Shown here: piece by piece, positions 1 to 54,869 of the stretch
How positions within the stretch are numbered: position 1 is the first letter of the stretch
Layout of the letters: the number at the start of each line of letters is the position of its first letter
Assembly: GCA_035700865.1 (NCBI GenBank)
Contig: DASSOH010000008.1
Location: forward strand, 1 to 54,869
From: Candidatus Limnocylindria bacterium
Lineage (GTDB): Bacteria; Chloroflexota; Limnocylindria; QHBO01
DNA: 54,869 bases
Direction of reading: 5' to 3'
Position numbers and translations under genes: made by a program
Notes under the pieces: generated by a model
The model's database searches: none
What the model was told of the DNA's origin: nothing
Seen by the model: only the letters and a program-made list of their open reading frames with translations

Positions 1-585
1 CTGTGCGAGGGGCAGTACCTGGACATCAGCTTCGAGCGCGAGTCCGAGGTCACGGTCGACGCGTACCTGGAGATGATCGGCAAGAAGACCGCGGCCCTGG
101 TCGGCGCGTCCGTGCAGGCCGGGGCGATCCTCGCCACCGATGACCTCGACGTCGTGGAGGCCTACCGGCGCTTCGGCTACGACCTGGGCATGGCCTTCCA
201 GATGGCCGATGACGTGAAGGGCACCTTCTGGACCTCGGCGGCATCCGGGAAGCCGGAGGCCGGCGACGTGCGCAAGCGCAAGAAGACGCTGCCGCTGGTG
301 TGGGCCCTGGAGCACGCCTCCGACGCCGAGCGTCGCCGGCTGACCGAGATCTACCGACCCGCCGCCACGACCGATGGCCTCGCCTTGAGTGGCGAGACCC
401 CGATGACGGACGATGACGTGGCCGAGGTGCTCGAGATCCTCGAGCGCTGCGGCGCCCGCGAGCACGCGCTGTCGGAGGCGCGGCGGTATCGCGACCTGGC
501 CCTTGCCCACCTCGATCGGCTGCCGTGTCCGCCGGACCGCCGCGACGAGATGGCGGCGCTGGTCGGGTCGGTCATCGCGGCGTAG
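1..585 (+). CDS. polyprenyl (farnesyl/geranylgeranyl) diphosphate synthase, C-terminal part; 5' end lies outside the window
   Basis: Frame 1 is open from base 1 (LCEGQYLDISFE...). It has KKTAAL, the second Asp-rich motif FQMADD and KRKKTLP, typical of trans-isoprenyl diphosphate synthases. TAG stop at 583-585. Confidence 0.85.
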   Translation: MCEGQYLDISFERESEVTVDAYLEMIGKKTAALVGASVQAGAILATDDLDVVEAYRRFGYDLGMAFQMADDVKGTFWTSAASGKPEAGDVRKRKKTLPLVWALEHASDAERRRLTEIYRPAATTDGLALSGETPMTDDDVAEVLEILERCGAREHALSEARRYRDLALAHLDRLPCPPDRRDEMAALVGSVIAA

Positions 586-618
586 CGGGCGGGCATCGGT
601 CGTGCGGAGGAACGACGC

Positions 619-1065
619 ATGAAACGCCTGCTGCTGTGGCTCATCGCCGCCTTCGTCCCCGCCGCCATCGGCGCGCCGTTCCCCGCGCCCGACTACTACC
701 GCCGGCTCAACAAGCCGTCATGGGCGCCGCCGCCGTGGATCTTCGGGCCGGTATGGACCGCGCTCTACGCCATGATCGGCACGTCGGCGTGGCTGGTGGC
801 GCGCCGCGGTGGGGGCGGGACGCGGGCCGCGCTCGGCCTGTGGTGGGCGCAGCTGGCGCTCAACGCGGCCTGGACGCCCATCTTCTTCGGTGCCCGCAAC
901 CGCGGGCTGGCGCTGGTCGAGATCCTGGTCACCTGGGTGGTCATCGTCGCCACCACCGTCGCCTTCTTCACGCGACGCACGGCGGCCGGCCTGCTGCTGC
1001 TCCCCTACCTGGCCTGGGTGACCTTCGCCTCCGCCCTGAGCTACGCAGTCTGGCGCGACAACTGA
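619..1065 (+). CDS. tspO: TspO/MBR tryptophan-rich sensory protein
   Basis: 148 aa with five hydrophobic helices and Trp-rich motifs (KPSWAPPPWIFGPVWTALY, LNAAWTPIFF, LPYLAWVTFA). GGAGGAA SD lies upstream of the ATG. Confidence 0.9.
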   Translation: MKRLLLWLIAAFVPAAIGAPFPAPDYYRRLNKPSWAPPPWIFGPVWTALYAMIGTSAWLVARRGGGGTRAALGLWWAQLALNAAWTPIFFGARNRGLALVEILVTWVVIVATTVAFFTRRTAAGLLLLPYLAWVTFASALSYAVWRDN

Positions 1066-1084
1066 GCCGGGGCCCCGGGCGGGC

Positions 1085-2488
1085 TCAGCCCCCGAGGCGC
1101 TCGATCGCCTCGTCGGCCTCCGCCGGCGCTCGCTCGTCGACGTGGCGCGGGCGTCGCGCCACGACCTTGGCCACGCGACGCGGCTCGGCCGCCTCGACCT
1201 GGAGGTTGACCTCGTCGCGGAAGGGAACCTCCGCGCCGGGGAGCGGGATGCGGCCGACCCGGTGCACCACGAACCCGCCGACCGTGTCGTACGCCTCCTC
1301 GTCAGGCTCGTCCTCGTCGGACAGGTCGAACAGGTCACGCAGGTCGTCCATGCTCACCCGCCCGTCGAGGCGGTAGACCGTCTCCTCGTCGGTCGAGAGG
1401 TTCTCGAGCATCGGCTCCTCGGAGTCGTACTCGTCCTGGATCTCGCCGACGATCTCCTCGACCACGTCCTCCATCGTCACCAGCCCGGCGGTGCCGCCGT
1501 ACTCGTCGACCACGATGGCGATGTGGCGCTTCGCCACCTGCATCTCGTGCAGGAGGTCGTCGACGGGCTTCGACTCCGGCACGTACACCGCCGGCCGCAC
1601 CAGGTCGCGGATGCGGATCTGGCCGTTTCCGCGGCCGTTGCCCTTGAGGTACGGCAGCAGGTCCTTGGCGTAGAGGATGCCGACGATGTTGTCCAGGCTC
1701 TCCTCGAACACCGGCAGGCGGGAGTGGCCGGCGCGGACGATCATGTCCAGCGCCTCGTCCAGCGAGTCCTCCACGTTGATGGCCCGGATCCCGATGCGCG
1801 GCACCATCACCTCGTGCACGCGCTTCTCGGCCAGCTCGATGACCCCGTGGATCATCTCCTTCTCCTCTTCCTCGATCTGGCCCTGCTCCGAGCCGGTCTC
1901 GACGAGCATCTTCAGCTCCTCGGTCGACAGGTAGCCGGCCTGCGGCCGCTCCTTGCCGCCCAGCAGCCGCACCACGACCTTGCTGACGGTGGAGACGAAC
2001 CAGACGATCGGCGAGAGGATGCGGTCCAGCCAGCCGATGGGCCGTGCGACGACGAGGGCGAGTCGCTCGGGGAAGTTGAGGGCCAGGGTCTTGGGGACCA
2101 GCTCCCCGATGATGATCGAGCCCAGCGCGATGACCAGGGTCATGATCACGAAGGCGAGGCCGCCGGCCGCGTCCCGCACGAAGCCGAGCGGGATCAGGCG
2201 CAGAAGGTCGGCCAGGCCCGCCGAGAAGGCCTGCGCGCCGACGGCGCCGGCCAGGAATCCGAGGAAGGTGATGGCGATCTGGATCGTGGCCAGGAAGCGG
2301 CTGGGGTCCTCGGTGAGCCGCTGCGCGATTCGGGCGGAGCCGCTGCCGTCATCGGCCAGCTGGCTCAGGCGGTGGCGCTTGACGGTGATCAGGGCGATCT
2401 CCGACGCGGCGAAGAAGCCACCGACCAGGATGAGCATGATGACAACCACGGCGTCGAGCACCGGGTTGCCGTTGGGACTACCGTCCAT
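1085..2488 (-). CDS. HlyC/CorC (CNNM) family transporter with DUF21 membrane domain, CBS pair and CorC_HlyC C-terminal domain
   Basis: The conserved part starts at [33 protein letters not shown] (ATG 2486-2488). The upstream 50 codons of the track ORF are Arg/Pro-rich and overlap glmU. CBS-like and C-terminal transporter-associated regions are visible. Confidence 0.85.
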
Positions 2489-3932
2489 CGGGCGGTTGTG
2501 ATCCTGCCTCCACTGCGGGTTCCGATCCCTCCGCTCCGCGGTCGGGTGCGCCGGCCTCCGAGGCGGGACGCGCACGACGGCGCATCTCGATCGGCCGGGC
2601 CGGCATGCCGACGACGGTCTTGCCCGGGGCGACGTCACGCGTCACCACGGCCCCGGCACCGGTCACGGCGCCCTCGCCGATGGTCACCGGGGCCACCATC
2701 ATCGTATCCACGCCGAGCTTGACGCCATCGCCGATGCGGGTCGCATGCTTGGCGGTGCCGTCGAAGTTCGCGGTGACCGAGCCGGCGCCCACGTTCACGT
2801 TCTCGCCGAGCTGGGCGTCGCCGAGGTAGCTGAAGTGGTGCTGCTGCGTGCCGGCGCCCAGGCGGCTCTTCTTGATCTCCGCGAAGTTGCCGATGCGACA
2901 GCGCGGCCCCACGTCCGCGCCGGGACGCAGGTGCGAGTACGGCCCGATCTGCGAGTCCTCGCCGACGGATGCCTCCTCGAGCACGCTGGCCCATACCCGG
3001 GCACGGGGGCCGACCCGGCTGTCACGCAGGTGGCTGTTCGGACCGATGACGGCCTCCTCCCCCACCTCGGTCGCGCCCTCGAGCACCGTCCACGGCTCGA
3101 TCCGCGCGTCCTGGCCGATCGTCACCGTCGCGTCGATGCGCGTCGTCGACGGATCCACGATCGTCACGCCCGCCCGCATGTGCGCCTCCGCGATCCGCCG
3201 CCGCACCCGTTCCTCCGCCGCGGCCAGCGCCACGCGGTCGTTGATGCCGATGGCGTCGTCAGGGTCCGCCGCCTCGACGACGTGGACGCCGCGGCCACCG
3301 GCGACCGCCTCGGCCACCAGGTCGGTCAGGTACAGCTCGCCCGACGAGGAGGGCCGGATGCGCGGGATCGTCGATCGCAGCCACGCCGCATCGAAGGCGT
3401 AGGTGCCCACGTTGATCTCGTCGATCGCCCGCGTCGTCTCGTCCGCGTCGCGCTCCTCGACGATGGCCGTGGCGTCGCCATCCGGACCGCGCACCACCCG
3501 GCCGTAGCCGGTCGGATCGAGCAGCCGGGCCGAGACCATGGCGATCGCGGCGTCCCCGCGTTGCCGCGCCTCCAGGAGCTCGCGGTACAGCTCGGGTGGC
3601 TGGAGCGGGGCGTCGCCCATGGTCACCAGGACGGTGTCCACGGCGACCGGCACGCACTCGAGAGCGAGCCGCACGGCGTCGGCGGTGCCGCGCTGCGGCT
3701 CCTGGCGGACGGTCGGCGCGCGGCCGGCCAGCGAGGCCTCGACCGCATCGGCCTGGTGGCCGGTGACCACGATGGGGGCCGGGACGCCGGCCTGCCCGAG
3801 GGCCGCCAGGACATGGTCGAGCAGCGTTCGCCCGGCGAGTGGATGCAGCACCTTGGCGATGCGGGAGCGCATGCGAGTGCCCTGGCCGGCGGCCAGGACG
3901 ATGGCCGCGGCGCTGGTCGGCTGTGCAGACAC
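2478..3932 (-). CDS. glmU: bifunctional UDP-N-acetylglucosamine pyrophosphorylase / glucosamine-1-phosphate N-acetyltransferase
   Basis: N-terminus AIVLAAGQGTRMRS...KVLHPLAG, with C-terminal left-handed beta-helix hexapeptide repeats. GTG start at 3930-3932. The stop overlaps the next gene's start by 11 nt. Confidence 0.93.
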   Translation of the reverse strand: MSAQPTSAAAIVLAAGQGTRMRSRIAKVLHPLAGRTLLDHVLAALGQAGVPAPIVVTGHQADAVEASLAGRAPTVRQEPQRGTADAVRLALECVPVAVDTVLVTMGDAPLQPPELYRELLEARQRGDAAIAMVSARLLDPTGYGRVVRGPDGDATAIVEERDADETTRAIDEINVGTYAFDAAWLRSTIPRIRPSSSGELYLTDLVAEAVAGGRGVHVVEAADPDDAIGINDRVALAAAEERVRRRIAEAHMRAGVTIVDPSTTRIDATVTIGQDARIEPWTVLEGATEVGEEAVIGPNSHLRDSRVGPRARVWASVLEEASVGEDSQIGPYSHLRPGADVGPRCRIGNFAEIKKSRLGAGTQQHHFSYLGDAQLGENVNVGAGSVTANFDGTAKHATRIGDGVKLGVDTMMVAPVTIGEGAVTGAGAVVTRDVAPGKTVVGMPARPIEMRRRARPASEAGAPDRGAEGSEPAVEAGSQPPDGR

Positions 3933-3940
3933 GTTGCGCG

Positions 3941-3970
3941 ATGGTAGAGGTGGCCGATTCCGGGCGTCAA
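3941..3970 (-). promoter_or_regulatory. candidate sigma-70-type promoter for glmU, giving a leaderless or near-leaderless transcript
   Basis: The minus strand reads TTGACG (3965-3970, overlapping the ridA stop), an 18-nt spacer, then TACCAT (3941-3946). Only 8 nt separate the -10 from the GTG start, and there is no SD. Confidence 0.45.
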
Positions 3971-4359
3971 CCGGCGCCGACCGCGGCCACCGCCTCGATC
4001 TCCACCCGCGCGCCCCTGGGAAGGTCGCGCACCGCGAAGGCGCTGCGTGCCGGGTAGGGCTCCGGGACGAGCCGGGCGTACACGTCGTTGACCGCCGGCC
4101 AGTCGCCGATGTCGGCGAGGTACACCGTCACCTTCACCAGCCGATCCATCCCGCTGCCGGCGGCCTGGAGGATGGCCTCCAGGTTCCTGAGCGCACGCTC
4201 GGCCTGCGCCGCCACGCCGGCGCCGGCGAACTCGCCGGTGGCGGGATCGAGGCCGAGCTGTCCGGCGGTGAAGACCAGGTCGCCGGCGCGGATGGCCTGG
4301 CTGTACGGGCCGGCCGCGGCAGGGGCGGCATCGGTGTGGACGGCATCGCGCGATGTCAT
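3967..4359 (-). CDS. ridA: RidA/YjgF family reactive-intermediate (enamine/imine) deaminase
   Basis: 130 aa with GPYSQAI, DLVFTAGQ and VKVTVYL motifs. Its ATG (4357-4359) overlaps the ispE TGA as ATGA. The upstream part of the 336-aa track ORF is Arg/Gly/Pro-rich junk. Confidence 0.9.
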   Translation of the reverse strand: MTSRDAVHTDAAPAAAGPYSQAIRAGDLVFTAGQLGLDPATGEFAGAGVAAQAERALRNLEAILQAAGSGMDRLVKVTVYLADIGDWPAVNDVYARLVPEPYPARSAFAVRDLPRGARVEIEAVAAVGAG

Positions 4360-5183
4360 TCGGATTCCTCCTCGTGGATGGGTTCGACCGGTGCCGCGGT
4401 GACGCGGCTCCGGGTCAGCGTGGTCTCCAGGCCGGCGGCCTGCAGCCGAGTGGCGGTGGCGCGCAGGCGCTCCGGATCGTCGTCGAGGCTGAAGACGGTC
4501 GGCCCGCTGCCGGTCAGCCTCGGCTCCCCGCCGGCGCGGCGGACCGCGTCGAACAGGTCGTCGAGCGCGGGACGCAGCCGGCGAGCGGGGGCGAGCAGGT
4601 CGTTCTCGAGCGTGCCCCACTCCTCGGGGCGCAGCTCGCCGAAGACGTCGGCGGTCGCCAGGCGGAACGGCGGATGGACCAGCACGACCCCGGTGTCGAG
4701 CGCCGGAGCCTCCCGGACGAGCTCGCCGACGCCGGCGACCGTGGCCGCGGCGACCGCGGCGGCGAAGAACGGGACGTCGGCACCGATCCGAGCCAGCGCC
4801 CGCAGATCGTCGGGGGTCGCCCGCTCCGGCCTCCCGCCCAGGATGCGGCCGAGCCGCCAGGCCGCCGCGGCATCGGAGGAGCCGCCGCCCAGGCCGGCCG
4901 CCGCCGGAATGCGCTTCTCCACCGTCAGGCAGACCAGGTCGGGCGGCGCCCCGAGCCCCGCCACCAGGCCGCGCCACGCCAGGTTTCGCTCGTCGAGCGG
5001 GAGGTCCGCGGCGTCACGGCCCTCGACGCGCAGCCCGCTGCAGCCGGGCAGGGCCAGCAGCCGGTCCGCCAGCTCGAGCAGGACGAGGTCGCTCTCCAGC
5101 TCGTGGTAGCCGTCGTCGCGCCGACCGATCACGCGCAGCGACAGGTTGAGCTTGGCTGGTGCCTCCAGGCGCAGCGGGTCCAT
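4356..5183 (-). CDS. ispE: 4-diphosphocytidyl-2-C-methyl-D-erythritol kinase
   Basis: MDPLRLEAPAKLNLSLRVIGRRDDGYHELES... and the GHMP kinase motif PAAAGLGGGSSDAAA. The ATG at 5181-5183 overlaps the rsmA TGA (ATGA). Confidence 0.9.
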   Translation of the reverse strand: MDPLRLEAPAKLNLSLRVIGRRDDGYHELESDLVLLELADRLLALPGCSGLRVEGRDAADLPLDERNLAWRGLVAGLGAPPDLVCLTVEKRIPAAAGLGGGSSDAAAAWRLGRILGGRPERATPDDLRALARIGADVPFFAAAVAAATVAGVGELVREAPALDTGVVLVHPPFRLATADVFGELRPEEWGTLENDLLAPARRLRPALDDLFDAVRRAGGEPRLTGSGPTVFSLDDDPERLRATATRLQAAGLETTLTRSRVTAAPVEPIHEEESE

Positions 5184-6052
5184 CACAGCAGCGGCGCGAG
5201 GCGTTCCGCGAGGCAGGCCCACTCGGCCACGCTGAGCGTCTGCGGACGACGGTCGCGGGCGATCTCGCAGGCCACGAGCGCCGCCTCGACCGTCTCGCGG
5301 TCGACCGGGAGCTCGCGGGTGAGCCCGTTGTGCACCTGCTTGCGTCGCTCGCGGAAGCCGGCCTGCACGATCCGGTAGAACGGCTCGCGGCGCTCCCCCG
5401 GCGGAATGGACGGCACCTCGCGCCGCCGCAGGCGGAGCACGGCCGAGTCGACGGCCGGCTCGGGCTCGAAGGCGGCGGCCGGGACGCGGGCCACGACCTC
5501 GGCCTCGGCGACGTTCTGCACGAAGACCGACAGGTAGCTCATCCCACCCGGCGGCGAGGCGACGCGCTCGGCGACCTCCAGCTGCACGAGCAGGACGGTC
5601 AGCTCCGGCGGTCGATCTCCCTCCAGGAAGGCGTGCAGCAGCGGGCTGGTGATGTGGTACGGGATGTTGGCCACCAGCTTGAACGGCTCACCGGGGAACA
5701 TCTCGCGCGGGTGGAGCGACAGCGCATCGGCCTCGATCAGCTCGAACCGATCCACGCCCGCCAGCTCGCGACGCAGGTACGCGGCGAGGCGCGGGTCCAG
5801 CTCCACCGCCAGGACCGATGCGCCGGCCGCCAGCAGCCGGCGGGTGAGCACGCCCAGGCCCGGACCGACCTCCACCACGCGGTCACCGGGCTGGAGCTCG
5901 GCCGCCGCCACGATGGCGTCGAGCGCCTCCGGATCGGTCAGGAAGTTCTGGCTCAGGCTCTTGCGCGGGCGGAGCCGCTCGACGCCCATCAGCCGCCGCA
6001 GCTGCCCCGGCGTCGGTGGTGCCAGGCGCTCCGGGGCGAGCGGATCGGTCAC
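5183..6052 (-). CDS. rsmA: 16S rRNA (adenine1518/1519-N6)-dimethyltransferase
   Basis: RPRKSLSQNFL and the SAM motif VVEVGPGLGVLT, plus ANIPYHITSP. A GTG at 6050-6052 overlaps the tsaD TGA (GTGA); an alternative ATG start is at 5989. The remaining N-terminus of the 654-aa track ORF is an artefact. Confidence 0.88.
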   Translation of the reverse strand: MTDPLAPERLAPPTPGQLRRLMGVERLRPRKSLSQNFLTDPEALDAIVAAAELQPGDRVVEVGPGLGVLTRRLLAAGASVLAVELDPRLAAYLRRELAGVDRFELIEADALSLHPREMFPGEPFKLVANIPYHITSPLLHAFLEGDRPPELTVLLVQLEVAERVASPPGGMSYLSVFVQNVAEAEVVARVPAAAFEPEPAVDSAVLRLRRREVPSIPPGERREPFYRIVQAGFRERRKQVHNGLTRELPVDRETVEAALVACEIARDRRPQTLSVAEWACLAERLAPLL

Positions 6053-7095
6053 GCGGGCTCCAGCCACGGCAGGGCGAGATTGGGCACTGCCTCGAGCGCC
6101 GCGTCCGCTCGATCGCCCGCCGCGTACCGGAACCCGGCCGCCGCCCCGATCATCGCCCCGTTGTCGGTGCACCATGCCGGCGGCGGGACGCGAAGCGGCA
6201 GCCCCTCCGCCGCCAGGCGCTGCTGGAGCGTGCCACGCAGCGACCGGTTGGCGGCCACGCCACCGCCCAGCGCGACCTCCGCCACGCCCAGGTCGCGGGC
6301 CGCCGCCACCGTCTTGGTGGCCAGCGCGTCGACCACCGCCTCCTCGAAGGCGGCAGCCAGCCCGTCGACCGGGATCGGCTCCTTGCGGTCGCGGTAGCCC
6401 TGCACCTCGCGCAGGACGGCGGTCTTGAGCCCTGAGAAGCTGAAGTCGTAGGGACCCTCGGTCCGGGCGCGCGGGAAACGGGTCGCCGGCGTGGCGCCGA
6501 CCGCGGCGGCGCTGATGGCCGGGCCTCCCGGATACGGCAGGCCCAGCAGCCGTCCGACCTTGTCGAACGCCTCCCCCGCCGCATCGTCGACGGTCTGGCC
6601 CAGGAGCCGATACCGACCGTGGTCCTCCATCAGCACCAGCTGGGTGTGCCCGCCGCTGACGACCAGGTTCAGCAGCGGGAACTCCGGCTCGGCGGGCAGG
6701 GGCGCATCGGCCTCCACATCGGTCAGCCAGTTGGCGTAGATGTGGCCCTCGATGTGGTTGACGCCCACCAGCGGCAGGTCGTGCGCCACCGCCAGCGCCT
6801 TGGCCACGTTCACGCCGACCAGCAGCGAGCCGATGAGCCCCGGGCCGTAGGTCACGGCCACGGCGTCGATGTCGGACCACTCGACCGCCGCCTGCTCGAA
6901 TGCGGCCTCGAGCGTCGGCACGATCCAGCGCAGCTGGTGGCGCGCCGCCACCTCGGGGACGATCCCGCCGGTTGCGGCGTGCAGCGCGACCTGGGTCGCG
7001 ACCTGGTTCGCCTCGATGCGACGGCCGCCGACGACCACCGCGACGCCGGTCTCGTCGCACGAGGACTCGATGGCCAGGATCCGCGGCGCGCTCAC
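6049..7095 (-). CDS. tsaD: tRNA N6-adenosine threonylcarbamoyltransferase
   Basis: ILAIESSCDETGVAVV, HIEGHIY and GGGVAAN motifs of Kae1/TsaD. The GTG start at 7093-7095 overlaps the rimI TGA. Confidence 0.95.
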   Translation of the reverse strand: MSAPRILAIESSCDETGVAVVVGGRRIEANQVATQVALHAATGGIVPEVAARHQLRWIVPTLEAAFEQAAVEWSDIDAVAVTYGPGLIGSLLVGVNVAKALAVAHDLPLVGVNHIEGHIYANWLTDVEADAPLPAEPEFPLLNLVVSGGHTQLVLMEDHGRYRLLGQTVDDAAGEAFDKVGRLLGLPYPGGPAISAAAVGATPATRFPRARTEGPYDFSFSGLKTAVLREVQGYRDRKEPIPVDGLAAAFEEAVVDALATKTVAAARDLGVAEVALGGGVAANRSLRGTLQQRLAAEGLPLRVPPPAWCTDNGAMIGAAAGFRYAAGDRADAALEAVPNLALPWLEPA

Positions 7096-7571
7096 GTGCC
7101 GATCCTCTCGCGCTGGCCGGCGACGATCTGCCGCATGTGCGGCTCACGCAGCGCCGGCGTGGTCATGACCAGCGCGTCCTCGCCGTCGTCGGTGTAGTAG
7201 TGCGGCCGTCGCCCCACGATCTCGAAGCCGAACGACCGGTACAGGGCCTGCGCGGCGGCGTTCGAGACGCGGACCTCGAGCGTCATGCGGCGCGCCCCGA
7301 TCGCCACCGACAGCTCCGCGACGTTGAGCAGGAGCTGGCGGCCGATGCCCTGCCGGCGCCAATCGGGGTGGACCCCGAAGGTCGTGATGTGCGCCTCGTC
7401 GACCATGAGCCAGATGCCGGCGAAGCCGACGACACGCTCGCCCGCCCGCGCCACGACGTAGCGCGCCAGGCGGTTGCCCTTCAGCTCCTGCTCGAACGCG
7501 TACGCCGGCCACGGGGTGGCGAAGCTGAGCCGCTCGATCTCGTGGACCGCGGAGACGTCGTCCAGGCGCAT
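7092..7571 (-). CDS. rimI: ribosomal-protein-alanine N-acetyltransferase (GNAT)
   Basis: 159 aa with the GNAT acetyl-CoA motif RRQGIGRQLL. It sits in the conserved tsaB-rimI-tsaD position. ATG at 7569-7571 (alternative GTG at 7583). Confidence 0.85.
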   Translation of the reverse strand: MRLDDVSAVHEIERLSFATPWPAYAFEQELKGNRLARYVVARAGERVVGFAGIWLMVDEAHITTFGVHPDWRRQGIGRQLLLNVAELSVAIGARRMTLEVRVSNAAAQALYRSFGFEIVGRRPHYYTDDGEDALVMTTPALREPHMRQIVAGQRERIGT

Positions 7572-7594
7572 CGGGTCGACCACGACGCGGGCCG

Positions 7595-8233
7595 TCAGAG
7601 CCACGTCACGCGGCCCTCGCTGGCGGCGTCCTGGACCCCGCGCGGCGCGCGGAGGTAGATCGGCTCGATCGTGCGCAGGTCGTCGCCGCCGGGGGCCAGA
7701 CGCAGGCGCTCCGCGGCCAGCCGGGCCAGCGCGGCGGCACCACCACGCGGCGGCGTCGCGTTGGACAGCCCGAAGGCGCGAGCCAGCTCGGTGGGCACCA
7801 GGGGTCGGTCGCCGACGATGTCCGGCAGCCGATCGCGCTCCGCGATGTGCGGCGCGGCGTCGCCGGGCCGCAGCACGTAGGCCTCGGCGGCGCCCGCGCG
7901 CGCGACCGCGGCGGTCGCGTCCGGCTCGGAGGCCAGCCACGCCTGCAGGCTCGGCACGCCCACCAGCGGCCGCCCCAGCGAGAGCGCGAGCCCCTTGGCC
8001 AGGCTCATCGCCACGCGGAGGCCGGTGAAGGAGCCCGGACCCAGGCCGACGGCGATGGCACTCGCTCGGTCGAGGTGGTTGCCCGTCTGCTGCAGCAGCT
8101 CCAGGAGGCGTGGCAGCAGCTCCGCCGACTGTCGCTGCTCGCTGGACCACGCCGCATCGGCGATGAGCGTCCCGTCGGGCTGGGCGACCGCGATCGACAG
8201 ATCGGTCGACGCGCTCTCGATGGCGACGATCAC
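7595..8233 (-). CDS. tsaB: tRNA threonylcarbamoyladenosine biosynthesis protein TsaB
   Basis: VIVAIESASTDLSIAVA... and GLGPGSFTGLRV. The GTG at 8231-8233 overlaps the tsaE TGA (GTGA). The upstream 49 codons of the track ORF are Arg/Gly-rich. Confidence 0.88.
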   Translation of the reverse strand: MIVAIESASTDLSIAVAQPDGTLIADAAWSSEQRQSAELLPRLLELLQQTGNHLDRASAIAVGLGPGSFTGLRVAMSLAKGLALSLGRPLVGVPSLQAWLASEPDATAAVARAGAAEAYVLRPGDAAPHIAERDRLPDIVGDRPLVPTELARAFGLSNATPPRGGAAALARLAAERLRLAPGGDDLRTIEPIYLRAPRGVQDAASEGRVTWL

Positions 8234-8724
8234 GCCGGCAGCGCCTCGGCCGCCAGGCGTCGGTGCTGGTCGCCGAAGGCGCGCCACGAGATCCGGCGGT
8301 GCTCCGGGTCGGGCCCGTCGGCGTCGAGCGAGATCTCCAGCCGTCCGTCCGGCAGCCAGCCCTCCAGGCGGTCCGCCCACTCGACCACGGCCACGCCCGC
8401 GGCCTGGCGGTCGTCCAGCAGGCCGGCGGCGATCGCCTCCTCCGGGTCTCCCAGGCGGTAGGCGTCGACGTGGTAGAGCCGCAACCGGCCCGCGTGCTCG
8501 TTCATGAGGACGAAGGTGGGGCTGTTCACCACGCTGCGGACCCCGAGGCCCTCGGCGACACCCTTCGCGAGCTGCGTCTTCCCGGCGCCGAGCTCGCCGA
8601 TCAGCGCCAGCACGGTGCCCGGCACCGCGGCGCGGCCCAGGGCGCGGCCGAGCGCGCGCGTCTGCTCCGGCCCGGTCGTCGAGCCCACGCCGCTGGCGTC
8701 GGGGGCGAGGATGGCGGGTTCCAT
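8230..8724 (-). CDS. tsaE: tRNA threonylcarbamoyladenosine biosynthesis ATPase TsaE
   Basis: 164 aa with Walker A LIGELGAGKTQLAKG, then SPTFVLMNEH and YHVDAYRL. ATG at 8722-8724. Confidence 0.9.
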   Translation of the reverse strand: MEPAILAPDASGVGSTTGPEQTRALGRALGRAAVPGTVLALIGELGAGKTQLAKGVAEGLGVRSVVNSPTFVLMNEHAGRLRLYHVDAYRLGDPEEAIAAGLLDDRQAAGVAVVEWADRLEGWLPDGRLEISLDADGPDPEHRRISWRAFGDQHRRLAAEALPA

Positions 8725-8731
8725 GGGCGCC

Positions 8732-8737
8732 AGTATA
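8732..8737 (-). promoter_or_regulatory. TATACT -10 element 7 nt upstream of the tsaE ATG (leaderless-type promoter; no convincing -35)
   Basis: The minus strand reads cttccTATACTggcgcccATG. This is the same -10 hexamer as the rpoB, rpsL and infA promoters, and there is no SD. Confidence 0.4.
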
Positions 8738-8749
8738 GGAAGCGCGACC

Positions 8750-9781
8750 TCAGCCCTCCGACCGCGGCTCGGCTGCCTCCAGGTTGGCGAGCGGGACGAT
8801 GGCGGTGCGGGCATCGTCGAAGCGGACCAGGCCCGAGCGCGCCGCCACCCCGGAGGGGGCGGCGTAGGTCCCGGGCAGCTCGCGCAGCAGGATGCCCGTC
8901 GCGCCGGCCGATGGGCGCCGGTGGGCGATGACCCGATCCCCCGGTCGCGGCAGCGCGCGGCGCCCCGGCATCGGCTCCGCGTCGTACACGTACAGGCGCG
9001 CGCCATCTCCGAAGAGGCTGGCCATCCGGCCGTCGTGCGCGCGGAACCAGGCGAAGAGCGCCGGATCGAAGCTCGTCTTGCCGTACCCCTCGAGCAGCAG
9101 GATCGAGAAGGCGCCCCGCGCACCGCCGATCTGCCGGCGGCGCCGCTGAGCCGCCTCGAAGTCGCGGAGCTCCTTGTCCAGGGCGCCGGCGAGCACGATG
9201 CCGGCGACGCCCATGGCGCGTGCGCGCGTCAGCGTCTCGGCCGACGCGCGCGAGCCGCCGACCAGGATCCGCCCGGTGGCCCCCACGTCGATGGCGCCGG
9301 CGCGGAGCTCCTCGCCGGGCTCGTGGACGGCCACACGCAACTCACCGTGCACGGCCGCGCCGCTCCCCGCGATGCCGGTGACCAGCGCGCCATCGACGCG
9401 GATCTCGACGGCATCGGCGCCGACGCTCGCCACCTCGCCGCGCACGTGGCCCAGGATCGGCTCGGTCGGGCCGAGCGGAGCCACCAGGGCGGTGCCGTCA
9501 TCGGCGTCGTAGGCCAGGAAGAGACCGGCGTCGGCGATGCGAACCTCGCGCGACCCGTGCCGCGCCAGCAGGCCATCGGCCTCCAGCACGGAGCCCGGCG
9601 TCACCTCCAGCGCGGCCCGCGCGTCGGCGGCCGAGCACCGCAGCGGGACGGCCACCGGGATCGTCACCCCGGGCCCCGGCGGTCGCCGCGTGGCCAGCAC
9701 CTCGGCCGGCTCGACGCGGTGCCCGGCCTCGACCAGCACACTCGCGCCGACGGGCAGGCGGACGCGGTGGACCGCGCTCAC
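8750..9781 (-). CDS. hypothetical protein, 343 aa, last gene of the alr-tsaE insert operon; N-terminus resembles a barrel-sandwich hybrid (lipoyl/RnfC-N-like) motif
   Basis: High GC3 and balanced composition from VSAVHRVRLPVGASVLVEAGHRVEPAEVLA onward. The GTG at 9779-9781 overlaps the TGA of the upstream gene (GTGA). The rest of the 870-aa track ORF is Arg/Gly-rich and out of phase with the real upstream gene. Confidence 0.75.
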   Translation of the reverse strand: MSAVHRVRLPVGASVLVEAGHRVEPAEVLATRRPPGPGVTIPVAVPLRCSAADARAALEVTPGSVLEADGLLARHGSREVRIADAGLFLAYDADDGTALVAPLGPTEPILGHVRGEVASVGADAVEIRVDGALVTGIAGSGAAVHGELRVAVHEPGEELRAGAIDVGATGRILVGGSRASAETLTRARAMGVAGIVLAGALDKELRDFEAAQRRRRQIGGARGAFSILLLEGYGKTSFDPALFAWFRAHDGRMASLFGDGARLYVYDAEPMPGRRALPRPGDRVIAHRRPSAGATGILLRELPGTYAAPSGVAARSGLVRFDDARTAIVPLANLEAAEPRSEG

Positions 9782-11412
9782 GCCAGATGCTCCGTCGACG
9801 GTGACGTCTCGCGGCCCAGCGCATCGCGCCAGGCGGCGAGCACCGCACGCCGATCGTCCGCTCGGCGCGGCAGCTGCACCGGCACGCCCCGCGCGTCCAG
9901 CACGAGGCCGACGGCCCCGCCGGTGGCGGTGGCCGTGATGCGCGGCGATCGCCGCGGCGCCCCGATGCTCACGCCCTCCCCCATCTCGATGCTGAGCTCC
10001 GCGGTCTGACCCGGCGGCAGCGGCACGACCTGCAGCTGCCCGACGCGCAGCTCGATCGGCGACGACGCCGGCCACCCCGAGCGGTGAACGGTCACCCGCA
10101 TCGCCGGCCTGCCCGCGTCGCCACCGCGGGTCACGACGGTCGTGCCGAGCGGGACCAGGAGGTCCTCGGCGAGGAGGCCGATGCCCTCGCCGATCTCGGC
10201 GTCCGGGAGCGAGCCGAGCGGACCGAGCGTCGCGGCGGGGTCGATCGCGACCTGCGTGACACCCAGCGGCCGGACGCCGTCCAGCAGGATGCGCAGCGCC
10301 TGTGCCGGATGGGGCGCCGCCGCGATGGTCCGCCCCGCGCCGACCAGCAGGTCCAGCGGGCCGACGCCGCCCTCCTCGATGAGGGCCGCGGCCTGGAGCC
10401 GTGCCGCCACCTGCGTGGCGTGGAGCTCCTCCGCCGTCTCGGGCAGCGTCGCCGGTCGCGCGGCGAGGGTCTGGAGCACGTCGGCGATGGCGGCGTCGTC
10501 CCCGGCGTCCCCGGCCAGCCGCGCGACGCGGGCGGCGGCGCCGGGCATCGCCGCGAGCCCGGCAAGGCCGCCCTGGGCATGCACGCGCGTCGCGAGCGTG
10601 CCGTCCGGCTCGGCCAGGGCTCGCACCGCGGCGCGCGCCCCGACGTCGACGGCGAGCACGCGCAGCCGGCTGCGGGACGCCAGCGCGGCCACCGCGCGCG
10701 GGAAGCTCATGGCGGCCAGGTTCGTCTCCGGCTCGCCGCCGCCGATGGCGGCGATGAGGTCCTGCAGGTGCTCCCGCAGCGCGTCCGGTGTCTCGCGGCG
10801 TCCGTCCGGCCGGGGGTTCGGGACGCTCGTCACCGAACCGGGCTCGAAGAGCGCCTCGACCTCCTGGGCCAGATCCGCGCTGCCGGCCCACACCACCGGC
10901 CCGCCATCCGGCCGCCTGGCGGCGGCGGCAAGCGCGGCCGCCTCCAGCGCGCGCGGGCTGCGCGTGCCGTCGAAGCCCCCGGCCAGCAGCCACGCGTCCA
11001 CCTCGGCCTGCTGCAGCAACGAGAGCCGATCGGCGAGCGAGCGGCCGTCGTCCAGGCTCACGACGTCGACCACGCTCCAGCCGGCCGCCTCCGCCGCGCG
11101 CCGAGCCGCGCCCCCGGAGAGCTCGCGCGACACGGCCACCACCACCAGCCGGCGAGGCTGCCGCGCCGTGTGGCACTCGATGCGCGGCGCGCCCGCCACC
11201 AGCTCGTCCAGCCGGTCGACGAGTCGCGCGTCGGCCGCCTCCGCCAAGCGCTCCACCAGCGAGCGCCGCAGCTCGGCGGCGCCCCACGCCGTCGGTTGCG
11301 CCGCGTGGGCCACCACCCGCCACCGGCCGCGGACCACGCCGATCGCCGACGCCTTGGCCCACGCGGAGCCCACGTCCAGCAGCAGGGCGAGCTCGGCGTC
11401 CACCACCGTCAT
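9778..11412 (-). CDS. GlmL/MutL-like ASKHA (actin/HSP70-fold) ATPase family protein, 544 aa
   Basis: The N-terminus LLLDVGSAWAKASAIG matches the phosphate-1 motif of glutamate mutase L (DFGSTYTKVTAV). A second DVG motif (VLAVDVGARAAV) occurs mid-protein. The ATG at 11410-11412 overlaps the upstream TGA (ATGA). GC3 is very high. Confidence 0.7.
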   Translation of the reverse strand: MTVVDAELALLLDVGSAWAKASAIGVVRGRWRVVAHAAQPTAWGAAELRRSLVERLAEAADARLVDRLDELVAGAPRIECHTARQPRRLVVVAVSRELSGGAARRAAEAAGWSVVDVVSLDDGRSLADRLSLLQQAEVDAWLLAGGFDGTRSPRALEAAALAAAARRPDGGPVVWAGSADLAQEVEALFEPGSVTSVPNPRPDGRRETPDALREHLQDLIAAIGGGEPETNLAAMSFPRAVAALASRSRLRVLAVDVGARAAVRALAEPDGTLATRVHAQGGLAGLAAMPGAAARVARLAGDAGDDAAIADVLQTLAARPATLPETAEELHATQVAARLQAAALIEEGGVGPLDLLVGAGRTIAAAPHPAQALRILLDGVRPLGVTQVAIDPAATLGPLGSLPDAEIGEGIGLLAEDLLVPLGTTVVTRGGDAGRPAMRVTVHRSGWPASSPIELRVGQLQVVPLPPGQTAELSIEMGEGVSIGAPRRSPRITATATGGAVGLVLDARGVPVQLPRRADDRRAVLAAWRDALGRETSPSTEHLA

Positions 11413-12053
11413 CCGCCGATCCTCAACCAGTCGCCCAGCAGGAATCCGATGCGGTCGAGCAGCAGGATCAACCGCGAGAACAGCAGGTAGCCGAACCAGC
11501 CGCCGATGCCGGCGAGCAGGAGCCAGCGCCCCGCGCTGGCCGCCGGTCGCAGGAGCCGCCCGCGCGGCACGCCGCGCACGAAGCTGAGGAGCACGAGCAC
11601 CGTGATCACGCCGGCCGCGACCGTCGCGATCGTCGTCGCCACGTCCTCGCCACCGCGCACGCTGACCGCCGCCAGCTGCGGCAGGAGGGTTCCCACCACC
11701 GCGCCGCCGAGGGCGAACGCCGCCAGCGCCCCGATGGCCACCGACAGCGGGACGGCTCCCACCGCCCGCGGCAGCCACGGTGCCCCGGTCGCCGCGCCGA
11801 CCAGCGCGACCGCGAGCCACAGCTCCGGGCGTCCGCCCGGATCGGCCATGAGCGGCGCGACCACGCGCGGCACCAGCAGCTCGGTGATGACGATGAGCGC
11901 CAGGAAGCCGGTCGCCAGCCCGGCGAGCAGGTGCTGCGACCAGCCGAACAGCCGTCGCTCGCCCAGCAGTCCACCGAGCACCACCAGGGTCGCCGCCGCG
12001 GCCACCCAGGTGGCGATCGCGTCGGCCGGCGTGGCACCGAAGAAGCCGGTCAT
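11409..12053 (-). CDS. polytopic integral membrane protein (about 6 TM), 214 aa, unknown function
   Basis: There are six hydrophobic stretches (for example AIATWVAAAATLVVLGGLL and WLLLAGIGGWFGYLLFSRLILLL). The ATG at 12051-12053 overlaps the upstream TGA (ATGA). Confidence 0.75.
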   Translation of the reverse strand: MTGFFGATPADAIATWVAAAATLVVLGGLLGERRLFGWSQHLLAGLATGFLALIVITELLVPRVVAPLMADPGGRPELWLAVALVGAATGAPWLPRAVGAVPLSVAIGALAAFALGGAVVGTLLPQLAAVSVRGGEDVATTIATVAAGVITVLVLLSFVRGVPRGRLLRPAASAGRWLLLAGIGGWFGYLLFSRLILLLDRIGFLLGDWLRIGG

Positions 12054-12898
12054 GCCGCCTCCGTCCGCGGCCCAGGGGGCGTGCGTGCAGCGTCGGACCG
12101 TCCGCCACGTCGGACCAGGGCCGCGAGCAGCACGCCGATGGCGACCACCAGGCCGACGGCCACGCCGGTTCGGCTCGGCTCGCGCGGCTCGAGGAACCGA
12201 TCCAGCCGCTCGACGTCGAGCGTGGCCCGGTACGCGGCCCCGTCGCGTGGCGTGCCCAGCAGCGCGTCGACCTGGCCGGTGGCCAGGTACGGCCGCAGCT
12301 CGGGCAGCAGGATCGTCGGCGCCACGGCCAGCAGTGGCAGGCCCGGGACGCGCGGCAGCACCTGCTCGACCCATGCTCGCGGCCCGAGGTCGTTGCCGCC
12401 CACGACGACGATGGCCTGGGCCCCGGCCAGGCCATCGGTGGCGAGCACGCCGGCCAGGGCGCCGTCCGCCTCGATCGGCAGGCCGGCGCGCGTGAGGCGC
12501 ACCAGGGCCGCCTCGGCGCCCGGCACGAAGCCGAGGTCCAGGATGCGACGCGCGTTCACCGTGCCGCGCTGCAGCCGGTCCAGCTCCGCGAGGGCCAGGG
12601 CGCGGCCCTCCGGCGTGACGCTGACGATCGCCAGGCTCGCCTGGCGGTAGAGCAGGTCGGCCAGCAGCGCCCGGACGGTCGGGCGGATCTCGGCGTAGGT
12701 GCCGAGGTCCGGGTCGAAACCCACCACCACGGTCGATCGCGGCGGCAGCGCGTCCAGCGCCTGCGTCATGCGATCGGCCTCGGTGGTGTTCGACGACGCA
12801 AGCCGAAGCCACCCGACCGACGGCGCCAGCCACGCGACCGCCAGCAGCAGGAGCAGCAGCAGGGGTGCCAGGCGGATCGCCAGCAGGCGGTCACTCAT
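12050..12898 (-). CDS. bitopic membrane protein: N-terminal signal-anchor, about 200-aa extracytoplasmic domain, C-terminal TM; unknown function
   Basis: MSDRLLAIRLAPLLLLLLLAVAWLAP at the N-terminus and TGVAVGLVVAIGVLLAALV near the C-terminus. ATG at 12896-12898 (alternative GTG at 12907), overlapping the upstream stop by 8 nt. Confidence 0.72.
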   Translation of the reverse strand: MSDRLLAIRLAPLLLLLLLAVAWLAPSVGWLRLASSNTTEADRMTQALDALPPRSTVVVGFDPDLGTYAEIRPTVRALLADLLYRQASLAIVSVTPEGRALALAELDRLQRGTVNARRILDLGFVPGAEAALVRLTRAGLPIEADGALAGVLATDGLAGAQAIVVVGGNDLGPRAWVEQVLPRVPGLPLLAVAPTILLPELRPYLATGQVDALLGTPRDGAAYRATLDVERLDRFLEPREPSRTGVAVGLVVAIGVLLAALVRRGGRSDAARTPPGPRTEAA

Positions 12899-13508
12899 CT
12901 CCGGCACCGATGCCGAGCATGGTGCGCGCCGCCACCACGGCGCCCAGGATGGCGATGCCCAGCAGCAGGCCCCGGAAGACGCCGCCGATGGGCACGGCCA
13001 GCGCCCACGCGGCCGCTCCGTCGAGCCAGCCGCCGGCCGTGCCCCCGACCGGCAGCAGGAGGACCAGGATCGCGACCGCCGCGAGGGCCATCACGATCGC
13101 CTCGCGGCTGCGCGCCGAGATCGAGCGCTGGAAGGCGAGCAGCGTGCTCACGAAGAGCAGCCCGAAGAGCGAGGCACCCAGCGGCACGAGCAGGGCGTTC
13201 AGGATCCACAGCACCGCCGGATCGGAGGCGCCGCTCGCGCCGGGCCGCAGCCCCGCCAGGAGCACGGCCGCCATGCCCGCCAGCACGAGCACCGCGCCGA
13301 CCGGATCGCCGCGTCGGCGCCACAGGTCGCCGGCGCGACGGACGGCCAGGGCGGCGACCGCGGCCAGGGCCGCGCCGGCGGAGACGAGGATCGCCGCGTC
13401 CACGACGATCCCGGCCAGCTCGCCGAGGGACGCGTTGACGACGAGGTAATCGACGAGCAGGAGCAGGCCGGCGACGACGACCAGCGCCGGAATCGTGGCG
13501 CGTCTCAC
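12891..13508 (-). CDS. polytopic integral membrane protein (about 6 TM), 205 aa, unknown function
   Basis: There are six hydrophobic stretches (IPALVVVAGLLLLVDYLVV ... GLLLGIAILGAVVAA). The GTG at 13506-13508 overlaps the upstream TGA (GTGA). Confidence 0.75.
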   Translation of the reverse strand: MRRATIPALVVVAGLLLLVDYLVVNASLGELAGIVVDAAILVSAGAALAAVAALAVRRAGDLWRRRGDPVGAVLVLAGMAAVLLAGLRPGASGASDPAVLWILNALLVPLGASLFGLLFVSTLLAFQRSISARSREAIVMALAAVAILVLLLPVGGTAGGWLDGAAAWALAVPIGGVFRGLLLGIAILGAVVAARTMLGIGAGDE

Positions 13509-14356
13509 CCGCCGCTGGTCCCGAGCAGGAACGGCACCAGGTCCACGACGTCCAGCAGCGCCAGCACGCTGACCAGGATGGCCACCAACACGGCCATGGC
13601 GATGAGCCGGTTCGCCGCCGTCACCGCCGTGCGCTCCTCGACGACGGCGCCGAGGTCGGCGGCGACCTGGAACGGCTCCGGGCCGACGAGGCCGTCCGGC
13701 GAGGCGAGGAGGACCGTCCCCGCCTGCGACGCCTCCGCGGTCCCGGCGGTCAGGGACCCGGCCGTCCCTCGCAGGCCGGCCAGGTGGAGCTGCGCCTCCT
13801 CGCGCAGGCTGCCGATCGCGATGGCCGCTGCCGGGCGCGCTCGCGCGGTGAGGGGCAGGCCGGCCGCCACGCCGCGGCCCTCGCCCACCATCACCACCCT
13901 CGAGCGCCCGACGCGCTCCTCGGTCGACGTCCGCCGATGGGCGGCATCGATGGTCACCTCCGCGACCACGCCGGCGAGCGGATCGTTGGTCAGGACGCGC
14001 AACGGCACGCCGCTGCGCGCGGCCGCGCGCGCGACGTGATCCAGCACCGGCATGGCGGCCAGGGTCTGGAGCCGCGCCAGCGCATCGGTCGAGCGGGCGA
14101 TCCCGGCGGCGCCGATCGACACGACCGCATCCGTCCCGGCCTCCGCGGCCAGCGCCATGGCGCGGCCGATGGCGCCCAGCCCACCGGCGTCGCCCGACGT
14201 CCAGCGCGTCACCGGACGAGCCACCAGCTGCAGCAGGACGAGGAGGATGCCGAGCACGACCAGCGTCGGGCCCACCTCGAAGCGCAGCGAGGAGGCGCTC
14301 AGCACCTCGCTGACGAAGCCGAGGACCTCGCCGACCAGGTCAGCGGGGCTCGGCAC
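13505..14356 (-). CDS. bitopic membrane protein: TM near the N-terminus, about 200-aa central domain, C-terminal TM; unknown function
   Basis: GPTLVVLGILLVLLQLV near the N-terminus and NRLIAMAVLVAILVSVLALL near the C-terminus. The GTG at 14354-14356 overlaps the upstream small gene by 17 nt, so the start is less certain. Confidence 0.7.
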   Translation of the reverse strand: MPSPADLVGEVLGFVSEVLSASSLRFEVGPTLVVLGILLVLLQLVARPVTRWTSGDAGGLGAIGRAMALAAEAGTDAVVSIGAAGIARSTDALARLQTLAAMPVLDHVARAAARSGVPLRVLTNDPLAGVVAEVTIDAAHRRTSTEERVGRSRVVMVGEGRGVAAGLPLTARARPAAAIAIGSLREEAQLHLAGLRGTAGSLTAGTAEASQAGTVLLASPDGLVGPEPFQVAADLGAVVEERTAVTAANRLIAMAVLVAILVSVLALLDVVDLVPFLLGTSGG

Positions 14357-14600
14357 GCGATCGCTCCAGCTCGTCGAGCCCGTCGGTCAGCCGTTGCAGC
14401 GCAGCCTCGTCCGCCATGAATCGCGCCAGACCGCCGGTCCGCGACCCGCCGATCGCGCGGAGCAGCGGGCCCACGGCGGCACCGAGGTCCGACAGGAGTG
14501 GCGCCATGGGTCGGTGGGACTCGGCGAGGAGCCGCGCCGGCTCCGTCAGTCCGCGCGCGTCGAGGGCGCGCGCCAGGCGCTCCGCGGCATGGTCGCTCAT
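14340..14600 (-). CDS. small (86 aa) predicted helical protein, unknown function
   Basis: MSDHAAERLARALDARGLTEPARLLAESH... The ATG at 14598-14600 overlaps the macro-domain gene TGA (ATGA). The 707-aa track ORF upstream of this Met is Arg/Gly-rich and overlaps alr and the macro gene in other frames. Confidence 0.6.
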   Translation of the reverse strand: MSDHAAERLARALDARGLTEPARLLAESHRPMAPLLSDLGAAVGPLLRAIGGSRTGGLARFMADEAALQRLTDGLDELERSRAEPR

Positions 14601-15118
14601 CGGATTCCGGCGCGGTGGGCGGCCAGCACGGCCGCCACGGCGCGCGTCTCCGCCACGTTCCCAGTGGCGATGACGACCGACTCCAGCGGTTCGGTGGCCG
14701 CGTCGTACAGCGTGGCGACCAGGACCTCGGCCGCCTCGGACGGATCGAATGCGCCGTGCTCGGTGCCGAGGAGCGAGAAGGCCACGCGGCGCAGCTGAAG
14801 CGGCGCCACGAAGGCCAGCGCGGACCGCACGCCGCTGCGCAGCTGCTCCGGATCCGCGCGACGGTCGTGCCCGACCGCGACCGCATGGATGACGTACGCG
14901 GCCGCCAGCGAGCCGGCGGTGGTGGCGATCGCCGTGCCGGGGGCGATCGGTCCCTGCTCGACGGCCGCGCGCTCGATCTCCGCGCCTCCATGACGGGCGA
15001 TCGACGCGGCGGCGCCCGCGTTCATGAAGAGGGACTCGGTCGCGCCCACGACGAGCGCGTCCACCTCGAGCTCGGCGATCCCGCCCTGCCAGACGTCGAT
15101 CTCGATCGGTGCTGCCAT
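14597..15118 (-). CDS. macro domain protein (ADP-ribose-binding/Appr-1''-p processing fold) with divergent active-site motifs
   Basis: 173 aa. IDVWQGGIAELEVDALVVGATESL...NAGAAASIARHGG...AYVIHAVAVG...VAFSLLGTEHGAF aligns by eye to the macro-domain blocks GDIT..DAIVNAAN..GGGV..AI, YVIH.VGP and IAFP.ISTG. Confidence 0.75.
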   Translation of the reverse strand: MAAPIEIDVWQGGIAELEVDALVVGATESLFMNAGAAASIARHGGAEIERAAVEQGPIAPGTAIATTAGSLAAAYVIHAVAVGHDRRADPEQLRSGVRSALAFVAPLQLRRVAFSLLGTEHGAFDPSEAAEVLVATLYDAATEPLESVVIATGNVAETRAVAAVLAAHRAGIR

Positions 15119-15151
15119 CGCTCGGTCTCGCTCGGTGCCTCGCTTGGTCGG

Positions 15152-16282
15152 TCAACCGGCGCCGAGGTGGAGCCGTGGTAGGCGCCGCCGCAGCGCGGTG
15201 GTGACCTCGTAGTTGATCGTCCGCCGCTCGCCGGCCACCTCGTCGGCCGTGATCCGCGCGCCCCCCTGCTCGCCGATGAGGACGAACTCGTCGTCGTAGG
15301 TTACACCAGCCACCCCGCCCAGATCGACGGTCAGACCGTCCATGCTCACGGCCCCGACGATGGGGGCGCGCTGCCCGCGCACCAGCACCGAGCCGTTGTT
15401 CGCGTGCGCCCGTGGCCAGCCGTCGCCGTACCCGATGCCCAGCGTCGCGATGCGCGTCGGTCGCGCCGCCCGGTACCGCAGGCCGTAGCCGATCGCCTCG
15501 CCGGCGTCGAGGTCGAAGAGCCGCAGCGGGCGAGCCTTCAAGCTCAGCGCCGGCCGCAGTCCGATGTCTCGTTCGGTCACCCAGGACGGCAGCATCCCGT
15601 ACAGCGCCAGCCCGGGCCGCACCGCGTCGACCATGCGCACCACCTCGGCCACGATGTCGCCCGTCGCGCTGACGTGGACGAGCCCCGGGTCGATGCCGGC
15701 CGAGCGCATCGCATCGAGCGTGCGGGCCAGGCGCAGCAGCTGGACGTCGGTGTACGCGTCGTCCTCGCCGGGGACGGCGAGGTGGCTCATGGTCCCGGCC
15801 AGCGTCACCCGCGGCGACGCCGCAACCCGGGCGGCCAGCGTCAGCGCCTCCTCGGGCGTCGCGCCCTGGCGGCCGAGCCCCGTGTCGACCTTGACGTGGA
15901 CGCCGACCCGCGAGCCGGCCGCCTCGGCCGCCCGTTCCAGCCATCCGATGGCGCGCTCGTCGTAGACGATCGGCTCGAGGCCATGCGCGACGATCTCGTC
16001 CGCCTCCGTGGCGCCGATCCCCCACAGCACCAGCAGGGGCACGCCGATCCCGGCCTTCCGCAGCCCGATCGCCTCGTCGATGGTCGCGACCGCCAACCGC
16101 TCGACTCCCTCCGCCACGAGGGTTCGCGCGACCTCGACATCCCCGTGCCCGTACGCGTTCGCCTTGACCACGCCGATGACCGAGGCTCCGGGACTCAGGT
16201 CGCGCACGACGCGCAGGTTCTGGCGGATGGCCGCGTGGTCGACCTCGATCCACGCCCGGTGCGGGCTGCCGGGCTCCGTCAT
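15152..16282 (-). CDS. alr: alanine racemase
   Basis: PLP-Lys motif VVKANAYGHG, plus VKVDTGLGRQG and IGYGDGWPR. The ATG at 16280-16282 overlaps the nnrD TGA (ATGA). The upstream part of the 525-aa track ORF is junk. Confidence 0.93.
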   Translation of the reverse strand: MTEPGSPHRAWIEVDHAAIRQNLRVVRDLSPGASVIGVVKANAYGHGDVEVARTLVAEGVERLAVATIDEAIGLRKAGIGVPLLVLWGIGATEADEIVAHGLEPIVYDERAIGWLERAAEAAGSRVGVHVKVDTGLGRQGATPEEALTLAARVAASPRVTLAGTMSHLAVPGEDDAYTDVQLLRLARTLDAMRSAGIDPGLVHVSATGDIVAEVVRMVDAVRPGLALYGMLPSWVTERDIGLRPALSLKARPLRLFDLDAGEAIGYGLRYRAARPTRIATLGIGYGDGWPRAHANNGSVLVRGQRAPIVGAVSMDGLTVDLGGVAGVTYDDEFVLIGEQGGARITADEVAGERRTINYEVTTALRRRLPRLHLGAG

Positions 16283-17184
16283 CGGTCCTCCGGCTCGGGA
16301 GTGCGCAGCCGTGTGGCGGCGGCCGGCAACAGCGCCGCGATGTCGCGCGCCAGCACGCCGGCCCGCCCGATGCGCGCCTCCGCCAGCATGCCGGCGGTGC
16401 CGTGCAGCGCGACGCCGCACACCGCCGCCTCGAATGGCTGGACGCCCGCCGCCAGCAGCGCACCGATCGCCCCGGCCAGTACGTCCCCGCTCCCCGCGGT
16501 CGCCAGCGCCGGCGTGGCGATGGCCGAGGTCATGGCGCGACCGTCGGGGGCCGCGATGACCGTCGCGGCGCCCTTCAGCACCACCACCTGCCGGAATCGC
16601 GCGGCCGCCACCGCGGCGGCCGTGGCGCGCCCCTCGTCGTCGCCCGGGTCCATGACCTCGGTCCCGGTGAGCCGCGCGAATTCCCCGGGGTGCGGCGTGA
16701 GCACCAGGCTGCCGCGCACGCCCTCCCACCAGCGCGGGACGGTGGCCAGCGCGTTGAGACCGTCCGCGTCGACGACGCAGGGACGGTGGACCGCCTCGAT
16801 CAGCTGTCGCGCGCGTCGCTGCCCGGCCGGCTGACGGCCGAGGCCGGGTCCCACCACCAGCGCGTCGCGGTCGGCGGCGGCCGCGGCGATGGTCCGCCAG
16901 CCCGACGGGGCGACCAGCCCACGGCCCTCCTCGTCCAGGGGGAGCCAGGTGAGCTCCGGCACCCCGGCCGCCAGGTGACCGACGATCGATTCGCCGATGG
17001 CCACCTCCACCAGGCCGGCGCCGGCGCGCATGGCGCCGAGCCCGCTCAGCAGGGCCGCACCTGGATAGCTGAAGGACCCGGCCACGACCAGCACCGAGCC
17101 GAAGGTGCCCTTGTGCGCCCGGTCGGACCGATCCGGCAGGTGGTCGACGAGCCAGCGCGCGGTGATCGGGGTGGCGGAGGCCAT
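16279..17184 (-). CDS. nnrD: ADP-dependent NAD(P)H-hydrate dehydratase (YjeF C-terminal/carbohydrate-kinase domain only)
   Basis: HKGTFGSVLVVAGS, LTPHPGEFARL and ATAGSGDVLAG motifs. Confidence 0.88.
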   Translation of the reverse strand: MASATPITARWLVDHLPDRSDRAHKGTFGSVLVVAGSFSYPGAALLSGLGAMRAGAGLVEVAIGESIVGHLAAGVPELTWLPLDEEGRGLVAPSGWRTIAAAAADRDALVVGPGLGRQPAGQRRARQLIEAVHRPCVVDADGLNALATVPRWWEGVRGSLVLTPHPGEFARLTGTEVMDPGDDEGRATAAAVAAARFRQVVVLKGAATVIAAPDGRAMTSAIATPALATAGSGDVLAGAIGALLAAGVQPFEAAVCGVALHGTAGMLAEARIGRAGVLARDIAALLPAAATRLRTPEPEDR

Positions 17185-17193
17185 GGGATGCGC

Positions 17194-17571
17194 TCAGTCG
17201 TGCCGGCGGTGCGCAACGGCCACCGCGACGGCGAGGTGCCGCTCGTGGGAGATGGAGACGGTGACCTCATCCAGGTCGAGGTCCTGCGCGCGGCGCGCGG
17301 CGCGGCCGTGGAGGCTGACCTGCGGCGCGCCGGCACGGTTCGGCAGGATCTCGATCTCACGCCAGCCGACGCCACGCACCCCGAGGCCCAGCACCTTGCT
17401 GATCGCCTCCTTCGCCGCCCAGCGCCCGGCGATACGGTGCGGCTTGCGGCCGCAGTAGCGCTGCTCGGGCTCGGTCAGGACGCGCAGCCGGAAGCGGTCG
17501 GGGAAGCGTCCCAGCACCGTGACGATGCGGTCGATGTCGATCAGGTCGATCCCGATGTCGTGCCGGCTCAT
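17194..17571 (-). CDS. acpS: holo-[acyl-carrier-protein] synthase
   Basis: 125 aa with IGIDLIDIDRI, WAAKEAISKVLG and SISHE motifs. Confidence 0.9.
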   Translation of the reverse strand: MSRHDIGIDLIDIDRIVTVLGRFPDRFRLRVLTEPEQRYCGRKPHRIAGRWAAKEAISKVLGLGVRGVGWREIEILPNRAGAPQVSLHGRAARRAQDLDLDEVTVSISHERHLAVAVAVAHRRHD

Positions 17572-17605
17572 CGCCGTGCAGCGTACCCGACTCCGCGCGT
17601 CTCCC

Positions 17606-19435
17606 CTACTCGACCGTCACCGATTTGGCGAGGTTGCGCGGCTGGTCGACGTCCGTGCCGCGGGCGACAGCGATCTCGTAGGCGAGCAGCTGCAGCGGCA
17701 GCACCGCGATCACCGGGCTGATCGCCTCCGGCGTCTCCGGGACGTGGAGCACGTCCTGCGCGTAGTGGTCGATGTGGTCGTCGCCCTCGGTCGCGATGGC
17801 GATGATCGGCGCCGAGCGTGCCCGCGCCTCGGCCACGTTGCTGACCACCTTCTCGTACAGCGACCCCTTGGTGGCGATCGCCACCAGCGGCGTCTCGGGA
17901 TCGAGCAGCGCGATCGGACCGTGCTTCAGCTCGCCGGCGGCGTAGCCTTCGGCGTGGACGTAGCTCAGCTCCTTGAGCTTGAGGGCGCCCTCCATGGCGA
18001 TCGGGAAGCCCAGTCCACGGCCGATGTAGATGAAGTCGCGCACGTTCGCGTAGCGGCGGGCGAGCTTCTTGATCTGCGGACCCAGCTTCAGCGTCTCCGC
18101 CGCCAGGCGCGGCAGCGTGCGCAGCGCCTGTCCGAGGACGCGCGCGCGGTGCTCCGGCATCCGGCCGCGCAGCTCGGCGACCTGCATCGCGATCATCTGG
18201 AGCACCAGCACCTGGGTGACGAACGCCTTGGTGCTGGCCACCGCGATCTCGGGACCGGCCTGCAGGTAGCAGACCGCATCCGCCCCGCGCGTGATGGCGC
18301 TGCCCACGACGTTGGTGACGACGGCGATCAGGGCGCCCTGCTCGGACGCCATCTTCAGCGGCGCCAGCGTATCGGCCGTCTCACCGGACTGGCTGACGCC
18401 GATGACCAGCGTGCGCTCGTCGATGGGCGGTGGGCTGTAGCGCATCTCGGACCCCACCTGCATGACGGCCGGGATGCCGGTCCAGTCCTGCAGCAGGTAC
18501 GCGCCGACCTGGGCGGCATAGCTGGCCGTGCCGCAGCCCACGACGTAGATGCGCTCGATCTCCCGCAGCCGATCGGCGATCGGATCGAGCTCCTCCAGGT
18601 GCACCGCGCCGTTGCCGCTCACGCGGCCACGCAGGCACTCCTGGATGGCGTGCGGCTGCTCGTAGATCTCCTTCAGCGTGAAGTGCGGGAAGCCGCCCTT
18701 CTCGGCCGCCTCGATGTTCCAGTGGATCTCGGTGACCTCGCGCTCGACCTCGGCGCCATCCAGGCCCAGGATCCGGGTCCGCTCGGGCGTGACGTCGGCG
18801 ATGTCGCCCTCGTGGAGGATGACGACGTTCTTGGTGTGCTCGAGGATGGCCGGCACGTCGCTGGCCAGGAAGCCCTCGCCGTCGCCGAGGCCCACGATCA
18901 ACGGCACGTTCATCCGTGCGCCGACGATGCGGTCGGGATGGTCGGTGTGCATCACGCCGATGGCGTAGGCGCCCCGCACCTCCCCCAGCGCAACTCGCAC
19001 GGCCTCGACCAGGTCGCCCGAGTACTTCTCCTCGATCAGGTGCGCGAGCACCTCGGTGTCCGTGTCGGAGGTGAACCGATGCCCGCCGGCGGCGAGGCGC
19101 TTCTTCAGCTCGCTGTAGTTCTCGATGATCCCGTTGTGGATCAGCGCCAGCTTGCCGGTGCAGTCGACGTGCGGGTGCGCGTTCGTGTCGTTCGGCGGCC
19201 CGTGGGTCGCCCAGCGCGTGTGACCGATGCCGGGATGCCCGGCCGGGGCGTCGCCGTTGAGGTGCTCGGTCAGGTTGGTCAGCTTGCCGGCCTTCTTCTC
19301 GAGGAAGACGTTGCCCGACTCGGTGAGGACGGCGATCCCGGCCGAGTCGTAGCCGCGGTACTCGAGGCGGCGGAGGCCCTCGAGCAGGATCGGCGCCGCG
19401 TCACGCGGTCCGACGTACCCGACGATGCCGCACAT
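17606..19435 (-). CDS. glmS: glutamine--fructose-6-phosphate aminotransferase (isomerising)
   Basis: MCGIVGYVG N-terminal nucleophile, two SIS domains and a C-terminal ...AKSVTVE. GAGGAGG SD upstream. Confidence 0.97.
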   Translation of the reverse strand: MCGIVGYVGPRDAAPILLEGLRRLEYRGYDSAGIAVLTESGNVFLEKKAGKLTNLTEHLNGDAPAGHPGIGHTRWATHGPPNDTNAHPHVDCTGKLALIHNGIIENYSELKKRLAAGGHRFTSDTDTEVLAHLIEEKYSGDLVEAVRVALGEVRGAYAIGVMHTDHPDRIVGARMNVPLIVGLGDGEGFLASDVPAILEHTKNVVILHEGDIADVTPERTRILGLDGAEVEREVTEIHWNIEAAEKGGFPHFTLKEIYEQPHAIQECLRGRVSGNGAVHLEELDPIADRLREIERIYVVGCGTASYAAQVGAYLLQDWTGIPAVMQVGSEMRYSPPPIDERTLVIGVSQSGETADTLAPLKMASEQGALIAVVTNVVGSAITRGADAVCYLQAGPEIAVASTKAFVTQVLVLQMIAMQVAELRGRMPEHRARVLGQALRTLPRLAAETLKLGPQIKKLARRYANVRDFIYIGRGLGFPIAMEGALKLKELSYVHAEGYAAGELKHGPIALLDPETPLVAIATKGSLYEKVVSNVAEARARSAPIIAIATEGDDHIDHYAQDVLHVPETPEAISPVIAVLPLQLLAYEIAVARGTDVDQPRNLAKSVTVE

Positions 19436-19462
19436 GGGGAACCTCCTCGCCGGCGGCCGGCG

Positions 19463-20791
19463 CTAGTTGAGTCGTGCCTCGGCGAGCGTGGCCAGCTCGC
19501 GGGCGATGCGTTCGATCTCGTCGACATCGTCGCCCTCGACCATGATCCTGATCTTGGGCTCCGTGCCGGATGGGCGGACGAGGATCCGTCCCCGATCGGC
19601 CAGCTGCCGGATGGCGGCGCGCACGGCGTCGGCGAAGACGGCATCCGCCTCCCACTCGTCCTTGCGGCGGACGGCCGAGTTTAGCATCACCTGCGGAAGC
19701 CTCGGAATGGCCGCGGCCAGCTCGGAGAGCGGCCGACCGGCCGCGCGGACGGATCGGACCAGCTCGATGGCGGTCAGGAGGCCGTCGCCGGTGGTGGCGC
19801 GGTCGCGGAAGATGATGTGGCCGGACTGCTCGCCGCCCAGGATGCCGTCCTCGCGGTGCATCGCGTCCAGGACGTGGCGATCCCCGACCGGCGTACGAAC
19901 CACCCGGCCTCCCGCTGCGACGACGGCGCGTTCCAGGCCGCCGTTGCTCATGACGGTGGCCACCAGGACCCCGTTGCGCAGCGTGCCCTCGGCCAGGCGC
20001 TCCAGGGCGCAGATGCCCATGATCGCGTCGCCGTCCACGATCTGGCCGCGCTCGTCGATGGCGATCAGCCGGTCGGCGTCGCCGTCGAAGGCCAGACCGA
20101 GGTCCAGCCCCGCAGCAGTGACGGTCGCAGCCAGCCGTTCGGGGTGGGTCGACCCGCAGCCGTCGTTGATGTTCACGCCGTCCGGCGCATCGAACAGCAC
20201 CGTGACCTGGGCTCCAAGGGAGCGGAACAGGTCCGGCGCGATCACGCTGGCGGAGCCGTTCGCGCAGTCCACGCCGATGCGCAGGCCGGCGAACGCGTCT
20301 CCCGCCGCCTCGGCCAGGTGGCGGCGGTAGGCGTCGACGGAGCCTCGGTCCACGCGCACCCGCCCGAGCTCGTGGTTGCGCAGCGTGATGCGTGCGTCGT
20401 CGGAGTCGATGAGCGCCTCGAGCGCCGCCTCGGCCGCGTCGTCGGCCTTCACGCCGTCCAGCACGACCTTCAGGCCGTTGTCGGGCGCCGGATTGTGGGA
20501 GGCGGAGACCATGACGCCGGCCACGAACGGCCCGGCGGCGGAGGCGTGGACCAGGCACGGCGTGGTGACCACGCCCAGGTCGGCGACATCGGTGCCGGTG
20601 GCCTTCAGGCCGGCGCCGAGGGCGGCGCTCAGCATCTCGCCCGAGCGCCGGGTATCGCGACCCAGGACGACCGAGCGGCCGACGCCGCCGAACCTGGTGC
20701 CGACCGCATGCCCCAGCCGGAAGGCGAGATCGGCCGTGATCTCCGTGCCGACCTCGCCGCGGATGCCGTCGGTCCCGAATCGGTTCCCCAT
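19463..20791 (-). CDS. glmM: phosphoglucosamine mutase
   Basis: MGNRFGTDGIRG and the active-site SASHNPAPDNG. The ATG at 20789-20791 shares 1 nt with the cdaR TGA (TGATG). The upstream 91 codons of the track ORF are junk. Confidence 0.95.
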   Translation of the reverse strand: MGNRFGTDGIRGEVGTEITADLAFRLGHAVGTRFGGVGRSVVLGRDTRRSGEMLSAALGAGLKATGTDVADLGVVTTPCLVHASAAGPFVAGVMVSASHNPAPDNGLKVVLDGVKADDAAEAALEALIDSDDARITLRNHELGRVRVDRGSVDAYRRHLAEAAGDAFAGLRIGVDCANGSASVIAPDLFRSLGAQVTVLFDAPDGVNINDGCGSTHPERLAATVTAAGLDLGLAFDGDADRLIAIDERGQIVDGDAIMGICALERLAEGTLRNGVLVATVMSNGGLERAVVAAGGRVVRTPVGDRHVLDAMHREDGILGGEQSGHIIFRDRATTGDGLLTAIELVRSVRAAGRPLSELAAAIPRLPQVMLNSAVRRKDEWEADAVFADAVRAAIRQLADRGRILVRPSGTEPKIRIMVEGDDVDEIERIARELATLAEARLN

Positions 20792-22032
20792 CAGGGCGCT
20801 GGGGTCGGCGCGGGGGTCGCGGCGGCGGGCGCCACGATCTGCACCGGTACCGACGGCGGTGACACGCCCAACAGCTCCACGCCGTCGGGCAGGCCGGAGA
20901 TGGTCGGGTTGATCGTGTAGGCGCCGGGGGCCAGGCCGGCCACGTTGAGCGTCGGCGTGAGCTGCGCGGCCGTGAGGCCGCTGAGCACCTGGCCAGGGCC
21001 GCTGAGCGTGACCGAGACCTGGTCCAGGCCGGGCAGGCAGGCGTTGGCGCCGGCACCGTCGCACACCAGGCCCAGGATGAAGACGCGGCTCGAGACCGAC
21101 GGGACGATGGTGGCCGTGACGGTGACGCTGCCCTGCGTCCCATCGACCAGCTCCACGGCGTCGGGCAGGACGAGATCCACGTCGAACGTCTCGTCGGCGG
21201 AGAGCCCTCCGATGTCGATCGGCTCGGTGAGGATCTCCGTGATCGGCTCGAGGTCCTCGGGCAGGCCGCGCAGCGTGACCGTGGACGGGTCGACGCTGAT
21301 CGCCTCGAGCGCGAATCCCGGCGCCGGCGTGCCCTGGATGACGGGCCGCACGGGGATGGTGTCCGTCGTCTCCACCTGCTCGACGTTGATGGTCACCGAC
21401 ACCGACTCGGGTTGGACGTCCAGCAGCCCGCGGCCGACCGGCTGGCCCTCCACGTCGACCGGTTGCAGGCCGACCGGCTCGTTGAAGTCGATGCCCGACG
21501 CCGGGATCGAGACGTAGGCCATCACGCGGTCCACCAACGACACCACCGACGAGGGCCCGCGCACCTGCACCTCGCCGGGGTCGACCGTCGGGTCACCGAT
21601 GCGCAGGCCGCTCGGCACCGTCCCGGTGTCCACGGCGACCGGGACGCTGCGCGTCTCCACCCGGTCGAGCGAGACGCGCACGAACTTCGGGTCGATCGAG
21701 AGCACCTGGATCCCGTCGGAGGCGGTCACGGTGATCGGCAGCTCCTGCGGCGCCGGCGCCCGCTCCATGTCGTACTCGGTCAGGTCGACGCGCGCCGTGA
21801 ACGAGTCGGCCACCACGCTCTGCTGGCTGTCGCGCGCCGTCCGGTACGTGACCTCCACCAGGCCCAGGTCGCCACTGAGCACGAACACGTCGCTGGACGC
21901 GTTCTCCTGCCCGATGCGGACCTGGATCGTCGACTCGCTGAAGGAGCCCGAGAAGACCAGCCCGGTGTAGAGGACCGTCGACAGCAGCACGGCCGACAGC
22001 TTGAGATGCCAGTTGCGGATGAGCCAGCGCAT
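20791..22032 (-). CDS. cdaR: YbbR-domain protein, CdaA regulatory protein
   Basis: N-terminal TM (LKLSAVLLSTVLYTGLVF) followed by repeated YbbR-like beta modules. It holds the conserved position between cdaA and glmM. It has a Pro/Ala/Thr-rich C-terminus. Confidence 0.85.
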   Translation of the reverse strand: MRWLIRNWHLKLSAVLLSTVLYTGLVFSGSFSESTIQVRIGQENASSDVFVLSGDLGLVEVTYRTARDSQQSVVADSFTARVDLTEYDMERAPAPQELPITVTASDGIQVLSIDPKFVRVSLDRVETRSVPVAVDTGTVPSGLRIGDPTVDPGEVQVRGPSSVVSLVDRVMAYVSIPASGIDFNEPVGLQPVDVEGQPVGRGLLDVQPESVSVTINVEQVETTDTIPVRPVIQGTPAPGFALEAISVDPSTVTLRGLPEDLEPITEILTEPIDIGGLSADETFDVDLVLPDAVELVDGTQGSVTVTATIVPSVSSRVFILGLVCDGAGANACLPGLDQVSVTLSGPGQVLSGLTAAQLTPTLNVAGLAPGAYTINPTISGLPDGVELLGVSPPSVPVQIVAPAAATPAPTPAP

Positions 22033-22035
22033 CGG

Positions 22036-22971
22036 TCAGCGCCTCACCGGCCGGCCCTCGGTCCGGCTGCCCACGACGCGGGCCTCGGGGTCGATCGGCC
22101 CGGCCTCCGGCTCCTCGCCGCGCCCGATCTGCCAGCGTCCCTCGAGGGTGCGCCGCAGGAACGGGACGGCGCGGCGCGGGGCCTGCGGCCGGATCAGGTT
22201 GAAGATGCGCCGCCGCAGCTGCTCCTCGGTCAGGTTGCGCTCGATGCGACCGCGCACCACGACGCTGATGGAGCCGGTCTCCTCGCTGACCACGATGACG
22301 ACCGCATCGGTCTGCTCGCTGATGCCGATCGCCGCCCGGTGACGGGTGCCGTAGCGCTCGGAGTCCAGCACGTTCTGGCTCAGCGGCAGCAGCACGCCGG
22401 CCGAGGTGATCTTCTCGCCGGCCACGATCACCGCCCCGTCGTGCAGCGCCGTGCCACGGTAGAAGATCGTCACCAGCAGCTCCGCCCGCAGGTCGGCGTG
22501 GACCGGCACCCCGGACTCGGTGGCCAGGTCCTGGAGGCCCGTCTCGCGCTCCAGCACGATCAGCGCGCCGTGCCGCGACCCGGCCAGGATGCGCGCCGCG
22601 CGGCTGATCTCACGCGCCACCCGCTCCGCGCTGGCCACCTCCGCGCTCACGAAGAAGCGATTGACGGAGCCGATGCGCCCGATCTGCTCCAGCGCCCGAC
22701 GCAGCTCCGGCTGGAAGACGACCACGACCGCGAAGAGCCCCACCACCGCGGCCGTCTCCATCAGCCGGCGCAGGAGGTCGAGGCCGAAGAAGACGGCGGC
22801 CAGGTAGACCAGGTACAGGATCGAGAGCCCGATGACGATCCGCACCGCGCGGGTGCCGCGGATCAGGATGAACAGCCAGTAGATGACGAACGCGACGAGC
22901 GCGATGTCGATGATCGACGTCCAGCTCCCGCGCAGGTACGTATCGAAGAATTCGCGGATCGCGTCGATCAC
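22036..22971 (-). CDS. cdaA: diadenylate cyclase (c-di-AMP synthase), membrane-anchored CdaA type
   Basis: Three N-terminal TM helices, then a DAC domain with the motifs HDGAVIV, RHRAAIGISEQTDAVVIVVSEETG. GTG start at 22969-22971. Confidence 0.92.
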   Translation of the reverse strand: MIDAIREFFDTYLRGSWTSIIDIALVAFVIYWLFILIRGTRAVRIVIGLSILYLVYLAAVFFGLDLLRRLMETAAVVGLFAVVVVFQPELRRALEQIGRIGSVNRFFVSAEVASAERVAREISRAARILAGSRHGALIVLERETGLQDLATESGVPVHADLRAELLVTIFYRGTALHDGAVIVAGEKITSAGVLLPLSQNVLDSERYGTRHRAAIGISEQTDAVVIVVSEETGSISVVVRGRIERNLTEEQLRRRIFNLIRPQAPRRAVPFLRRTLEGRWQIGRGEEPEAGPIDPEARVVGSRTEGRPVRR

Positions 22972-23011
22972 AGCTGCGTCAGGCTGTCCGATACGGGGAG
23001 GGTCCCGATGA

Positions 23012-23046
23012 TACCAAAGAGCCCCGACCGATCCGGCCGGGGCTCT
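23012..23046 (-). terminator. candidate intrinsic terminator downstream of rpsI
   Basis: On the minus strand a 9-bp GC-rich stem (AGAGCCCCG / CGGGGCTCT, 23018-23046) is followed by a short TTTGGT tract. It begins 25 nt after the rpsI stop. Confidence 0.5.
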
Positions 23047-23070
23047 CGTGGTTGGGCGGGCGAGATGGGG

Positions 23071-23463
23071 TCAGCGCTTGGTGTACTGCGGCGCCTTGCG
23101 CGCGCGCTTGAGGCCGTACTTCTTGCGCTCCTTGGCCCGCGGGTCGCGGGTCAGCAGGCCGGCCTCGCGCAGCGCGGGCCGCGCGTCGGGATGCGCCGTG
23201 ACCAGCGCCCGCGCGATCCCATGCCGGATGGCGCCAATCTGGCCGGAGACGCCGCCGCCGGCGACCAGGATGCTGGCCGAGTAGCGGCCCTCGGTCTCGG
23301 TCACCCGGAACGGCAGCTGGAGCGACCCGTCGCGCAGGGTGCCGCCGAAGTACTCGCCGGCGGGCTTGCCGTTGACGACGATGCCGCCGTCGCCCGGCAG
23401 CAGGCGGACGCGCGCGACGGCGGTCTTGCGCCTGCCCGTCCCGTAGACGTAGTTCGTGCTCAC
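23071..23463 (-). CDS. rpsI: 30S ribosomal protein S9
   Basis: [13 protein letters not shown]... and a C-terminal ...RKAPQYTKR. Confidence 0.97.
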
Positions 23464-23478
23464 CGATCGTCCTTCCTG

Positions 23479-23907
23479 TTACAGCTCGACAGCGGTCGGC
23501 TGCTGGGCCTGGTGCGGGTGGTCCGCGCCGCTGTACACCTTCAGCTTCTTGAACATCGCGCGACCGAGGCGGTTCTGCGGCAGCATCCCCTTGACCGCCC
23601 GCTCGATCACCAGCTCCGGCTTGCGCTCCAGGAGCGCGGAGAGGCTCTCCTCGCGCAGGCCGCCCGGGTAGTTCGAGTGGCGGACGTAGGTCTTCTGGCG
23701 CAGCTTGTCGCCGGTCACCCGGATCTTGCCCGCGTTGACGACCACCACGTGGTCGCCGGTGTCGAGGTGCGGCGAGTAGATCGGCTTGTGCTTGCCCTCC
23801 AGCAGGGTGGCGATGCGTGTCGCCAGCCGGCCGAGGGTCTGGCCGGTCGCGTCCACGACCCACCAGCTGCGCTCGATCTCGCTCGCCTTGACGGCGTAGG
23901 TCTTCAC
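23479..23907 (-). CDS. rplM: 50S ribosomal protein L13
   Basis: [30 protein letters not shown]... The GTG at 23905-23907 overlaps the truA TGA (GTGA). The rest of the 347-aa track ORF is junk. Confidence 0.95.
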
Positions 23908-24755
23908 GTTCCCTGCTCTCCGGTCATGCCTGTGTTGCTGCGGCTCCGCCTCGAGGCGGTGCCGGCTCGTTGTCGGTCTTCGGTTGCCATGGCTGATCCG
24001 CGGTAGACGACGCGCTCGAGCGTGAGCCCGCGCGCCGGTGCCGCGCGCCCGTCGAGGGCCCGCGCGCCGGCGGCTAGCAGCCGCTCGACGTCCTCCGGCG
24101 CCAGGCGACCTCGCCCGGCCTCCATCAGGAGCGCCACGATGCTGCGCACCATGCGTCGCAGGAACGCGTCGGCCGTCACGCGGACCTCGACGAGGCTCCC
24201 GCGACGCGTGACGCGCACCTCGGCGAGGTGCCGCACCGTCCGGCCGTGCGCATCGGCGCCGAGGGACGCGAAGTCGCGCTCCCCGACCATCCGATCCGCC
24301 GCAGCCTGCATGGCCGCGGTGTCCAGCCGGTCGTCGATCTCGAGCGTCCGATGCCGCTCCAGCGGCCGCACGTCGCCACCCATCCGCATCCGATAGCGGT
24401 AGACGCGCCACTGCGCGTCCCGCCGCGGATCGAATCCGGCGGGCGCCGCTCGGAGGGTCCGCACCGCCAGGTCGTCCGGCAGGACGGCATTGAGCCGCTT
24501 GCGGACGTCCGGCCACGTCCACTCCCGTCCGCGTCCGCGGCGCGGGAGACAGAACGCGGCCACCTGGCCGGTGGCATGCACCCCGGCGTCGGTTCGCCCG
24601 GCGAGACGGACGCGAATCCGCTCGCCGATCAGCCTGTTAAGCGCCCCCTCCAGCTCCCCCTGCACGGTCCGCGCATTCGGCTGGACCTGCGAGCCGGCGA
24701 AGGCCGTCCCGTCGTACTCGATCACCGCCATGGCACAGCGCCGGTCGGCGGTCAT
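23904..24755 (-). CDS. truA: tRNA pseudouridine(38-40) synthase
   Basis: [16 protein letters not shown] and the catalytic-Asp motif [14 protein letters not shown]. The start was taken at the ATG at 24755 (alternative ATG at 24731). It has a roughly 30-aa C-terminal extension. Confidence 0.88.
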
Positions 24756-24789
24756 CGGTCCGTCGGTATGTGGTTGTGCCCGCCGTCGC

Positions 24790-25143
24790 TCAGACGAGCT
24801 CGATCTGGACGATCGGCGCCGCGTCGCCGGCACGCTGGCCGAGCTTCACGATGCGCGTGAAGCCCGAGCTGCGATCGGCGTACTTGGTGGCGATCTCGCC
24901 CATCAGCTTGTCGACGATCAGCGGCTCGTGCGGCATGCGGCTCACGAGCTGCCGCCGCGCATGGAGGTCGCCCCGCTTGGCGAGCGTGATCATCCCGTCC
25001 ACGAGCCCGCGGACCTCCTTGGCCTTGGCCTCGGTGGTCTTCACCCGCTCGTAGCGGAGCACGGCGACGGCGAGGTTCGCCAGCATCGCCATGCGGTGGT
25101 CATCGGTCCGGCCGAGCTTGCGCCCGGCCACGCGGTGCGGCAT
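24790..25143 (-). CDS. rplQ: 50S ribosomal protein L17
   Basis: MPHRVAGRKLGRTDDHRMAMLANL... Confidence 0.97.
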   Translation of the reverse strand: MPHRVAGRKLGRTDDHRMAMLANLAVAVLRYERVKTTEAKAKEVRGLVDGMITLAKRGDLHARRQLVSRMPHEPLIVDKLMGEIATKYADRSSGFTRIVKLGQRAGDAAPIVQIELV

Positions 25144-25147
25144 CGAC

Positions 25148-26182
25148 TCAGGACTCCCGGTCGAGCTCGGCGGCGGCGGCCTCGTCCAGCTCGGCGCTGG
25201 CGGGGAGGTCCGACTCGTCGGTGCTCATGGACGCCTGCTCAGGGCTGATGAAGCCGCGGAGCGCGAGGCGCTCCTTGAGCTCGTCCAGGCTCTTCTGACC
25301 GAAGTTGCGCATGCGCAGGAACTCCTCGTCGCTCAGCGACAGGACCTGGCCGATCTTCGTGATCGAGTTGCGCTTGAGGCTGTTGTACGCGCGCATCGGG
25401 AGGTCGAGCTCCTCGATCGGGGCGTCGAGCAGGTTGGCGCTCGGCGCCGCCGGGACGTCCTCCGTCCCGCCGGTCGACGGCCTGCCGATCTCGGCGAAGC
25501 GGCTGAACTCGCGGACCAGGATCTCGGCCGCCTCGCTCAGCGCCGCCTGCGCCGTGGTCGTGCCGTCGGTCTCGATCTCGAGCGACAGCTTGTCGAAGTT
25601 CGTCATCTGGCCGACGCGGGTCTTCTCGACCTGGTAGTTGACCCGGCGGACCGGGGAGAAGATGGCGTCCACCGGGATGACGCCGATCGGCATCTCCTCG
25701 GTGTGCTCGGCCGGGCGGTAGCCCATGCCGGTCTCGACGGTCAGGTCCATCTCGATCGACCCGGAGTCCGAGTCGAGGGTCAGGAGCACGAGGTCGGGGT
25801 TCACGATCTCGACGTCGGCCGACTCGTTGATGTCGGCCGCGGTGACCGGCCCGGCGCCGCGCTTGACGAGCTTGAGCGTGAGCGCGTGGCGCGCGAACGA
25901 GCGCAGCCGCAGCTTCTTCACGTTCAGCACGATCTGCGTCACGTCCTCCTTGACGTTCTCGATGGTGCTGAACTCGTGGAAGACGCCGTTGATCTGGATG
26001 CTGGTGACGGCCGCGCCCTCGAGGGAGCTCAGGAGCACGCGACGCAACGCGTTGCCCAGCGTGACGCCGTAGCCCTCCTGGAGCGGAGAGACCTCGAAGC
26101 GGCTCAGGTTTCCCTCGGTCTGCACCTCGTCGATGCGCGGGGTCACCGGGGCCGGCTGCTGCGGAGTTTCGAGTTCGATCAT
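25148..26182 (-). CDS. rpoA: DNA-directed RNA polymerase subunit alpha
   Basis: GVTLGNALRRVLLSS in the N-terminal domain and a C-terminal domain with LDLPMRAYNSLKRNSI. Confidence 0.97.
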   Translation of the reverse strand: MIELETPQQPAPVTPRIDEVQTEGNLSRFEVSPLQEGYGVTLGNALRRVLLSSLEGAAVTSIQINGVFHEFSTIENVKEDVTQIVLNVKKLRLRSFARHALTLKLVKRGAGPVTAADINESADVEIVNPDLVLLTLDSDSGSIEMDLTVETGMGYRPAEHTEEMPIGVIPVDAIFSPVRRVNYQVEKTRVGQMTNFDKLSLEIETDGTTTAQAALSEAAEILVREFSRFAEIGRPSTGGTEDVPAAPSANLLDAPIEELDLPMRAYNSLKRNSITKIGQVLSLSDEEFLRMRNFGQKSLDELKERLALRGFISPEQASMSTDESDLPASAELDEAAAAELDRES

Positions 26183-26198
26183 GGGAAGGGTGTGACTC

Positions 26199-26825
26199 CT
26201 AGCGCGAGTAGTACTCGACGACGAGCTGCTCGTTGAACTCGAGCGGCATCTGCTCGCGCGCCGGTTCGGCGAGCACCGAGCCCGACAGCTTCGTCGGGTC
26301 GACGCTCACCCAGTCGGGGATCTGGGCCGATCGCATGGTGTCGGCGGCGGTCTTGAAGAACTCCCGACCGCGGCGAGACTCGCGCACCTCGATGCGATCG
26401 CCGACCTTCACCGCGAAGCTCGGGATGTTGGTGGGACGTCCGTTGACCGCGAAGTGGCCGTGGCTGACCAGCTGGCGCGCCTGGGCGCGGCTGGAGGCGA
26501 AGCCCATCCGATAGACGACGTTGTCGAGGCGCATCTCGAGCATGCGCAGCAGGTTCTCGCCGGTCATGCCCTTGCGCTGCTCGGCCTTCTCGAAGTAGTT
26601 GCGGAACTGCTTCTCGAGCACGGAGTAGCTCTTGCGCACCTTCTGCTTCTCGCGCAGCTGGAGGCCGAACTCGCTCACCTTGCGGCGGCGCATGGTGTTC
26701 ATGCCCGGGGGCGTGCTGCGGCGTTCGAAGGAGCACTTGCGGCTGTAGCAGCGGCTGCCCTTCAGGAAGAGCTTCAGCCCCTCGCGACGGCAGATGCGGC
26801 AGACGGCGTCGTTGTAGCGTGCCAT
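26199..26825 (-). CDS. rpsD: 30S ribosomal protein S4
   Basis: [16 protein letters not shown]... and an S4 RNA-binding domain ([12 protein letters not shown]). Confidence 0.97.
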
Positions 26826-26838
26826 GTCGATCCCTCTC

Positions 26839-27234
26839 TCAGACCCGGCGCCGCTTCGGCGGGCGGCAGCCGTTGTGCGGGATCGGCGTCACGTCGGTGA
26901 TGGCGGTGACCTCCAGGCCGGCGGACTGGAGCGAGCGGATCGCCTGCTCGCGACCGCCGCCCGGGCCCTTCACGAAGACCTCGATCTGGCGCATGCCGTG
27001 CTCCATGGCGCGGCGCGCGGCCAGGTCGGCCGTCTGCGCGGCCGCGTACGGCGTGCTCTTGCGGGAGCCCTTGAAGCCGACGAGCCCGGCGCTGCCCCAG
27101 CTGATCACGTTCCCACCGGGATCGGTGATCGTGACGATCGTGTTGTTGAACGTCGACTGGATGTGCGCGTGCCCGGTCGGCACGTTCTTGCGCTCGCGCT
27201 TCTTCCCGCGCTGGGCGCGCTTTCGGTCTGCCAT
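26839..27234 (-). CDS. rpsK: 30S ribosomal protein S11
   Basis: [19 protein letters not shown] and [15 protein letters not shown]. Confidence 0.97.
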
Positions 27235-27244
27235 GGAACTCCCG

Positions 27245-27616
27245 TTACTTCTTGCGACGGACGCCGACGACCTTGCGGGCGCCGCGACGCTGTCGCGCGT
27301 TCGTCTTCGTGCGCTGCCCGCGGACCGGCAGGTTGCGCCGATGTCGCAGGCCCCGGTAGGAGCCGATCTCCATCAGGCGCTTGATGTTCATGCTGACCTC
27401 GCGCCGGAGGTCGCCCTCGACCTTGAACTGGCGATCGACCACCTCGCGGAGGCGGTTGACCTCGTCCTCGGTGAGGTCGCGGACGCGGGCATCCGGCGAC
27501 ACGTTGGCCGCCTGGATCACCTTGGCCGCGGAGGTGGGGCCGATGCCGTGGATATAGGTGAGGCTGACGATCACGCGCTTCTCGCGCGGGATGTCGACGC
27601 CACTGATTCGAGCCAC
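27245..27616 (-). CDS. rpsM: 30S ribosomal protein S13
   Basis: [14 protein letters not shown]... and [26 protein letters not shown] start at 27614-27616. Confidence 0.97.
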
Positions 27617-27623
27617 GCTCTCG

Positions 27624-27737
27624 CTACCCCTGCCGCTGCTTGTGCTTGGGAATGACGCAAATGACCATCACCACGCCGGAGCGCCTGATCACCTTGCAGC
27701 GCTCGCAGCGGGGCTTCACGGAGGCAGAAACCTTCAT
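27624..27737 (-). CDS. rpmJ: 50S ribosomal protein L36 (not in the supplied ORF track because it is under 60 aa)
   Basis: Hand translation of the minus strand gives [37 protein letters not shown], a near-consensus L36 with a Cys3-His zinc motif. The ATG at 27735-27737 overlaps the infA TGA (ATGA). Confidence 0.93.
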
Positions 27738-27952
27738 CTCATCCTGTACGTGATGCGACCCCGGGTGAGGTCATAGGGACTCAGCTCGACACGAACGGTG
27801 TCGCCGGGCAGGATGCGAATGAAGTTCTGGCGCAGCTTCCCGGAGATGTGGGCGAGCACTTCGTGCCCGTTCTCCAGGCGCACCTTGAACATCGCGTTCG
27901 GCAGGGGGAGGATCACCTCACCCTCGACCTCGATGGCATCCTTCTTCGGCAA
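27734..27952 (-). CDS. infA: translation initiation factor IF-1
   Basis: [40 protein letters not shown]... TTG start at 27950-27952, with GAGGGTG 8 nt upstream. Confidence 0.95.
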
Positions 27953-28041
27953 GCGACACGCACCCTCGTTTCAAGCTCTGGTCAGTTCAATGGGATTGAC
28001 ACACGGAAAGGCCGCCGCACAGGGCGACCCACGGAACGAGG

Positions 28042-28071
28042 AGTATACAGCAACGCTCCCCGACCGCACAA
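28042..28071 (-). promoter_or_regulatory. sigma-70-type promoter upstream of infA (internal promoter for infA-rpmJ-rpsM-rpsK-rpsD-rpoA-rplQ)
   Basis: The minus strand reads TTGTGC (28066-28071), an 18-nt spacer, then TATACT (28042-28047), followed by CCTCGTTC. It lies in the 125-nt map-infA spacer. Confidence 0.6.
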
Positions 28072-28077
28072 GGCAGC

Positions 28078-28860
28078 TCACGGTCGCTCCGTGAGCACGT
28101 CCGGGCCGTGCTCGGTCACCGCGATGGTGTTCTCGAAGTGCGCCGCCAGCTGCCCGTCCGCCGTGCACACGGTCCAGTTGTCGTCGGCGACGTACACGTC
28201 GTCAGCGCCGAGCGTGAACATCGGCTCGATGGCGAAGCACATCCCGGCCTCGATGAGCATCCCGGTCCCCGCGCGGCCGTAGTTCGGCACCTGGGGCTCC
28301 TCGTGCATGGCGCGGCCGATGCCGTGACCCACGAAGGGCCGCACGATCCCATAGCCGCGCTCGTGCGCGACCGATTCGATGGCGTGGCCCACGTCGCCAA
28401 GCCGGTTCCCCGGCATGGCGGCCGCGATGCCCGCCTCCATCCCCCGTCGCGTCATGTCGACCAGCTCGCTCACCTCGCGCGGCACGCTGCCGACGATCCA
28501 GGTGCGGGCACAGTCGGCATGCCAGCCCTCGACGATGCATCCGACATCGATGCTGACCACGTCGCCGTCCGCGATGCGGCGCCTCGAGGACGGGATGCCG
28601 TGGACGACCTCGTCGTTGATGCTGGCGCAGATGACGCCCGGAAACGGGGGGTTGCTGCCGTAGCCCTTGAACGACGGCACGGCCCCGGCGTCGCGCATCA
28701 TGCGCTCCGCGATGGCGTCGAGCTCGCCGGTCGTGACGCCGGGCCGCAGCTCGGCGCGGAGCACGTCGAGGATGCCGGCCAGGATCTGGCCGGCGGCCCG
28801 CATGCGATCGATCTCGGCGGGCCGCTTGATCGTCGCGGCCCCGGTGCTGCGCATGCCCAT
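28078..28860 (-). CDS. map: type I methionine aminopeptidase
   Basis: Metal ligands in context: VVSIDVG, GWHAD, VGHGIG and FAIEPM. The ATG at 28858-28860 shares 1 nt with the adk TGA (alternative ATG at 28854). Confidence 0.93.
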   Translation of the reverse strand: MGMRSTGAATIKRPAEIDRMRAAGQILAGILDVLRAELRPGVTTGELDAIAERMMRDAGAVPSFKGYGSNPPFPGVICASINDEVVHGIPSSRRRIADGDVVSIDVGCIVEGWHADCARTWIVGSVPREVSELVDMTRRGMEAGIAAAMPGNRLGDVGHAIESVAHERGYGIVRPFVGHGIGRAMHEEPQVPNYGRAGTGMLIEAGMCFAIEPMFTLGADDVYVADDNWTVCTADGQLAAHFENTIAVTEHGPDVLTERP

Positions 28861-29555
28861 CAGCGCGCGGCCTCGGGCTGGCCCAGGCGGGCCAGGATGG
28901 CCGCCGTCACCGCCTCGATGGGCTGGGTGCCGTCGAGCCGGTCGACCTTGCCGGCCGCCTCGTAGTGGTCGACGACGGCGAGCATCGGCGGGACCTGGCG
29001 GTCGAGCCGCGCGCGAACGACCTCGGGCCGGTCGTCGTCGCGCTGCCGGAGCCGCGTCCCGTCGTTGTCGCAGATGCCCGGGACGCGCGGCCGGTCCTTG
29101 GTCTCGTGATAGGGCGTCCCGCAGGTCGGGCAGATCCAGCGACCGGCGACGCGCCGGACGAGCTCCTCGACCGGCACCTCGATGTAGAAGACGCGTCGGA
29201 TCCCCTCCCCCTGGTCCGCCAGCGTCTGGTCCAGGGCGGCCGCCTGGCCGACGGTCCGTGGGAACCCGTCCAGGATGGCGCCCTGCGCCGCCTCGGGGCG
29301 CGCGAGCTCCTCCATGAACATGCCGATGGTGATCTCGTCCGGCACGAGCTCGCCGCGCTCCATGTAGACGCGCGCCTCCTCGCCGAGCGGCGAGCCCGCC
29401 GCCATCGCCGCGCGGAACAGGTTGCCGGAGGCGAGGTGCGGGATGCCGAGCTCGTCGGACAGGATCGAGGCCTGGGTCCCCTTGCCGGCGCCGACCGCGC
29501 CGACGAGGAGGAGGATCAGCCGGTCGCCGTGGCGGCCGGCGGGCGCATCGGTCAC
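28860..29555 (-). CDS. adk: adenylate kinase (zinc-lid type)
   Basis: P-loop LVGAVGAGKGTQA and the lid motif CPTCGTPYH...CDNDG. The GTG at 29553-29555 overlaps the secY TGA (GTGA). The rest of the 496-aa track ORF is junk. Confidence 0.92.
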   Translation of the reverse strand: MTDAPAGRHGDRLILLLVGAVGAGKGTQASILSDELGIPHLASGNLFRAAMAAGSPLGEEARVYMERGELVPDEITIGMFMEELARPEAAQGAILDGFPRTVGQAAALDQTLADQGEGIRRVFYIEVPVEELVRRVAGRWICPTCGTPYHETKDRPRVPGICDNDGTRLRQRDDDRPEVVRARLDRQVPPMLAVVDHYEAAGKVDRLDGTQPIEAVTAAILARLGQPEAAR

Positions 29556-30838
29556 CGGATGAAGCCTTCGTAGTGGCGCATCATCATCTGCGCCTCCAGC
29601 TGCTTCATCGTCTCGACCACCACGCTGACCACGATCAGGATGCTGGTGCCGCCGAGCTGCAGGTTGTTCGTGCCCGGGATGATGGCGGTGAGGATGTACG
29701 GCAGCACGGCGATGACGCCCAGGAAGAGGGCGCCGCCCAGCGTGATGCGGTTCGTCACGCGGCCCAGGAACTCCTCGGTCGGCTTCCCGGGCCGGATGCC
29801 GGGGATGAAGCCGCCGTTCTTGCGCAGGTAGTCGGCCGTCTGGTCGGGCCGGAACTGGAACGCGGTGTAGAAGTAGGTGAAGAAGACGACCAGCAGGAAG
29901 TAGAGGCTGCCGTACAGCAGCAGGTTGTTCGTCCCGTTCAGGTTCGTGCTGATCCAGCTCGACACGTTCCGGACCCAGTCGATGTCGCTGGTCGTGAAGT
30001 AGGCGGCGATCTGCGCCGGGAAGAGCAGGATGCTGACGGCGAAGATGATCGGGATGACGCCGGCCATCGTGACCTTCAGCGGCAGGTACTGGGTCTGGCC
30101 CTGGTACATGCGCCGCCCGCGCACCCGGCTGGCGTACTGCACCGGGATGCGGCGCTGGCCCTCGTTGATGAAGACGACCGCGGCGATGATCAGCACGCCG
30201 AGGATGGCGAACGGGATGATGCGGCCCAGCGCATCGGGCTGCCCGAGCGTCGGACCGACCTGCTGCGGGATGCTGCCGACGATGCCGGCGAAGATGATGA
30301 AGCTGATGCCGTTGCCCAGGCCCTTCTCGCTGATCAGCTCGCCGAGCCACATCAGCAGGACGGTGCCGGCGGTGAAGCTCAGCAGCAGGCTGATGGTCTG
30401 GATGCTGAACAGCGGGCTGGCCGGGATCACGCCGTTGGCGCTCAGCAGCACGCTGATGCCGTAGCCCTGCGCCAGGGCCAGCGGCACGGTCAGCAGGCGG
30501 GTGTACTGGTTGAGCTTGTTGCGGCCGTACTCACCCTCGCGCGAGAGCTCCTCGAGCGACGGGATCACGCCGCGCATCAGCTGCATGATGATGCTGGCGT
30601 TGATGTAGGGGTTCACCCCCAGTCCGATGATCGAGGCGGCCGCCAGGCCGCCGCCCGAGAAGATGTTCAGGATGCTGAGCAGCGGGTTGCTGGTGAACAG
30701 GTCGGTCAGGGCGGCCGTGTTCACGTTCGGCACCGGAACGTTCGTCAGCGCTCGGAAGACCAGCAGGATCCCGAGCGTGAAGAGGATCTTGCGCCGGATG
30801 TCCGGCGCGCGGAGGGCGGTGGCGACCGTCTCGATCAA
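29552..30838 (-). CDS. secY: preprotein translocase subunit SecY
   Basis: 428 aa, 10 TM, with ILFTLGILLVFR and GISFIIFAGIV motifs. The TTG start at 30836-30838 overlaps the rplO TGA (TTGA). Confidence 0.96.
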   Translation of the reverse strand: MIETVATALRAPDIRRKILFTLGILLVFRALTNVPVPNVNTAALTDLFTSNPLLSILNIFSGGGLAAASIIGLGVNPYINASIIMQLMRGVIPSLEELSREGEYGRNKLNQYTRLLTVPLALAQGYGISVLLSANGVIPASPLFSIQTISLLLSFTAGTVLLMWLGELISEKGLGNGISFIIFAGIVGSIPQQVGPTLGQPDALGRIIPFAILGVLIIAAVVFINEGQRRIPVQYASRVRGRRMYQGQTQYLPLKVTMAGVIPIIFAVSILLFPAQIAAYFTTSDIDWVRNVSSWISTNLNGTNNLLLYGSLYFLLVVFFTYFYTAFQFRPDQTADYLRKNGGFIPGIRPGKPTEEFLGRVTNRITLGGALFLGVIAVLPYILTAIIPGTNNLQLGGTSILIVVSVVVETMKQLEAQMMMRHYEGFIR

Positions 30839-31464
30839 GCCTCGGTCTCGCTTTCGGTCTCAGCGGTCTCGGTGGGCTCCGTGGTCTCTGCGGCCTCGGC
30901 AGGCTCAGCGGCCTCGGCAGGCTCAGCGCCCTCGGTGGGCTCGTCGGCCGCTTCGGTCTCCTCGGCGACCACGGCCTCGGCGACGGGCTCCTCCTCCTCG
31001 ACCGGCGCGTTGTCCGGCCAGCTGAGACGCTGGACCGTGCAGCCTGCGGCGTTGAGCTTGTCCAGCGCCGTCCGGCTGAAGGCGTGCGCGTGGATCGTGA
31101 TGCCCGACGGCGCGTCGCCGTTGCCGAGCACCTTGACCGGCAGCTTCGTGTCGCGGATCAGGCCGTCGTGGGCGAGCACGTCCGGGGTGACCAGGGTGCC
31201 CTTCTCGATGCCGGCCAGCTTGGCCAGGTTGAGCGGGGCGTACTCGATCCGTCCGCGGTTGCGGAAGCCGTGGAGCTTCGGCGTGCGAACGTGGAGCGGC
31301 GTCTGCCCGCCCTCGAACCAGGCGGGGATGCTGGCGCCGGCGCGCGACTTCTGGCCCTTCGTGCCGCGCCCCGCGGTCTTGCCGCGCCCGGAGCCATGGC
31401 CGCGCCCGACGCGACGCGCCGGCTTGCGCGACCCGGGAGCCGGGTGCAGATCGTGGAGCTTCAC
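30835..31464 (-). CDS. rplO: 50S ribosomal protein L15 with a roughly 60-aa acidic C-terminal extension
   Basis: The core RRVGRGHGSGRGKTAGRGTKGQKSR... ends near residue 147. It is followed by an E/A/P/T-rich tail (AEPAEAAEPAEAAETTEPTETAETESETEA). Confidence 0.93.
   Translation of the reverse strand: MKLHDLHPAPGSRKPARRVGRGHGSGRGKTAGRGTKGQKSRAGASIPAWFEGGQTPLHVRTPKLHGFRNRGRIEYAPLNLAKLAGIEKGTLVTPDVLAHDGLIRDTKLPVKVLGNGDAPSGITIHAHAFSRTALDKLNAAGCTVQRLSWPDNAPVEEEEPVAEAVVAEETEAADEPTEGAEPAEAAEPAEAAETTEPTETAETESETEA
30893..30928. repeat. perfect 18-nt tandem duplication inside the rplO tail
   Basis: gcctcggcaggctcagcg occurs twice (30893-30910 and 30911-30928), with a degenerate third copy following. 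It encodes AEPAEA twice. Confidence 0.9.
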
Positions 31465-31700
31465 TTCGTGTCCTCTTCCTGTGCCGAGCCGGCGGGCTCC
31501 TCCACCTCGAGGAGGAACGCGACACGGCGCAGCATGCCTCGGTTCTCGGGGGTGTCCGCCACCTCGACCGTCTGGTGCAGCCGATGCAGGCCGAGCGCCC
31601 GGACGGTGCCGCGCGCGCCGGCGTTGTGGCCGATGGTCGATCGGACGAGCTTCACGCGCAGCGCGTCGCTCGGCTTCGCCTTACCGGCCACGGCGGTCAC
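31461..31700 (-). CDS. rpmD: 50S ribosomal protein L30
   Basis: [55 protein letters not shown]. The start overlaps the rpsE end by 20 nt, so the start is uncertain. Confidence 0.9.
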
Positions 31701-32268
31701 CTCCCACGTTCATCGGCTCGCGCCGCTCCGGGATCTCGTGCGGGCGTCGCGCCATCTCGGCGCCGCGCTTGCCCAGGAGGTCCTCCGCCGTGCGCCCGCG
31801 CAGGGCGGCGATGTCGTCGGCCGAGCGCAGCGCCTTCAGGCACTCGATCGTGGCGCGGACGACATTGATCGGGTTGGTCGAGCCCTGCGCCTTGCTCAGC
31901 AGGTCGCGGATTCCGGCCGCCTCGACGACCGAGCGGACCGAGCCACCCGCGATGACGCCGGTGCCCGCGCTGGCGGGCTTGAGCATCACCTTGGCCGCAC
32001 CGAAGTTGCGGTGCACCTCGTGGGGGATGGTGCTGCCGACCAGCGGCACCTTGATCAGGTGCTTCTTCGCGTCCTCGACGCCCTTGCGAATCGCCTCGGG
32101 CACCTCGCCGGCCTTGCCGATGCCGGCGCCGACGTTGCCGTTGCCGTCGCCGACGACCACCACCGCACTGAAGCTGAAGCGGCGGCCGCCCTGGACGACC
32201 TTGGCGACGCGATTGATCTGGACGACCTTCTCTTCCAGGTTGAGCTTGGACGGGTCGATCCGTGCCAT
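31681..32268 (-). CDS. rpsE: 30S ribosomal protein S5
   Basis: [39 protein letters not shown]... It has a roughly 30-aa basic C-terminal extension. Confidence 0.96.
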
Positions 32269-32284
32269 GCGCTGTCTCCTCTCG

Positions 32285-32638
32285 CTACAGGTTGAGGCCG
32301 CCCTCGCGGGCGCCCTCGGCGAGCGAGCGGACCCGCCCGTGGTACTGGTAGCCGCCCCGGTCGAGCACGACCGCCTCGACGCCCGCGGCCTTCGCCCGCT
32401 CGGCGAGGGCCCGGCCGACGGCGCGCGCCGAATCGACCTTGGTCGACCCGCCGAGCTCCGACTCGCGGCTCGAGGCCGCGGCCAGGGTCCGGCCGGTGGT
32501 GTCGTCGATGACCTGGGCGTAGATGTATTTCGCGCTGCGGAAGACCGACAGGCGCGGGCGCTCCGCCGTTCCGGTGATCCGGAGCCGAAGGCGCTCGTGG
32601 CGCTTGCGACGCAGGACGTCGCGAGACAGGTTCGTCAT
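32285..32638 (-). CDS. rplR: 50S ribosomal protein L18
   Basis: [18 protein letters not shown]... and a C-terminal [21 protein letters not shown]. Confidence 0.96.
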
Positions 32639-32646
32639 CGGTCTCC

Positions 32647-33192
32647 TCAGCCTCCGACCTTGCCGGCCTTGCCGGCCTTGCGGAGGATGTGCTCACCCGC
32701 GTACTTGATGCCCTTCCCCTTGTACGGCTCCGGCTTGCGCTGCGAGCGGATGTAGGCGGCGGTCTGTCCGACCAGCTCCTTGTCCGCGCCGAAGACGCCC
32801 AGGCGGGTCGGGCTCTCGAGCCGGAACTCGATGCCCGCCGGGGGATCCACCTCGACCGGGTGCGAGTAGCCGAGCGCGAGCACCAGCTTCGGACCCTGCA
32901 GCTGCGCGCGATAGCCGACGCCGCTGATCTCGAGGTTCTTGGTGAAGCCGGTCGTGACGCCGGTGATCATGTTGTTGATGAGGGTGCGGGTCAGGCCGTG
33001 CAGCGCCCGGTGGCGCGGCTCGTCGGTCGGGCGGACCACGCGCAGCGTGCCGTCCTCGCGCTCGAGCGTCATCTCCGGATGGATCTCACGCTCCAGCGTG
33101 CCGAGCGGGCCCTTGACGCGCAGCCGGCTCCCCTCCTGGGTGACCTCCACTCCACTGGGGAGCGAGATCGGCAGTCGTCCGATTCGAGACAT
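32647..33192 (-). CDS. rplF: 50S ribosomal protein L6
   Basis: [17 protein letters not shown]... and [10 protein letters not shown]. Confidence 0.96.
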
Positions 33193-33203
33193 GCGGTCGC
33201 TCC

Positions 33204-33602
33204 TTACCAGACGTAGCAGAGGACCTCGCCGCCGAGGTTCTGCTTCCGGGCATCGCTGCCGGTCATGATCCCGCGGGAGGTGGAGAGGATGGCCAGGCCG
33301 AGACCGCCCAGGACGCGGGGGATCTCCGTCTTGCGCGCGTAGACGCGCAGGCCCGGCTTGCTGATGCGCTTGAGGCCGGTCACCACCGGCGTGCGGCCCT
33401 CGACGTACTTGAGGCGCATGGTCAGGAGCTCCTGGACGCCGTCGGGCTGCGTCTCGTACGACTCGATGAAGCCCTCCTCGGTCAGGATCCGCGCGATCTC
33501 GCGCTTCATCCGGGACGAAGGGAGCGTCAGCTCCTTGTGGCGCGCCGCGCTGGCGTTGCGGATGCGCGTCAGCATGTCGGCGATCGGATCGGTCACGTTC
33601 AT
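33204..33602 (-). CDS. rpsH: 30S ribosomal protein S8
   Basis: [13 protein letters not shown]... and a C-terminal GGEVLCYVW. Confidence 0.96.
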
Positions 33603-33711
33603 CTCGTGTGGTTCATCTCCTCGGCGGTGGTTCGCTCCCGCCCTCGTGCGGGTGGCGCCTTCCGCTGATGGCGGGCCGGACGGGTCCGGACCCTCGTCAG
33701 CGAGCCGGTGG

Positions 33712-33897
33712 CTACCAGCTCGACTTCGTCACGCCCGGCAGCTGGCCCAGCAGGGCCCGCTCCCGGAAGCAGATTCGGCACATCGCGAAGCGCCGCATGT
33801 AGGCGCGCGGCCGTCCGCAGATCGAGCAGCGGTTGTGCTCTCGAACCTCGAACCGGCTCTTGCGCTGCGACTTCGCGATCATCGACTTCTTGGCCAT
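33712..33897 (-). CDS. rpsZ: 30S ribosomal protein S14, type Z (zinc-binding, 61 aa)
   Basis: [13 protein letters not shown]... and the CxxC...CxxC motif ([20 protein letters not shown]). Confidence 0.96.
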
Positions 33898-33917
33898 GGG
33901 CTCGTCCTGTCGTCCTT

Positions 33918-34598
33918 TCAGGCGCTCTGGAACGGCATGCCGAGGAGCTCGAGGAGCTTGCGCCCCTCCTCATCGGTCTTCGCCGTCGTCACGATGCTGA
34001 TCTCGAGCCCGCGCAGGCGATCGATCTTGTCGTAGTCGATCTCCGGGTACACGAGCTGCTCGCGGAGGCCGAGGCTGAAGTTGCCTCGACCGTCGAACGA
34101 GCGGGTCGGGATGCCCCGGAAGTCGCGGATGCGCGGCAGCGCGAGCGACAGGGTCCGCTCGAGGAAGTCGTACATGCGCTGGCCGCGCAGCGTCACCTTG
34201 GCGCCGATCGGCATCCCGGTGCGGAGCCGGAACTGCGCGATGCTGCGCTTGGCGCGCGTCACGATCGGCTTCTGCCCGGTGATGGTCGTCAGGTCGCCGA
34301 CCGCGGCGTCGAGCGCCTTGGCGTTGGCGATCGCCTCTCCCAGGCCGATGTTGACCACGACCTTCTCGAGGCGCGGGATCTGCATCGAGTTCGTGTAGCT
34401 GAACTCGCGCTGGAGCGCCGGCACGATCTCCTCGTGGTAGCGCTGGCGCAGCCCGGAGTACGACGGCGCCTGATACGTGCCCGTGCTGGCACGACCGTTC
34501 GTCGCCTTCTCGTCGCCGTTGCCCGACGCCTCAGGCTTCGGGGCCGCCTTGGCCGCCGTGCCGCGAGCGCGGGTCGTCTTCTTCTCCTCGGGGCTCAC
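33918..34598 (-). CDS. rplE: 50S ribosomal protein L5 with a roughly 47-aa N-terminal extension
   Basis: The core starts near [39 protein letters not shown]. The only in-frame start upstream of the core is the GTG at 34596-34598, which overlaps the rplX TGA (GTGA). Confidence 0.9.
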
Positions 34599-34924
34599 TT
34601 GCTCGACACCTCGATCTGCTCGCCGCACTGCTTGCAGACGCGCACGCGTCGCCCGTCCTCGAGCTGCTGATGCCCGATGCGGGTCGGCTTGTTGCAGCGC
34701 GGGCAGACCACCTGGACATTGCTGATGTGGATCGGCACGGGCAGGTCGATGATCCCGGCCTGCTGGGTGCGAGCCCGCGGACGCTGGTGGCGCTTGGCCA
34801 TGTTCACGCCCGGGATCACGACCCCGTAGCCACGCTTGGTCTTCTCGACACGCTCCACGGTGCCGCGCTTGCCGCGGTCCTTGCCCGCCAGCACGAGCAC
34901 CGTGTCGCCCCGTCGTACGTTCAT
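34595..34924 (-). CDS. rplX: 50S ribosomal protein L24 (Cys4-containing form)
   Basis: The KOW motif [18 protein letters not shown], with the C-terminal part carrying CPRC...CKQC. Confidence 0.95.
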
Positions 34925-34926
34925 CG

Positions 34927-35295
34927 CTAGAGCACCTCCGGGGCGAGCGAGACGATCTTCATGTAGTTGCGCTCCCGGAGCTCGCGGGCCACCGGACCGA
35001 AGATCCGGGTCCCGCGCGGGCTGCCCTGCGCGTTGATCAGGACGGCCGCGTTCTCGTCGAAGCGGATGTGGCTGCCATCGGGGCGGCCGTACTCCTTGGT
35101 GGTTCGCACCACCACGGCACGCACGACATCGCCCTTCTTGACGCCGGAGTTCGGGAGGGCCTGCTTGACGCTGGCGACGATCACGTCGCCCACCTCGGCC
35201 GTGTCACTCGTCGAGCGACCCAGCACGGTGATGCACATCAGCGTCCGCGCGCCGGAGTTGTCGGCCACGCGCAGCCTGCTGTACTGCCGAATCAT
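34927..35295 (-). CDS. rplN: 50S ribosomal protein L14
   Basis: [17 protein letters not shown]... Confidence 0.97.
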
Positions 35296-35576
35296 GCCTG
35301 CTCCGTCCCGTCCACCAGCTCCTCGCCGGAGCCACGTGTCAGCACCTCGACGACGGTCCAGCGCTTGTCGCGCGAGAGCGGACGGCTCTCCTCGATGCGC
35401 ACCGTGTCGCCGACGTGCGCCGAGTTCTCCGCGTCATGGGCCTTGAACTTGGTCGAGAGCCGCACCACCCGCTTGTAGATCGGGTGCCGTCGCAGCCGCT
35501 CGACGCTGACCACGACGGTCTTGTCCATCTTGTCGGACACCACGCGTCCGGTCTTCGTTCGTCGCTTGCCCTGCAT
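35292..35576 (-). CDS. rpsQ: 30S ribosomal protein S17
   Basis: [27 protein letters not shown]... and WTVVEVL. Confidence 0.96.
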
Positions 35577-35803
35577 CAGCTGGCCTTCTCAGTCTGCGTC
35601 GCCTCGGCCTCGGCGGCGTGGCGACGCTCGGTCATCACGGTCAGGATGCGGGCGATCCGCTTGCGGGTCGCCGGCAGCCTGCTGTAGTTGCTCTCCTGTC
35701 GCGTGGCGAGGTCGAAGCGGATCTTCCACAGCTCCTGCTTCGCGTCACGCAGCGCGCCCTCCAGGTCCTTGTCGGAGAGGGCGCGGACCTCACTGATGTC
35801 CAT
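35576..35803 (-). CDS. rpmC: 50S ribosomal protein L29
   Basis: 75 aa and helical ([25 protein letters not shown]). It holds the conserved position between rplP and rpsQ. Confidence 0.93.
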
Positions 35804-36218
35804 GGTCGAGCCCTTCCTTCATGACGAACTTGGTGCTGATCGGGAGCTTGTGGCTCGCCAGCCGCATCGCCTCGCGGGCGATCGGCTCGGGAACACCGGA
35901 CATCTCGAACATCACCCGGCCGGGCTTGACCACCGCGACCCAGTGGTCGGGCGCGCCCTTGCCCGAGCCCATCCGGACCTCGGCGGGCTTCTTGGTGACC
36001 GGCTTGTCCGGGAAGACCCGGATCCAGACGCGGCCACCGCGCTTGATGTGGTGGGTCATGGCGCGCCGGGCCGCCTCGATCTGCCGGCTGGTCAGCCAGC
36101 AGACTTCCTCGGCCATCAGCCCGTAGTCGCCGAAGCTCACGGTCGTCCCGCCCTTCGCCAGGCCGGCGCGACGCCCGCGCTGGACCTTGCGGTGCTTGAC
36201 GCGCTTTGGCATCAACAT
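35790..36218 (-). CDS. rplP: 50S ribosomal protein L16
   Basis: [16 protein letters not shown]... and [23 protein letters not shown]. Confidence 0.97.
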
Positions 36219-36220
36219 CG

Positions 36221-37375
36221 TCAGGACTCCTCCCCGCCCGCAGCACCTTCGCCCTCGGCCGGTGCGGCCGGCTCAGCCGATCCGGCTGCCGACTCGCCCG
36301 TCGCGGACGTGGCCTCCTCGGCCGGCTCCGCCGCCTTCCGGGCGCGGCTTCGCGGCTTGGGGGCGGCCTGCTCGGTCGACTCGGCCGGCGCAGCCTGCTC
36401 CGCCGGCGCGGCCTGCTCCGCCGGCGCGGCCTGCTCGACGGCCGCGGTGGCCTCCGCCGGCGCCGAGGTCGCCTCGGGGGCGGCGGCGCCCGACTCGGTC
36501 ATCGACGCGCTCGTGCCGATCGGCTCCGGGGCCGCCGGCGCGGCGGCCGGTGCATCGGTCGTCGGGATCGGCTCCACGGCCGCCGGCGTGGCGGCGCGCT
36601 GCTCCCGCTCGGGAGCGGCCGCGCGTGGCGCTCGCGGAGGTCGCGGCGCGCCATCGGTCGGCCGAGGCCCAGCGCCTCGACCACGGCCGCCGGCTGCCGG
36701 CGCCCCACGCCGCGCCGGGCGTGGCTCGGTGCGCGCGCTGCCGGGCCGCTCGCCCAGCTGATCGCCGCGGTACACCCACGCCTTGACGCCGATGGCGCCG
36801 TACGTGGTGCGCGCCAGGACGACGCCGTAGCTGATGTCGGCGCGCAGCGTCCCCAACGGGATGCGACCCTCGCGGTCCCATTCGGTGCGGCTCATCTCGG
36901 AGCCGCCGAGGCGACCCGAGACCTGGATCTTGACGCCCTTGGCGCCGGCCTTGATCGAGCGCTGGATCGACTGCTTGATCGCCTTGCGGAAGGCGATGCG
37001 CCGCTCCAGCTGGCCGGCGACGTTCTGCGCCACCAGCATGCCGTCGAGCTCGGGCTGCAGGATCTCCTTGATCTCGAGCTTGACCTTCTTGTTCGTCAGC
37101 TTGCCGATGGCGGTGCGCAGCGCCTCGACGTTCGCGCCACCCTTGCCGATGACGATGCCCGGCTTGGCCGTGTGAACCGTGACGGTCACGTGGTTGATGC
37201 CGCGCTCGATCTCGACCTGGCTGACGCTGGCGTTCGAGAGCTGCTTCGCGACCAGCTCCCGGATCCGCATGTCCTCCTGGAGAAGGCTCGCGTAGTCGCG
37301 GTCCGCGTACCACTTCGCCAGCCAGGGCTTGTTGACACCGATCCGGAAGCCGTAGGGATGGACCTTGTGCGCCAT
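36221..37375 (-). CDS. rpsC: 30S ribosomal protein S3 with a roughly 175-aa low-complexity C-terminal extension
   Basis: The core [14 protein letters not shown]...[10 protein letters not shown] (KH domain) ends near residue 207. An Ala/Pro/Glu/Arg-rich tail follows in the same frame up to the TGA at 36221. Confidence 0.92.
36393..36446. repeat. 18-nt tandem repeat (2 perfect copies plus 1 degenerate) within the rpsC tail
   Basis: gcctgctccgccggcgcg at 36393-36410 and 36411-36428, with a related copy at 36429-36446. It encodes EQAAPA three times. Confidence 0.9.
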
Positions 37376-37377
37376 GC

Positions 37378-37719
37378 TTACGACTCCTCTCGGTCAGCCA
37401 CGGCGACGGTGATGTGGCTGGTTCGCTTCAACACCTGGAAGTACCGTCCCTGGGCGCGGGGTCGCCCGCGCTTGAGGGTCGGACCCTCGTCGGCGACCGC
37501 GCTCACCACGCGCAGCTCGTCGGCCGACAGGTTGTAGTTGTTCTCGGCGTTGGCCGTGGCGCTCTTGAGCACCTTGGCCACGTCCTTCGCCGCCGCGTTG
37601 GGCAGGAAGCGAAGGATCGCCGCAGCCTCCTCGACCGGCTTGCCGGCGATGAGGTCGGTCACCAGCCGCACCTTGCGGGGGCTGATGCGGATGTACTTGG
37701 CGGTCGCGGTCACTCGCAT
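37378..37719 (-). CDS. rplV: 50S ribosomal protein L22
   Basis: [21 protein letters not shown]... Confidence 0.96.
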
Positions 37720-37728
37720 CGGTCGCGC

Positions 37729-38016
37729 CTACTTCAGCGCGGTCGAGCGCTGCGTGGCCCGACCCGTGTGCCCGCGGTAGGTGCGCGTCGGAGCGAACTC
37801 GCCGAGCCGATGCCCGACCATGTTCTCGGTGACGAAGACCGGCACGTGACGACGGCCGTCGTGGACGGCGATCGTGTGCCCGATCATCTGCGGGAAGATG
37901 ACGCTGGCGCGGGACCAGGTCTTCAGCACCTTCCGCTCGCTGCGCTTGTTCATGTCGTCGATGCGGCCGAGCAGGCGCGCGTCGACGAATGGTCCCTTCT
38001 TGACGGAACGGCTCAT
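37729..38016 (-). CDS. rpsS: 30S ribosomal protein S19
   Basis: [12 protein letters not shown]... and [33 protein letters not shown]. Confidence 0.97.
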
Positions 38017-38028
38017 CTCGATCGGCTC

Positions 38029-38862
38029 CTAACCCCGCCCGTACCGACGGCGGACGATCAGCTTGTTGCTGGGGTTCTGCTTGGCGCGGGTCCGCAGGCC
38101 CATGGCCGGCTTGCCCCACTTGGTCTTCGGCGGCATGCCGGTCGGCTGCTTGCCCTCGCCACCACCGTGCGGATGGTCGTTCGGGTTCATGGCCGAGCCG
38201 CGCACGGTCGGCCGCTTGCCCATGTGGCGCGAGCGACCGGCCTTGCCGATCTTCTGGTTCTCGTGGTCGAGGTTGCTGACCTGGCCGATGGTCGCCATGC
38301 ACTCCACGCGCACCCGGCGCACCTCGCCCGAGGGGAGGCGGAGCGTGGCGAATTCGCCCTCCTTGGCCAGCAGCTGGGCGCTGCTGCCCGCCGAGCGAAC
38401 GATCTGGCCGCCCCGCCCTCGCACCAGCTCCACGTTGTGGACCTGCGTGCCCAGCGGGATGCGCGACAGCGGCAGGGCGTTGCCGACGCGCGCCTCGGCG
38501 TCCGGGCCGGAGGCGACGGTGTCCCCGACCTTGATGCCGTGCGGCAGCAGCATGTAGCGCTTGTCGCCGTCGGCGTAGTGCAGCAGGCCGATGCGCGCCG
38601 AGCGGTTCGGGTCGTACTCGATGGTCGCGACCCGCGCGGGCACGCCGTACTTGTCGCGCTTCCAGTCGATGACGCGGTAGAGCCGCTTGTGGCCCGATCC
38701 CTGGTGCCGGACGGTCAGCTTGCCCTGGCTGTTGCGGCCGGCACGCCGGACCAGCCGCTCGGTCAGCGGCTTGTGCGGCGTATCGGTCGTGATCTCCTCG
38801 AACGTCGACCGGGTCATCTGGCGAAGGCCCGGCGACGTCGGTCGGTAGTTGCGAAGTGGCAT
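38029..38862 (-). CDS. rplB: 50S ribosomal protein L2
   Basis: [26 protein letters not shown]. Confidence 0.97.
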
Positions 38863-38864
38863 GG

Positions 38865-39161
38865 TCAGACGGCCTCGAAGAGCTCGATCTTGTCCCCGGC
38901 GGCGATCGTCACCACGGCCTTCTTCCAGCCCGGCACCGTGCCCAGCGTCCGGCGGCCGCGCCGCTTCTGCTTGGGACGGACGTTGACGATTCGCACGTCG
39001 AGCACGGTCACCTTGAACTCGGCCTCGACGGCTGCCTTGATGAGGAACTTGTTGGCGTCGCGGGCGACCGCGAACGTGTAGTTGTTGCGCTCCGTCTCGA
39101 GCGTGCTCTTCTCGCTGATGACGGGCCGGAGGAGCACGTCGTGCAGGCTCTGCGCGGTCAT
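38865..39161 (-). CDS. rplW: 50S ribosomal protein L23
   Basis: 98 aa, [10 protein letters not shown]...[14 protein letters not shown]. The ATG at 39159-39161 overlaps the rplD TGA (ATGA). The rest of the 323-aa track ORF is junk. Confidence 0.94.
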
Positions 39162-39781
39162 GCGTACACCTCCTGGGCGCGGCTCAGCGCGTCGCTGGTG
39201 AAGACGATGGTGTCGGCCTCGAGCAGGTCGACCACGTTCAGGCTGTCGGCCAGCACCACCCGCACCTGGCGGAGGTTCCGCGCCGAGAGCTCCACGCGCT
39301 CGTCGCGGCCGGGGAGGACCAGCAGGACCTTGCCCTCGGCGTTCCAGCCGGCCAGCCGCTCGAGCATCGTCTTCGTCTTGATGTCGTCGAGCCCGAAGCC
39401 CTCGACCACGCGCACGGCACCCTCGCCCGCCTTGGCGGAGAGGACGCCGCGCAGCGCGCTGCGGCGCATCTTGGTCGGCATCTTCTGCTCGTAGCTGCGC
39501 GGGTGCGGTCCGAAGACCACGCCGCCGCCCGTCCAGTGCGGAGCGCGCCGGCTGCCCTGTCGGGCGCGGCCGGTGCCCTTCTGGCGCCATGGCTTGGCGC
39601 CACCACCCTGCACCTCGCCACGCGTCTGCGTGTCGGAGGTGCCGGCGCGACGTCCGGCCAGCTGGCGGACCACCGCCTGGTGGATCAGGCTTTCGTTGAT
39701 CGGAGCGGCGAAGAGCGACTCGGCCAGGTCGACCGTGCCGGCCTCGGTGCCGTCCGCGGAGAGGATCGTCGTCTGGGGCAT
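39158..39781 (-). CDS. rplD: 50S ribosomal protein L4
   Basis: [34 protein letters not shown]. Confidence 0.96.
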
Positions 39782-39783
39782 GG

Positions 39784-40407
39784 TTACTTCGCCTTCTGCA
39801 CGAGCAGCAGGCCGTTGCGCGCCCCGGGCACCGCACCCTTGACCAGGATGAGGTTGCGCTCCGGATCGATCTTCACGACCTTGAGCTTCTTGACGGTCAC
39901 CTGCTCGTTGCCCATGTGACCGGCCATGCGGGTCCCCTTCCAGACGCGGCCCGGGTAGGTGCCCGCGCCGACCGAGCCGGGTGCCCGATGGTGATCCGAG
40001 CCGTGGGACTTCGGGCCGCGACGGAAGTTGTGGCGCGCGATGACGCCGGTGAAGCCGTGACCCTTGCTCACGCCGGTCACGTCCACCAGCTCACCCGCCT
40101 CGAAGAGGTCGACGCCGAGCTGCTGGCCGATCTCGTAGTCATCGGTCGAGTCGACCCGCACCTCGCGCACGGTGCGCGGGCGCTGCAGCTCCTTGTCGAG
40201 GTGCTTGAACTGGCCGGCCACCGGCTTCGTCGCGCGACGCGCGGTGCCCGCGCCGAGCTGAAGGGCGGTGTACCCGTCCTTCGCCGCGTCGCGGATGCGC
40301 GTGATCGTGTTCGGGGTGGCCTCGATGACGCTCACCGGGACGACGCTGCCGTCGTCGCCGAAGATGCGCGTCATCCCGAGCTTCCTCCCGATCAAACCTG
40401 CCGGCAC
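39784..40407 (-). CDS. rplC: 50S ribosomal protein L3
   Basis: GLIGRKLGMTRIF... and GHGFTGVIARHNF. GTG start at 40405-40407, with GGAAGGAA upstream. Confidence 0.96.
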   Translation of the reverse strand: MPAGLIGRKLGMTRIFGDDGSVVPVSVIEATPNTITRIRDAAKDGYTALQLGAGTARRATKPVAGQFKHLDKELQRPRTVREVRVDSTDDYEIGQQLGVDLFEAGELVDVTGVSKGHGFTGVIARHNFRRGPKSHGSDHHRAPGSVGAGTYPGRVWKGTRMAGHMGNEQVTVKKLKVVKIDPERNLILVKGAVPGARNGLLLVQKAK

Positions 40408-40444
40408 TGTTCGTGGTTCCTTCCTGATGGCGGAACGCCCTCGC

Positions 40445-40465
40445 GGCGGGCCATGACGGCCCGCC
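40445..40465 (-). other. GC-rich stem-loop in the 67-nt rpsJ-rplC spacer
   Basis: The 8-bp stem ggcgggcc / ggcccgcc has a 5-nt loop and no U-tract. It lies 10 nt after the rpsJ stop. Confidence 0.5.
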
Positions 40466-40474
40466 CGAAGGAGT

Positions 40475-40783
40475 TCACATCTTGATCTCGATGTCGACGC
40501 CGGCCGCCAGCGACAGCCGCATCAGCGCATCGACCGTCTTGGTGGACGGATCGATGATGTCGATGAGGCGCTTGTGCGTCCGGATCTCGAACTGCTCCCG
40601 GCCGTCCTTGTGGACGAACGGGCCCCGAATGACGGTGTACTTCTCGATCCGAGTCGGCAGCGGCACCGGGCCGGCGACGTCGGCGCCGGTCCGCTGCGCG
40701 GTCTCCACGATCTGCTCGGCCGACTGGTCGAGCAGCTTGTGGTCGTACGCCTTGAGCCGGATGCGGATGCGCTGCTTGGCCAT
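40475..40783 (-). CDS. rpsJ: 30S ribosomal protein S10
   Basis: [18 protein letters not shown]... Confidence 0.97.
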
Positions 40784-40788
40784 GGCGT

Positions 40789-41994
<1,206 letters not shown>

Positions 41995-42027
41995 GGTTGG
42001 TCTTCGTCGCTCCTTATCGGTCCGTAA

Positions 42028-44136
<2,109 letters not shown>

Positions 44137-44140
44137 CGGC

Positions 44141-44614
44141 CTACCACTTGAAGTGGCTGAAGGCGCGGTTCGCCTCCGCCATGCGGTGGGTGTCCTCGCG
44201 GCGCTTGACCGCGGCGCCGATGCCGTTGCTGGCATCCATGAACTCGGAGGCCAGCTTCTCGGCCATGCTGCGACCGTTGCGCTTGCGGGCCGAGTCGATC
44301 AGCCAGCGCATGCCGAGGCTGACCCGACGGTCGGCACGGACCTCGACCGGGATCTGGTAGGTGGAGCCGCCGACGCGCTTCGGCTTGACCTCGATGAGCG
44401 GCATGGCGTTGCGCAGCGCGGCCTCCATGACCTCGACGCCGGAACGGCCGGCCTGGCGCTCGCAGCGGGCGAGGGCCTCCTCGAGGATGCGGTGCGCCAG
44501 CTGCCGCTTGCCGCCGTGCATCAGCTTGTTGGTGAACTGATCGAGCGTCAGGGCGGTGCCGGTCAGCTGCTCGGCGTACTTCGTCTTGCGCGCGATGGTG
44601 GGTCGTCGTGGCAT
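44141..44614 (-). CDS. rpsG: 30S ribosomal protein S7
   Basis: [10 protein letters not shown]... and a C-terminal ...[15 protein letters not shown] at 44612-44614, 4 nt after the rpsL stop. Confidence 0.96.
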
Positions 44615-44618
44615 CGGT

Positions 44619-45038
44619 CTAGCTCTTGCCCGGCGCCTTCGCGCCGTACTTGCTGCGGCCCTGCTTGCGATCGCGGACGCCGGCCGCATCCAGGGTGCCG
44701 CGGACGATGTGGTACTTGACCGCCGGCAGGTCCTTCACGCGGCCGCCGCGGACCAGCACCATCGAGTGCTCCTGGAGGTTGTGCCCGATGCCCGGGATGT
44801 AGGCGGTGACCTCCATCCCGTTGGTCAGGCGCACGCGCGCGACCTTCCGAAGCGCCGAGTTCGGCTTCTTCGGCGTGCGCGTCATCACCTGCAGGCAGAC
44901 GCCGCGTCGCTGCGGCGCTCCCCGTCCCTCGCTGGTGGTCTGCTTGAGGGTGTTCAGCGTGCGGCGAAGCGCCGGCGCCTTCACCTTCTTGGTGGCCGGC
45001 TTGCGGCCCTTCCGCACCAGCTGGCTGATCGTTGGCAA
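44619..45038 (-). CDS. rpsL: 30S ribosomal protein S12 (139 aa; about 14-aa insertion in the N-terminal region)
   Basis: [12 protein letters not shown]..., [20 protein letters not shown] and [12 protein letters not shown] start at 45036-45038, with GAGG upstream. Confidence 0.95.
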
Positions 45039-45205
45039 CGAGAACCTCGCGTTCCTGACTCGCGTGTGGAATCCGTGCGTGCCTCACCCGTTCGACCCCG
45101 ACGAGACCCACGGAAACCCGCTCGGGGCTGCATCATGGGAACTTCTCGAAGGATGCCCGACCGGGCACACACGAAGGCGTCCCGCAGGCGGGACACCGAA
45201 GGCGG

Positions 45206-45235
45206 AGTATACGGAACAACCGTTCGAGGTGTCAA
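45206..45235 (-). promoter_or_regulatory. strong sigma-70-type promoter of the rpsL (str) operon
   Basis: The minus strand reads TTGACA (45230-45235), an 18-nt spacer, then TATACT (45206-45211), followed by CCGCCTTCGG. It predicts a 5' leader of about 160 nt. Confidence 0.7.
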
Positions 45236-45517
45236 CCGAAGGTCCTGCGCGAGGGAGCACCCGAGGGCCACCCGTCGGATGTCGCGCGGCCTCCGTCCCC
45301 GGGCGCGCTGTCGAGCGCGTTCCGTGCAATCCGTGGAGCGTGCTCGGTGCCCTGCCGTACCCACCATGGTGCGAGTGAGCCACCCGTCGAGTGAACGGTT
45401 CCCCCATCGGCGCATCTCGTCCCCCGCGTCGCCGCTCCGGCCCTCGCTCCGGGTCATCCAGCCACTCAGCAGCCCATCCGCTCCCTGACGGGTGCGGCAG
45501 ACGGTCGTGGCACGTGG

Positions 45518-45544
45518 AAGGGGCGGCCGTGCCGGCCGCCCCTT
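45518..45544 (-). terminator. candidate terminator hairpin downstream of rpoC
   Basis: The 11-bp stem aaggggcggcc / ggccgcccctt has a 5-nt loop and lies 24 nt after the rpoC stop. There is no extended U-tract. Confidence 0.5.
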
Positions 45545-45568
45545 TCGCATCGGCTTCGGTCGGTGAGC

Positions 45569-50017
<4,449 letters not shown>

Positions 50018-50154
50018 GAGCGGCTTCGTGACTCCTGCGGCGGCTCGCGACGCCGCTGTTGCGCTCGTTGCCGGGGTGGACCAGACCCCGGCTCAGGATG
50101 GACCGATGGGTGGGACGCGGGCCGTGCCGTCCCCGACACGGCCGCGCGAGGGTG

Positions 50155-53634
<3,480 letters not shown>

Positions 53635-53683
53635 TCAGGACTCCTCGGAGAGGGCATGGTGGGGCGCGGACACGCGAACGAGG

Positions 53684-53711
53684 AGTATAACACCGGATTG
53701 CGCTTCGTCAA
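53684..53711 (-). promoter_or_regulatory. sigma-70-type promoter of rpoBC
   Basis: The minus strand reads TTGACG (53706-53711), a 16-nt spacer ending in TGT (extended -10), then TATACT (53684-53689), followed by CCTCGTTC. It predicts a leader of about 45 nt. Confidence 0.65.
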
Positions 53712-53938
53712 CTGAAGCGCATCACAGCCGGACCGCCCGGTTGAGCGGCCAGCGGCGTCCACCGTGCGACCGTGGAAACGGTCGGGGCGCGGCCACGCGA
53801 TGACCGGCGGTGGCCCGGGGTCTTCGGTTGGTGCGCAGGGTAGCCGGTCGACGGACATCGTGCAGTAACTCGGGACGCGCGCCGACCCCAGGGCGCGGCT
53901 CGGCACCGTCGACGTCGACCGGCTCCGGGATGCCCGCA

Positions 53939-53966
53939 ACTGCCGACCCGCCACTGCCGACCCGCC
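53939..53966. repeat. 14-nt perfect tandem duplication in the rpoB-upstream intergenic region
   Basis: actgccgacccgcc occurs twice. It is followed by two copies of ccgcgaccg (53965-53973 and 53979-53987). Confidence 0.85.
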
Positions 53967-54021
53967 GCGACCGGCGCGCCGCGACCGCCACACCCGAGCT
54001 GCCCCGGGGAGCCATCGGGCG

Positions 54022-54037
54022 TAGGAATTCGTTCCTA
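54022..54037. promoter_or_regulatory. inverted repeat TAGGAA-N4-TTCCTA, a candidate operator in a divergent intergenic region
   Basis: taggaattcgttccta has 6-bp perfect arms. It is the most AT-rich spot between the rpoB promoter and the plus-strand LysM gene. Confidence 0.35.
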
Positions 54038-54138
54038 GTGCCAGCCGTTCCGGTGCCAGTATCCTCAATGGGCCCGGACGCGCGCGGCCGACCAGCTGCC
54101 GCACTCGTGGGCTCTCGAGCCGAATCGGTGGGGGGACA

Positions 54139-54869
54139 TTGGCGGATCTGACGCTCATCGACTGCCGCGGATGCGGTGAGCCGGTGTTGGCGCGCACGAG
54201 TGCCTGCTGGCGCTGCGCCACACCGCTCGTGCGCTCGCTATCGACGCCGAGGCGCGGGCTGGGCGACCTGTCGGCCGGCATCGTGGTCGTCGCCGTGTTC
54301 GCGGTGGCGCTGCTGGGGGCGGCGTTGTTCGCCACTCGTGCGGCCGCCATCGCGTCGCATGACGCCGCCGCGGCGGCGGCGCGTGACCCGGCCGGTGCAT
54401 CGCCTCCGGCCCGGGTGAGCGGGCCGGCACCCCCGACGTCCGCATCGCCACAGCCAGCTGCACCGGATGGCATGCACCTCGTGCAGGCCGGTGAGAGCCT
54501 CTTCTCCGTCGCCAACCGGTACGGCCTGTCGCCGGCACAGCTGGTGTACTGGAACTCGGACGAGTACCCGCGCCTGCGAGCCACGCCGGCGCTCGACGAG
54601 GGATGGATCCTTCGGGTCACCGGTCCCCCGCTCCCGAGGCCAACGCCGCGTCCGACCCCCGGTCCGACGCGCGCTCCCCCACCGACGCAGCCGATGCAAC
54701 CCACGGGGACGCCATACCCCGTCGCCGGACTCCCCGCCGTCGACCAGTACGGCCCCGCCGCGTTCCCGGCCGCCGACCACGTGACGGTTTCCTACTACAC
54801 GGTGTCCGGGTCGACCCCTCACGAGATCAGCGCATCGAAGCGCGCCAACGGTCCGTGGTCCGACTGGCT
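54139..54869 (+). CDS. membrane-anchored zinc-ribbon / LysM domain protein, possibly with a DUF922-like C-terminal domain; 3' end outside the window
   Basis: Frame 1 is open from the stop at 54022-54024 to the window end and is absent from the track. It has CRGC...CWRC, a TM (LSAGIVVVAVFAVALLGAALFA), LysM (HLVQAGESLFSVANRYGLSPAQLVYWN) and a Pro-rich linker, then VSYYTVSGSTPHEI. The start is uncertain (TTG at 54139 after GGTGGGGGG). Confidence 0.6.
   Translation, partial: MADLTLIDCRGCGEPVLARTSACWRCATPLVRSLSTPRRGLGDLSAGIVVVAVFAVALLGAALFATRAAAIASHDAAAAAARDPAGASPPARVSGPAPPTSASPQPAAPDGMHLVQAGESLFSVANRYGLSPAQLVYWNSDEYPRLRATPALDEGWILRVTGPPLPRPTPRPTPGPTRAPPPTQPMQPTGTPYPVAGLPAVDQYGPAAFPAADHVTVSYYTVSGSTPHEISASKRANGPWSDW

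Follow-up and report, generated by a model that had tools for sequence, protein, structure and literature searches.

What is encoded by the run of eight minus-strand genes that separates alr from tsaE in a contig of Candidatus Limnocylindria, and do these genes form one system? The window analysed here is the whole stretch of DNA, 54,869 nucleotides in length. Its host belongs to the Chloroflexota (class Ca. Limnocylindria) and is not an actinobacterium; the synteny of Mycobacterium tuberculosis, which a previous sequence-only reading had adopted as its yardstick, was therefore the wrong reference. The cluster was found to be a widespread, conserved and uncharacterised system that recurs in several phyla and hundreds of species, and its genes, distribution, components and possible function are described below.

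Genes of the window

All eight open reading frames are real and have clear coding potential, and their lengths, coordinates and junctions agree with those given by the sequence-only reading. The frames and their two flanking genes are as follows:

15152..16282, minus strand: alr (alanine racemase), upstream flank, outside the system (Ala_racemase_N, 3.5e-61; Ala_racemase_C, 9.9e-39)
14597..15118, minus strand: macro-domain protein, 173 aa (Pfam Macro, 1.7e-18)
14340..14600, minus strand: h86, small soluble protein, 86 aa (iterated HMM)
13505..14356, minus strand: B1, DUF6754 protein, 283 aa (Pfam, 9.1e-11)
12891..13508, minus strand: Ta, membrane protein with six transmembrane (TM) segments, 205 aa (six hydrophobic segments)
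12050..12898, minus strand: B2, two-pass membrane protein, 282 aa (TM segments at residues 5-23 and 244-262)
11409..12053, minus strand: Tb, polytopic membrane protein, 214 aa (mostly six TM segments across the family)
9778..11412, minus strand: G, GlmL-like ASKHA (actin-fold) ATPase, 544 aa (PF13941, 7.7e-24)
8750..9781, minus strand: P, obligate partner of G, 343 aa (adjoins G)
8230..8724, minus strand: tsaE, downstream flank, outside the system (66% identity to the L001 gene with PF02367)

Third codon positions were richer in GC than second positions in all eight frames (GC3 0.86-0.95 vs GC2 0.52-0.58), and the GC3 values resembled those of the flanking genes (0.92-0.95), as had been claimed. 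Orthologues of all eight genes were present in two other loci, L001 and L002, at 36-70% identity. Pfam families were assigned to three of the eight proteins, namely, Macro, DUF6754 and PF13941 (MutL), thereby supporting the earlier macro-domain and GlmL/MutL-like calls; the other five had no family match in Pfam or NCBIfam.

Adjacent frames overlap throughout, through ATGA at 14597-14600 (macro gene and h86), 17 nt at 14340-14356, GTGA at 13505-13508, ATGAGTGA at 12891-12898, ATGA at 12050-12053, ATGA at 11409-11412 and GTGA at 9778-9781. The tsaE start lies 25 nt past the P stop codon, the alr ATG and the nnrD stop overlap as ATGA, and intergenic gaps are 34 nt or less throughout the run from glmS to tsaE. 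Because such tight coupling extends beyond the eight genes, it is no guide to operon boundaries. A promoter and terminator scan of both strands over 15 kb returned no sites, a result that is uninformative either way at 75% GC.

Conservation and gene order across bacteria

The order h86-B1-Ta-B2-Tb-G-P was complete and colinear in approximately 37 fetched loci, mostly from several classes of Chloroflexota. An alternative order, h-G-P-B1-Ta-B2-Tb, was found in MAGs labelled Zixibacteriota and Armatimonadota (loci L050, L056, L079 and L081), and h-G-P alone, often in tandem copies, occurred in MAGs of Bacillota, Cloacimonadota and Poribacteria. Identity between the window and loci of other phyla was 22-32% for all seven proteins. 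Across phyla, the seven core genes thus occur together in a preserved order and have diverged in parallel; this survey of neighbourhoods had been named beforehand as a test on which the sequence-only reading could fail, and both co-occurrence and order were kept in related genomes. For G, at least 567 relatives were confirmed by a genome scan of a library in which each species is represented once; of the protein clusters built at 50% identity, 546 matched it at E<=1e-10.

The conserved unit therefore comprises seven genes, without the macro gene, rather than the eight originally proposed, since the macro gene was limited among the 87 fetched loci to the window and its two close relatives L001 and L002, which places it outside the conserved system as a lineage-specific add-on. 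The macro protein scored at best 73 bits in NCBIfam against a cut-off of 246 bits, its closest solved relative was TTHA0132 (2dx6), and its catalytic motifs look degenerate; it may be a ligand sensor, or a mere passenger of the transcription unit.

The unit falls into two modules: h, G and P make up a soluble trio that is universal, and B1, Ta, B2 and Tb a membrane quartet. The trio was present in every lineage examined, and carriers of the quartet included Chloroflexota and the MAGs labelled Zixibacteriota and Armatimonadota, among others. No quartet was detected beside h-G-P in the loci of Bacillota, Cloacimonadota and Poribacteria; hence the core function may dispense with the quartet, or the quartet may be encoded at another site or have diverged beyond recognition.

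The h-G-P core of several Bacillota MAGs occupies the same slot as in the window, between glmS-acpS-alr and thiL-tsaE-tsaB-rimI-tsaD. This position is thus old or recurrent rather than the product of a local insertion, and the notion of genes inserted between alr and tsaE is doubtful. The proposal of a resident system rather than a recent island was borne out by the flank-like composition and by relatives at 57-70% identity that keep the same arrangement on contigs of 1.4 and 2.2 Mb. Likewise, no match to a characterised system was obtained in Pfam, NCBIfam, PDB profile or defence-system searches, in line with the earlier remark that the cluster resembles no characterised transporter, secretion or division system, and the same applied to defence systems. 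Neither literature on the seven-gene system nor a solved relative was found.

The soluble trio and the membrane quartet

The small protein h86 had no match in Pfam or NCBIfam, but an iterated HMM recovered its family in 62 loci, where it invariably sits immediately upstream of B1 (in Chloroflexota) or upstream of G (in other phyla).

The PF13941 match of G covers residues 10-341, and its scores against the curated GlmL cut-offs were low (44.9 vs 475 and 44.4 vs 204); the best member of the family reached 213 against 475. Alignments of Bacillota members nevertheless spanned the complete GlmL and Or-4 models (E 7e-63 and 1.7e-61). The AF2 model (pLDDT 93.7, pTM 0.93) gives G, with confidence, an ASKHA ATPase fold and a C-terminal beta domain peculiar to the family, an extra conserved region of approximately 120 aa that carries a G-[LVI]-I-I-D-A-R-G-R motif. 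Among 55 diverse members, D13, G15, G258, G360, D391, G400, G498, D506 and R508 were invariant or nearly so, and G retains the ASKHA nucleotide-binding residues. The best Foldseek matches were PilM (top, 3.8e-8), hydantoinase/acetone carboxylase, DnaK, Ppx and FtsA; such matches reflect the ASKHA fold in general, their TM-scores are low (0.18-0.35), and the resemblance to PilM is therefore not specific. Some variants of G carry their own membrane anchor, namely, P0380, P0349 (M1 peptidase-TM-G) and P0312 (TSP3-TM-G), and a P gene follows each of the first two; the M1-peptidase-like domain of P0349 is probably extracytoplasmic.

P adjoins G in 78 loci and is adjacent wherever the contig is long enough. 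In two lineages both are fused into a single protein (P0338 and P0345), on which the P HMM matched at full length (E 2.5e-108 and 2e-92). P comprises an N-terminal barrel-sandwich-hybrid, an alpha/beta middle in which the motif TEGFG is conserved and, at the C-terminus, a KOW/SH3-like barrel; of 36 family members, 26 were matched by RnfC_N and 11 by KOW. Its AF2 model had a pLDDT of 63, with values below 50 over residues 130-275, where the middle domain is poorly modelled, and Foldseek and PDB profile matches were to NusG, the Spt5 KOW domain, NqrA and biotin carriers. Two neighbours of P hint at the envelope: a PT-rich protein with an LPxTG-like sorting signal, a lineage-specific neighbour that follows P in 24 Chloroflexota loci, and, in the single locus L086, a Wzz/GNVR gene that overlaps a fused G-P gene at the stop of the latter.

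B1 and B2 had been called bitopic, and each was found to have a hydrophobic segment at both ends, which makes them two-pass proteins. In B1 these segments lie at residues 28-46 and 252-270; across 44 homologues the K+R count was 3.8 just after the first segment vs 0.6 before it, and the intervening domain of approximately 200 aa is predicted to be cytoplasmic. The B1 family occurred in 42 loci, and its profile found no relative in the PDB. For B2, charge bias predicts both ends inside and an alpha/beta domain of approximately 220 aa outside the cytoplasm; in most other Chloroflexota its N-terminus bears a cytoplasmic double zinc ribbon. The B2 family occurred in 53 loci, had no Pfam or PDB relative and may be weakly similar to B1 (hhalign P 6.5e-4, E 0.0022).

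Of the two proteins described as 6-TM, Ta retained its six hydrophobic segments, as did 39 of 45 family members, whereas the window Tb showed four at a stricter threshold, with six in 37 of 58 members of its family. Charge bias suggests that the N-terminus of Ta is inside. Ta lacks a Pfam family and was found in 43 loci, with B1 always immediately before it; Tb was found in 56 loci and, in Chloroflexota, G always follows immediately. No homology between Ta and Tb was detectable, and both consensus sequences are free of cysteine.

Possible function and comparison with known systems

We tentatively favour an ATP-driven, membrane-docked machine that acts on the cell envelope, of which the window would hold the Limnocylindria version of the two-module system. 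Gene order, breadth, parallel divergence, G-P fusions, anchored G variants, the structure and ATP-site residues of G, membrane topology and the envelope-related neighbours were counted in its favour. Against it stand the lack of a detected quartet beside h-G-P in some phyla, the unspecific PilM resemblance, the poorly modelled middle of P and the lineage-specific nature of the envelope-related neighbours. None of the components has a close relative studied by experiment, so the mechanism is argued from architecture and analogy. G, P and h would assemble in the cytoplasm and dock onto the membrane module via the cytoplasmic domain of B1 and the cytoplasmic tails of B2. G may be a conformational switch driven by ATP/ADP, and not a kinase, as is thought for GlmL, EutA and diol dehydratase reactivase, and its nucleotide cycle could be relayed across the membrane to the outward domain of B2, or to the directly fused outer domain in the variants, thereby controlling or powering a process at the cell envelope. 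This logic would resemble that of PilM-PilN/O, FtsA-FtsN or FtsEX.

The same architecture could be read as an unlikely membrane transporter, in which Ta and Tb (12 TM segments in total) provide the path, the outward B2 domain binds the substrate and G energises the process; in a variant covered by the same estimate, G, a member of the sugar-kinase superfamily, would phosphorylate the imported compound (group translocation), which might be a sugar or amino acid of the cell wall. Two 6-TM proteins of approximately 200 aa beside a two-pass protein with an extracytoplasmic alpha/beta domain would suit such a role, charge bias hints at opposite orientations of Ta/Tb and B1/B2 as in inverted-repeat transporters, kinases belong to the ASKHA superfamily, and the cluster lies among glmS, glmM, alr and glmU in the window and several Bacillota MAGs. 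However, this cell-wall neighbourhood is not retained in Anaerolineae and other classes, Ta, Tb and B2 matched no transporter family in Pfam, NCBIfam or PDB profiles, Ta and Tb lack detectable homology, G is nearer to GlmL/Or-4 accessory proteins than to kinases, and many genomes have h-G-P, also as tandem copies, with no adjacent quartet detected. Rather improbable is a polymerising, actin-like cytoskeletal G whose filaments are anchored by the membrane proteins for shape, division or positioning. MreB works with MreC, MreD and RodZ, and FtsA with FtsN; a two-pass protein next to a polytopic one of approximately 200 aa is reminiscent of MreC and MreD, PilM and FtsA are among the best structural matches of G, the cluster is surrounded by housekeeping genes, and B2 of most Chloroflexota has a long cytoplasmic tail of repeated P-x-W-L motifs, a multivalent array to which a polymer could be recruited. 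Nevertheless, hydantoinase, DnaK and Ppx scored about as well as PilM and FtsA in Foldseek, and no homology to MreC, MreD or FtsN was found. G groups by sequence with GlmL/Or-4, and GlmL/glutamate mutase, EutA and diol dehydratase reactivase are listed with those enzyme families of the actin superfamily that do not polymerise (PMC5597319).

Relatives of G are named 'glutamate mutase L' in sources, and the PF13941 match and the full-length alignments of Bacillota members could suggest a reactivating chaperone of an adenosylcobalamin-dependent mutase with unrelated neighbours. We give this very little credence: all scores lie far under the cut-offs, no mutase or B12-binding gene was found around the cluster in the window or in those loci for which Pfam lists had been precomputed, and G has the additional C-terminal domain and is always paired with P, being fused to it in two lineages and to membrane anchors in others. 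Eight unrelated genes in a compact, co-directional housekeeping array would account for overlaps that reach nnrD/alr and tsaE/tsaB and for a macro gene that behaves as an independent add-on. This reading is highly improbable, and the comparison of loci already contradicts it for the seven core genes: they keep their order in the approximately 37 loci across Chloroflexota classes and move together to unrelated neighbourhoods, the modules swap position as blocks in other phyla, and G-P fusions exist.

The envelope machine that we favour can be compared with several known systems. B2 shares with polysaccharide co-polymerases (Wzz; CapA/CapB, Wzc) a topology of two TM segments around an outward domain, but none of the 41 B2 family members matched Wzz in Pfam, and the link is the single locus L086. 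The cluster is architecturally similar to Rnf/Nqr, with a peripheral subunit built like P (N-terminal barrel-sandwich-hybrid followed by alpha/beta; weak NqrA PDB profile matches), two 6-TM subunits of approximately 200 aa in possibly opposite orientations and membrane-anchored subunits with outward domains. It differs in the cysteine-free Ta/Tb consensus and in an ASKHA ATPase where the redox subunits stand, and Rnf-Nqr, FMN_bind and Fe-S matches were absent from the cluster proteins. The proposed logic parallels FtsEX and MacB-type mechanotransmission, in which cytoplasmic ATP hydrolysis alters the conformation of an extracytoplasmic domain that acts on an envelope target, and it fits the G variant in which a single TM segment provides the link to an M1-peptidase-like domain; this is an analogy only, as the ATPase is ASKHA rather than ABC and no part is homologous. 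PilM-PilN-PilO of type IV pili, FtsA-FtsN and MreB-RodZ/MreC/MreD similarly combine an inner-face actin-fold ATPase with membrane proteins that bear outward domains. However, the membrane proteins of the cluster have no sequence homology to PilN, PilO, FtsN, MreC or MreD, B1 and B2 have TM segments at both ends, pilus, divisome and elongasome genes are absent from the cluster, and the TM-scores of G with PilM are low (0.24-0.35). GlmL/MutL and Or-4 (PF13941, TIGR01319, NF040745 and NF040744) are accessory proteins of AdoCbl-dependent glutamate mutase and D-ornithine aminomutase. Unlike them, G falls far short of every curated cut-off, lacks nearby mutase genes, carries the C-terminal beta domain and is always paired with P and h and linked or fused to membrane proteins. 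It nonetheless shares their ASKHA fold, with its first ~340 residues matching PF13941 and Bacillota members aligning end-to-end, and both are likely to act as ATP-dependent conformational switches.

Gene calls and genomic setting

The eight minus-strand genes that the sequence-only reading had placed between alr and tsaE (8750-15118) were checked against the sequence, and all coordinates, lengths and start/stop junctions described for them were reproduced. In order of transcription, they encode a macro protein (173 aa), a small protein h (86 aa), B1 (283 aa), the 6-TM protein Ta (205 aa), B2 (282 aa), the polytopic protein Tb (214 aa), the GlmL-like ASKHA ATPase G (544 aa) and its partner P (343 aa). 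Per-frame composition (GC3 0.86-0.95, GC2 0.52-0.58) resembled that of the flanking tsaD, glmS, acpS, nnrD and alr, in agreement with the earlier remark that GC3 matches the flanks. Tight coupling had been taken as a mark of these genes; the overlaps are real, but the same packing extends beyond them. The nnrD/alr pair overlaps by ATGA (16279-16282), tsaE overlaps tsaB (8230-8236), P and tsaE are 25 nt apart, the gaps from glmS to tsaE are all at most 34 nt, and the co-directional array from glmS to rsmA (~5183-19435) showed overlaps or gaps of at most 34 nt at each junction checked.

Flanking genes of the cluster and other landmarks of the window
8230-8724, minus strand: tsaE, downstream flank
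15152-16282, minus strand: alr, upstream flank
20794-23070, minus strand: cdaA (DAC domain and CdaA_N) and a YbbR-domain gene, upstream of glmS
586-1062, plus strand: TspO/MBR family gene (2.7e-45)

The gene order runs from cdaA, the YbbR-domain gene, glmS, acpS, nnrD and alr through the eight genes to tsaE, tsaB, rimI, tsaD and rsmA, followed by glmU and a CNNM/CorC gene. Apart from the eight genes, the window forms a housekeeping backbone, in which the ORFs at ~23-54 kb, read by eye, are presumably rpoB/rpoC, fusA, tuf and genes for ribosomal proteins. With cdaA and the YbbR-domain gene upstream of glmS, the window has the usual layout of c-di-AMP cyclase operons in Bacillota; in L001, a homologous locus from a close Limnocylindria relative, glmM lies between the cdaA/YbbR genes and glmS, and a glmM would be expected at that place in the window. 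On the strand opposite to the cluster, the TspO/MBR gene adjoins the 3' part of a polyprenyl synthetase gene at the window edge (1-585). A consensus promoter and terminator scan over 15 kb returned no sites anywhere and was uninformative at 75% GC; a TATACT hexamer is located 9 nt upstream of the tsaE ATG. A long antisense ORF over P and G (8477-10009, plus strand, ~500-510 aa, GC3 0.85, GC2 0.64) is taken to be a shadow ORF, common in high-GC DNA, and not a gene.

Conservation and rearrangement of the seven core genes

The closest relatives of G and P belonged to Chloroflexota and were mostly labelled Candidatus Limnocylindria; therefore, the synteny of Mycobacterium tuberculosis, which had been used as the reference, is the wrong yardstick. 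Two Limnocylindria contigs of 1.4 and 2.2 Mb carried G at 70% and 57% identity, and on both of them alr and tsaE enclose the eight genes in identical order. Among 1.84 billion cluster representatives, searched exhaustively, 546 G clusters matched at E ≤ 1e-10, the majority of which were full length at 25-35% identity. A profile search of a set of 5.8 billion proteins, limited by its word filter, retrieved close relatives only, and at least 567 relatives were confirmed by a scan of one genome per GTDB species. Eighty loci of the latter were examined; they are biased to Anaerolineae-like sequences and are all MAGs because the query was an alignment of distant clade members only, combined with the motif G-[LVI]-I-I-D-A-R-G-R. 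Their labels included Anaerolineae, Thermoflexia, Caldilineaceae, Ardenticatenales and Chloroflexia on the Chloroflexota side, and Bacillota (including Peptococcaceae), Zixibacteriota, Cloacimonadota, Armatimonadota, Poribacteria, Acidobacteriota and others elsewhere. For the comparison of loci, all ORFs were translated and searched with the eight window proteins, and family HMMs were iterated.

The order h-B1-Ta-B2-Tb-G-P was whole and colinear in approximately 37 loci, so that the seven core genes do co-occur and stay ordered in related genomes; contig ends cut further loci. The macro gene had been counted as part of the unit; among the fetched loci, it was present in L001 and L002 only, both from close Limnocylindria relatives. 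Four loci from other phyla (L050, L056, L079 and L081) showed the order h-G-P-B1-Ta-B2-Tb, with the membrane quartet (B1, Ta, B2 and Tb) repeated in L056, and the Bacillota, Cloacimonadota and Poribacteria loci contained h-G-P only, often in 2-3 tandem copies (L074 and L083). All seven core proteins were 22-32% identical between the window and the loci of other phyla, and thus have diverged together. The conserved unit consists of a universal soluble trio (h, G and P) and a quartet that was undetected in many lineages.

The cluster had been described as inserted between alr and tsaE. Several Bacillota MAGs hold h-G-P between glmS-acpS-alr and thiL-tsaE-tsaB-rimI-tsaD, the slot that the cluster takes in the window; this placement is hence ancient or recurrent, as opposed to recently inserted. 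The cluster occupies other positions in Anaerolineae and most of the remaining loci. L057, from Candidatus Aquidulcis sp. (Limnocylindria in NCBI), carries an Anaerolineae-like cluster with a long zinc-ribbon B2 tail, without the macro gene and not between alr and tsaE, so the arrangement of the window is not universal in NCBI's Limnocylindria.

Several side features were recorded in Bacillota MAGs. Two or three tandem (h-)G-P modules were present in L074 (8241-18972), L083 (8215-18112), L049 and L068; the barrel-sandwich-hybrid domain is duplicated in one P copy of both L049 and L068, and one P copy in L074 and L083 has a large insertion and lacks the KOW end. Between alr and h, eight loci (L043, L044, L045, L051, L055, L058, L074 and L083) share a recurrent gene trio, namely, a PLP-dependent PALP enzyme, a Peptidase_C26 gamma-glutamyl hydrolase-like protein and a Peptidase_S58/DmpA aminopeptidase, which is probably a separate unit of amino-acid or peptide metabolism.

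Natural fusions and recurrent neighbours connect G with P and with the membrane. Two G-family cluster representatives, P0338 (1003 aa) and P0345 (995 aa), are G-P fusions with full-length matches to the P-family HMM (E 2e-92 and 2.5e-108 for the two), and G and P are accordingly physically linked in some lineages. G is also repeatedly tied to the membrane. In P0380, an N-terminal TM segment precedes G; in P0349, G comes after a signal peptide, an M1-peptidase-like domain and a TM segment; and in P0312, the N-terminal region ahead of G contains a TSP3 repeat as well as a TM segment. A P gene follows both P0380 and P0349, and a small gene precedes P0380. Two or three G-P modules lie side by side in L084 and L085. 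At a single locus (L086, 1083-5347), a G-P fusion gene is followed, with a stop/start overlap, by a gene for a Wzz/GNVR polysaccharide co-polymerase, which shares its two-TM topology with B2. An apparent Tb-G fusion (P0257, 568 aa) was not counted; it contains long out-of-frame-looking stretches and probably reflects a frameshift or poor assembly at a locus like that of the window.

Two neighbours without a Pfam family recur beside the core. In 24 Chloroflexota loci, the gene directly downstream of P encodes a PT-rich protein of ~130-225 aa. An N-terminal TM segment is joined by a linker rich in Pro and Thr to a C-terminus of the sortase-type sorting-signal kind, in which an LPxTG-like motif (PETG, PGTG, PQTG or PTTG) stands before a hydrophobic stretch and a tail rich in Arg. 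The window has no such gene downstream of P. In 14 loci of other phyla, a 2-TM protein of ~120-235 aa (about 170) with a conserved C-terminal soluble domain is encoded directly upstream of h, where the quartet is not upstream, and it may be an alternative membrane anchor.

Examples of recurrent neighbours in homologous loci
L011, 11945-12601: PT-rich gene downstream of P
L015, 10510-11232: PT-rich gene downstream of P
L051, 7804-8346: 2-TM gene upstream of h
L059, 7743-8357: 2-TM gene upstream of h
L056, 7147-7584: 2-TM gene upstream of h

Predicted architecture of the components

Pfam assigned Macro to the 173-aa protein (1.7e-18), DUF6754 to B1 (9.1e-11) and PF13941 'MutL' to G (7.7e-24, residues 10-341), and gave no family for the other five window proteins; NCBIfam added sub-threshold macro and GlmL matches only. 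At E ≤ 0.01, none of the eight proteins matched a PADLOC defence model.

The PF13941 match of G scored 84.7 bits against a cut-off of 27. The AF2 model of G (pLDDT 93.7, pTM 0.93) shows an ASKHA fold that contains a Rossmann-like insert and ends in a beta-rich domain. Foldseek returned generic ASKHA relatives only, with PilM as the top match (E 3.8e-8) at low TM-scores (0.24-0.35), and N-methylhydantoinase, acetophenone/acetone carboxylase, DnaK, Ppx/GppA, FtsA and activators of CoA dehydratases alongside, of which hydantoinase, DnaK, Ppx and FtsA scored similarly to PilM; a search of PDB by sequence gave no match for G. D13, G15, G258 and G360 are nearly invariant in the family and lie at the usual ASKHA phosphate and adenosine motifs, and D391, G400, G498, D506 and R508 are invariant. 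Model and alignment together indicate that G keeps the ASKHA fold and conserved nucleotide-binding motifs, with the predicted ATP-site residues retained.

In contrast to GlmL (~450-460 aa, ending with the ASKHA core), the window G is 544 aa and has a C-terminal extension, of which residues 420-540 form an extra beta-rich domain containing the invariant G498, D506 and R508. It matched just the first 170-200 positions of the GlmL profiles, with 44.9 bits against the NF040745 cut-off of 475 and 44.4 bits against the TIGR01319 cut-off of 204; the best tested family member (L074, Bacillota) reached 213 and 152 bits, respectively, and both proteins thus differ from GlmL in scoring below the curated cut-offs. 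Members from Bacillota covered the full length of the GlmL and Or-4 models, scoring ~210 bits where the cut-offs are 475 and 600. With their 450-459 positions, models of the GlmL type stop short of the family C-terminus, the match reaching residues 487-503 in P0338 and the L074 protein. G is thus a family sister to the accessory proteins of B12 mutases, extended by a C-terminal domain, and the database name 'glutamate mutase L' is probably wrong for it. No mutS/mutE-type glmS/glmE or oraS/oraE mutase genes were found between the glucosamine-6-P synthase gene glmS and rsmA in the window, nor AdoCbl mutase genes in the precomputed Pfam lists of L001, L002 and L084-L087; the recurrent neighbours of G are h, P and the membrane quartet.

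The N-terminus of P is a barrel-sandwich-hybrid domain, for which RnfC_N matched 26, Biotin_lipoyl 23 and NQRA_N 9 of 36 members; the best RnfC_N match in the family had E 4.9e-9, the window P had no match, and generic biotin-lipoyl models were nearly as frequent. The C-terminus is a KOW/SH3-like barrel (KOW match in 11 of the 36 members), and the middle is an alpha/beta region with conserved G-G-S and T-E-G-F-G motifs. The AF2 model of P is good at both ends and poor at residues 130-275, and Foldseek retrieved NusG/Spt5 KOW and Tudor-like barrels. A motif reading of the middle domain as a PEP-utilizer swivelling domain lacked Pfam support and was dropped.

B1 and B2 had been labelled bitopic; each in fact has two hydrophobic segments, one per end. 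According to the positive-inside rule, the domain of B1 is cytoplasmic (44 homologues), and that of B2 is outside with both ends inside (54 homologues). In most non-Limnocylindria Chloroflexota (L011, L017, L022, L025, L029, L042, L065, L067 and others), the N-terminus of B2 is a cytoplasmic double zinc ribbon, behind which a disordered, acidic tail rich in Pro and Glu extends over 200-2,300 residues. The motif P-[DEGAS]-W-[LMIV] is present there in 2-52 copies, at 17.8 per 1,000 aa against a background of 0.19 (93x). The repetition of this motif makes the tail look like a multivalent docking array; the window B2 has no long tail of this kind.

Examples of the B2 N-terminal part with ribbon and tail
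L017, 2488-5349
L042, 3306-8303

Ta and Tb are mostly 6-TM across their families. An hhalign comparison of B1 with B2 (P 6.5e-4, probability 13-28%) offers weak evidence that the two may be distant paralogues, and paralogy tests of Ta against Tb detected no relation; an origin of the quartet by duplication is therefore not claimed. No Pfam, NCBIfam or PDB relative was found for h, Ta, Tb or B2, and Pfam scans of the whole families of B2, Ta, Tb, h and the 2-TM accessory protein gave scattered single matches only. PDB profile searches with B1 and B2 returned nothing real, and a match of B2 to WRAP-T designed proteins was spurious.

The macro protein is a real macro domain, scoring 67.1 bits against the Pfam cut-off of 22 and matching 40 PDB macro domains at E ≤ 1e-3; at the equivalog level, its best NCBIfam score was 73 bits against a cut-off of 246. 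MacroD-type catalytic motifs are N-A-A-N and G-G-G-V-D, which provide the catalytic Asn and Asp. By eye, V-V-G-A-T and N-A-G-A-A occupy what we take to be the corresponding motif positions of E. coli YmdB. The gene is translationally coupled to h by a start/stop overlap, and it may be a locally recruited binding module or an unrelated gene on a common transcript.

Possible function and comparison with known systems

We propose that G would serve as a conformational switch driven by ATP/ADP, a role suggested for its relatives GlmL, EutA and diol dehydratase reactivase; a review counts these three among the enzyme families of the actin superfamily that do not polymerise (PMC5597319). G, P and h would jointly dock on B1 and B2, and the cycle of G would be relayed across the membrane module to the outward B2 domain, which would act on the envelope; in the variants, the cycle would be relayed to the fused outer domain instead. 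Taken as a whole, this proposal is plausible at somewhat under even chances. More tentatively, the cluster could be an ancient, unrecognised ATP-driven envelope machine of several phyla, in which a reactivase-type ATPase and its obligate partner power a 16-TM module built of two (two-pass and 6-TM) halves of opposite orientation. Such a module would pass work on from the cytoplasm to a domain that faces outward, and would constitute a new class of mechanotransducing membrane complex, distinct from ABC, AAA+ and known actin-based systems.

Other explanations have to be weighed against the switch. A transporter or group-translocation system, in which the membrane quartet would serve transport, is rather unlikely, and a membrane-anchored actin-like polymer built by G is a little less likely again. 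A true B12-mutase reactivase would suit the MutL-family match of G, but the scores, the context and the architecture of G argue against this role, and it is highly improbable. The comparative data contradict the reading that the genes form no system at all, which deserves equally little credence. The probability left over belongs to functions that we have not thought of.

Conserved multi-gene systems that span several phyla and lack a function are rare, and this cluster sits in a housekeeping backbone near ribosomal, cell-wall precursor and t6A genes; it is broad, conserved and open to testing. If the cluster is an envelope machine with a GlmL-type ATPase, the roles of the reactivase branch would extend from B12 enzymes to membrane complexes, and there would also be a first handle on the envelope biology of Chloroflexota, a large and poorly understood phylum. 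The label 'glutamate mutase L' is misleading in hundreds of genomes and could yield false predictions of glutamate fermentation in metagenomes.

PilM was the top Foldseek match of G, at low TM-scores; in contrast to the PilM-PilN-PilO system, no PilN/PilO homologues were found in the window cluster, where DUF6754 was the one Pfam or NCBIfam match among B1, B2, Ta, Tb and h, and no pilus genes occurred in the annotated loci. Unlike Rnf/Nqr, the consensus sequences of Ta and Tb contain no cysteine, subunits of the RnfA/E and NqrD/E families are absent, and no component matched Rnf-Nqr, FMN_bind or Fer4. Six of the seven core proteins belong to no curated family beyond one DUF (five without a Pfam family and one DUF), no solved structure of a close relative was found, and no paper on the seven-gene system was found in the literature. 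Since no known kind of system has such a composition, the seven-gene system is new in composition, and the mechanism suggested for it is a proposal.
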